Of a stretch of DNA of 64,000 nucleotides, positions 1 to 64,000 are shown piece by piece. Both the position numbers and the translations under genes were made by a program. A model generated the notes under the pieces. That model was not told the origin of the DNA. It searched no databases and worked only from the letters and a program-made list of their open reading frames with translations. Position 1 is the first letter of the stretch; every line of letters starts with the position of its first letter. The DNA comes from Lingula anatina (Eukaryota; Animalia; Brachiopoda). The stretch lies in the NCBI GenBank assembly GCA_051362555.1, contig CM120647.1, positions 17,212,651 through 17,276,650 on the forward strand, in the 5' to 3' direction.

Positions 1-477
1 CATCATAATCCGGGACAAAACAGGCTTCATCTAGTATGTCTAAATCCGTATCTGAAATAAACTTATACAATGGTTTATTTTCTTGAATGAACATACATGA
101 TAATGAGCTTTTCTTTCAAATGAATATTAAAGTAATATTACATTAATAGCATAGTATTACATTAACAACATAGTATTACAGCATGAACATAATATTACAT
201 TAATTACTAACATAGTATTACAGCATTGCCGCATTAACTATGTACAAATATTTACATAAACAAAGGTCATTCAAATAAAGAAAAACAAAACTTCAATTCC
301 AAATCAAACCAATTCAAAAACCAAATCTTCTGGTACAATTAAACACAAATGTCTATATTCTTTCTTTTCCCATTTGTAATATAACTCAGTTATATATATA
401 TATCAGTTGTTCTTTGTAATTCCACAATTTTTTCACAGCCATACTACACATTACAACTGACTCTTTCGGTTCATTTT

Positions 478-2049
478 CTAACCAACACCTTCTCTACTGA
501 AAGACTTTCCTAGGAATTCGCATTTTGTTTGGAAAAGAAAACACTTCTTAGGCTTTAACTTCAAATTGTAAGAACGCAATCTCTCCAAAACCTCTTTCAA
601 ATTCTTAAGATTATCTTCAAAATTCTTTCCTAACACAGCCATATCAATCAAACTCAAAAATTGATTTCCAGCCAGACAATCTAAACAATCACCAATGTTT
701 GGAATAGTATAAGAATCTTTGATAGTTTTCTTATTTAATTCCCTATAATCCACACACCATCTAACACTTCCATCTTTCTTTCTTATCAAAACTGGTGGGG
801 ATGCCCATTCAGAATTTGATGGCTGAATAACATCAGAAGCTAACAACTTTTCAAGCATCTTTCTCTCTTCTCCTTCCATTCCCAATGGAGTTCTACGCAA
901 TTTCTGTTTCACAGGAGCTGCACTACCAGTGTTAATAGTATGTTTAACACCTTTCATGCACCCTAAATCAAGATCATGCTTTGCAAATACATCTTCATAA
1001 TCTCTCAAAGTTTCACACAATACAACCATTCCATTTGAATCAAGCTCCTCACTTGATCTTTCAAATAAATCTTGCAAATGTTCAGGCAAATCTCTTTTCA
1101 AACTTCTCATCACTTCTTTATCCATATTTTCATCTATATTCAACTTCATTTCAGCTTTATTCACAGCAGACACCCTTGCTTTCTCATCTACATATTCTTT
1201 ACATCTCACTTCAGAAGCAACTGTCTCAACTTCCTTAATAACACCCAACACACTACCTGCTTTCAAAACAGCATTTCTTTCTCCATCATTCACTATCTCT
1301 ATAGGAACAACTTCATCACCTTTAACTAATGCACAAGATACCAACACTTGTCTATCAACACAAGGTTCTATCACATACTCTTTCTTTTTCTCTAACTCAT
1401 AATCTGCACAAACAGAAATTCTCATCACCGTCAATGGAGGAACTACTATTCTCTTTTTCGTTCTCACCATATTTTCACAAATTTCAACTTCTTTCTTCAT
1501 TTCATCAACACATTTCTCATCACTTTTAGCTTCTGTCTCATCATTCACTTTACTCAAATCAGAGTCACCTTCAACTTCTATGCTTCCCTGCACACATTTC
1601 TCTCCAATGATCAATGTTTGATCAACTAAATTCACCACACAATTTCTCTCCTTCAAAAACTTCAATCCCAACAACATATCAATTCCTTCTTGCAAATCTG
1701 CAACATACACATTTTCCTTATATTCTATCCCATCTATCTCAATACTCAAATTTTCTACTATATGACCCATCATAAATGCATTTTTTCCAGCAAGCATTAA
1801 TTTCAGAGTCTCACAAAATTCAGGCACACCCTGCAATTTACTATAAAATATTTTATTTACGATAGTAAATTGAGCTGCCGTATCCACAACTGCTAATGTT
1901 TTCACACCACCTACACTAACAGGAATCACAAAATTTTCTCCCACTAATTCTCCAACATTCATCATTTTCACATTTCCACTATCCATAATCCGACCTTCAA
2001 CATGAAGTAAGGGATCCGAAATCCGGTCGGTCAATTCGTCCCGTTCTAG
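478..2049 (-). CDS. pol: Gypsy Pol (-1 frame): intact aspartic protease, RT with catalytic core deleted, no RNase H or integrase in frame
   Basis: Protease: LAVVDTAAQFTIV and IDMLLGLKFL. RT N-part: WASPPVLIRKKDGSVRWCVDYRELNK. SLIDMA is joined directly to VLGKNFEDNL, so the PFGL and YxDD motifs are absent. Stop at 478 after FLGKSFSREGVG. Confidence 0.9.
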   Translation of the reverse strand, partial: LERDELTDRISDPLLHVEGRIMDSGNVKMMNVGELVGENFVIPVSVGGVKTLAVVDTAAQFTIVNKIFYSKLQGVPEFCETLKLMLAGKNAFMMGHIVENLSIEIDGIEYKENVYVADLQEGIDMLLGLKFLKERNCVVNLVDQTLIIGEKCVQGSIEVEGDSDLSKVNDETEAKSDEKCVDEMKKEVEICENMVRTKKRIVVPPLTVMRISVCADYELEKKKEYVIEPCVDRQVLVSCALVKGDEVVPIEIVNDGERNAVLKAGSVLGVIKEVETVASEVRCKEYVDEKARVSAVNKAEMKLNIDENMDKEVMRSLKRDLPEHLQDLFERSSEELDSNGMVVLCETLRDYEDVFAKHDLDLGCMKGVKHTINTGSAAPVKQKLRRTPLGMEGEERKMLEKLLASDVIQPSNSEWASPPVLIRKKDGSVRWCVDYRELNKKTIKDSYTIPNIGDCLDCLAGNQFLSLIDMAVLGKNFEDNLKNLKEVLERLRSYNLKLKPKKCFLFQTKCEFLGKSFSREGVG

Positions 2050-2055
2050 TTTACC
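1990..2055 (-). promoter_or_regulatory. Programmed -1 ribosomal frameshift signal (slippery heptamer plus putative pseudoknot)
   Basis: G GUA AAC (2055-2049) lies directly before the gag UAG; pol is in the -1 frame and open across the site. After a 6-nt spacer, GGGACGAA pairs with UUCG(GA)UCCC, and loop CCGACC pairs with downstream GGUCGG. Confidence 0.7.
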
Positions 2056-4091
2056 GAATTTCTTGCACCAGGAGGAGGATTCTTTGGCATTTCTCTATTT
2101 TGAGGGCAATTTGTTTGAATGTGACCTCTCTGTCCACATTTATGACAAATCAAAATAGAACTTGGGCTGGCATTTTTATTAACATTGGGATTAGGTGGAT
2201 GTTCTACAATTTCATTCTTACAATCCCTTTGAACATGACCTCTTTCTCCACATTTAAAACATTGTGGTGGACCCCCTCTACTTTGATTTACATTTCCATT
2301 CTGGGGCGACTTTACCATTCTACCAGAATTTCTCTGAGAATTCGACGGTGACACCCATGCGTCATTCATTCTTTTCATCTGATCACACATTGCAGACATG
2401 GTTCTTTGCATATTGTAGAGTAATTGATTTCCACTTCCATTCTCCACACTCTGATCAGACATTCCAACTTGTCTAATATGCACATTTCTTCCACCTGTAC
2501 CATACACAGCTTTGAAGTTATTGTTTGCAACTTTCACAAACTCTAAAGCTTCAAATAAATCTTTAGGCTCTTTATCCATAGCCAATTTTGCAGATTCTTT
2601 GTCACGACACCCTCTCAAAAATGAATCCACAGCTATTCCTTCACCACCTTCTGCATATCCCTCTCTAGATGCCATGAACACACGATGAGAAAAATCTTGC
2701 AAAGATTCGCTTTCACCCTGTCTCATTGATTGAAGTGCTCTACGTGCAGATGAAGCAGACTCTTTCATACTAAAACGTTTTGACATCACTTCTTTCAAAC
2801 GTTTATATTTGCAGTTTCCAAACTCCACCGCATACTCAAGAGCTCTGTCTTCCAAACATTCAATCATTCTGCTAGTTTTTCTTTTATCATTCCATCCGTA
2901 TCTTTCTGCCATTCCTTCAAACTTAAATACAAAAGCTTCCCAATTTTCTCTTCCATTCCCACTAAAACTAGGCATTTTATGAACAGGTCCTTTTTCTCTT
3001 TCAACTAAAGGAACTTTTTTCTGTTCAAATTCAGATTCACTTTCGCTTTCACTATCACTTTCACTCTCTTCTAGTTTCAGTATTGGTTTTTTCACAGGGG
3101 TTTCCAAACTTTTCTTTTTACTACTTCTAGGTGCAGGTGTGGGTCTACTTTTAATATTTCTAGGAGTCGGCCTTGGAATTTTTTCTAAATCATGTTGTAA
3201 ATGCATTCTCTCATACTGAGTTTGCAAATGATCATGACGTGCTGTCATTTCATCCAATTGCAATTTCAAATCCATTTTTTCAATTTCACACTTCTGCAAA
3301 CTTTCTACACGTTTTCTCAACAATTCGTTCTGTGTTTCAACCTGAGCATGTAACATCATTTCTTTTGCGGAATACTCTCTACACTCTTCTTCCATTTCCA
3401 TTTCTTTTTTCATCAACACTTGTTTAGTTTTTCCCAACTCACTCTGAATTTTCACATTTCTTTCTTTCAACATATCATTTTCATTTTTCAAATCACACTT
3501 CTCACTCTCTAAACTATACTTTTCACTTTTCAAAGCATATTTCTCTTTTTCTAATGCACTCTTTTCATTTTCCAACACAGATTTCTCATCTTCCAATGCA
3601 TTCCTCTCTTGTTTCAACTTTTTGTAATCAATTGCCATTTCTGAATTTTCAACTTCCAACTTTTTCACTTTAGCATCATTCATCTCCAATTCACTAGATA
3701 AAAATTCTATCTTTTCTCCCGCTTCTTCTACCTCATCTCGAAGATTTGATATCATTTCATTTTGTACCTTCACTCGCTCCATCAACTTTCTATACTTTTC
3801 TTCCCAATTCACACTCTCTTCCTTTTTCTCATCTCCAACTTTTGAACCTTCACCTTTTTCTTCCATTACACCCAGAATCACATTACCCTTCTTTTCCCAT
3901 TTCTGCCATTCTGCTACACTAATACCAGTAATTTCTTCCAAATCACTCAACAGCAATTTTCCTTTTTGATTTCTCAAAGACACCAATCTATGAGCTTTCA
4001 CCGGACCAATTCCTTTCAAATTTTTCAATTCTGTCTCAGACGCTGTCTGCACATTCAACACAACACTGCTTTCTACATTACCCGACGCCAT
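2046..4091 (-). CDS. gag: Gypsy Gag: N-terminal (HhH)2 module, long coiled coil, capsid domain, two CCHC zinc knuckles
   Basis: Uninterrupted ~681-aa ORF, ATG at 4091. HhH: LNVQTASETELKNLKGIGPVKAHRLV...DLEEITGIS. Capsid: MPSFSGNGRENWEAFVFKFE...MRQGESESLQDF. Knuckles: CFKCGERGHVQRDC and CHKCGQRGHIQTNC. Confidence 0.93.
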   Translation of the reverse strand: MASGNVESSVVLNVQTASETELKNLKGIGPVKAHRLVSLRNQKGKLLLSDLEEITGISVAEWQKWEKKGNVILGVMEEKGEGSKVGDEKKEESVNWEEKYRKLMERVKVQNEMISNLRDEVEEAGEKIEFLSSELEMNDAKVKKLEVENSEMAIDYKKLKQERNALEDEKSVLENEKSALEKEKYALKSEKYSLESEKCDLKNENDMLKERNVKIQSELGKTKQVLMKKEMEMEEECREYSAKEMMLHAQVETQNELLRKRVESLQKCEIEKMDLKLQLDEMTARHDHLQTQYERMHLQHDLEKIPRPTPRNIKSRPTPAPRSSKKKSLETPVKKPILKLEESESDSESESESEFEQKKVPLVEREKGPVHKMPSFSGNGRENWEAFVFKFEGMAERYGWNDKRKTSRMIECLEDRALEYAVEFGNCKYKRLKEVMSKRFSMKESASSARRALQSMRQGESESLQDFSHRVFMASREGYAEGGEGIAVDSFLRGCRDKESAKLAMDKEPKDLFEALEFVKVANNNFKAVYGTGGRNVHIRQVGMSDQSVENGSGNQLLYNMQRTMSAMCDQMKRMNDAWVSPSNSQRNSGRMVKSPQNGNVNQSRGGPPQCFKCGERGHVQRDCKNEIVEHPPNPNVNKNASPSSILICHKCGQRGHIQTNCPQNREMPKNPPPGARNSVN

Positions 4092-4540
4092 TTTCACTTC
4101 CAGTTTCCCACAACCTATTACACAATTTTATTGATAATAGCAATGCAGCTGTGCCACAAAAACTACACAATAAAATACTTTCACCACTACCACACTTTAC
4201 TGTTTGAAGAAAGTTTCAGCAAAAAGCCACTACTAAACTTCACAGTAAATACAAACAAATTTCTCACACTATTCAACCTACTCATATATACACCTATGAT
4301 GAAACACTTTCAACACAGACGAACAAGGTAGAATAGTACTCTATCAATATATGCTATTGCAATATTGATAAAAATATACAATAAACAATTCACACTCACT
4401 CCTTCATTCAGCAAGTCAGTGAAAAACACAAATTTGAAACCTTTATTTTAAATAAATGCTTTTCTTTGTAAATAAACTCACTAAATTATGTTCTGTATTC
4501 TAATTACAACATAAGGCTCTACACGCACGGGCCTGTAATT

Positions 4541-5045
4541 ACATGTGGTCTGTCCGACTACTACTCAGTACACGTGGTCTTTCTGACTACTACTCAGTAC
4601 ACGTGGTCCGCAATGTCTCCGCAGTTGTAGTATCACAACAGAAAATTAGTACAAAATATCTCTAAACTACTAAAATGAATTCTAAACTGAAAATATTTAC
4701 TGAATTGCCGCGAGTATTAAACAACAATGAAAATGAAATATCACTGCTATATATTCCGACTAGTTCGCGTCTTGCAACAAGTCCCGACTAACACGTGTCA
4801 CTATCTTTCCAACTCTCACTCAGTCATACACAAAGCTTTTCAAAAATTCCAATATCACTAATAACTACTAATTCTATCCTCTAACTACACAAGCTACACA
4901 AATTCTATCCCGTAAACTGACAACGTAAGCTACACAAATTGAATTCTGTCAATTTAACAACATATGCTACACAAATTGTATCCTTTCAATTAATAAGCAA
5001 CACAAACTCTATCCTGTCGTAAGCTACACAAACTCTATCCTGTCG
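4541..5045. repeat. Short tandem repeats in the retroelement 5' leader
   Basis: ~29-bp unit CACGTGGTCT..GACTACTACTCAGTA x2.3 (4541-4610). Several degenerate AAGCTACACAAA(T/C)TCTATCC units (4870-5045). Confidence 0.75.
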
Positions 5046-5054
5046 ACTGCGCCA
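5037..5054 (-). promoter_or_regulatory. Primer binding site, complementary to the 3' end of tRNA-Ser
   Basis: Minus strand TGGCGCAGTCGACAGGAT, 2 nt after the LTR end. Complementary to ...ATCCTGTCGACTGCG-CCA, resembling metazoan tRNA-Ser 3' ends (compare the TGGCGCAGTCGGTAGGAT PBS of Drosophila 17.6/297-type elements). Confidence 0.85.
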
Positions 5055-5056
5055 AT

Positions 5057-5422
5057 TGTTACGCCTTCGCGGCCGAGTGCCTTATGAAGGTACAAATAAC
5101 AATGTACTTACTGGTGTCTCAGAGTATAAGCACAGAGAGAGAGTCTCAAAGATCCGCAAAGAAGGACCAAAAGAACCAAGAGAGCTACAAAGTCAGCCGC
5201 AAAGAGAGCCGCAAAGAGGCCGATTTATTTCACGTTACACCTTATATACAAGTTCAGATAGTACACGTTTACCAATCAGAACCAACTATACAATGAACAG
5301 TTTTACCTTTAGGTTACCAATCACGGGAGAGATTCAAACTTGCACACCGGACAACACTTTACTTACAGAGACATCTACCGGTAGCAATGTAAAACAATCT
5401 CAACTAACACAACATCGTCACA
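5057..5422 (-). mobile_element. 5' LTR (366 bp) of Ty3/Gypsy retrotransposon
   Basis: Minus strand begins TGTGACG (5422) and ends CGTAACA (5057): TG..CA termini with a 7-bp inverted repeat (1 mismatch). Internal TATATAAG (5241-5248) is followed by AATAAA (5224-5229). A PBS follows 2 nt downstream. The partner 3' LTR is not in the window. Confidence 0.85.
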
Positions 5423-6629
5423 CTGCAACCTACCCGACGGGAGTTCGTGTCCCTGTCGGTACTTTTGAAGATTTTGAAATTGTCATTATTACAGATATCT
5501 GTTAATATATAAAACAGTCGTGGCTAATTGTTTTTGCAACGGAAAGCACAGTAGGAAGGTTTGTTGTTATTGTTAAAGTTATTATTACTGGGGACATAAA
5601 TTAGTATGCTAATCTCTTATCATGGTATAATGATTGATACGATGGGTATCAAATAGAGAGCGGCCTTCCAAATATCTTTGCTGAATGTTTATAACGTAGG
5701 TACTATTATGCGCAAAAATATTGATACATGACGCAAACGACATTTACTAATTTTGGTAATATCAATTTTAATTAAAATTAAATTTAATTGAAATTAAAAT
5801 TAAAATTTGTCTAAACGTGCATATTACCATTCACCTTGTTTAAAGGGTTCGCAACACTTTACATTCTAATACATTTTGCCAATTTTCATGTTTGCTAGTT
5901 TATTTTGATTTGAGAGAAAGCGAGAGAAGAACCTCTACTAGGGCCGCAAATTAATTATGAGTATTTTTCTTCAGTGCAAGAGACTGTGTAATGAAAAATC
6001 AATCTGTAACTCTGGTATAGGGTGGCCTTGTGTGTGTAATAATATACAAGTAGGGGCAGGGGTACAGTTTTATAGTACAAATAGTCATTTTATACATCTT
6101 ATTGATCTCATCGTCGGGTCATTGTTTACAATAGCGCTTTGTCGCTGTGCGTACCTTTTTGCATTTGAGTTAGACTCAGTCAGTAACAGCTGGTGATTTT
6201 GTCTTTTTTGCGTTTCATTGACAATATTTTGGCCACCTAAGTAGGGAAATGTGGCTCTTTGTTTTGAAATGACATTTCCATTGTTCCTTTAAACATGCAA
6301 AAGTCAACACACTTACGTCAACATACTTACTTTGTAATACCAACCCAGGGGAAGAAACAAAAGCCTCATAAGGTGTCGTCATTCACACTGTAAAAGGTGT
6401 TAATTGCATGCTTCTATTGTTTGCCCATGAATCATTATGACAAATTTGTAGGGTTGCCAGATCACTGGCGCTTCATTCAATTCTCTATATCTGCCCTGCA
6501 GCCTGGGATGAGTGATACTTGACTGACCTTTGTTTACATCTGGAGATTTTCTTTATAATTCGATCAGTGTGCATAAATTATATTTTCCATCAGGAAAAAT
6601 ACGTGATAATGTTACGATTCTTATTTTAC

Positions 6630-7685
6630 GGATACATAATTACAAAAATTAATTCCTGATTTAATACCCCCTATTTCAGCGCCTATTCCTGGCTGCGTTA
6701 ATTATGGGGGCTGGAAAGTAATCCGTTAGAACGCAGGAGTGATGATTGCTACTCTTACCAACGGTGCATCACCGATCAACTAATCTCAGCCACCTGAAGC
6801 AGAATCACCAACAAAAGACAAATTGGACTACGTCTGCCTTCTTGTTGAGACATCTTATGTAAAAAAGGCGATAACGGTCAAAACATACGTGCTTCGTAGT
6901 TTATTAAATGTTCATCGTATTTTTTCGTTCGTTATTCTTATGAGTTAAGCAGCTTCACCTCCGTGACACCCTTTTTATTTATTTAAACTATGTTAGATAA
7001 ACCATGGGTTTCACTCCAGATTTCAAGATCGAGCAGCTGATCATGAGGAGAGTGTAGCATGCTATAGTAAACTACCCCAAATATATATACAACACCTCCA
7101 GGGTTTCACGATCGAGCAAGTGATCATGAGGAGAGAGTGTAGCAGAGAACTTCATTAATGGTCGTCATAATTGGTGGTTGCCTTGGGAAAATGAGTTACA
7201 TGATTACATAATACAGATACATAATAACATAAGATTAATACTAAAATTTTCCCTGATACAAAAACCCCTATTTGAGCGCTTATTCCTGACTGCGTTAATT
7301 ACGGGTGATTAGAAAGTAATCTATGAGGACGCAGGAGCGATGATCGCTACTCTTACCAACGGTAAATCACCGATTTACTTGACTCCGCTACTTCGAGCAA
7401 AATCACACACCACCAAAAGACAAATTAGACCACGTTCGTCCTCTTATTAAAACAAAGAATGTAAAAATGTGATGTCGGTCAAAGAAGAGGCCTAGACTAC
7501 GTGCTTCATGGTTTATTAGATAGGCCTATTCATTGGATTTTTTTATTTCATTATTATAGCTTCACCTCGCGAGACCCTTTTTTATATATTTAAAACACAG
7601 CACCCCACTGGTTTCGCGATCATGAAGAAAGGGAGTGTAGCAAAGAACCTCATTAATGGTCGTAATAATAGGTGGTTGCATTGTA
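6630..7685. repeat. Old diverged tandem duplication, two ~550-600 bp units
   Basis: Collinear shared blocks in both units (~6630-7185 and ~7215-7685), e.g. CCCCTATTT.AGCGC.TATTCCTG.CTGCGTTAATT, GCTACTCTTACCAACGGT, AAAAGACAAATT and CATTAATGGTCGT.ATAAT.GGTGGTTGC. Confidence 0.8.
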
Positions 7686-8921
7686 GGCCTAACCTTGTTC
7701 ATTTTAGTCGACAGACTAAGCTAGAAGAAAGAAAAGATCATTATCGCCTCTCTTTACTAAGGAACAATAAGGATGGCTAGTGGCAGCATTTATAAGTTCT
7801 TTTATTTAGAAACTTTCCGATCCTTTGTTTGGGACTGCGTCCGAGAAACGGCGATAACGACAGAGACGTCCTCGAACATTTTGGACTCAGTGCAAATAAA
7901 AAAAAATCCGTTAAGAAGTAGCCTTTAAATGTCCTGGCAAATAATTTTGCGATGGCTCAGAGAGTTCTAGAATGAATGACAAGCAACGACATTAGGGTTA
8001 ATAATAGACTAAAAACTATCAGAGTGTAGGCCTGTCTTACTTCATTTCTAAGGCCATCTTGTGATACGAGTCATGCTACACTACAAAAGAGGGGGTAGCA
8101 GTGGATGATTTAATACAGGGATACCATCGATAGTATATCAATAGAAAATCGCAATCCTCAAATGTTTTTTAATTCATTAAATATAAACGGTCTTTTCTCG
8201 TACAATGGGTCTGGTATAGTTGTATTGGCCTATCAGTTGGAAACACGTGGTTCGTCTACAATTGCAAATGGCGGAGGTGCCGTGGTAGTTATTGTCGTAA
8301 AATTAGCTGGATACGGTGCACGTGAGAAAATTATTCATTAAATTTAGTTTTCGAGCGTCAGCTTAATCTGGTAAAATGCGAGACGAAAAAAATGATAGAT
8401 AGAGCCTTATGACCCACTGTAGAATGATGCCGAATAATACATCAACGACGTAGTTAATCGGCAGATAAACGTGTTTCCATTCTCGGCTGACTGAGGAAAG
8501 GTTTGAGAGAGCATTTAAAGAAGAGGCGGTCGAACCAATAGTGAGTAGGAAGTGTGCTGCAATCAAGACGAACAATACCGATCATAAGTGGACAGCTAAT
8601 AACCCCTAATTAACCCCGGGTTACGCGCTGCTGTGTTGACTCCTTGCTGGGAAGGGGTAGCGGCCTCCTACTGCTGTGCGTAATCAAACATTGTCTTCTA
8701 ACATGCGGCTACACGACGGTTGCATTGTATTAATAAAGTAATACCTATTCATAAGGAAGGGGGCGGATGGTAATCTTACGAGAATTAAATCAGTTATCGA
8801 TCATACGCGTACCAATAGTCGTGTTTTTTTTTAGCTATACGGTAGATGAGATGCACTACTTTCCAACCCCGCTTAGGATCATTGCTATCACATCGCGCAC
8901 CAGGCAAAATCGGTGTGGTGG

Positions 8922-9032
8922 CTGATACTCTGTAATGCGATCTGACACACACCTTGAAAACGGGTAGTGTGGTCTGATAAACCGGTTTATTCTGGATCTG
9001 TAGGTGCCGAGTCTGGTAGTTGGGTAGGCCTG
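8922..9032. mobile_element. Solo arm of the CAGGCCTACCCAACT MITE family (full copy at 60342-60972)
   Basis: Near-identical to 60862-60972: GATCTGACACACACCTTGAAAACGGGTAGTGTGGTC...CCGAGTCTGGTAGTT.GGTAGGCCTG. Confidence 0.85.
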
Positions 9033-9125
9033 CTTATGAAAATCCCAATAGATTGTGTCCTGTAGGACGTCATATCAAAACTTCACCCCCATGAATTGAA
9101 CATGTATGTCTCTTCCTTTTTGTAG

Positions 9126-10987
9126 TGCCTGGGGCTTCTGGACCGGACTATAAACTGCGGTATGGCGACAGTGTAAATGATCTTCTTTACTACGATGCCA
9201 CGCAGGACTCTGCAGCTGCTAAATCGGTAAGTCTGTAACAAGCCAGTTATGACTTATGTAGATACAAAAAAGGATTAATAACATATCTCTGTGACAATTG
9301 AAACCCCGTACTGTTATGAAATTTCAAAGACATTTCCGCCTGTATGTTTATTCGGGCCTATTATAAGATTCTATTACTATTATTCCAAACCGATACTTTA
9401 TTGCAAAATAATTGCTGAGATCGTGGTAAACCCCATTTGATGAAAGTGACTTGGCCCGAATTGATTTTTTTCTAAAAAACTGAAATAACTTGAAATAATC
9501 GCTGCAATCGAGGAAGTCTTCATTTTTTTTCTTTTTTAATGAAGAAAGTGACATGGTCCAAGTTGTATTTTATCCAAAGAAACTGAAATATCAAGTAAAT
9601 GTACAACACTATCGATTTTTTTTTTCATTCAAAACTACGGAGCTTTGTTAGTATCATATTAACTTTTTTTAATTTTCATTTAAGTTTTATTTTATGGAAT
9701 TTTCACCGCAGTGAAAAATAATTTACACCGCGGTGGGAATTAATTTTCACCGCGGTGAAAATAATTTTCACCGCGGTGAAAATTCCATAAAATAAAACTT
9801 AAATGAAAATTAATTTACACCGCGGTATTTTCCACCGCGGTGATAATTCCTGGCCATCTCGGCCCGGGTGATGCATACATGTAGGTTGTACGAATCCAAA
9901 ATTTACCAGATGTCTGGAAGGTAAGTTGATAAAGATACTCACATGTACATGCACGCGGTTAAACCAGTTTATGTGCCAATCATCCCAGGAATGTGGAGGA
10001 AGCGGGCAGTATTCGAATAGATTAAAAATCACCGAAATGCTGCAATGTTGTACGTCGCTTTTCCCTTTATAATAACTTGCGTATTATTGGGAATATTGGT
10101 AAAAAGAAACCTCTCCGAAGAAACCGAGATTACATATTTTAAGATAAGATCTATGGGCAAACACATCACACTAATATTTAAAAATACATTGTCCAAAAAT
10201 AACGTTAGGTATTTAGTAATAACAATGGGATTCCCTTTGCATAAAACTGCAAGCGGGACTTTAATTATATAGGTGGTAAATATAGATGGGAAACCTAAGT
10301 TAACGGCAGTGGCCCCACGAACAGATCCACCAACCTTGTGTGTATGTAACAATAGCATGCACCGTGACGGCATCTGGCAAGTGTAAGGTTCTCATTACCT
10401 ATTCATCACCCGGGCCGAGATGGCCAGGAATTACCACCGCGGTGAAAATAATTTTCACCGCGGTGAAAATTCCATAAAATAAAACTTAAATGAAAATAGA
10501 AAAAAGTTAATATGATACTAACAAAGCTCCCTACAAAACGCTGTTTGGTATGGCAATACCAGGGCTTAATACTAGACTATATGTGTGTAGGTTAACAAAA
10601 TATGAGAACGATTTGGAGATACCCCACGTTGTTAACGCCTGAAGCCAGTAAACACGCAAGGGTTAACCATTATGTACAAGTGGTTATTGTCCAAATGTAA
10701 TATTTCCCTTCTGTACAAAACTGAGTTATGTTCAGTTTATGTGCTAATTAGTGTGTATAAATTATGTTACAATATATTTCAGTTTCCGGGAACGACGGAG
10801 ACTTATGTTCCGAAGACTTCTCTCCTGAAGTCTCCCAAGGTCGCCAAGGTCGTTCAAATTGAACTGGACAGACCTGCTCCTTTCCGATTAGAAATTCAAG
10901 GAGTAGCCGCCGCTTCGTTTTCACGTAAGTTGCTTCCACATTGTGGATCTTGTTTCTCCTTGCAATTAGTTGCTGTTGATTTTGAGA

Positions 10988-11063
<76 letters not shown>

Positions 11064-11889
11064 ACTTTTATTTTCAAAATTCACCTGATAATATTTGTAT
11101 CTCGGTGCACAATGCTTTGAACCTTTCTTGGCAAATAAAATATCACATAAGAGATGCACCTATGTTCTTTATATTTACCAGAAAGGAGAGGTTATATCGG
11201 CTGTTACGTGGAGTCCGGTGACCCTGCGGCTCTAGACTTGCCATATTACGCTGGGAGCACCAGTAACGTTACAGAATGTATGGGATTGTGTGACCTGGCC
11301 CAGTATAGATATGCTGGGATATCAGAAGGTGTGTAATATACTGTGATGCGGTTGTGTCCATGCACCCTTGTGTCATAGATGCCATGTTGATGCATATTGA
11401 TTTATTCCTTTTTATGCGTTTATAAACCGGTGTGATGATATGCTTATGCCTTCTGGTATTCTGTGCTGCAGGCGCCGGTTAGGTAACTAACTGAATAGAA
11501 TAGCACAAAATTGATTGTTGGAAACTGTGAACATTTCCTCCTCTTTTTTATATTTTAAATACCGCGTTACGAGCTTAGCGTGTTTCTTTGAATGTTCTCA
11601 ATTGTATATACGCTGATCCCCTTGCCCGTGGCTGTGATGTAACAGTGCATTTTCAGTAACCGATGGGTTATGTGAAACGTATATAAATATTAACGTATAA
11701 ATGAAACTCAAAGTTTTGACATACCATGAGATTTCCACGTGGTTTTGATAGGAGTAAACTGTTCCTGTGGTGACATCATCGGGAAATACGGCCAGGCTCG
11801 GTCACATGAGTGTTCCATCACGTGTGCAGACACCCCAGAATACTCCTGTGGGGGGCGTGGTAGAAATACAGTGTTCCAACTGTGGGGTA

Positions 11890-11932
<43 letters not shown>

Positions 11933-12027
11933 GATGGGAAATCTTCCTTCGACAATTTTTTATTTATTATAAACCTGAATAATTTATGTATTTTTTTTTT
12001 ATTTTGCTTATTTATTTATTTATTTAT

Positions 12028-12060
<33 letters not shown>

Positions 12061-15000
12061 AATTGCAGTCGTGTGTATATATAAATATACCATATGTGAC
12101 TGACTAGTAATTTTTCAGTTTATTGTGGAAAGCTTCTTTTCGATTAATTCATCTTATTGATCTTGTAGGTTAAAGTCTTAATTTATGTATTTTGTCACTT
12201 ATATTAAAGAATGCTTTGGAAAACCAACTACATAAAAACTCGTTACATACAATGGTTACAACCATAGATAGGATAAGCATATTGTGTTGGAATGTGTCAC
12301 TGCTGTCACAACTACCACAACAATTACACTTCCTTTCAGACTCTAAATGTCCCCCCACTCCCACAGTGCAGCACGCTACAGCAAACAGTACGGAGCTCGG
12401 TCACATGACAGTGGTGGGATTCACGTGTCACCCTGGCTACGAGATCCCCCAAGGTCTAAACAGTTCGGCCATGGTCATCTTGTGCAGACAGACGTGGTGG
12501 GAAGGGAATTTGCCCTCTGCGTGTACACGTACGTAGTAAAATCTAAGCTTATGTTGATCAGGTTATCATTGTAAAACTCATTTTGTTTGAAAGGCAAAAT
12601 AATGAACTCTCTCTCTTTTGCCTTTGAACATCACAACTGAGTAAATCAGAATTCACATTTTTATTATTTTATTTCATGTCAACGTGGTCATAGTATAGCC
12701 TTTTTTTTTTCTTTTCTGTATTGTATGTTTCTGCGTTTTTACCCCCGCACACCCAAATATGCACACGCACGACGCTCACACGTACATCATTCATTTTACG
12801 CATGCACGTGCACGTGAAATTTTGGACGCGCATCTTTCTCAGAATCGTCATAAAAATTAACCCATTAATTTGACCCACCTTGACTTCACAGCCATTCACT
12901 GCAACAGCACTGTGCCTCAGCTGCCTCATTCCACCGTAAACTGGACCACCACCACCTATCTCAGCGAGGCGACGTACACGTGTGACACCGGCTACGAATA
13001 TCTAGGTGGCAGCACTGTTCGCACAGTCACGTGCCAGACCAATGGAGAGTGGGGCCCTCTGGTGAACTGTGACCGTAAGTCACGTGGATGGTAGAAGAAC
13101 GAAACCCTTTGTGTTTTATATGGCGTATTTGGAAAGAATTGATGTGAATACAATATCGAAATTATACAGTGTATTCAAACTTACAAAACCTTTCAATGAA
13201 TGTGAAATTAATTTTAATTATTCAACTTAAAGATTAAAAAGGGAGTATAAGATTATATCATAGCATCACTAATAGATAGCCTAAGCCTATGAAAATGTGT
13301 GTGTAATCTTTGAAAGCAGTTGGCACTTATATATATATATATATATATATATATACTACAGGTACATTTTCTTATATATACACTACATGTACTAATACAT
13401 ATACTGTATGTCGATCGTGTCCATGCTTCTAGCCGCTGAGTGCCCAAGCTCCACTTCGTTTACCAACAGCTACAAGGTGGAAAGCGGCACCACGTACAAC
13501 AGCACTGTGCTATATACGTGTAAACAGGGTTATATCCTCCCTGGAAGAATCATGCAGCAGTCGGCCACGTGTCGGTCTGACAGGACGTGGTCTGGCTCAC
13601 AGCGGGATTGCACAGGTAAATTAAATGTAATTAAATGTATTGAGAGCTCATACAACAGAGATAGATTTAAAGACGCCATGCCCATACGTAGGTCGATCAA
13701 ACTCCGAGGGGTTTCTCGCTTAATTAGTTTCAGCAGCTTAAGCAGCTCTGATGTCTGGCACGCCTACTGAAGATGTTAGGGGGTAATTAACTATCGTTAA
13801 GCAGCTTCAGTAGGTGTGCCAGACATCTAAGCAATTTAAGCTGAAAGAAATTAGGGGAGATACCCCTCGGAGATGGATCGAGCTTATAAGATCATTCTAA
13901 GTATGGCAAGAGGTGAAGGTGGTTCATCGATGATTTGGTACCCTGGCACCAACGCGGTTTGCAAATTGTGTGAATTTGGATTGATAATTCTTTGTTTATA
14001 TGCGTATCATTCCTGAGTGTGCATACTGTACGCGAGTGTGGTTAGGAAAACGTCTTTTCATATGGACTTCTTGTGTTTTCAATCCAGCTGACAACACTTA
14101 CGTTGGCTGTTTCAATAATTTCGGAACCAATTCTCTGGACGCCCTGATAACACCAGTAACTAACACGCCTGCAGTGGCAACCAATTACGTCGATAGATGT
14201 CGCCTGCACTGTCTGGACAACAGTTTTAAATACGCTGGTAAGTTTTAAAACCGTTACCTTATCAAATGATAATGTACACTTTATAAAAGCAGTTGATAGA
14301 TGTTATCATTTCATAGACAAAAAATTAGCGTAGATAGATAGATACCATAGGAATGATAATAAAAAAACTTTTCATAATTACACGACGAAGGTCGAATAAT
14401 GATAATTATGTTTTTTTGGGGGGGTGATGAGGGTCCTAAGCATTTAGGATACAACACGTGCACGTTTGACTGTGTCCTACAAACATAATTATAATTTTGA
14501 AAAATGCCATTAAAAGCAACTCGATACTCTGTAATTAATCAAAATCCCCTCACTTCTAAGAAGATCGAATGCAATTTTCTCCCAAAAATTCATGTATAAA
14601 CTGCTTAATCTCTGTAAAAAAATAATGCAGGTCATGTATAAACTGCATGCTTATAACATTTGTAAAATGTTAATACAGGTCTAGTTGGTGGCGACTCGTG
14701 TAGATGCGACAATGTGTATAACCCGTACCAGGGCCAGAATACAGACAGTCTGTGTGACACACATTGTTCTGGAGGGGACTCGGGGTTCTGGTGTGGAGGG
14801 GCAGGCACTGGGAAAATTATCATCCACAAAACTGGTAACGTATTGTTCCGTGTGTTTATATATAATTAGTGCCTGTATGTTCCAGAGTAAATGATAGTAT
14901 TTTTTATACCATAGCAGTTCATACCTCGCGTTGTATCAATTTTAAACAGTCGCCATTGTTTCAATGTGATATCGTGCATGACAGAATGTATGCAATACTT

Positions 15001-15746
15001 GATACTTTTCAAACGATCGACTTTCCATCATTTATTCACCCAATCCATTATTTTCTAGTATACACCGATACACTTTTCTTTCATTTGTTTCCTTGCTTCA
15101 GCCGACCAGTGTTCTCCTATAACTACCGGTCACTCCACAATAAATACTACGGCACACCAGGTTGGGGCCGTGGTCTTGATCACGTGTGCTACGGGCTACT
15201 GGTTCCCGGATAATTACGGACATTATCGTGTAGTCACGTGCCGCCAAAATGAGGTTTGGAGTAATACAGTGCACGTCTGCGAAGGTACGTAGAAAAGTGA
15301 TAAAAATGTAAGGTAAACTTTTTTATATTTCTTTATTAATTCTGTTTTCATATTTGATTACAAATGGTACGGATGGCTATAGCATTTTATTTATTTATTT
15401 ATTTATTACATTTGCTCTCAGTGCAATATAAATGGTTGTTACTTGGAACAAGGTAATGTACTTGGTTTCCTCCAGTAACTTTGACGAGAGGTAAGTCTAG
15501 AAGTAAATCTAAGGAGAAATCCTTTGTAATAATTCACATCCAAACGCTAACTTTTGTTAAAGTAACTGCCCCATATGCATCAAGGTGAGTTCTTATTCCT
15601 TATTCTCAGTCTATTGTTTTCAAGGTCTTGCGTGCCAGACTGTCCCTCCGTGTACACGGAGTAATTGTGGCGAGGTCATATATGACTCGGATGACTACTG
15701 TGGTGTCTCTACATGTTTTTTTTTATATACTATGATGCGGATGTAA
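9126..15746 (+). CDS. Gene A (3' part): F5/8C C-half, WSC, 3x CCP, WSC, CCP; extracellular mosaic protein; 5' exons outside the window
   Basis: GT-AG exons in a continuous frame: 9126-9226, 10783-10924, 11182-11328, 11752-11886, 12340-12528, 12892-13074, 13433-13615, 14088-14237, 14679-14834, 15102-15284, tentative last exon 15625-15746. WSC motifs YIGCY...CSC...CGG; sushi motifs C..P...Y.C..GY...C...W...C. Confidence 0.85.
9638..10531. mobile_element. Non-autonomous TIR element with TA flanks and long inverted arms carrying CACCGCGGTG palindromes
   Basis: TA|CGGAGCTTTGTTAGTATCATATTAAC ... GTTAATATGATACTAACAAAGCTCCC|TA. The arms also share TTCCTGGCCATCTCGGCCCGGGTGATG in inverted orientation. 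Confidence 0.85.
10993..11066. repeat. Compound (CT)n(CA)n microsatellite
   Basis: Direct reading. Similar compound or simple microsatellites at ~16053-16260, 23289-23403, 30440-30507, 35742-35804, 43292-43370 and 61150-61324. Confidence 0.95.
13681..13890. mobile_element. Palindromic MITE-like element (family also at ~22104 and ~46301)
   Basis: Inverted arms: GATC.AACTCCGAGGGG / CCCCTCGGAGATGGATC and ATGTCTGGCAC.CCTACTGAAG / CTTCAGTAGGTGTGCCAGACAT. Confidence 0.7.
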
Positions 15747-16074
15747 TGTTAAAGTCGAATGAAGTTTGTAACTGGTACACGAATGCTACACCGTTTGAAA
15801 ATATGGTGAATGCAACTGAACGTGTATGACTTGATGAGGAAATATTAGTTCAGTGTGTGTGATCGGCTCGAGAGTGCACTGACACGGTTCTGCTAGATGT
15901 GATCCAAATGGAATGTGTTTGCTGTGACGGCAATGGTGTGGCGGTAGGGCCCAGTGGGTCAAGGTGCTCTCCTGCGTGGGTCAGAAGGAACTTCAGCAAT
16001 TTGCGTGTACAATTTGGCAGATTTGTGTGTGTGTATCAAGTAAAAATACTTCTGTGTGTGTGTGTGTGTGTGTA

Positions 16075-16111
<37 letters not shown>

Positions 16112-19100
16112 AGTTGCGTAGAGACAAAGAGAGAGAGAGGAGAGAGAGAGGGGAGGTTTAGGAGAGAGAAAGGAAGAAAGAAAGAAAGAAAGAAAGAAAG
16201 AGATAGGTGGTTGGTGAGAGAGAGAAAGAGAGAGATTGGGGAAAGAGAGAGAGAGAGTAGGCAGAAAAGAATCAAAGAAGACATTGGTGAAATGTAGAGT
16301 GGGATGTTGGGGGGGGGGGGGGAGAACAGTCCAAGAGGGATTGAAAATGAAGATGGGGATAAAATTGGTTTGATGACATGAGGGTAATAAACGGTGAAGG
16401 GGATTCAAAGATAGCAGGCTTTGCTGGGAGAGTTGCTGCCAGAGAGCGGACACACATGGTCATATAATTTAAAAAGATGAATGCATATAATATACTAAAA
16501 ACAAATCAGACAGTGGATATCATAAAAGTTTTAGGACAGTAAGCCGATATGCAAGATTTTTTTGTTACGTGGATTCCTACATGACAGGGAAATACCATTA
16601 GCAAAGCGTTTTGAAATAAACCCTGACTGTTAGAATTACAAATATGGTAGCATTGTGTTCATGTCATTATATCAGTCAGAACACATATATGTACATTTTT
16701 CTAGATGGAATCACTGTTGAAGAGTTAGCTACACTTCGCATTAACACTTATTGTGCACATTTTTGTATCGATTTACTTTGTGTTATTCTATTATTGTGAG
16801 GAATATTTAACAATGGTTGCCGTATCGACAAAAACGCTTATGCCATTGATTCCGCATGCAATCTTACTGGTAGTAGTGCACGTCAACATCCCAGCAAGGA
16901 TAATAACGGGACGGATATTTACTAAAATTGGAATATTGTCCTTCAGCCGACTCAACTTGAAAGAGACTATTGTGTAATTGTATAAACAAAGGATGTATGC
17001 GTTATGAACAGTTTGAAAACTGTTATGAAGGTCAATGAAATGATATATATCGTTTCACAATTGACTTTATTCTGCAGCACTTTACTGAACACTTTGATAT
17101 GATTTCTTGTGAAAGAGTATTTATCCATAGACTGTAGTTTCAGGCCCTTACATTTCCTACATTTGTGTTAGAGCTAGGTTCTTTAAAACAACCAAATCAT
17201 TTTACTTCAATTATTATTATTAATATTTTATTATAATTATTGGACCATGTCAGGTTTTATAGCTACATTGTTCCACAGAACCGTGTTGTTGGAAGTAAAA
17301 TCGTAATGAGAATGATTACTTAATTAGTTTTTAATGAAAGTTTTCATCATGATGTTTCTATTATTGGATTATCCTTCTTTAAATCTGATTTAAAGGAGTT
17401 TAGTTGTACAAAAGTGTTTGAATAATATTTTTGCTTAATAAAGCTTTTTTGATACTGGTTTATTGAGAACTTCCTGGCGTTTTTGTGGCAATAATAATAA
17501 TAATAGTAATTAAAAGCTTAAAATAAAAATTATAATACAGTTTACTGTCCAAATTACTCTTGTTTTTTTCTGTTTTTTCAAGCATGTCGTATTTAAATAA
17601 CCTTACAAAGATTTTCTGTCAATGATATATCGACATATTTTCTTAGGACCTTTTTTTTTCATCACAGCACGTGCTTTCAGAATATCTATTCTCTCCTTTT
17701 GGGTCATCTTTTGACCGAATGCGATCTGTAAAACAAATATTTTTAGATCGTGCAGTAAACAAGAGAAGAAGGTGAGCGGCAAAGCAACACTGCAGAAAGC
17801 TCAACGAATCTCCAACTAACTATGAAACTCCACTGGGCTCTCAATCGATCCTTTATACATAAACTGTAGACTTGATCCATACACAAAACAATGACTTTAA
17901 TTGATTCCAATAATGAACTGACTGGAGCTTTCGATTTTATGGAAGTGTTTACCTTCTGTTGCTAGAGTGTTTGCTGGTTGTGATTTGTTACTCTGCGTAT
18001 AGAGCAAGTATAGACATTAAAATAGAAAAGGCCGAATTTCGCATGCCCAGTCCCAATCCAGAGATATTCTAAATCCACTAATCCTAATGTGGCATAATGC
18101 ATTAATTGCTAAAAGCAGCACGACTTCATATATTAAGTAATATACAGGTAAGATGACGGTTACCCGTACTATTAGGATAAATTTTAGTGTCAATAACAAA
18201 AAATCGTGTCCCAATAAAGGTTGTCATAATATTGTTAAGAACCATACACGTGTATAGGTCGTGTCACTTATAATAATAATAATAATAATAATAATATCGA
18301 TTGTCGGAATGGACTGTGTTCGTTACATACAAAAGACATTACTTTTATTATTGATCATGACTCATTCCTCTCTAAATGTGCCTAACTAACCGCCTGTCGT
18401 TTATTTTTCTTTTTACTAAAGTTTTTACGATAGATGCTAACTTTTTTTCGTTGTTATCATTTACGATTAATGGAAGCGAATGTATAAATATTACACTGAC
18501 AAAAAAAACACTCTTACCAGATTTCATATCATTCAATTTGATTTTCTGCTAAAAACAAGATGTGAGCGCAGGGATAAAATTGTGTATACCCCATTCCTAG
18601 AATTGAAACATAATAGCACATGCACAAAAAATAATTTTGTTGAAAAAAGTTTATCAAAATAAAGGCAAATAAAGGCAAATTTATATATCATAGAAAAAAA
18701 GAAAAAAATGTAATGGATATTTGGTTTTAATTTTACCAAGGTGTCAAAGGATTGCCACGGTGCAATGAAAGCCTTTTCAGACAAAGAGTATTTTTAAATA
18801 CTCTTAAAAGACCGAAAATTGGACAGACTCACACTTTATAGGGAAGACATTAGGGACACATTACACTACATACGGGCAATTCCGATTCTTGTGACCATTA
18901 TCCAAGCTTCTATCTGCAGAGGCGATTTATTCCCATTTTCAGTCCAAAGAATTTCTAGTGTAACGACATCAGGCTGTTTGCGTTAGAAAGAATACACAAA
19001 AAAACAACTTTGGGTTAATTAATTTGGCATTGATATGGGTTCAGGATAACGATTTCCCACTAAACGAAACAACATAAATGCTGACTGTGAAGGCCATAGT

Positions 19101-19318
19101 ACAATTATCGCTTTTTAAAATAAAGAAACGTCGATGCGGCTTTTTGGGCAAATGTTCGATCGAACCAGCATGAGTCCTTGGTGTCATTTTAGTCGATAAA
19201 AAACACGCAAATGTATCAACCAAGTCACTTTAACAGACGAAACTTACGTTTATGCACCGCTCTTGGACAGTACTGGTAGAATAGGTTCTCAATCAAGGGT
19301 AAGGTACATTTTATAATT

Positions 19319-19351
<33 letters not shown>

Positions 19352-19873
19352 ATGGTTTGGTTCTTTAATAAATGAAAATAAAAAAATCATTTCTTTTACC
19401 GTTTAGCAGCAATTATTCTTCGTTTGGTCGTTTGTTTACTGATTTCTTATACACGGCCTTTTTTATTTATCAAATGCAGGCAAAGTGATTCGGAAATAAA
19501 TAATTCGCTGACATATGTAGTGCTTTAGTAAACGTGAAAATGCAAAGAAACCATACTTGTCTATACTCAACTGCAGTGAAATGCTAAAAAATCTTCTTAA
19601 ATGTCTGAATTCTTATTTCTCACTTCCAATCAGCGATGTGTGATACTGTATGAAACAGAAAATTGTTTAGGTTGCCAGACCAAGATTCTTTTAATGGTAT
19701 CATTCACTTTAGTTAGTATTCAATTTTTTAATCATCGCTTCTACTTATTTATTTGTCTATTTATTTATTTTAATTCTGAACTGTCTTTGGACAGTTTACC
19801 AACAGGTCACTGCACCACGTAAGGATACCGATTCCGTCCAAGGGTGCCGTCAGTCGTTCAGTCAACACATACG

Positions 19874-22800
19874 ATGGTTACCCGTATATTTGTGACGCTC
19901 CTAGTATCAGGTATGTTAAATGATAGAGATTTATTTGAAACCAAATTAATGGAATTTTTTTACCGGTATTGGGTGTCATTGTAAGCAGACCTTGCTTGCT
20001 TTACCGTGGATACATACCGGTAGACTACAGTATGTGTAAAATACAATGTAGTCTCTGTAATATTGTATTAAATTACATGCATCTGCTTGTTTGCGGCACA
20101 CTCACACACGCACAAAATAAGTCACTACAAGTTAAATTACTATTTGTCCTACACGTTCAAATTAAAAAGCTAAATGAAAACGTAATGCCTTTCCCCGGCA
20201 CGTTTCAGTCAACCTGTTAGCTCCGGTCAACTGTGGGTACAGCCCAGCTGTGCCTGCCACGTGCAGCGCGCCCGACCCCCTCGCTACCACCGGTCAAGCG
20301 GAAATGTTCTGTGTACCAGGTATCGCGGATACTGTGTGGTACATTGACTATAACGACCAGAAGACATATTCAGAGGCCGAGGAGGAGTGTAACCGCGCCA
20401 CCGGCGACTCCTGGAAGATGGCGTGGATAGCATCATCCGCTGAGCGCCAGGCGCTGTATGACCGTATAAAGGTCGTTTCGGCGTTAAAGTGAGTAGCTTC
20501 ATTGCCAACCAATACTTTTAAGGGTGATTATTTAATAGTTTGGTTCAATGATTTAGATGACAAATAACGCCTCGCCGGTAGTGGTACTCAGATAGATAAA
20601 ACTATCCTAACGTGGGCAGAAGTTACAAAAATAAATCACAATTTAAAAGCACTTAAAATATAATGGAATATGAAAATCAGTAGCTAATGTGTACGCATAA
20701 ATAGAATCCAGTGTCTTTTTACGAGGCACATGTATGAAACATTTACGCGTGAAGTAATTTTGTTGTAAAAAAAAAGGTACAAAGATGTTTTTGTGTTTAA
20801 CCATTTTATTCCCTCTGAACGGCGGCTAGTTTTAAATATGTCTTCAAAAGATACCCTGTATATAGTATCAAGCAGCCAAAAGTGACCCTCAAAGTTTAAA
20901 ACCAGAATTGCAAAAAAGAAAAACGTTACAAACTGACAGCTTTCAATATCTGTATTTCAGAAAAGAGTACGTCGTCTCCTTGAAGGACGTCAATCCATCG
21001 GGTGGCGGTGGAAACCGAGACTGGCAGTGGCTGACCCCTCATCAGAACGCTGCAGTGTATATGCCCTGGCTTAACGCGTGCTCTAACGGAGGATGCGGGG
21101 ACTGTGTAACGTTGGACTGTACCTCAGATACCGATGCCTGTAAGTTTAAGATGGTGAACTGTGGCCAACAGAGTTATGCGGTGCTTTGTCGCCATGGCGG
21201 AGCAAGTAAGTGTCTTTCCATCAACCGTACCTTCGATTTCTGAAAAAATATTATGTTAACTAGCTGAATCATAGTTCTAAACCGTACCAAATGGCACAGT
21301 TCGTTACTAAAATAACAAAAATTTCGGGGCTCTTCAGCGGTCTCCGAACTCCTCACAAAGGGGGGGGGGGAGGAGGGTAGGCTTTGCATCCGCGGACCCT
21401 TCTCCCCTTCAAAAATTCCTGTATTTGCCCCTGGTTACTTTTATACATGCGTCCGTCTTTTTATTGTATTTACTTCATAACTTAAATAAATAATGTACAT
21501 TTCTCAATGCAATCAGCTGTTAACAATGAACCGACCACACAGGCCCCGACAACTGCAGCCCCTACGACCACCACTACAGTCGTAACAACCACCCAGGCAC
21601 CTACGACCACCACCACAGTCGTAACAACCACCCAGGCACCCACAACTGCTGCGGAAACAACCACCCAGGCACCCACGACCACCACCACTGTCGTAACAAC
21701 TACCCAGGCACCCACAACCGCTGCGGTAACAACCACCCAGGCACCTACGACCACCAGTGCTGCTACTACCACGGAAGCTGAAACAACAACGATGGGTGCA
21801 GGTCTGTACGCACTGTTTATTACCAAGATCGGTTTTTCTGTTCAACTTATACAATCCAATTATCAAATGGAATCAGTTATGGCCCGAATGTATTTGTAAT
21901 GCCATTTAGTGATTCCTCTAATTCGATTCTGTGGTACCGGTGTACGGTAACAGGAATGGAATTCCTATGAATGGAAGTCCGGGCTCCCATATGATTTGCA
22001 CAGGTTAGGGTTAGTTGGAATATTGGGTTAGTATATGGGACGAATGTCACCTGTTCAAAGTAATGGGAAGAGGACTACTGTACGGTTCCTAACGGACTTA
22101 CACCCCATTTCCATAGATTAGATCGACCTACTTTAGATCGACCTAACTCCCTGGGGGTTCACGCTAAATAGCTGTCAGCCGGGCGGACTCGAAAGTTAAT
22201 TACCCCTTACAGCTTGTAGTAGGCAGGTCGGACATTTAAGTCGGATTATCTGAAAGTAATCTAGTGAGACTCCCCGCGGGGATAGATCGATCTAAAATCT
22301 ATGGGAATAGAGCCTTACATTTCTGTTACACCGGGTTTTGTTCTAAAGTTTCCACTACCGCTGCATTAACTATGGGCGCCATAGCTTGCGTTATGAAAAC
22401 GCTCATTACCGATACAAGGAACCTTTTGCAAGTGTTTCATGGATATTATTTGTTAAAACGATTTGAAAAAAGTTTTAAAAATGGAGTTTATAATTTAACG
22501 TTTGTTTGAAATTTTACGCTTTGTCCTTTGAAATCATGTGGGATAATTATAAATGCCCGGAGCCAATGAATTTTCGTCAAAATTGTTTTGAGCTAAAATA
22601 TAAATGTATTCCGTAAGAATCGACATTATTAAACCTTCTATTGTCTAGTCTAAATGTGAGACAACCCTATTAATTACAGGCTGTTTTTTCGTCGCCTTAG
22701 TCGCTGAACTAAAGGCACGTGTATGCGCATGTGTAATTTACCTTAAAATAGATAATCAATTGGAAAAGAAGAAGAAAAAAAAAGGAAGAAAAGAAAAACG

Positions 22801-23287
22801 TGAAATTAATAATTTGCGGACAATAGAAATTCCATAACACACCAGTTGGTCCCTTAAGAAATATCGATCGATTACCAATAGGTATTTACACTCTCGTTTT
22901 TGTTTTGTGCGAATAACATCAGTGCTCAAGGTACGTGTCGCGTATGTCGAAACACCGCCCAGATTTTTAACGGCTCTAAAATCTAAGTTTTTTGGGTTAT
23001 TAAATGTGTTCATTTTCATGCAATGATTTGCTGCATTACCCCGTGAAAACTGGGTATAGACAGAAGCCAGACATTCGGCGAATGGTTCAAGTTTCTATCT
23101 CAGTTACCTCTTGTATTTGCAGTGTATTGATATTTCGTTCTTTTTTTTTCATTGTCATTAAACGATTAGTGATTGGCGCATGCTCTGGTTACTTAAGCTG
23201 CGGTAATTAATCAGTCTGTTTTTCTTTTTTTTTTAGCACAAACTGTAACCTCATTCCCTTTTTGGTAAAAAAATGAGATTCACTCCC

Positions 23288-23334
<47 letters not shown>

Positions 23335-23340
23335 GTGTGC

Positions 23341-23406
<66 letters not shown>

Positions 23407-26400
23407 TGTCTAACTGTGCAGGTAAAACTGCATGTTTTTTAAAACACACGGTACAGTTCAAAGGCTTTTTCATTCATTTGATCCCCAACCCCTTATTTAC
23501 ACCTTCATTCAATGTATTAGGTCAACTGTCCTCGAATTTTCACTTTGGTGTATTTCAGATTGCTCCGACCCTGGTAATATCACCAATACCAACCGTTCTC
23601 CGGCCTACCAGAGTGCCGGGTTCTATGAGGGGGACACAGTCACGTACACGTGTGACCAGTGTTCATTCCTGGAGGGCGAGACATCCAAATCCTTCAACAG
23701 AACCTGCTCCAATAATGCCTGGAATAACGAGCGAAACTGTTCTCGTAAGTTTACTGCATGTGTGGATGGAAATATGTTTTTTTAGTCAACGTGTGCTGAA
23801 GTGATGTGCCAGGAATGGTAGTTTTGGAATGGATGTGGTCCACTTCCTAACGTTAAATGCAAATCTGTTCATTTCCTTATTGTACGTTTGTTCACCTTTT
23901 TATTTATTTATTTATCTATCTTGACAGGCTACAGCTGCAGTTCACCTGGTAACGTCACCAATGCGGTTCGTTCCGGTACCGGTGAACTGTGCGGGGACAG
24001 CCGCCAGTACCAGTGTTATCCGGGCTTCAAGATCTGGTCAGAGGGACGCTGGTCACACACCCACACAAGCACCTGTCAGGCCGACGGCCAGTGGTCAAAC
24101 CCGGCCACAGAGTGTGTAGGTGAGCAAGGACAGAGGCTTGTGCTTGGTTCACAAAACGTTTATGATAGATAGGGAATGTGTTCGGCCCGGTGTTTTAACC
24201 CACGTGCGAAATACTAGTCCGCCGAGTTCTTTTCATGACGAGTTTAAAACCCGAGACATAAAGTTGTGTCGGTGTGACGAAACTTAAGGTCCGTGTAACA
24301 GAGAGTCCGCCCTCCATTTAATTAGAGGTTAGGGTAAGGCTGACGAAAATAGGTCAAAATCTAGAACGAGACTTACCTGTTTGAATTCATGGGAACCACG
24401 GAAACCCTCTATAATGGGGACTCTCTGTCACGTCACACCGGCACATTCTGACTGGCGGTGGTATCGCCTTTCACAAGTTCACTTCCTTCCGTTTAGTTAA
24501 TAATTTTCCGTGTCGCACGTCGTGTGACTCTCTGATATGCAAATACTTTGCTAGCCTGACGATGACAGTTATCATTATTAATTGGTAAGAGGAACAATTG
24601 TTGACATTTTTATTGGACTTACAAGTCTTATGAGTGAAAATACATGTTACAGGTTAACCTAGTACGTTACTTAGTTGAAAATATTTTGCTAAAAACTATC
24701 AAGACAGCAGTAAAAATTATTTACAAATTATTAAAACTCACAACATTTAAAGCGAAGCATAACACCATTTAAGTAGGCTGTTTAAAAATTCTATTACTTT
24801 TTCATGTTCAGTTCCATCATCAAAACTGTTCCTACTAATACTGATCTCCAAATGTGCGACACCATTTCTAGCACGTCACAAACTTTATAATTACAAATGT
24901 CGTGACCTCTCTACAAGTGACACAAATAAAAAATGAAATCACTTGTGTCGCATTAAACGAAAAAATAATAAAATATGTGACTTTGTTTCTAAAAATCTAG
25001 TCCACTGACAAACTGGCAAAACTTTTTTCTTAACTAAAGTTGATGCCTTTTTCCACACCTGTTTTATAGCGTTCTGCTAAGACTACGGCACTGTCACTTT
25101 ACCCTTAGGGGTCATCCATTTTTTATCATCATTTTCACAAATCTGTTGAGAGTAGATTTTTCCCAGACACCCCCCCCCCCCTAGGGCATACAAGATGAAA
25201 AGCTAAATATGACGACCTTTGACAGCAATGTTGACTAGCGTTTTCGCTATTTTTCAAAAACCTACATCCCCCCACCCTCCGGCGTAAGGTTTGTACACTT
25301 TGAAAATGATGATAAAAATGGATGGCCCATAAAAGATGTAATTTCCATCTGCAATTACAAGACTTGGCAAAAACAATATTCTAGTACAACAAAGTTAGGC
25401 TCACATCTGGGTCGTTATAGAACTAGATGACTTCGTAACGTAGAGAGTGGACGCGCTTCGTTCGCTTAAACTGTGTCCAACTTTCGCAGCACAACCAGTC
25501 TGCGTTTCAGAGTTCCAACGACGATAATTAAAACACGATTTAAAAATGCTCACCAACTCGTCCCTAAAAATTCGAGCCGACGCAACGAAAAGAAAAAAGT
25601 TGGTGTTGTGATTCAGCAAACTGATGAGGAACAGTATTTCCCGCCCGAGACTGGTGCGTTCCACGGGTCTCCCACGCCGTATAATAAAACCCCTGGAGAG
25701 CTGCCAGTAGAATTCAAAGCCGACGAACGGCCATGTGAGCAGGAGGAAGGCGACCAGTGTTGTTAATAGTAGAGTGTTTGTTTTATTGTACGTCGAACCA
25801 CTTCTACCAGTCTGCTGCCGTCCTCCAGAAAGTCGTTGTCTTACAAAATGGTTCCTTTTCAGTTTACATACGATGGCGAATGTCGTAGCACCGACAGCTA
25901 CTGAGATAATTAACCCTCCAAATATATCTGTATATAACACGGCGTGCCGTATATTAAGCGCTGTTTCTAGAGATGAGTAGCACATTGCCAGAGGAGGGGA
26001 ACTGAGGCCCAAAGCCAGCAGAATGAGGGCAAAACAGGTCATCAAAGCCTTTCGTCTCGTGCACAGACTTGCCGCTCTAAACGGATGATAAACTATAATA
26101 ACCCTCTCCACCGTTAACGCCAATACGTACAACTTTGAGAGGAAAAGAAAAGTGGTCTGCAAAGACTTTCCTACTGATTTGGCTGTACATGGCGTTTTTG
26201 TTGTTTTATCAAACGTGATGCACTCGTACGAAAAATACAAAAGACGCAGCTGGTCCGCGCCGGCAAGGAACAAAATGTAAACAAAGCTGGATTTGCGTCT
26301 AAGGCTCGGACGTCGAAGAACCACAAGGAAGGTGAGGAAGTTACTAATCAGACCGATGGCAGTCAGATTATACAAAGTGGTACACCAGCATGTCCACAGA

Positions 26401-28128
26401 GGAAGCCAGCACCTTTGTTCCGATGAGAGCTCGGGATAGTCGTAGCTGCGGGAAGTACCCTGTGTCATATTTTTATCCGCACCTTGTCCATGCATCTCCG
26501 TACAGTGAGTCTATCTCATTTACCGTCAGAAATGTTGCCTGTAAGTAAACTCTCGTCCTTCTTGGTGGTCGACGTTACTATATACTAGTAGGTTCAGGAA
26601 AGATCACAACTACTGGTACCTGTCCTGTTCAGCGCATTGTTCTAAGTGGCAAATGTCACGATCAATAAGTGATATTATACGGGTCGCCGAGCTGTACGTG
26701 AAATATAGCAGTTGTATTGTGGAGACTTAGATAATTCACGAGTAATGTTCGTGTGCAGCTCAGAAGCGTATCCTCTGATTGGCTACTACACCGCCCTAGC
26801 GACATTTTGCTTATACATGTTGAAGGCTTACTCTCTACTTGAGTGCACTTGGTGAAATTTATTCCGTGCAAAAATTTTTTTTTTTTTTTTTTTTGGGGGG
26901 GGGCAGTAGAAAAGTTGGAAGTATTAGCCAGAGAATTAAAATTTCTGTAATATCAATCTGTGGTAATATCAAGTCCTAGTGGAGGGTATTTAGGACACCT
27001 AGTGGTCACTTTCCTCGTCTTGGGCATCGGATGAGGAGGGTCGACACAAATCTTCTACATTTTTTTTGCACGCAATCTCAATTGCAAGATAGAATTCTGG
27101 CACATGCAAAGTATCACTTAATGGGTAATAATTTGTTCACCAAGTGGCGCACCTGACGTACTTTAATTTCAGAGAAGAGGCACTTACTTTTTTTTCAGAG
27201 GGGTGGCAATGTAAGAAACTTACCAGAAAAGATCACTTCTCCCCCTCCCCATTTTGTCATTAAAATAGTGATAATAGTGGCGGATTAAGTGGGAGGGGTC
27301 GGGGGATTCGGTCGAACACCCCGCTCCCAAACTAAGTTTTCAAAGTATAATGTGCATGATTTTAGAGAAATGAGCCCCTCCACTCGATCAAAGTCGGGAT
27401 TGCCTCTTTCTCAATTTTTCTCTCTTTTTGTTACTCTGTGCGCCTCATTCAGTGGATCAGGTACTGGTCGTAGGCATTTCATCCTATTGCTAACTCATAA
27501 ACAAAAGTTAACTCCCGTAGGGGAGTACTCCCTAACCTTTAATATTTATAGACTTAAACTTGCAGCTTGCACGACGTGGCATCTCGTGAGACAAAGGTCA
27601 GTTATCTAACTAACCTGCCTCCAGGGAAGTTAATTAGTAGTGAATCATAAGCTATTGCCCCTTATCTAAGATCGTCTCAGCTATTAATCAAATTGGTTCC
27701 CGACTTTCATAAGCACCTCGGTCCATGTAGCTACAAAAGGTTTATTTCTGACGCTCTTATTTGCTTAAAAATTCAGTGAAACATGTGACCACTTGAAAAA
27801 TTGCTAAAGGTGGACTTTTTTAACGAGCAGTGTACCCGTCTTGCGACGTCAATTTACCGCTACACCGCGTTTTTTTTCCTCGCAACGCTATTGGCAACTT
27901 AGGATTTTTTTCAGTGTCAACGATCACTGCAGATTAGCCGATTACATAGTTAAACTACCTATTATAGCGCACAATCCTGGCGTAGAGCATTTTTACGGAT
28001 GCTCTTATAACGTCACAGGACTCATTTTGGATATCTCCTCTTAATTTCCGTGGTTTTCCGATTGTCAACTTTATTTGATAAGACCAAGCGTGCGTTCAAA
28101 TTACAAGCGGTTTTTTTTAATTATTATC

Positions 28129-28168
<40 letters not shown>

Positions 28169-30439
28169 TTATGCTTGCAACCTCATACATCATACATGTA
28201 CCGTTGTAGAAATGAAGTTAAGAGGTGTAAACATTGCATGGTTACTCGTACAGTCCCATTCGGTTTATCCCTTCAGGTAGAAAATCAGTTGTTGGGTCAT
28301 GCTTTCACCTTCTGTCTACTAGTTTGCTTCCTATATTGTGCTGTGTACGTACTTCCTATGTTTTATTTAAACAGACAACAGAAGGTCACACATGTATATA
28401 TATTATGAGCATTTGGCAAACATTTTATTTCGTAACGAGCGCCAGCAGTTCCCATATTTTATTGATCATATGGCAAATCCTATACATATGAAATAGACCT
28501 ACGGGTACCTTGGCAATACGCATGTGAATCGCTGTTGTGAATCGCGATTGAGTGCTCTTCACGTTCACTACACAAAATAAATCTGCATTTTAAAGTTTAA
28601 CCAGAAAAGTTAATTTATGTATGGTAAGTAAGTGAACATTAAAGGTGTGTTTATATTTTCTTGCTTACCTTTAAAAATCGCACTCGTACATTTGCCGCTG
28701 TTTTGGGAGTTAACAACACGCTTATCACTTTTTTTTAAATGATAGTAGAGAAAAATAAATTTTACGTCTCTTAACTAAAACGCCCTTAACGCTGTCACTT
28801 ATATTAAGCTCATTACATACTTGGACGTCTTCCAATCTACCAGGGGTATAATTACTTTGGTTCTTGACTTGGTGCAATAGCTCACGGGAATCCAACTCCG
28901 TTGGCTATCTCTTATACATGTATATACCGTATGGAATTGACAGGTTTACAATTTGCTTTTGATAAAAACAATTAAAATGCCAGTGAAAACTAAGGCAAGT
29001 ATCAGACCAATGCCAAATGTAACCTCGGTTAAATTATTTATTCATTTATTTATTATTATTATTTTATTTTTTTATTTTTTAGTTCTATTTTTATTTATTT
29101 ATTTATTTATTTTATTATTATTATTATCTTTTAAATATTATATACCTTTGGACTCGAACTGTGCGTTCAATTTCCAAAAATTCTGCCGGCGCCCCTGAAA
29201 TAAGCGTGTTCGTAATGCCAAAGGTAACAAAACCGATATAATCATAGAAACAACACTCTGTTCTTATATCTCGTTTAAAAAAATATTTCCCAAGAGACCA
29301 ATCACGGTGGGTATTCAACTGTCGGAGGAGCTTTCACTGGATTAGATGTTCTTTATTCCCCCTTTTTTTTCCAGAGGATCCAGTCAACTTAGGCTGTGTC
29401 CAGCCCACTGATACGAGCTGGGCCAGCAGCTATACCACTGTCACAGGCACACGCACGGTAGACGCGTGTAGAACGCACTGTAAAGATCAGGGGATGGCGT
29501 ACTCCATATTGGGTAAGTACCCCGGTACAGTACTAGCATATAATACCTGAAAACTCGAGAAACACCCGCAGTATAATGTATTTCAATGAAATGACATTAC
29601 ACCGAAATTGGGCTTGAAATTATACACCATGGTTTTGGTCTATTGAAGGTTAAGATAAATCTGCAAAGGGGCCACTTAACCATATTTACCTGGAATATTG
29701 TTGTAACAACAATGTTATAACAAGGTCCATTTACATGTTCATTACCGTCACCCGTTACCTACATGTAGCTACACAGATGTTACACCGCGTGTTTTCTATA
29801 AACACGTATCTTATGCACAGATACATATACATTGTACGATAACATAAATGCATATATTTTCCAGCGTACGGTAACAGGTGCCTGTGCTCCACGCCTGGGC
29901 TCAGCCATTTCAATTACGTCACGGAGCGAGCTCGCAGTGCAGAGTACACCGAGGATCAGCTGTTCAAGTGTAACCAGACCTGCCCGGGGTCTGATGACTC
30001 TTACGAATACTGCGGCAACTCGCACGAGGATTATTACAGTTTATACGGCACAATGAGTGAGGGAATATTATAATTAAAATTTATTATACTATTCTTTTTC
30101 CTCGTTCTCGGATACTTGGCCATGCTATACTCAAAAAGCAACGTGCACGCAACGCACGTGTGCATATAAAAATACAGCACACCCAGTATATGTAAATATA
30201 ATGGAGTTTCTCAAGTGAAATATACCTCGCAAAGGCAATATTTCTTGTGATCTTTAAATTTTAAAATATTAACGTGGATCTAGATTTGCCTACCGTTTTA
30301 TTTTGACACTGTCTGTTTACAGTTCATACCACGTGGCAGCTGCCTAGCGGAAACGGTCTAACTACCCGGATGTCAAATGCTGCCGACAGTCTGAACTATC
30401 CGGAGATGTCGCCCCAAATCTGCTCCAGGTTCTTCTCCT

Positions 30440-30501
<62 letters not shown>

Positions 30502-30976
30502 GCGCGCTCGCAGGCAGATATGAACAGTCGAAGGTGTCAATGTAAAGTGAGTAACATGCATACGCAAACGCAGTCAAAGCCCGAGTTTTTCCGGCTAGAT
30601 GAGGTTTCATTAATTTTCAGTATTCACCATATAAAGGGTTTGTTTTTTTTAAGACAATAACATATTACTACATTTTATAGGTACTGCTACGGCAAAAGTT
30701 CAAACTACAGCTATGTTCTGGTGCGGCAGTGGGACTGTTATTGCATGGAAGAACCTGATACCGATTTAAGTAAGGTTTAACGAGTTTGGCTTATCCAGTT
30801 TACATAGAAACACAAAATAGCGAGTGCCCCAAACATACTGTATTTACTAGTAGTGCACAGATACAAGTTGTAACTCATTGTTTCAAACGAAACCCTTGTA
30901 CTATCAATCTAGCGTGAGCCATGTAAGACGCCTGTTAAAAACAGATAAATGTATAATCTTCTACATACTGTTTGAC

Positions 30977-31019
<43 letters not shown>

Positions 31020-32003
31020 CGTAAACTAGGCAGACACCCTGCGATTCACACGGTACCTTATTGCTTGTGTTCTTCAGGGGACATCGTGGATAAGGTGGCC
31101 AACTGTTCGTACAATGCCGAGAACTGCGGGGGCACTGACAGGGTGTTTGGGTACCCTTTAAGTAAGTGAAGTTTTCTTTTCATTCAGATGCTTATACCCA
31201 TGTTATGTATCTTCTGATGATAGATATTCATCCTAAAGTTCATTCCTCACTTATGTATAGCTCTCTGTGAACGGAATATGTATTTACGTTATTTCAGGAT
31301 TTTACCCGGGTTTTCCGCCAATGAATTTTCCATGACAGTTAAACTATCGTCCTCTACTCACAAACCACTACTTGATTCTTCTCTGATTTTGAATGCGATA
31401 TTTCTCGTTATTTCTTATTAGATAATTAATCATTACTGACTGGAAAGTCATTTAGACCATCAAGTTTCCCTGAGCATTTTCGAAGGAAAATTTGACACGA
31501 AGTACATTAGGGGTTTGAAGTTATCATTTATAGGTCTGAATTTGGGAAGATAAATATCTATGAAGTGTATAAACTGCACATATCTATCTTAAGATATATC
31601 AGGCATATATACCATAAAACATTACCTCTGTGAAATTTTAAGGAACATTTCACTTTGATATCAAACTGTTACTCTCTGACCACAAGGTGTGCTAGTAACC
31701 TGCACAAAATGATCATATCGCTCATAGTTTAATTTTGTATAATATTTCATGTACAAGCCCCTGCTATCAAAGGGTATAATCACACCGTGTACTTCCAGGT
31801 GAGGAACCGTATATCTCCAGCTGCCAGGATGTCTATAACGCCGGTCTCTGGATCCATGGGACCTATTATTCGTCAGACTCGTCGTCTTTTTACTGCAATA
31901 TAAAGGGTGAGTACTTTGGAACACGAACACTGAAAACGAATTTTAATCAGGCTTGTATAATCCGAAACATTGCTGTCAACGATGTGTGTTATTTGATTGG
32001 TGG

Positions 32004-32042
<39 letters not shown>

Positions 32043-33135
32043 GATTATTACAAGTAGCAGTAGCATTAGTGGTGTTATTGACAGCAGTAGCAGCAGCAGT
32101 AGGAGTAGTAATAGTAGGAGTAGTTGTAGTAGACAAACTGTAGTAGTAGTAGTATATGTATGTTTCTTGTAATGCCGTTCTATATTACTAAGTACAGCGA
32201 AGATCTCTTCCTCCAGCCGTTGACTTCCATATTATAACTGCCGTATATTCATTATCAATCCAGAGAACTCCACGGCGTGTGACCAAGGCTGGATCTCCCA
32301 TGGTGGTCACTGTTACAAACTGACCCACGTCCAGAAGAACTTTGACCAGGCCATCCAAGCGTGTGCGGCGGACAACGCCCACCTTGTGACAGTGAACAGC
32401 GCCAGCGAGATGAACTTCCTGAAAAACTTGATTCCTAGTAGGTTGCGTATAGTGTTGCTTTCGGTCTTAAGTGTTTTATATGGACATATAAAAAGCTTCT
32501 TAAGTGTTTTTTATCAGCTGAATATTCATGTCCTCAAGGATAAAATCGTCAGCAGTTGCAGCATCGACATTGCTGTCGTCTCATTGATGATGTCTCCTTT
32601 TATCGTTTGTATAAAGTGTAAAAGTGGCGATGACGTCATAGGTCGATATTTTATTGGGTGGTGGCGTCATCGGGTCAACAGCATGTTTTATAATATCTCG
32701 AAATCACTGATATAAGATCAGATGTTATAATTTTAGCAACCTTATTGCAACCTTGAAGCTTTATACATTTTAACCCAAATAGCAATGTAATTTCCAATAT
32801 ATGTGAAGTTTTAATTTCTATACATGTATCAATGGCTGAATTAACCCTTATCTAATATTTATTTTCTATTATATAAATTTACGTTTAACTTTATTAAGCT
32901 CGCCCGTCACTGCTGTACGAATGGTACTTTTTCATTGGATTCTACGACTTCGCTGACACTAAAGCTAGCACGTGGTTGGATGGTGCGTTAAGCAAATATA
33001 AATATTTCCACGGCGTCGCTCCAAATACCTTCGGCTACAAGTGCAATATTTTGATGCGGTCACAGCACTACAAGTGGAGGGACTGGTTATGTACGGAAAC
33101 GGAAGGGTATATTTGCGAAAAATCACCAGGTATTG

Positions 33136-33180
<45 letters not shown>

Positions 33181-34352
33181 AGTATAATGTGGTATTTATA
33201 TATCGCATCTTATACATCAGCATAGTAGCCCACGTTAAAGTATATACATAAAGAATTGTTGTTTTCAGCTCGTCAAAATACACATTGACATTTGAATTCA
33301 GACACGATTTTAAGCCGTCTGAATGACACCTTGTGGGTTCTTTGATAACATCTAATTCCTTGTGTGATGCGACTCTAAATATTACATTTGGTCGTATTTT
33401 CTTTCATACATCTTAACATCAAGCCAGCATGTGCATACTTCATATAAATGTGACGACAATATCAACATCTTTTATAAACTATGAATTTATTCGTACCATG
33501 CCATCATTGCACGTGGTGCTGTTAGATAAAGATCGCCGCACGTTCTGCTTCAGAGTACATTGGATGTTTTGACAGAGTACAGGATGGTGAGGTTGTTCTG
33601 ACTAACAGTAAGATGTCCATACAGTACTGTAGACAAACTTGTATGGCTAAGAGTTACGACTACGCAGCCTTGCTCAATGGAAACGCATGCCACTGTGTAA
33701 CCAATGGTAAGGCTTTAACAAGTTTATAACCAGACAAATAGTCGACTATATTATTCATTACCTTATTATTGTTCCATAAGTCTGTATACATCTATCGACA
33801 ATATTTATTTAATTGCATTTTTCTTTTTTGCATAAGTCAAAGTTAAAAGTAGTACTTAAAATTTGAACGTTTAAACTAACGCCTGATATCTGAGCTCTAC
33901 GGCACTCATTTGCGATTGTCTAGATAACCGTGTATTGGGGCAGGAAACTTAGTATGTTCTCTTTCCGCTAGATGGCACAAATGCCACGGCCTTTGACCTC
34001 CACTCTCCTCTCCCTATGACGTCATGCTCCACGCCGTGCCTGGCCAATGACAAACAGTACTGCGGCGCTGCTAACAAGTTCAACGTGTACCAAGCCTCAG
34101 GTAAGTGGAAGCCATTTTAATGGTTTGTCTTCTGTTTGGGATATTTTCATGTTAATTGTTTTAGCATTTACAAAGGTGAGCATCTGAATCATACTGAATG
34201 GTCATCATACTGAATGAAAAGCGCAATGCCACATGATCTAATAGATTTTTGACCAGAAGCACATTCTTAATTCTTCTTTTTCTACTTCTTTTTCCTCCTT
34301 TCCCCTCTTGCTCCTTTTTCTTCTTCTTTTTCTTCTTCTTCTTTTTTTTTTT

Positions 34353-34383
<31 letters not shown>

Positions 34384-35760
34384 TTTTATCTACCTGGGCA
34401 AACACCATGCCATAAAAAGATGGTTCCTTTCAAATAAATAATAATAAATAGCATTATCCTGTACACCATACAGTCTCCATTTGTCCTCACAGGTCTATCC
34501 AGCCCAGAATATGCCCAGTCCTGCTACGAGCTGGAGATGGCCGGACTGCCCAGTGGAGAATACATCATCAAACCTTCTGGTGGCTCACCATCTACCGTCA
34601 ACTGCACTATGGAGAGCGGTAAGAGCGAGCGGAGAGATGTGCATATATAAATGAGTCAAATTCTGGAGTAAGAGTGAGTGAGTGGTAAGATTCAACGACA
34701 ATTCGACCAAGGCATTCACTCGTCAAAAGAGTCTTCAGTTTAAATATAATGTGATCTATTGAAGGCCTTTTGTTTTCTTTTTCTTTGTGCCATTGGAAAC
34801 AGGGGGTGGTTGCATGGTTGTTGTGTTTGTTAATTCTTTCATACATTGGATATTAATTGATACATGTATAAGAAAAAATGCAGTTTGTAGCTTCAAAATG
34901 ACAATTTATGAGGTAATCAGAGATTTTTCCGGCACTTATTTTAAGTCAGATATGTATATACAGTGCTTTTCATTGCTGATCTTTTTTTTCTATGACGTCA
35001 CAGACGGGCTGTGTTCAGTGGGCTGGATTGGGCACAACGGGCACTGTTACCTCTTCTCAGCCGGATTTAACTCTTTCACCAATGTGCGCGCGATCTGCAA
35101 GGCACGTGACGCAACCATGGTAACCTTGGATGACGTCACGGAGGGCACATTTCTCTACAACGTGAGGGCAAATGTGCCCGCTCTTTATGACAATTCAGCA
35201 TACTGGCATGTTGGGGGATACGCTACAGCAGGCTACCATCACTATCAGTGGAATGACGGGAGGTTGATGAAATATTCCACGTGGATGTCTGGTCAGCCGA
35301 ATCTTCATACTCAGCTCTGTTTAGCGGCGGATATGCAAAACCCTCCACAACTCTTAGATTTACGTTGTACAGACAACCGACATTACGTATGCGAGAAATA
35401 TGGAGGTAGGTTCAGCTCTAGGCATATTATGACAAGCTTAGGTGCCAAATGTTCTATTTTGATAGGATGTGTATGATTTTCTTTATTCATCTCTAATGTC
35501 AACATATTGTGTGCAGTATAAAACCCATTGTCACCTTTGCATAGCACAACGTAATTTTAATAAACACAGAAATTTATGTGGCACAAAGATGACTCTTTTT
35601 GACTTCAAATCGAAGATTTAAAAAGCAAGTTTTAGATAAAACGCTTTTATATGTAAGGATGACTGTTAATTTCCCTATCTTCAGTAGCCTTCTCCTGAGG
35701 TAAAGAAACAGCATGCAACTAAGCTTTCATAACCTCAAACCTGTGTGTGTGTGTGTGTGG

Positions 35761-35809
<49 letters not shown>

Positions 35810-37973
35810 ATTTTGAATCGTTCTGAAACGCATACCCCAAACTAGTTTAAAAAATGCCCAGTAAACGACAAATACTGTCGGAGTATGAGGGCGCATTATC
35901 ACGGCAAAATGAGTTATTGTAGCCGACCAATCACATTCCAGGTTACAAAGGCTGTTATGGGGTTGCCAGCACGTCGTACCGTGTACTGGCCAATATCCCA
36001 AGTTTGACGGTGCAGCAGTGCATTGAAACATGCCGGGGAAAGAACAAGGCATTTGCCGGACTCAAGCAAAAAAGCTGCTACTGCTTCGATTCCATAGGTA
36101 AGACATTTCAAGAATACTGTGCCATACAATAATAACATTTATTTGCAACTAAAGGTAGTTGGATTGTACAACAATGTAAAATATATACACACCTGTATAA
36201 ATACATTGCGTTATATAAGAACAGTTAGACGCCTAGTCATTACATACATTTTGCACTGGGACGATCTCTATAAGAAAAAGGATAACAGGTTTACAAAGTA
36301 AACATGATTATTATAAGTTCATGATAGCAATAATGATAAGTAATATCTTAAGAGTTTGAAACAGTGGATAAATTAGATAAGTTGGTTCAAAAACGGTTCC
36401 CTTTGTTGTTCAGCGTTTCTCTAAGTTTTGAGTTGATTGACAACCATTTTTGCAAAATCCTGAATATCAAATAAATTTGCCCTAAATATCGTTCGATACC
36501 TTACCCTTATATTTGATTTCTCAGTGACGCAAACACAGGCACACAGCGTGTGTGACGTGGCATGTGAGGGCGGGGCGTACCAGAACTGCGGCGGTACGGG
36601 CAATGGTATGTCCATGTACCAGATAGGTGAGTAGTTCTGACTGACCTCTATCTGTTTGACTCGTTGGAAACTTTTCATAATGACATGTAAATTGTATGCA
36701 CCAATATACTGATTTTGATTAAAATTAGAGCAATTTCAAACATAATTATTAGGAAATAAATAAATACGTCAGATATGGCATATAAATATAGTACGAATGA
36801 ACGTGTGCATGGATACCAGCAAGTAGAGTCCTTTCCCTTTTTAAGCAAATATTGTTTATTACCATACGCATGTATGAAATAGGCAGATAGATAAATAGAA
36901 AGAGAGAGAGAGCTGGGGAATTGAGGAGGGTGCTCACGTCACATCCTCGATACAATATGTCCATAGTCCTTTTACATGTAGCATGTGCACACTGATTGTT
37001 TTCAGACAAGTACCCGAGCCTTGCAGACAGCTGTGAAGACCTGTACGACCAAGGAATTCGAATATCCGGGGATTACAAGATACAACGATATGGGGAAACC
37101 TTCATACAGACTTGCACATTTTACGGTAAGTCTCTCGGCTTGAAATATAGTCAAAAGTTATAATGCACGTTCTACTTAAAGCGCATAATGTACGAGTGGA
37201 TGGTGATATTGGAACAGCAGATTAATAATGACAAATTTATCCGCCGAAACAAGAGAGATCGCGCGCCTAGATATTTTAAATATTTAACCTTACCCTCTAC
37301 GCGGAATAATGACGGCGCGGTATGATTTTCAAGTCAAAACCGACATTGTCTCATAAGATGTTGTCGATGATATAACATGAAAAACCAGGTATAAATTGTT
37401 AATTTTAACAACTCTCTGTTAGAGAACAATCCTGATTGCCCTTCCGGTTTCATACGCTGGCGAGGAGAGTGCTACAAATTTGTGACGTCAGCGGCATCAT
37501 GGAATGCTGCAAATGGCGCATGTCTAAACAGCGGCGCAGAGATGTTGTCCATACTTAACAGTGAAGAATGGGACTTTGTTCAATCTACGCTAACAGGTAT
37601 ATTCAGCGTCATATTGATACAGCTGTTTTATATAGTAATGATTATATTTTTAAGAAAAGTCACAGAGAAGACTTAGATTAGGCTTATCGTGCAACTAGTG
37701 TCAGTGCAGGTACAAGTTTCACTGTTGTCGTTTAATGTTCTCTTTGCGTATTTAGGGGATGGCACCAGTAAGGATATATACTTCACTGTATATAATAAGT
37801 CGTAAATATAAGTGCAAAAAAATTTGAGACTAGGATTTGTAACATCATTAAATAAAAGTGAACGATCTTGCAAAATGCAGAAAATAGATTAATAAAGACA
37901 CTGGCTATATAAACGAGAGAAATGTCTAAGTCTAGTCAATTTAGCCTTTGATATGCTTTGCAGCAATTTTATC

Positions 37974-38008
<35 letters not shown>

Positions 38009-41000
38009 GTTCGTGTGTGTGTGTGTGTGTGTGTGTGTGCTGGATTGTTTGTGCCTTTGCGAACTTTCGCTCATTCCAAAGCTGATCATATGCCATTCCA
38101 ATGAGTCACGATCTGATTCCTGGTTCTAGGCATTCAGTACAACGCAGCGAAGGCCGGTTGGTTCACGGGCTTAAGGGACCCATTTGGTGCCAAGCAGCAC
38201 ACCTGGAGCGACGGACACCTGTTGACATGGAAACCACACAGTATCCAAGGAACAGCCAATCAGTGCGTGCAGTTAAAGAGATACCACACAAATGGCAATT
38301 CCTACAACGCTGTGTCGTACCACTGGTCTTACGTCAGCTGCACGTCCTCTTTGCCTTACATATGTAAAATACCAAGAGGTGCGTATGGCATGCAGGGATG
38401 TTATTTTTTTACACTATCGGCGGATTTCTGACTTTTTGGGGACAGAATATCAGTTTTGAGATGGACGCAGATCTGAATTAAAACTGTATTTTGTATTAAG
38501 TTCATTCTGTCATATACTAGAAGTACTGGTGAATGCAAGGTGATATCCTTAAGTGTGGCACCTGTCTACCTTAAAAAGGCATCGGTAATTCCAGGGGCGG
38601 ATTCAGGCCGTCTTCTGGGTCCTCCGTAAGACGGTCAGATTTTCAAGTTTACATTGACGGGTACCTACTTTTTTCTGTCAGAAGACGGTCAAAAGATGGA
38701 TCAACAAATATGATATGAAAGTCTGTCAGAAAATATATCTGGACCCGCCCCTGATTTCTGCAAAACTACATAGATTCAAAATGATTATATATACAGTGAC
38801 ATGAGCATGTAAAACAAAATAGAGGCCTATCAAAATATCTGGAAATGGTTTCTCTAGCATACTGTAATGTCAAACGTTGTGGAATTTATAAATAGTGGTG
38901 ATACGTTCATTTTTTGAACCCCACGACTGTCTCTCAACCAGTACTCTTTTCCCCCCTATCTAGACGTCATCGGCTGTGTTCCCAAACCGCCAGATTCAAA
39001 ACAGACCCTCGTGAAGTACGCAGGCGCAATGAGCAACTCCCTCTGTCGGCAGATCTGCCGTGGCCAGAACAGCACCTATGCCGCCACCAATGCTAATTTA
39101 TGTACATGTTATAATGACCTCACCCAGAGCGAGCGCCAGGCCGTGGCTAAGGCTGGCTGTAGCGTCCAGTGTCCAGGCAATGACGGACAGAGATGTGGAC
39201 ACGCGTCTCCGGAGAGGGTGACATTAAATGACGTCGGTACGTACAAGGAAATAAGATGGACTTACGTTAAGCATGTAAAGATGGATTTGATTAACGCATT
39301 TAAACAAAAGATGCCATTTGTCACCACAAACTAGTCACTGCATTAATGGTGACTAAATACATTTAAGTTTACTTACATTCTCATTGATTTTTATTCTTTT
39401 TAGAAATGAAAAGCACGGGTCTTGATTGACATATAGAAATCGTTACGTATGTCATTTTAACAACAACTATCTGCCATAACTATAAACTGATTTTATATAT
39501 AACAATTTAATAACAAAGATCATTGACTGCAGTGCCAAGAAAATACAATGAAGATGTAATTATATATACTAGTGTGAGTGTAAATTACCCATATCTGTGT
39601 CCATATCCAAGGTGTCACGTGCCCAGCGGATTGGGTCCTGGAGAATGACCGTTGTTATTACCATGACAACAGTACCTGGGTCAAGTATTATGACGCCTAC
39701 CTACATTGTAGAGACTATGGGGTGGGCGGGACTATCCTCAGTGTGAACACCCAGGCGGAGAGCGATTTCAGCAACACGTACGTACATGTAATATTCGCTA
39801 CATTACGATGTCTACCTGTTAGGGCCTCACTCGCACTTGAAGGGGGGGTTGGGTTTGTGGTAAAGTTATACTAACGTGGGTGTCAGGTGTTGTTAAGGTG
39901 TAATAAAGCAAGGGGGCAGTTTTATTGTTTGCCATTCAAATATGTGCTACAGTAGCTACATGTCTATGGCGTACACATATAACACCCCTGAGTATAGTTC
40001 TGATTAAATCCCTTTCTTGTAATAAACGAAGGATGCGTCTTTTTACAGACTCAATATCAGCGACACGTGGATAGGTCTGTCTAAGTTGACAGCGTCCTCC
40101 TCCTGGAAGTGGGACGACGGAAGCAGTGCCTCGTGGACCAACTGGGCCGCCAACCAGCCAGGGACGGAGAAGTGTGTTACTCAGAACGAGACTGGGAGCT
40201 GGAGTACGACCCCTTGCTCTGAAACGCATCCGGTCACGTGTGAGAAACCGGCTGGTGAGTGATTTAATGCGCGTTTGTTTGTAAGAGAGAGAGAGAGGGA
40301 GAGAGATTTTATCTTCGACGAAAAAGGTAGTTGTATGTGAGGGCGCTTGAAGGTGTTAAGATGTCACGTAATTTCTCCGTTGTCTTTTATCTTAAAGCCC
40401 CTCTCCTCCCCCTCCCCCCTCCCCCCCCCCAAAAAAAAAAATAATAATAATAATAAAAATGGTAGGAAGAAAAACACTCATGATGTCAATTAAAATTTAG
40501 GAAGATAAACTCTAGCTGAACCGAACTGAACTTTAGCTAATATTCCACTGCGCAATGTCAAAACCTTTCTATCGGACTGTTGAATCTATAGGTTCACCGG
40601 ATGCGCTTCCGTCCACCTGTGACAACCTGTACAGCCAGAGGCTTACCCTCAGTGGGACGTACTTGCTGTCAGGAGGTCACGAGACGTGCGGGCTCACAGG
40701 TATGATAGAGATGCGTATAGAAATGCGTACAGTTGCAGGCGCCCATTTGTCTTCATATGCATGACTTTAACTGAATTTAAGAGTCGGGCAACTTATTGAA
40801 TTATTTTTTTGTATTTTATTTATAATGGGTGAGACGAAAAACTTTTTTGGGTCTTATTTTTTAAGATAAAAAATAAAGATGACATTGTTACATTTCAGAT
40901 TCGTCACGGTGCCCTGACGGTGTGTCATATGCCTTCGGAAGGAGTTGCTACGAGTTCGTGCTCAGCGGGCGCACGTTTGAGAGCGCGCGCCAGCACTGCG

Positions 41001-43289
41001 TGTCCCACGGTAAACAGTTGTACAGTCCTGACACGGGGGAGGACGCCGCCATGTTGAGAAACGCCATCTCCAAGATTACTGAGTTGGCCGAAGTGAATAA
41101 CTGGTAAGTCTTCTTGTTTTGTTAAATCTGTTTTAATAGCCAAACTCAACAACTCTCTCGGCATGCCTAGTCGTACTTAATTATACTATTTCTGTATAAT
41201 GTTCTAAAAGCAAAACAGGTGGATTAAAATTTTATTAGCGTTTCGTACCTATATCTGTTTTAACTTATTTTATTATGATTAAGACTTAAATCCTGAAATC
41301 ATTTCTGGTTAACCGCCATGTCTGTCATATAATTTTAAAGATCCATCTACTCTTTTTAAAAGCATGCTGTCACTGGTGTTAAAATGAAACATTTCTGTAA
41401 GGCACATAACAGCATTGATTTAACAGCTCATGGCGGTATCCATTCTAAAAAGTATTAAAATATATATTGCCTCAGGTTTATCGGTCTATATGATTTGGAC
41501 CTCGATCACCATTACACAACCACAGACGGGTCGGCGTTGTTCTACTACAACTGGGCGGCCTCGGAGCCTCGCTCTAACTACAAGCGCTGTGTACGGTGGG
41601 GGGACACTGGCACTTGGTTTAGCGAAGACTGCGCCACTTCTCTGCCATTTATATGCGAGACAAATTCGGGTACGTCTTCAAAAGTCAATGCGAATTTCTC
41701 AAATTATCTGACACTGTTAATTTTCCGACAAAGAATTGCCCGGTAGTGTAAGCTAGTAGGTAACAATATACATGTACATGACAGTGGCTGGAGATGCTGA
41801 GCAATTTTTAATCCATTTTTGTCCATCCCGACACTGCGATCCAACCCATTTGTACGCAAAACTGAACAAGGGGTCTGTACCATGGAAATTAACCAACGCC
41901 CATAAAATGTAATGCAGTGTGTAATGTATTCTCATAATTTTATTCGTCAAGAATAAAGATGGCACTCTTCTCTCACGGAAACATTATAAGCAATGAGCGG
42001 CACTGTACGTGAATAATTTATCAGACGTTTCAAATAAAAGACGTAACTTCCTCACTTCAATTCTACATCTTCCATTGAAAAAATGACAGATGTTCCGCTC
42101 TTATATTTTAAAGGGTACCAAGGTTGCTATAACGTTCCTTCATCAACATCCGGGTACCGGAACAAGGTGGTCTATCCGCGCATGACATTAATGACGTGTA
42201 GAAAGTACTGCCGCGGAGTAGAGAGGCCTCAGCTGTATGCCGGAGTGTCTGGACAAACCTGTTACTGTATGAGTTCACTGACGACCTCAAAAGTCGCCGA
42301 CTCAGCTTGCGATGCGGTCTGTCCTGGCAATCCGGTACAGACTTGTGGCGACAACGGAGTGATGACGGTGCTGGTGACAGGTATAGTTGATATGTACATG
42401 TTTGTTGCCTTTTGTATTTATGGATTCATGTGAATGCGTGTTTCTGTGTTTTTCGTGCGGTTGTGTAGTATTAAGATATACCTAGTACACTAATGTGCAG
42501 ACTTCGTTAACTTTTGGGCCATTTCATTCTCACGAGTAAATACCCTTATATTTTTCTTATAATCAAAATATATGCTCAGAAGATAAGATGATGTCTACCA
42601 CTATATGATAAGATAATGTTCCCTATTTCAGTCATGTATAATATACGGGAGGCATCCTGCGAGGACCTATACAACCAAGGTGTCGTAATGCCCGGATGGT
42701 ACCGCATATTTCCGCGAGGACACGGGAGCATGGCGCGAGTCTATTGTCATGGTCAAGGTAACTCGATATTTTCACGAATTATCAAGCAGTAGGTAGGATT
42801 TCATCCACAAAATATGCCTTGACACAAAACTGGATTGTAAATGTCAGGTCAATTCACAACAACAAAAACTAGACCATCATGTCTTTTTCACCATTTTACC
42901 TCCCCTAAAAGATATATTAGGGCTCATAGCGTTAAGTTTAGTTATTTTTCATTCTTTCAAAGCTAGGAGATGCCAAAAGTATAACAAACTTGTACTCACT
43001 TGTGACTACTTATCATGATTTTTGATTCGCCTAGACTCGTTATAATCTGAAAAGCGCAGCGCCAGAAAATAACAAATACAAGTGATGTAGTTATCAGGGC
43101 ATCTGTTGTGCGTAAAAAGGGTATACGTTATTAATAAAAAAGTTAATATTTCCATTTCAGAAAGAGCAAATGATTTTCTTCTACCAAGCGTACAGGATAG
43201 TGACATCGCTGTCTCGTCATCTGAAGGAACAACAGGATCTGGTGCTATATCGTATGACGGCAGTTATGGAAGGCAAGCACCGTGCTGAT

Positions 43290-43372
<83 letters not shown>

Positions 43373-46300
43373 TACGTGTACACATGCAAGTAATGTATTT
43401 AATTTTACTTTCCGGTTAGAAATCGACCAACATCAGTTACCGTCGCTAACCGCCATTTACTTTTGCAGATTGTTTCAAGAGAGCGCTTCGTTATATGATG
43501 CCTGGCGGCCGGCAGAGAACGATAGCAACTCCTACGCATCTGTCACACTCCCTGAAGCATCCTATATTACCGGATTCGTCACAAGAAGTGAGTCCGCAAT
43601 CTTTATTTCAATTTCTTATTTACTTATCATTATGATGTAATAGGCACATTTTCTTCTCGTTAAAAAACACACAATCCATTGTCATCATCGAAAAATTTGG
43701 GCACTTATTAAAAGTACGATTTTTCCTGCCGACAAATCTGTAAGCTAGTCCTAGGCCCATCAGAAATCATGATAGGTAGTCGCAAGTGAGTACAAGTTTG
43801 TTATACTTTTGGCATCTCCTAGCTTTGAAAGAATGAAAAAATATTATTTGTGCAACATCCAATTCACCCGAATCACCTCATATTACTACTCAAATATACT
43901 ACCTGTCAGGAGTTTTATATACTTCTCTTGCATACACCTTTTTTGTCGCCTGTCGTTTTCAGAGCCCCTGAACTGGTTGGAGAAATTCCAACCTGCCACA
44001 AATGGATTCAACTTCCCGGTGCCCGAGCTTGACCTGTCCGGCTTGACCTCTCTGACCTTTGAAGTAAAGGCCTGTAAACATATTGGCATGCTTTTGACCA
44101 CAAGTGCGGGAGAGGCCGCTAGAGGCAGTCAAGGTTACAAAATCATGATAGACAGAGGCGGTGGAACCTCCATTATTCAACTAGATAAGGGGTCGGAGGT
44201 AAAAGTCAGCGTCACAAATACCAAGATTGCAGATTGTGCGGAATACAAGGCGTTCTGGGTGAGCTGGGCTAACGGTGTCATACGCGCAGGCGCCGGAAGA
44301 CGGGTTGGCACGGGAACAATTATGTCGTGGACGGACAGTCAAAGACGGTATACTGTGACGTCACTCGCACTGTTGACGTGGGGTAGTTTTCCGGGGCTTC
44401 ACTGGAGGTTTCCAATAACAGGTCGGAATATAATCGTACAATTCAGAGATAAAGTTGGTTGTATAAACATGTGCATCTTAAAACGAGTAATAACTTAAAG
44501 TGGTATTATTTACGTTTTTTCTTCCTTTTTTTTTTTTTTTTTTTTTTTTGTGATTAGTGAAAGACAGGATAACAATAAATACAATGAATATAAACAATAA
44601 TTATTAACCAATCAATGCGAAAAGCATCGGCGAAGTATCAAAGCAACGTCAAATCGTTTTAATGCGGTATTTCGAAAATAGTCTTGAATAATGCAAGAAA
44701 AGTCAAAATTTCCCCCTTTTTTGTTTCCAGAGCCCCAAGGATTGGTATACGCATTCATCCGTGCACCAGATTCGGGTGCTTCCAAAAGCCACGTTGCTGG
44801 TGTGGACCTTTCCAATTCCACTTTTCTCTCCTTCTCCGTCAGAGGTTGCTATAACGCCAATATCATGCTTGCCGAGAGCGCCACAGAGGCGGAAAGCGGG
44901 ACAGAAGGCTACTACATCATTATAGGAGGTTCGTCCGGAACCAGCGCTTCAATAAAACGCAGTTTTAGTCAATCTGGGTCAAATGCCGCAACGACGACGT
45001 CGTCTCGTCTTACAAACTGCACCGAGTACCTGTCTTACTGGGTGAGCTGGAGGGATGGGTTGATAGAGTTAGGAACGGGACAGCAGTATGGGGTTGGTAT
45101 GTAATGAAGTCTAATATGTATTTATGCTCCGATTACGGTAATTAGTTGTTTTTTTTTTCAATGGGCAAAAATATCAAACTTTCATATCCGTAATTTTTTA
45201 TAAACACATTAAATACATTTTATATAGTTTCCGTTTCCAGTGGTTTTATTAAATTGAATACAACTATAGACTAGATTGATTTTAAATTTTGCTGCTACCA
45301 TTCAATAAGAAACTTTGATATTAAGAAAGTATCACTTAAAAATACAGTATCTGTAAAATATACAAATTCCCACATTGAATAGATCAAGCAATCACCGTAC
45401 ATGCTGACAAACATGCAAGGGACCAAAGTGGTCAAATCACAGTGTATACACATTAATAAAAGCAATTTCTCTTATTTCACGAAAGGAAAATTTATGGCAA
45501 ACAATAACATTGACATACATATTTACATTGAGGGCTTATGAATGTTGATGGATATATAAATAATCATCATCATCATCATTTAGAGCCTATAGTGTTCCAC
45601 TGTTGGACAAAGGCCTCAGCAAATAAATAATAAGTCAACTATATTGCAAGTTGAATTTCGCATGAAGGTTGTTCATTGATCTAAATACATCTTTGATACT
45701 AGGTGCTTTCCTGAACTGGACTGATTCCAACCCCAGGACTGTCACAGCTTTAGCTATATCCACAAAAGCTGGCTCGTCAGGAATAGAATTTGAAATAAAC
45801 GGTTTGTGTTATGTTACGATATTTAGCTGTGTTGTGTTGAATCTCATCGCACGTATTGTATTTTTCATATTCTGTACACTATTATATTATATTATATTAT
45901 ATTATATTATATTATATTATATTATATTATATTATATTAAAAGATCAGCAACAGTAAAAACCTTTCACCTCAAAAATGTAACGTGGCACTTAATAGTTTC
46001 CGCTTTTAATTCATCGATCTTTTGAAAAATTATTGCACAGTGATAGCTTCACAACCACGTAAGGTTATAAAACGACTTTCTTGACAGAAAAATGACGGCA
46101 CTTTCTGAGACCCAATTAAATTGAAATGATTAATTTATCCTTGTCGTTTTTTTTTATTTTATTATTTTATTTTTATTTTTTGCGGCGCATTTTGATTATT
46201 CAAGTGTAAACAAAAAAGCTTGGGTTATCAACCACATTTTAAAGTCACTAGTTTTAAAGAGGTAGCAAATTCTACGTACATGTTCCGGGATCTTCTCTTG

Positions 46301-49300
46301 CTCATTCCCAATGAAGCTGTCGGTCTACGTAGATCGATCCAACTCCGCGGGGACTCTCGCTGAATGCAATCAGTTTAACATATAAACACGCCTCCTAATG
46401 TTTCCGTCGTACTCCAGTAATCGCCAGCCTTTTTGTATTCTACACAACGCCAGGACATGTGTTAATCTGATTGCATTCAGCGAGAGTCCCCGCAGAGATG
46501 GACAGATCTATGTATTCCAATAGTTTCAATGGAATGAGTTTACAATAATCGTTATATTAAATTAAGGCCAAAGAAACTGACGTTTACTTTTAATGCTATG
46601 TGTACCTTTTCTTCCCAGCCCCGGAGTCAACGCAAAGCTACAGTTCCAGACTTCTGTATGGTGATTCAGAAAACGATCTAACGTACTACCATGCCACTAA
46701 TGATAGCACACAAGCCGTCACGGTAATATGATTTAGGTTAAAAATTAATTGAAACTCGCAGTTGTATGCCCTATTCCAAATTTAAACAAGCATGGATTGC
46801 TACCGGATTTGAGTCACAAGGTATTGAAATCTCATATCAAGTTGAAAATAACAGTATTTTAGTGTAAAAAAGTGCTTTCAAATTGAAAACACCTGTATTG
46901 ATATATGTATGGTCACAAGCTATAGAAATGTTTTTGATTTGGTCAATGAAGAGAATAAATTAGCATTGATGGCCACAATTTTCAACAAACACCGAGTAAT
47001 CGTAACATCTGAATGAATGCCCACAAACATCCTCGCCTCTCTAATGAATACTCACACATCTATATAATACCATAACTTCAGTTCGACGGAAGCTCCGTGC
47101 CCTACCAACTGGTTTACCAATATCTAGAGAAGCCAAAGGTTGCAAAGCACGTCCGCCTGGAGTTTGACAACACAGACCGCGTGAGATTCGATATTCTTGG
47201 TGTACCGCTGTCTCAATTCGCACGTAAGATTATCATTGATGATTTCTAAAATCAAAAACCATATTGGTTTAAGAGAACGTCGCAGTTTATGGATAACTCA
47301 AAATATCAAAAGCGATTTGTTTTTTTAAACAATAATTAAAATTATTCAAATTAAGTTATCTGTGAATTTCGACAACTTAATTCATGTGACTGAAATATCC
47401 AAAACCGACACCTAGATATTAAAAAAAAACGTATTTTTATAACGTTACAGAGGACAAAGGCCATGTTGGCTGTTTCGTTGAGTCTGCTGATGGTACCGAC
47501 CTTGACCTTCCGTTCCTGGTGGGCAACCTGCCCAATGCCACGGCGTGCATGCTGTCGTGTGAGGCACAGGGATACAGATACGCGGGGATCGCTGGAGGTA
47601 ACGAGGTCCTTGCGAAAAAATTCAAAATTTGATTTTTTTTTCACGTGTTTTCATTAAGCCGGACAGGACGGACTATCTGAGTTAAATGCTGGTTTCCAAA
47701 ACAGCCCATCTGGATTAAATGTGGGTGACAAGTACGACTTATACGGGTCAAATGTGGGTGACTAGTGCGGCTTATATGGGATAAGTGTCAGTAGCCGGAA
47801 CGACCTATCGTGAGTTGCCAGTACGGGCTATTAGAGTTGTGTATCTAGTGACTTTGGGCACTAATTCGGTTTTTAGCAACACGATATCTTAGCAAATGGT
47901 CTTCACACATACGTCTTCTGGAACGTAAAAAATAAACAAAAAATTCATCTTGTGCAAAAACAACTTGGGCGTGTAGCTATTACTAAATTCTCTACATATA
48001 TTTTGCTTTAATTAAAAGTACTAATTAATCAGTTTATTTGTTTCCTCAGGTGTAAATTGTTCCTGTGGTACTACCATAGGGCGGTACGGGATGGTGAAGG
48101 ACTACGAGTGTAATGTACAGTGCCCTAACATGCCTGGCTACAAGTGTGGGGGAACGGGAAGGAACTCCATATACCAAATATGGGGTAGGTGACTCTGTAC
48201 AATATTACAGCGTAACTGCTGGTGACACGATTCGCTAGTTTTTCGCAAAATTTTTCGTTATGAATTTTCGATGCTTCCCTGGATTAACTGAAGTGGTTAT
48301 TTAGATATTTTACTAGATGTATGGACATTGAATTATAGCCAAAAAAGTTTAATCCCTTTGTCAGATGATTATACATATGTGCGGTACTGGAATTGGATCA
48401 CAGGTACACGTGTTTTATTTCATATTCAATTGTGATTAATTAACGGTATGGTTTTATTAATTTCGAACAGAGACAACATGTCCAGAAGTCCCAAGTGTCC
48501 AGTTCGCCACTCCTAACACCACGGACCGTGTCCACAACACTGTGGTCAGTTACACCTGCAATCCCGGCTACATCAAGCCTGAGGGATTCTACTCCGCGGA
48601 CAAAGTGGTCACGTGTCGTCAGACTACGTGGACGGGAGAATTACCCAGTCCATGCAGGCGTAAGAATATATATAAGCATAGATTTATGTTCGCTTTTTAT
48701 ACATTAGATTATTTTTATGGGTGCATTGTCGTCTTCTAGCGGCAACCATTCATAAATTTGGGGCGTCGTTAGGAGTTAAATGCTGTTTCTGACGTTAATT
48801 CTGACACGTGCGTTTTTTTTTCTTTCTTTCATTTTATTAGTACTGTAAAGCGATTCAGAGGGTGAAAAAAGATAATTTATCCTTAATTTTCCATTTTTGA
48901 CAATTAATAGTTGTAAAATACCCCCCCCCCCCCCACACACACACACACACACACCTCTTGAAATCTGCATTCGCCTGTAAGTCTCGCAACGGCCCTTACT
49001 CATCAAGTTTTTTTAATGTTCTTCATGTAACCTAGACGTACTCTTCTACATACCGACTTATTTCTATTTACATAGCAATAGAATGCAACAGCACTGTCCC
49101 CAGCCTGCCTCATTCCACTGTGAACTGGACAGACATAACTTACCTGAGCACTGCCACTTACACCTGTGACACGGGGTATGCTTTACCTGACGGCTCCACT
49201 ACGCATGTCGCTCACTGCCAGATCAGTGAAGAGTGGGGGCCGCTTAGGCACTGCCAACGTAAGTGTTTATTCTGTTAGAGATATTTATACAGAAATATGT

Positions 49301-52168
49301 ATGATGTCTAGATGAGATGATAAAGCTGAGCCATACTGTACGTTTTTTACCCCTACCATCTATGGACCTTGTTCTCTGAAAAAATGAGTTTGCACCTTTC
49401 CATAGGTGTTTATTATTGCCGCGTACCCGTTCATCTGCTTAATTGTTTGAAGTTTATGATATATCTAATTTTTTTGTCATTCTGGATGTTTGTGTTGTAA
49501 GCTCAATTCCCCTTTACTCTATATAGTCACACTCTACATGTATGTATATTTTAACCTATGCAGCGGCATTTTCTCGCGCCAACCTGCAAGAAACAGCAAG
49601 TGCAACGAGACATTTAGTGTGGCGCAGGGATTACAAACGCGAAGAATATACATGTATGATAAAAATAATAATCTTCATTGCTTTAAGCTCATTATTCAAA
49701 AGACAGGCTTTAAGTAAGTATGTATTTGCAAATGAATGAATATTCCTGATCCAATGCTTTTCCTTGCAGCCGTGGCATGCCCAGCTACGTCGACCTTTAC
49801 CAATAACGTGCGGACAATCACTGGAACTGGCACGTCATACGGAAGCATTGTGACGTATGTGTGTAACCAAGGCTACGTCGTTCCAAATACCCGGATAATG
49901 CAACAACGGATGACGTGTCAACAGTGGGGCAACTGGTCCAGTACAGCGGTAGACTGTACAGGTATGGATTTATGTACGGCTGGACTTTGTAGGTTACTCT
50001 TTGGGGCTTAAAATGGGTTATAAGGTAACTTTGGTCATATTCTACGCATTTTGATTACTTCAGAGGCGCAAGTGTGGAACGGGCTCATTGTTATGTGCCA
50101 TCATTTTATTTAATTTTTGTGCCCCAGAAAGTGACTTGCCATTTATCCTTACATTGTATACAGCAAAGCAAAGTGCTGTTTTCATGAAACAAGAATTTAT
50201 TAAGGAGATGTTATACGTGTATTTGAAGCGTTGAATATATATATATATATATACCGTGTATATGCGATTACATTTTTTTAGATAAAATTTAACCAACTGT
50301 TAAACCTGCTTCAATTTAGTTTCTGTTTATTCAAAGTATATACTCGCATCCACATAGTCCTGTAACTTTATTTTAGCGGACTTCACGTTTGTTGGCTGTT
50401 TCGCAAATTCTGGAGGAAACCAACTCAATGCTATTTCTATCGATGTGTCCACCATTAACGACAACACAGTGACGAACTACGTTGACAAGTGCAGGAAACA
50501 TTGCCTTAGCAACGGATTTCCTATAGCAGGTACACGATTTTTTTTTTTTTTTTTGAGAAAACAATACTTACGTCATTTTAATTGAATTAATTAATCATTT
50601 GATCAGTTAATTAATCGCATTGAACATACAAGTAAATTGCATTATCTGAACTGTTAGATTCCAGGTATTTTCTCTGTGGTGAGATAAACTGACCCAACCC
50701 TGATTTACCATTTTTACTTCATTTTTTTATTTTATTTATTTATTTGTTTGTTTGTTTGTTTGTTTGTTTGTTTGTTTGTTTGTTTGTTTATTGCAAGACA
50801 ATGGAAGTAATTCACGTCAAACTCTGACCCTCATTCCTTTCAGGCATGGTAAATGGAGACACGTGTAAATGTGCCGCCTCTTACGACACTTCCGCTTCCC
50901 CGTTGCCAAGCACGTCGTGTAACACCGCGTGTACAGGTGGAGACCCCGGCTTCTGGTGCGGAGGATCTGGGACCAACAACATTATGATATTCAAGACGGG
51001 TATGAAAGCATGAAAAAAAAATAATTTTTGAGAAAAATGATGTTAGGCCTCACTATAATGTGGATTCTTGGGAATCGATTGTTATTTGTATTTGAATATA
51101 TTTTTGTATCTTTAAAGAGTTCAATAGTACGTGGGTGTATTGATTCGGTTCCTGAACTGTCATTCTCGTTCTTTATAAGAGAGTGGTTATAAAGATACAA
51201 TATAAATCTAATCATATCTGGGGCAGGCATTCAAAATTTGTGTCAAAACACCTGTAATTACTTTCAGTATTGTATGATGATAGAATTCCTGTATGTCTTC
51301 TCTCCAAACTGCCTATGCCAAAAAGCGCACACAACTAAAATAGTAATAAAATGAAATTAAACGGAAAATATATCCTTTCGGACTTTACATTATTGACGAT
51401 AGGTCATTTATCATTTAGTTATTATCCGGACCACGGAGAAAATAAATTTTAGATTTACCATGTTTCCCCTCAATAACTAAATGAATAAATGATTGGATTA
51501 CAGCAAATCAGTGCCCGCCTCTTACTCTCACCTTGGCTACGGCAAATACATCCCTGCACGCCATTGGTACGGTGGTGGGTATAACGTGTGACCCTGGCTA
51601 CATGTTTCGTGACACGGAGGCCACCACACGTGTCACTGAGTGCTTGGCCAATGAGCTATGGAGTGACGGTGTCCAATCATGTATGGGTAAGTGCATCATG
51701 GGATTGGTAAGCTTTGTTTTCCTCGTTGATTGATCCCGGGTTTCAGAATACATTTTTAGAATACATTTGATTAAATGGTATAAAATATGGAAAAGTGTGT
51801 TATTAAAAAGACCTTAACTGTGGTGGCTATTGAAAATATGATAACAAGCTAGTACTGTAGGAAATCCCCATCCATTTTTGTATGCTGTTTGGTTTCGAAT
51901 AACTTCCGTTTTAATGTAAAATGTTTGTATATTAGAAGACTTAATACTGTTTAGACAAAGGTCGCCATGCTGAAAATTTAAACGGTAAGTAATCTGTCAC
52001 TTTTTAGTACTAACCTCAGTTTTTTTCATTCTAAGTGTCTTATTAGTTTGACGTCCTATGTTGCACTTTTTATTGTTGTAAGAAAGTCTTAGTATGAATG
52101 TTGTTGCAGTGGAGACAGTTAGTTTAGATTTATGTCAGGGTGATAGTGCATTAGCATTAATACTGTGA
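19874..52168 (+). CDS. Gene B: giant secreted mosaic lectin-like protein (~2770 aa): SP-CTL-mucin-CCP2-WSC2-(FBGn-CTL-WSC)3-CTL-FBGn-CTL-WSC-FBGn-F5/8C(N)-FAMeT2-F5/8C(C)-WSC-CCP3-WSC-CCP
   Basis: acgATGg at 19874 gives signal peptide MVTRIFVTLLVSVNLLAPVNC. Hand-traced frame-consistent exons: 19874-19910, 20209-20488, 20961-21205, 21517-21801, 23559-23744, 23928-24119, 29375-29512, 29865-30056, 30323-30428, 30681-30769, 31078-31161, 31799-31906, 32264-32437, 32899-33129, 33554-33706, 33972-34100, 34493-34618, 35004-35405, 35942-36097, 36525-36626, 37006-37125, 37423-37596, 38130-38378, 38964-39236, 39612-39777, 40049-40254, 40592-40699, 40899-41103, 41476-41669, 42114-42380, 42632-42757, 43161-43272, 43469-43587, 43963-44421, 44731-45096, 45703-45801, 46619-46722, 47082-47223, 47451-47597, 48050-48184, 48471-48659, 49076-49258, 49770-49961, 50377-50529, 50844-50999, 51504-51686, tentative last exon 52110-52168. 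The sum is 8301 nt, divisible by 3. Confidence 0.85.
21517..21801 (+). repeat. Coding Thr-rich mucin-like repeat exon of gene B
   Basis: TTTQAPTT units repeated about 6 times at protein level; ACAACCACCCAGGCACC repeated at DNA level. Confidence 0.9.
21937..22334. mobile_element. CCGGTGT..ACACCGG MITE with GGTTAGGGTTAG core, containing a nested palindromic element (~22104-22312)
   Basis: Termini CCGGTGTAC.GTAACAG and CTGTTACACCGG. Inner element CCATAGAT(T)AGATCGA ... TCGATCTAAAATCTATGG resembles the 13681 and 46301 copies. Confidence 0.6.
24270..24441. mobile_element. MITE of the CGGTGTGACG..CGTCACACCG family
   Basis: Inverted CGGTGTGACG / CGTCACACCG and ACAGAGAGTCC / GGACTCTCTGT, with a central GGTTAGGGTAAG. 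Confidence 0.65.
25108..25329. mobile_element. PIF/Harbinger-type MITE
   Basis: TIRs GGGGTCATCCATTTTTTATCATCATTTTCA and TGAAAATGATGATAAAAATGGATGGCCCA, flanked by TTA and TAA. Confidence 0.75.
25401..26495 (-). CDS. Class A (rhodopsin-like) GPCR with a single coding exon, FMRFamide-receptor-like/orphan invertebrate type, nested in gene B intron 6
   Basis: 364-aa ORF with 7 hydrophobic segments. TM1 GLISN, TM2 LAGAD, TM3 LTVERVIIVYHPF, TM6 FLLLTWP, TM7 NHNTNFFLF, helix 8 FRDEL, N-terminal NMT sequon. Confidence 0.93.
   Translation of the reverse strand: MHGQGADKNMTQGTSRSYDYPELSSEQRCWLPLWTCWCTTLYNLTAIGLISNFLTFLVVLRRPSLRRKSSFVYILFLAGADQLRLLYFSYECITFDKTTKTPCTAKSVGKSLQTTFLFLSKLYVLALTVERVIIVYHPFRAASLCTRRKALMTCFALILLALGLSSPPLAMCYSSLETALNIRHAVLYTDIFGGLIISVAVGATTFAIVCKLKRNHFVRQRLSGGRQQTGRSGSTYNKTNTLLLTTLVAFLLLTWPFVGFEFYWQLSRGFIIRRGRPVERTSLGREILFLISLLNHNTNFFLFVASARIFRDELVSIFKSCFNYRRWNSETQTGCAAKVGHSLSERSASTLYVTKSSSSITTQM
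38592..38753. mobile_element. Short TIR element CAGGGGCGGA..CCGCCCCTG (hAT-like MITE)
   Basis: CAGGGGCGGATTCAG and CTGGACCCGCCCCTG termini; internal AAGACGGTCA x2. No clear TSD. Confidence 0.65.
45565..45622 (-). mobile_element. Severely 5'-truncated RTE-clade LINE 3' tail
   Basis: Minus strand encodes AEAFVQQWNTIGSK* followed by (TGA)n, the typical RTE ORF end. Flanked by the direct repeat ATAAATAAT (45556-45564 and 45623-45631). Confidence 0.7.
46301..46538. mobile_element. Palindromic MITE (same family as 13681 and 22104)
   Basis: CTCATTCC..GGAATGAG termini; GCGGGGACTCTCGCTGAATGCAATCAG pairs with CTGATTGCATTCAGCGAGAGTCCCCGC. Confidence 0.8.
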
Positions 52169-54052
52169 GGGTTTGGTTGATTCTTCTGTGGTGTCATATT
52201 TTGAACTGGAGGCGTATGTGTTGAAATGACAAAGAGTGACTTCGGTGACGATGAAAAGTTGATGACATACTATGTCCTTTGGAGAAAGAGAAGTTATTTA
52301 TCTTATATTTTGCCTGCCTGGTTGATATATTTGGTATCTTGGGAGCTGGTTAAGATGCGTATGGTGCATTCAGAGTTATTGACGGGAATGTGACGTGAGT
52401 TTCCTTGAATATGACGTATGTATCTTTGAGCGTGACGTAAGTTTCTGTGAACGTAACGAACGTACATGTGGTTGCTCGTATACCAATGATTGGATGCAAA
52501 TATTTAATGTTAATGCCCAACGACCTGATAAAATGTGAATATAATGATGCTGGTGGTACTGATGCTGATGCTGATGAGACCGTGACATTGACGACCAAAA
52601 TTCGGCACAGCAGTGACGACAGGACGACTCCACTTGGAATTAATGTCACACAATCCCTACAGAAGAGACTGTCACCTACTGTGTGCCAATACAAAGAACT
52701 CATGACAAAGATTCAGCGCAACTTCGGTGTGAAAATCGCAAACAGGCCGCTGTGAAACTTATATCAGACAAAACCTGCATTTTACGTTAAACTTCAAGTA
52801 TTAACTGATGATGACAAAAAAAGACAAAGTATTTACATCGAATCCACTGACACTGTTGAAGTAATGTACCAAGAGTGAACTAAGCCGCAGACATTGCATC
52901 GTGGAATAAATTCGTTGGAAAACCACAATGTACTGTTTCAAGACATGTCTTCCGGTCATCACGCCATGCAATTTTGTTATACATGTACACGTGTTAAAAG
53001 TCGAATATCATTGTTCAAAGAAAAAAGCATCCTTAATGGAAGATACGATGCTGTAGCAGAAGATATTTTGAGGACAGAATCGGACAGATTATTGGATATC
53101 GATTCTACATTTGACACTTGTCATTATCAATACTCAATAAACTTCACAATATTAAACAGTTCGATGTTTTGAGACCGGTGATATGTGAAGTCTAATAAGA
53201 TTGCTTTCTTTCATAAGACGATTATATCTGTTAAAGTCAGTACATACACACCTTTGTCAAATGTATAGGAATACGTCGATGTTCCGAATTTCTGAATGAA
53301 TTGAATCGATTCGTATATATTTTATGTATCCATTTTATGTATTAGTTAATTTCAAAAGATGAGTGATATTGCTGTTTACATTATATTGTAATTTTAATTA
53401 AAAGTCATGGAATCAGCAAGAATCTATCAAAGTATATGTGTTTATTTACATGAACATTATGACATAACAAAGAATGGTTTTTATTTTTTAATACACAGAT
53501 GAATACAAACTTGATTATCGCTGTACGTTATACAATGCAGTTGAATTATAAATTAAACAGAGGTAGAGCCGAACCTACACATACCACAATAATAACAATT
53601 TTATACAAAATAAGAAAATACAAATTTACACATGTACATGGTTTGACAAGAAACATCCTTAATGATTCAAAACTTAGAAATGTGAGACTTTCAGTTATCA
53701 GAAAATAGGGAGAACGGTAATTTCATTTCCTTTCCCTCTCGTTGTTTCAGTTAATTGGTTATAGTTATCGTAAATGAAAGAGTTATTCCCTTTGTATTAA
53801 ATTTAGCTTCAAATATTGCCATGAACGATAGATTTTACATGTCGTTAAAGTAGCTAGAATGTAGAAGACGCCGAAGAACAGTTTTAATTAATTATTCAAT
53901 CCTGTCATAATTTACAACTTTTGTATAAATACATTTCAGAAACGGTGCTTAGAACTGTTTTAAATGTAGCTCCTACTGTAGACATACACTCACACACACA
54001 TGAACACACGCACACCCACATACACACTTGCACGCTTTAAAAAAACATGCAG

Positions 54053-57000
54053 CTACGACGGTACGCTCTGTACATGTAACTTGAATCCGAGCTTGTTGGA
54101 AAAGTTATATGGATAGTTGGCCCGGAAGAGGACCAGTGCTTGATTCGACTCCGAGATTATGGCAGGGAATGTCAGAGTATGGTAAAAGCCGCAAAATCTA
54201 CAAATGAAACGATGTCATTTGATGTTAGTTGTAAGGCATGCCATTGTTATACATTTAAAATATAAATATACGAATACATTGAAATATAAAATTGTAAATT
54301 TTGTTGTTAATTGTTACATTATCAAGAACATTTAGATACCTGTACACTTATTCATCCATCAGATTTATGGTAGTGGTTATTGCATCATTCAATGCCACCC
54401 TGAAGTTTTTATATCTCAAGAATCCACGAAAGAGGTTATTATGCAATTTGCTTCTAGGTCAAACATCCCCTTTTTCTACTTCGTGCGTTCACTACTTAAG
54501 GCTCTAAATTCACATTACCAACACAGTGCCAGTAAGCAATATCAGGAGACAGTGCGAAAATGTGTCTCATTTAACGCTCACTTACGGTTCTCAGTCTGTC
54601 CTAGTACGTAATGTTTTTTTTTTCTCTTTTAACGAAATATATTCTTAATCTGTTCCCAGAAACAGTTCATGAACGGTTACATTCATTACAGACCAACATT
54701 GTAACTGTAAAAAAAATACACCAAATGTTCTAGAATAGATTGAGAACCGTAAGTGAACATTAAGTCAGACAGATTTTCGCAGGGTACATACCTTTGCCCA
54801 GTTCGACCGAAGTCGAGAGTATGTTTAATCTCCACGTAGTCTATACACAGGCCGGATACGTAGTGCGTTAATGCCATGGCGTAATACGTAGGAATTTTGG
54901 GTACGAATTCAAACAGAATTTTGCTACCAGGAGGTGACTAAAATATAAATTATATATATATATAGACATGTGTGCGTGTACTAGGGTATATTACATTAAG
55001 ACACGTAATTAGTTTATTTATATATGAGATATTAACGGTGTTAACCCAACGCCATGACGTGTTGTGTGCCATGAGTATCCCATGTCCTTTGTAAACTGTC
55101 AATAAATGTATACTGTTTACCCGGTACAATGAAAACACCATGCATCTGGATGAGAAAATAACTGTATGCAACATGTGGGGTGAATGGTTTACTCGTCTGG
55201 TAATACCATAAATTAAAGACCATTTTAATTTTTTTTTTTTTTTTTTTTTTTGCAACATTTAGAAAAGCCCCACCTGCTCACGCCCCAATGGCGTCGCTGT
55301 AAATTTTTTGGAAGCGATTTAAAAATCGATTACAGTTTTATTCATTACCTGTATCAGCCAGTTGCATTCCTGGAATTCTTTATAGGTTTGATAGACCAGG
55401 GCGCTGTTAGGAGACTCTATTGTCGTCATCTCTGGTACATTTGTTAATGTTATTTTCCATCCGCAAACATCTAATGAAATAAAGGAGTATCAGCAACCGA
55501 GTTTACTGTATATACCTTAGCAAAAAGTATTGAATACATAATAAGCAAGTACTCTCTTCAGACTGCCATCACAAATGTGTGCCATCACGACGTGAACATT
55601 GTGTTGAAAATTGCAATTAGTTCCAATGCGAAGATTTTACCGAGTTATCCAGTACCTACCCATCTTATGTGGTGCGGGTTCTGCACAGTAAGCAGATCCC
55701 TTTAAACCATCCGGGCACTTGCACTCATTGCATTTTACGGGGTCCTGGTAGCCGCCATTTTTGCATGTTGGTGCTGGGATTCCGTTACAAGTGTCTTTTA
55801 CGAAAAGTGAAAAAAATGACATATGAACACCACGACCTAAAGCGACTTCGCCATTTAAACATTAAACTATATTTTCTTCTTTACAAAATAAATTTGAAAA
55901 AAGTGCGAAACAAGTTAAAGGGGAACCTTGGGCATAGCGTGGCAAACTGAAACTGCAACTTGCAAACTAACAAACATATCTGCGGAAAATATGGAGAGTA
56001 GTTTACAGAATATACATTTTGTCGGGCTTTTCGCATCTGAATACGCACCTAGCAGTGTACTGGATATGCCTAGTGGTATTAAACTATTCATCATATTGAA
56101 ACACATTTTATCCAAAACTATTCAAACGCATGATTCATACCGAAAAACTAAACAATCTATGCATACCGGCACAATAAACTGCATTGATGACCTTTATATC
56201 GCCAAATGCCAGTTTGAACCTCTGTCCCATACTGTTCTTGTACACGCTTTCCATCGGCTCGATTGTAGTTGAGCTGACTGTCGTATTGGCAAAAGACTGG
56301 AATCCAAATATTTTTATTATAATTTTTACTATTATTATTATTATTATTATTAATTCATGAATGCAGTGGGCCAAAATTAATCATGAATTTCACTGCATAG
56401 TGTGGTCATTGGAATGATATTATATGAAGTTTTTGGTTAATCCATTTAATGTTTTGTTTTTCACAAATAGGACACTTTGTTTTGGGGTCTATATAGTAAA
56501 GCCATTTTTAATTCACTAATCAACATTACAAACAGGTAAATAGTCATCACTTAGATATAGCGCTCGACGTCAAAAAGCCCATAAATAGTTAACTTAAAAC
56601 GGTCACAATCGTCGGTAGTAAAATAGGATACTAGTGCTTACAGTAGGAACATAATGCATAATGGATCCATAGTCGTAAGGCGTTCCCTTATTGTCACCTT
56701 CTTGTTTGGCGAAATTCCCTTCCATCCCAGCTTTGATGGCGTCCCAGTTGATAACCACGTGTTTGTCTCTGTCATACCTGGTGTGCTCGTGCCACAGTCC
56801 CAGGGCGTGACCCACCTCGTGGACGATACGACCCACCTGGGAACACAGGAAACAATATTTTAATGCGGGTGCATTTGAATATTGCATGGTTCCACTTTTA
56901 ACCAAAGCTATTTAAATTTCATTTATTTCAATACTCCTCTGACTTATAACTTAATCTGAACACATTCTAAAATTATTTTATTACTTATATTAGTCTAGAA

Positions 57001-60000
57001 CGATTTTATTATGTGATTTCACTATGGGAATTTTGTGTGCGAATTTGTGTATGTATAATTTTATGTCTTTCAACCCTGAGGTAAATAAATAAATAAATAA
57101 ATAAACACTTACCCCCAAGAGCACATCAAAGCAAGAAGGGTCGAGGTTGACGGGTTGTGAGCGGGGATAGCCGGGGGTGTGGTACAGCATCCCAACGTAT
57201 GACCAGCATCTAGAAAAGTAAGAAAGAATGACGAAATATTTTCTCTCTGAAAGAAAAATAGGCACAGTTTAAGTTCCAAATTTAAATGAGTTTTACCCCT
57301 TTCCCGTCTTTTTGATATCTGGTAGACACGATTGAAATGATAACAAGACAAACCACTGCTTCGGTATCGCGTTCCTCTATAAAGTATAATAAAATTTAAA
57401 ATCGAATCATCGCATGCCGACGTCTGTTCTTAAGTTTGTGGTCAAGTTCATCCTCAATACAGTTTCAAGATTAAAAGGGAAACTTTCTCATTTTGAAATT
57501 TAAATAAAAGGGTAGTTTCTTCATATCTGCAGATATTTCCAGCGCATTTTGATCACTTCATTGTCGGCTAACGAGAGAAACGGGGATATCAGTCTCATGG
57601 TGACGCCACTTGAGTAAGTGAAGATCCCCGCCCACAACAAACATGAAAACATCAATGACGCCCCTGCTGTGATACACGTCACAATGGGCAGGAGATCTTC
57701 ACTTGCACCAGTGACGTTACCACGTAATTCATAGCCCCTGTCTCTCCTACAAATGACTAGAAAAACATTATTGTATTTATTAAAGGCACCAGAAAGTGAC
57801 GCTCCCTCTCACGCTACTCACCCATCCCAAGCTCCAGTGAAGTTCAGGTAGGTGCTGTCAGGAAGGCTGGAGGGAAGGAAATATTGGAATCGAATGCACG
57901 TGGCCTCCTCCCACGCAGCTAGGGCGGCCCTCACTACGTCACGTTGGGCTGTAGCTGGAATGCGTTACAAACTACATGATAAATGTACACATATTTCTTA
58001 TCGTTACTGTACGCTTCACAGAAGTATGGCATCCCGCCTCCATCCACGCCCGTTCACTATTTTCATCCACGTGCGATATTAATCAAGTCATTTAATTCAC
58101 ATTGGCTCCAGATCAAGTTTGGGCTGGGTTGGATCATGGTGCGATTTAAAACGTTGAGGAGAAAGGAAGAAAAGAAAAAGGTGGTTATTTTGCTAATGCA
58201 ATGTTATTTATGTTATATTAAGTCAATTTGTTTCAGAAAATATGATGAGATGTCGTTCAAATAGAGAATGCAATGCATTCATAGTTAAAAACATTGGAAT
58301 TCAATAATTACGCCTCTTCTAGAATTTATAATTTCATTACTTATAATTATAAAGAAATTGTGTACAAGTAATTATTATTTCTATTAAATATTAATGAAGA
58401 TGCGTGTGTGAGCTTCTTCCAAATGGGACGTGATTTTCACTCCCTTATATAGCTGTCCTTTATTTCCTTCAAAGAAGATCCTAAAATGGAATTAAAATAG
58501 CAACCGATATATAAAGCTGACAGCTAATTACACACCTCCTTTTTAGACCATAAATTCTGCCCACTTAAAAAAATGACATTGATAAGTGCTTGTCATGGTT
58601 TAAGTTTAACATAAAGCAGTTAGTAAGAAACACCCTTTTTATTGTTTGGTTCATATTTTTGTATATTATCATAAAAAGCACTTGAGACATACAATGAAAG
58701 TGCAAGCTTAACATTGATGGGAAGAGACGAGACTGGGCGTTTTAATTTACTTCTTAATTGATAATCAGATAATCTATATTCTGAGTACGTGGTATATGTA
58801 AGTAGTAATACTGACATATGCACGCACACACACCCAATCAATGAGTGCTTATGTTAAATATACAAACAGAGAGACACGTACACCGAAGATAAGGTCTTAC
58901 ATGTATGAAACATTTAGATTTAAACAAAAAGTAGACATAAAAAAGAAGCTTTAAGTCCAATTTAATATTTGACAATGATTAACATAATTAATGTATTTCG
59001 ATTACCTAAATGTAAATGCATAAAGCAATTTCCTTAACAGTAATTAACAAAAGCTATTCTTTTCATCGAGCACTGTTGGTAGTGCGGAAGCGTCTCCATA
59101 GTCCAAAGATTCATTGGTCCGAAAAATTGTAGCATTTTCATCAGTTTTTTAATCAAGGGTTCGTTGGTTCGAAGGTTCCATAGCGAACATTAGGACAAAT
59201 GAACCTTCGGACTAAGGCAAGGCACTTGTAATGATCACACTTGTCTTAAAGTTTAACCAGTAGTTTTTGGACTTACGAATAGGCCTTTTAGACGTCTCGT
59301 CAAAGGTGTATGGTATCGGCTTCCCCAATGGCCAGCGATTGTGAACCAATGAAATGCCTCGCCTTCGCCTCTGTCCGTGTCCCGTTAACTGCCTCTTGAT
59401 AGCCGCTAGCTGGACCGCAGTGTAAGCAATGTCACCCAGCACGTTGTCCGGTTCTTTGGATGTTTTCTGCACCTGGAAATTGATAGAAGCCCCATTTAAA
59501 TGGTGATGCACTGGCACCCCTCCTGTTAGGATATATCAGCGGCTTCCACTTACAGGAAGTTCAAAAGAAGCTGCACTTCTGCTGTATGTCAACCCGATCT
59601 GTTCTAAAATAATAAATTGGGATGTTTCCAAGTAAAACAATGTACTTAGAGTCACTTCACGAGGACAAGTAACCCGGACCCCCCCCCCCCCCCCCCCCCC
59701 CCCCAGCCACCACGGTGCCGCATCAACATATCACTGTAAGTTGCAATTTGATTTCTAAAAATTGTTGAAAATATTTGTTTTTAAAAATCAAATGGAGTAA
59801 ATATAGATTTTGGAAAAAAAACTCTGCTTCATGCATGAACCTGTGTTGCAATGACCATATGCAGGAATTCTATAAATTACAGATACTCCATGTAATGCAA
59901 AGTCAAAAAATGAGTGCGATAATGATAAATAGTGCCACCCCATCATGCTTTGTGGGAGAACGTATACGGGTTGTCGGGAAGCGCGGTTGCTATTGACTGC

Positions 60001-61148
60001 TAACGGTTTATGGCATAAAAGTTGCAAAAATTCTAAAACATTCCAAACCTGCACTGGTCTTTTATGCATCTTCATGGCAATGTTGTCGATATCCTTCTTG
60101 ATCAGTTTCACTTGTTCCATTTCTTGATCTGTGATCCCGAACACGGTTTTTGATAAAGGTACTTTGCTCTCTCCTTGTGCAACCTTTAAGAAAAAGGCCA
60201 ATACTGTAGTATCGTATAAAATAAAAATAACCAATTACGTCTTTAGAAACTATTAACAAAATCAAAACCAATGTCACAAAACAAAATACAAAGTAAATTA
60301 ACTTATAAACAAGACTTTACAAGGAAAAGTCGTTAAACGTTCAGGCCTACCCAACTACCAGATTCGGCACCTAAAGATCCCGAATTAACCGGTATATCGG
60401 ACCACACTACCCGTTTTCAAGGTGTGTGTCAGATTGCATTTCGGAGTATCAAACCCCAGAACAAATTTTGTAGGACGACCGCGGGCTCATCCACGCTCGG
60501 CTGTCACCTTGATTGGATAGTAAACGACTGTCGTAAAAATCATTACATGATTTTAAAACCGGGTGCATAAATTTAAAAACCACCTAGAACAACCTTAGAC
60601 TGTACTCTTACTTTAGAGTACTCTATTTTATTGTCTCTATGGGGGTATATGGGGACTTTACGACATTCGGTTTGAATGCTTTAACCACTTTTGATAGGGC
60701 TTTTTTGCATTGTATTAGATTAATGTGGCAGTCTAACGTTGTTCTAGGTGGTTTTCAAGTTTATGCACCTGGTTTTAAAACCATATAGCGATTTTACGAC
60801 AATCGTTTACTATCCAATCAAGGTGACAGCCGAGCGTGGGCTCATCCTGTCGGTGTTCTGACTGATACTCCGAAATGCGATCTGACACACACCTTGAAAA
60901 CGGGTAGTGTGGTCCGATATACCGGTTAATTCAGGATCCTTATTTGCCGAGTCTGGTAGTTAGGTAGGCCTGACGTTGCCAAGTAATCGCCTGCTCATCT
61001 TTTACCTGTAGAAATGGTCCAAATGTTCCCTGTTAGTAAAATGCGTTACCATAGAAATTGCACTGTATCAATTTATTTTTCCTTTGGGACACAAATTTTG
61101 TCAAAAAAAAAAGAAATGCTACCTAAAACAAACTTGTTTAGATTGTTC

Positions 61149-61227
<79 letters not shown>

Positions 61228-61241
61228 GCGCACGCACGCGC

Positions 61242-61327
<86 letters not shown>

Positions 61328-62684
61328 GCGAACGCACGTGCACTCTCCCTCTCTCCTCTTTAACCCATGCCAGACTCACGGAAAGAGACAGAAGCTGTAC
61401 CTACACAGGTTATGTGTCCTTTTGGATTTAAAGCGTTATGTCTCGATAATACAGGAAACTGCAGGCGATAATTTCGTATCATTATATGTAATAGATCACG
61501 GAAAAGCCCCATCGCCACTCCTTGTTTAAGTGCTCTTGTGTAAGGCATCAGCGTTTTTATCTTTCGTTTAAGTTGCATTTAACACCCAATTAACATTTCA
61601 TAAATTGAGTATTGATGTTAAATGAATTGACCTCTTAAATTAGAGTAACGAATCTATCTAGGGAGACGTAAATAGAGTAGTAGGATGTAGTAATGCACCT
61701 AAAGAAATCACTTTGTCTAGATCATCACGTTTTATAGTTTTTAATTTCTATATTAAAGAAATACACATCGTGTAATTTAAAATATATATAATCTTTACTT
61801 CGTTGCATTTTTGAAATTATTTTTCTCTTAATCCCTTTATATTCAGCTATATCAATTATATTCTCTCTCTGCTTTTTTGCATTGTTTATCCCATTTTTTC
61901 TCTGTTTCCATTTGCAGTGCACACATATGAACAGCCTAATGTGAAGACCGTTGGTATAATTTAAAGTTAGAACGAACTGTACTTTATATTGAATGATACT
62001 AAAATTATTTAATGTCGCAATCAAAATTCAAAACCAAGCAAATATAAAATGTGTTCATCCAATTCACACAAGGGTTTCTCTTTGTTAATTATCGCCATCA
62101 AAGGCCACGACTGACACATTTATTTCATGTTTACTCAAGCAAACACAAAGAACATTTCTCCTATTTTGTTGCGATAGTACCCTTAATGTCCTAATTAAAT
62201 GTTAAGAGGTTACAAACCCGGTCTCGATTTGCACATCACATGAAAGCCCCCTCTCCCTATATAAATGGCGGTTAGGTGATACACGGTTTCTCACTATTCA
62301 ATTTTAAGTGTTCGGGGTACAAAAGAAATTTAATGTCTTTAATTGTAAATAGCCGACAAAATCATAGATCTTGCCATATGAAAACGAACCCAGGTTTCCA
62401 AAGATTGATAGGACCACTGGTAATATTAGTTTTAAAATTTACAAGCACTTGCTCTGCTGCGGTTAGAGGTACGGATGGTACAATAACACAGTCAGCAGTG
62501 AGGGGGTATAATCTACTGCACTCTTTGACCACAGATCTGCCATAACTCAATGTATTACCTTGTTCCTCAGGCGGCTCGCCTCTCCTGTTTCCACCAGACC
62601 GATGTCCACTGGTTTGGACACCGCTGCAACGATCAGTGCTGACCAAACGGCCATTCCAAAACCCACCGTTGACATGACCATCAT
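54053..62684 (-). CDS. Astacin (M12A) zinc metalloprotease: signal peptide, prodomain, astacin, EGF-like, CUB (~519 aa; NAS/BP10-SpAN-like architecture)
   Basis: Exons (minus): 62684-62559, optional 61029-61006, 60183-60049, 59472-59277, 57954-57822, 57209-57113, 56836-56642, 56296-56167, 55794-55660, 55470-55349, 54937-54792, 54197-54053. Motifs: prodomain GDI, furin site [23 protein letters not shown], Met-turn [55 protein letters not shown] lies about 95 bp upstream of the ATG. Confidence 0.93.
57598..57722. mobile_element. Small palindromic MITE in astacin intron
   Basis: TGGTGACGCCACT..AAGTGAAGATC pairs with GATCTTCACTT..AGTGACGTTACCA. Confidence 0.6.
59101..59212. mobile_element. Small TA-flanked TIR element
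   Basis: TA|GTCCAAAGATTCATTGGTCC ... GGACAAATGAACCTTCGGAC|TA, with internal GGTTCG..GGTTCGAAGGTTC repeats. Confidence 0.6.
60342..60972. mobile_element. Outer MITE with ~110-bp TIRs (CAGGCCTACCCAACTACCAGA...)
   Basis: 60342-60451 is the near-perfect reverse complement of 60863-60972. Flanked by ACGTT on both sides. Confidence 0.9.
60492..60838. mobile_element. Inner MITE inserted into the outer MITE, 8-bp TSD GGCTCATC
   Basis: TIR CACGCTCGGCTGTCACCTTGATTGGATAGTAAACGA...CCACCTAGAACAAC and its inverse. GGCTCATC at 60484-60491 and 60839-60846. Confidence 0.9.
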
Positions 62685-63373
62685 TTGAAAGTTCCCTGAA
62701 ACTCGGCTAATGGCTGTATCGGTGGCTTCAGCGGTACGGAAGACAGACTGCGGATAGCCTGGGACTCTATTGCTTATTTTATACCCATTTAATATATGCG
62801 GAGGAACACATTATCCGCTGTTAACTACCATAAGTACTCTGCGATTTATTAAAAGTTGAATATCAAATAGTAATCAATGATAGCCAATGCCCTCAAAGGG
62901 TAAGTCATGATTTATTATTAATAGATGCAAAGATAAAGACTGAAGTTTTAATTGTCCAAAAAGTCAGTCCGTTGAAGCCATTATAGTGACACTATTAAAT
63001 TTATGCCCTATATTTATGCGGCTTATGAAATTTAATTTTATATTTGAGGTCTCTAGCGCGCTCGTATGCTATTTACCATGTAAGACTGATTTATTGTTTT
63101 AATTGTATATAGGTCTTAGTCCTTTGGTCTTTGTTTTCTTTCACATACGTGTATATGAGGTCCTTTCTGTATATTGTGAGTCCAGTCGAAAGTTTTGTCC
63201 CCTTATTTAACCTGAAGCAGTATCTGATCGAAAGAGTTTAGGATCAAATAGCAAGTTAAGCTGCAGCGCCTACCCTCTTTTCAAGAACAAATCAATGTGA
63301 GAAAAGATGGGACAGGAGCACATTTAAGAACTACAGGCTGACTGTTTTACCCACTTAAATCTTATACCACGCC

Positions 63374-63410
<37 letters not shown>

Positions 63411-64000
63411 TTTGTTTATTTTTCGCTTAAGATTTGTAAAGATTATTTTGCTGCGATGATAGGTATTCAATAGAAATGGTCAAAGTTATATCCACCTTAA
63501 TTACCACACGCATAGGGCCTACGCGTACAAAAACGCTCGCTACTTAGTATCTAGTTTCACCTGTGCCCCTGTAGTAGTTATCAGTAAGACATTAAGCGGA
63601 ATTTAAACGTCTTATAACGCTGTACATCTTAATTAAAAAGTAGGCATCCATTTCCCCGAATATAGCTCCACTATATGATGCACCCACGCTCCCGAAGAAA
63701 GCCAGGTGGTTTTAATACCACTTACGAGGGTGTCAACCACTAACACTGGCGAACATGTAAGTAACTATAGTAGCACGTATTCAAAAAGAAAGCACATATT
63801 CTACGATAACAGGTGGTTCAACCATCTATTTCAGAAGTGTTAAAATGACACCTAAGTCCTTACATATCCGTAGCTAGGTGAAGACAGATGTTTGGACTTG
63901 ATCCCCCATCGGCACATGTTTAAATAACATACAACCCAGAGATACTGGTAAATGTACCTTGAATATCGACCTTACTCATTGGTAAATGTCTCTCACAAAT

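Follow-up and report, generated by a model that had tools for sequence, protein, structure and literature searches.

Does the Gag protein of a retrotransposon begin with a DNA-binding domain of the type known from the bacterial competence protein ComEA, and what could such a domain do on a capsid? This question is raised by a 64,000-nt stretch of the Lingula anatina genome (contig CM120647.1; henceforth the window), for which an initial annotation had reported a ComEA/HHH_3-like helix-hairpin-helix (HhH) pattern at the start of a Gypsy Gag. The respective features are listed in Table 1.

Table 1. Features located in the window (1-based window positions; aa numbers refer to Gag).
Feature	Window position	Strand	Basis
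gag ORF, 681 aa, intact	2046..4091	minus	ATG at 4091, stop at 2046
N-terminal ComEA-type HhH domain, aa 10-74	3870..4064	minus	Pfam; PDB sequence and fold matches; family profile
First hairpin, intact: G27-I28-G29, K32, R40	3972..4013	minus	Alignment to 8dfk; conservation
Second hairpin, degenerate: G56-I57-S58, no lysine at 60, family-specific W62	3906..3926	minus	Alignment counts
Long helix, predicted coiled-coil stalk, aa 96-273	3273..3806	minus	AF2
Disordered linker with basic and acidic/serine tracts, aa 274-367	2991..3272	minus	pLDDT <50
Two-lobed capsid domain, aa about 369-530	2502..2987	minus	Foldseek; Pfam Retrotrans_gag (aa 428-471), E 0.0012
Two CCHC zinc knuckles, aa 610-626 and 649-662	2106..2264	minus	Pfam zf-CCHC, E 5.6e-11
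Broken pol, -1 frame	478..2094	minus	ORF; Pfam
Aspartyl protease in broken pol	about 1657-1926	minus	Pfam
RT fragment in broken pol, core missing near 637	within 478..2094	minus	Pfam; PDB match
Primer-binding site, 18 nt beginning TGG, 2 nt after LTR	5037..5054	minus	Sequence
5' LTR, 366 bp, TGT...ACA ends	5057..5422	minus	Sequence; read/contig divergence
Rhodopsin-family GPCR, host gene/exon	25401-26510	minus	Pfam
C-type lectin domain, host gene/exon	34763-35476	plus	Pfam
Farnesoic-acid methyltransferase-like domain, host gene/exon	43776-44498	plus	Pfam

The Gag of this Ty3/Gypsy copy opens with a ComEA/HHH_3-type HhH domain. The peptide that had been singled out covers aa 12-58 of the 681-aa minus-strand ORF. 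Pfam's HHH_3 model matches Gag aa 9-59 (E 1.6e-6, 28.6 bits, gathering cut-off 27) and reaches an E-value of 4.9e-8 when only the first 84 aa of Gag are scanned. For these 84 aa, the best PDB sequence matches are ComEA structures (8dfk, 1.3e-5; 8dss, 4.7e-5; Bacillus, Geobacillus), while EEPD1 (9yi2, 0.0066) and KIF22 (2edu, 0.015) come next. Since neither of the latter outscored bacterial ComEA, an origin of the domain from EEPD1 or KIF22 is not supported. AF2 predicts four helices in the head from the single sequence (mean pLDDT 76) and reaches a pLDDT of 91-95 over aa 11-70 when provided with a 29-sequence alignment. The helices (aa 19-23, 30-43, 48-55, 59-67) correspond to the four-helix HhH pair fold. 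Foldseek's top fold match for this model is again ComEA 8dss (probability 1.00, E only 0.065), which is also ranked first by VIA (Z 7.4, rmsd 4.0, 72 aligned residues), i.e., the fold-match scores of the modelled head are modest. Homodimer prediction of the HhH, run without an alignment, gave no verdict (score 0.00) and speaks neither for nor against a dimer.

Behind the head, the AF2 model of the full Gag shows one unbroken helix of 178 residues, which translates into a predicted stalk length of ~27 nm (0.15 nm per residue). The closest Foldseek matches of the capsid are PNMA2 (8uyo, 6e-5), Arc (7r24, 5e-4) and Ty3 (6r24, 0.04).

These results agree with the initial annotation in that both the profile and the AlphaFold/Foldseek comparison against HHH_3, ComEA and EEPD1, which had been proposed as a check, recover ComEA as the best match, and in that an ordinary capsid and two zinc knuckles follow the stalk. 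Other details have to be adjusted. The domain does lie at 3912..4060 but extends beyond the lower bound to about 3870, and the coiled coil given as about 200 aa is a long helix of 178 aa instead. The wording '(HhH)2 dsDNA-binding module' fits the first hairpin, which keeps the ComEA contact residues, and overstates the second one, which is degenerate and reads G-I-S, not GIG.

Next, we consider the element around gag. It has an LTR with TG...CA ends, an adjacent primer site, a two-lobed capsid and a CCHC nucleocapsid. Its pol order is protease (PR) then RT within the window, and the full order PR-RT-RH-IN is found in an HhH-bearing mussel relative (P0193) that is 33% identical over PR-RT. Judged by LTR, capsid, RT and the pol order of its relatives, the element is a member of Ty3/Gypsy (Metaviridae). 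The LTR limits are marked by reads and contigs of other loci, whose similarity ends near 5055 and shortly after 5411. A single LTR lies within the window, the 3' LTR being beyond it. The primer-binding site presumably matches the 3' end of tRNA-Ser. Just after it, the leader (4882-5053) holds four imperfect 42-nt repeats (family D14), the last of which overlaps the primer site.

The best PDB match of the RT fragment is Ty3 RT (E 6e-22). From position 637 on, other copies continue with different sequence (loose ends), and neither RNase H nor integrase was found in the window when those of a relative were used as queries. With pol broken in this way (RT core, RNase H and integrase missing), the window copy is non-autonomous. 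The spacer between protease and RT (about 1230-1470, minus strand) is conserved with a mussel relative; it resembles a dUTPase-like fold, but Pfam reports no dUTPase match in the spacer. At the 3' end of gag (2046-2055, minus strand), an AAC codon directly precedes the stop, in the stretch that gag shares with the pol ORF of the -1 frame, and the Gags of two relatives (P0002, P0096) likewise have a terminal Asn. Possibly, this AAC is a -1 frameshift site.

The family is multi-copy, i.e., 735 contigs of one DNA run fall on window positions 1-5600, with a summed contig word depth of 5,800-14,100 on the LTR vs. 900-7,500 in its interior. In runs X12 and X13, gag is covered by RNA reads of the family, most of which have their first mate on the plus strand; over the HhH, X13 provides about 12 such reads vs. 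3. As first mate on plus means sense in most stranded libraries, these gag reads are likely sense. Runs X15 and X18 contribute few reads (31 and 112) and no clear strand bias. Most RNA reads are 90-99% alike to the window element and thus stem from the family, not necessarily from the window copy. On the LTR (5050-5423), RNA is far deeper than in the interior, and in run X12 its first mates fall on the other strand (44.8 vs. 0.5); this depth and strand suggest that LTR copies are transcribed inside other RNAs. Elsewhere in the window, two MITE-like elements of about 900 bp (9636-10533 and 42945-43840) carry ~90-nt inverted repeats that are 93-94% complementary.

Is the HhH a family trait? Relatives were picked with a capsid-only query (aa 365-545), i.e., without selecting for the HhH. 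A word search with the capsid gave one relative (P0002), the start of which aligns as HhH-like, while a whole-Gag word search gave no match among 7,991 candidates, probably because it was swamped by coiled-coil words. The capsid HMMER search reported 1,453 clusters at E-values up to 0.001. We examined 151 relatives, covering the best 150 of these 1,453 clusters, and scored HhH presence by a profile that was started from the HhH of the window and then iterated. Within this set, 73/151 relatives carry the domain upstream of the capsid, so that the search for further HhH-Gag copies suggested initially was productive. The fraction rises with upstream length, from 72/97 for at least 150 residues via 51/58 (at least 300) to 36/37 (at least 400). 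With the window included, the HhH starts within the first 15 residues in 70/74 domains, and its distance to the capsid ranges from 63 to 803 aa (median 306). Reversed sequences gave 0 matches to the HhH profile, and Pfam HHH_3, as an independent check, recognized 35/65 scanned proteins (65 of the 74 that bear an HhH, the other 9 being excluded by a size limit). The 70 full-length domains share a mean pairwise identity of 26%.

This leaves 25/97 relatives with at least 150 upstream residues but no HhH. On a 98-tip capsid tree they appear as scattered single tips (22 changes vs. a shuffled mean of 22.3), and since they do not cluster, HhH presence does not serve to delimit a sub-clade among the top 150. 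Pfam shows no other N-terminal domain replacing the HhH in any of them (0 of 25), and in two the sequence sets in only within the last helix of the domain. Truncated gene calls probably explain the HhH-negative relatives best, and some may be true losses.

Named hosts of the relatives are Mytilus, Saccostrea, Crassostrea and Lingula, the last including an L. anatina gene model (P0214) with 96% identity over the HhH query; among viral contigs, no relatives were found. In mussel gene models, HhH and capsid are followed by protease, RT, RNase H and integrase, as in Gypsy. A metagenome scan based on the RT fragment provided 29 loci, most of them partial or distant and only one (L001) clearly with a whole gag. 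The HhH was seen in 0/29 and a weak capsid match in 8/29 of them (E 7e-6 to 6e-17). As these more distant, mostly partial loci are without HhH, the lineage has a boundary. One of them (L008) encodes a chromodomain-bearing integrase, and L008-L010 show long overlapping ORFs in alternative and antisense frames.

The public labels of HhH-Gags are diverse ('ComEA', 'interaptin-like', 'CAST/ERC2', 'DNA ligase 1-like'). Accessory domains on Gag are a known theme, and the stalk region seems to accept extra domains. Two relatives carry a Macro domain between HhH and capsid (P0096, aa 376-495, E 9e-26; P0083, aa 296-405, E 5e-9), another one has a RanBP-type zinc ribbon (P0142, aa 743-771), and one member of alignment A3 shows a ubiquitin match.

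Next, we compared residue conservation between the Gag domains (70 full-length ones, leaving out 4 partial of 74) and cellular ComEA-like domains (33 segments, reduced to 29 by dropping 4 partial overlaps). Within and after the first hairpin, G29 (58/70), Lys/Arg at position 32 (52/70), A33 (60/70) and R40 (60/70) are widely kept, while G27 is found in only 36/70 Gag domains. In the alignment to 8dfk, K32 corresponds to K164 of B. subtilis ComEA, since the lysine spacing 0, +29, +33, +35 reproduces residues 164, 193, 197 and 199. According to the available text of PMC9747964, K164A lowers transformation in B. subtilis to 0.5% and K199 is likewise essential. In V. cholerae, where K32 matches K63 and R40 matches R71, excerpts of PMC3879209 name K63 as the main DNA contact and describe R71 as thought to be structural. 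By analogy, the part of R40 may be limited to stabilizing the fold. The K164/K63 position is occupied by Lys/Arg in 52/70 Gag domains vs. 11/29 cellular ones.

The second hairpin differs. A canonical (HhH)2 has a second GhG followed by Lys, whereas the window reads G-I-S. At position 58, i.e., the third place of this hairpin, the Gag domains show P (34/70) or S (15/70) vs. G in 19/29 cellular domains, and neither Gly at 58 nor Lys at 60 is among the four commonest residues of the 70 Gag domains. The K199-equivalent position is hydrophobic in the Gag family. W62 (57/70) and G69 (50/70) are Gag-specific, without ComEA counterpart, and their conservation hints at another role. The mean net charge is -0.9 for Gag HhH domains vs. 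+1.6 for the cellular segments.

Relatives are 27% identical to the window Gag in the HhH, 36% in the capsid and 8% in stalk and linker. A crude heptad score exceeds all 20 shuffles in 56/73 family linkers. Variants in other copies or individuals (13) comprise 7 synonymous vs. 3 non-synonymous changes within aa 10-74 (p 0.04 against a transition-only expectation, a weak signal from a small sample). From these comparisons, the family appears to retain one hairpin that looks functional, carried by a stalk whose length varies.

What could this head do? The reading we favour, tentatively and at somewhat less than an even chance, places the HhH outside the capsid on the predicted stalk, where it would bind dsDNA weakly and non-specifically, such that the copies of a particle together tether it to chromatin prior to integration. 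This tether would act by direct contact to the DNA backbone, whereas MLV p12 and foamy virus Gag act via nucleosomes. It comprises four steps, given here in order of falling support, i.e., outward display, DNA binding, avidity and chromatin as the target.

First, and best supported, the head would be displayed outward, by analogy with PNMA2, in which the residues ahead of the capsid domain form spikes on the outer surface (bioRxiv 2023.02.09.527862, accessible part), and with Ty3, whose capsid N-terminal arm runs outward (PMC6525542, accessible part). Because pre-capsid residues are outside in both, the HhH likely faces the cell and not the packaged genome, and such an orientation would favour multivalent chromatin tethering over holding cDNA inside. 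Second, DNA would be bound via hairpin 1 and K32, for which the retention of Lys/Arg 32, G29 and R40 argues at the sequence level. One hairpin should bind DNA weakly; for EEPD1, the available portion of PMC12988330 reports no stable DNA binding by the isolated (HhH)2 fragment and better binding with more copies. Third, stalk and capsid lattice would supply avidity, i.e., a lattice with coiled-coil stalks would offer the copy number from which an EEPD1-type HhH gains. Fourth, and least supported, the DNA bound would be host chromatin, met at nuclear envelope opening or after import. As to precedents, p12 of MLV and a site in foamy virus Gag tether the integration complex to chromatin, as given in the accessible text of PMC6021111. 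We also count in favour of a Gag tether that Pfam shows no Chromo match in the integrases of three HhH-bearing mussel models (P0193, P0195, P0253), which are incomplete and from one genus. Against the tether stand the second hairpin, which has lost its second glycine and the K193-equivalent lysine and is hydrophobic at the K199 equivalent, the negative mean charge, the poor retention of G27, an R40 that may be purely structural, the modest fold-match scores, and W62 and G69, which ComEA does not share.

The residues that argue for DNA contact would equally fit, together with the N-terminal position, a late-stage role instead of integration targeting. That is, the HhH would bring unassembled Gag to nuclear chromatin, where it captures the element's own nascent RNA or aids its export. 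For retroviruses, the presence of Gag in the nucleus and its capture of RNA have been described, and the linker of the window copy contains basic tracts. Still, we consider this unlikely, as a stalk of such predicted length suits display on a shell better than a soluble adaptor.

The features that stand against the tether, i.e., the degenerate second hairpin, near-neutral charge and the conserved W62 and G69, would be expected if a half-dead HhH served protein contacts, either by capping or oligomerising the stalk or by recruiting or decoying host repair factors. (HhH)2 domains make protein contacts in XPF-ERCC1. The Macro domain in the same region of two relatives would agree with such a role, as would the (HhH)2-mediated dimers known from the available portion of PMC12988330. 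This explanation, too, appears improbable to us, since a pure scaffold has no obvious need for the Lys/Arg that the Gag domains keep at the K164/K63 position more often than cellular ones do.

The CCHC knuckles of Gag are C-terminal and inward-facing and have a nucleic-acid role. They already provide what an HhH would add if it retained or chaperoned cDNA or RNA of the element within the particle, and pre-capsid sequence lies outside the shell in PNMA2 and Ty3, the closest solved capsids. The retention of cDNA via Gag, as put forward in the initial annotation, is therefore disfavoured and in our view quite unlikely, even if the domain is of dsDNA-binding type and a protease-released fragment could end up anywhere. 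Very improbable is the capture of foreign DNA by the particle in the manner of ComEA in competence, also raised initially. Nothing beyond the resemblance to ComEA speaks for it, inspection of the Gag sequence reveals no evident hydrophobic leader, signal peptide or membrane anchor (the HhH already starts at residue 10), and EEPD1, KIF22, Tex and PolC contain HHH_3-type domains as well, such that uptake cannot be read from the fold. An accidental capture or an inert relic in the window copy, which the broken pol and the 25/97 HhH-less relatives might indicate, has hardly any probability left, being largely refuted by the family-wide presence of the domain and its residue conservation over 70 divergent domains, and by HhH-less proteins that are scattered single tips, two of which start inside the last helix as truncated gene calls would.

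Returning to the chromatin tether, it is possible, though we regard it as doubtful, that the window represents an old, widespread and unnamed marine-invertebrate Ty3/Gypsy lineage with DNA-gripping HhH heads on stalked capsids. Here, the element would be fixed to chromosomes via its capsid, by DNA-backbone contact, instead of via integrase or an adaptor of the host, and the Macro domain of some members could bias it to ADP-ribosylated chromatin. Little is settled about the way in which Gypsy elements other than chromoviruses get to host chromatin, and with a domain that is small, soluble and conserved and whose contact residue is mapped, a route via Gag can be tested directly. Should the tether prove real, a capsid with a DNA-binding head would also be of interest for understanding Arc/PNMA-type capsids.

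Independent of its role, the HhH marks out a large lineage of at least 73 clusters at 50% identity, and a protein labelled 'ComEA' in an animal genome or a marine metagenome can be the Gag of a retrotransposon. Public annotation had already labelled single members as ComEA-like or HhH-containing. In line with the initial view of a little-described lineage, we found no paper describing an HhH in Gag in the literature searched, i.e., outside Repbase, Dfam, GyDB and subscription journals. The term 'helix-hairpin-helix' in the accessible part of PMC10309623 refers to a helical part of the Cer1 CERV, a different protein. A mollusc survey (PMC6238403) defines Gypsy clades (Mag A/B/C, CsRN1, Cigr-1, MolGy1-16) by an RT/RNase H tree and does not discuss Gag domains in its available sections. 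The HhH-Gag lineage may thus already bear a clade name, with the domain unnoticed.

Finally, we relate the Gag HhH to known systems. With ComEA (HHH_3 PF12836; 8dss, 8dfk, 2duy) it shares the four-helix HhH pair without connector helix, the N-terminal 'hNhNTA' strand, the GhG of the first hairpin, and the K164/K63 and R71 positions. It differs from ComEA by its degenerate second hairpin, the conserved Trp and a G-x-h-x-h tail. ComEA is periplasmic or membrane-anchored and the Gag HhH is N-terminal on Gag, which shows neither the signal peptide or membrane anchor nor the uptake role of a competence protein. A tree separates the 70 Gag domains from the 33 cellular segments, which cluster together, and singles out no donor. 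EEPD1 and KIF22 provide eukaryotic HHH_3-type HhH domains with weak sequence matches to that of Gag; theirs are joined to a nuclease-fold or motor domain, the Gag HhH to stalk and capsid. MLV p12 and the foamy virus Gag site resemble the proposed tether as Gag-encoded parts beside the capsid that link to chromatin (PMC6021111, accessible text). They serve as a functional model only, for which we claim no homology, since they are short nucleosome-docking peptides whereas the window Gag has a folded domain predicted to sit on the DNA backbone. With other Ty3/Gypsy elements (capsid kin Ty3, PNMA2, Arc, PEG10), the window lineage shares LTR, primer site, two-lobed capsid, CCHC knuckles and the order gag then pol, and it is set apart from them by an HhH head on a long stalk.
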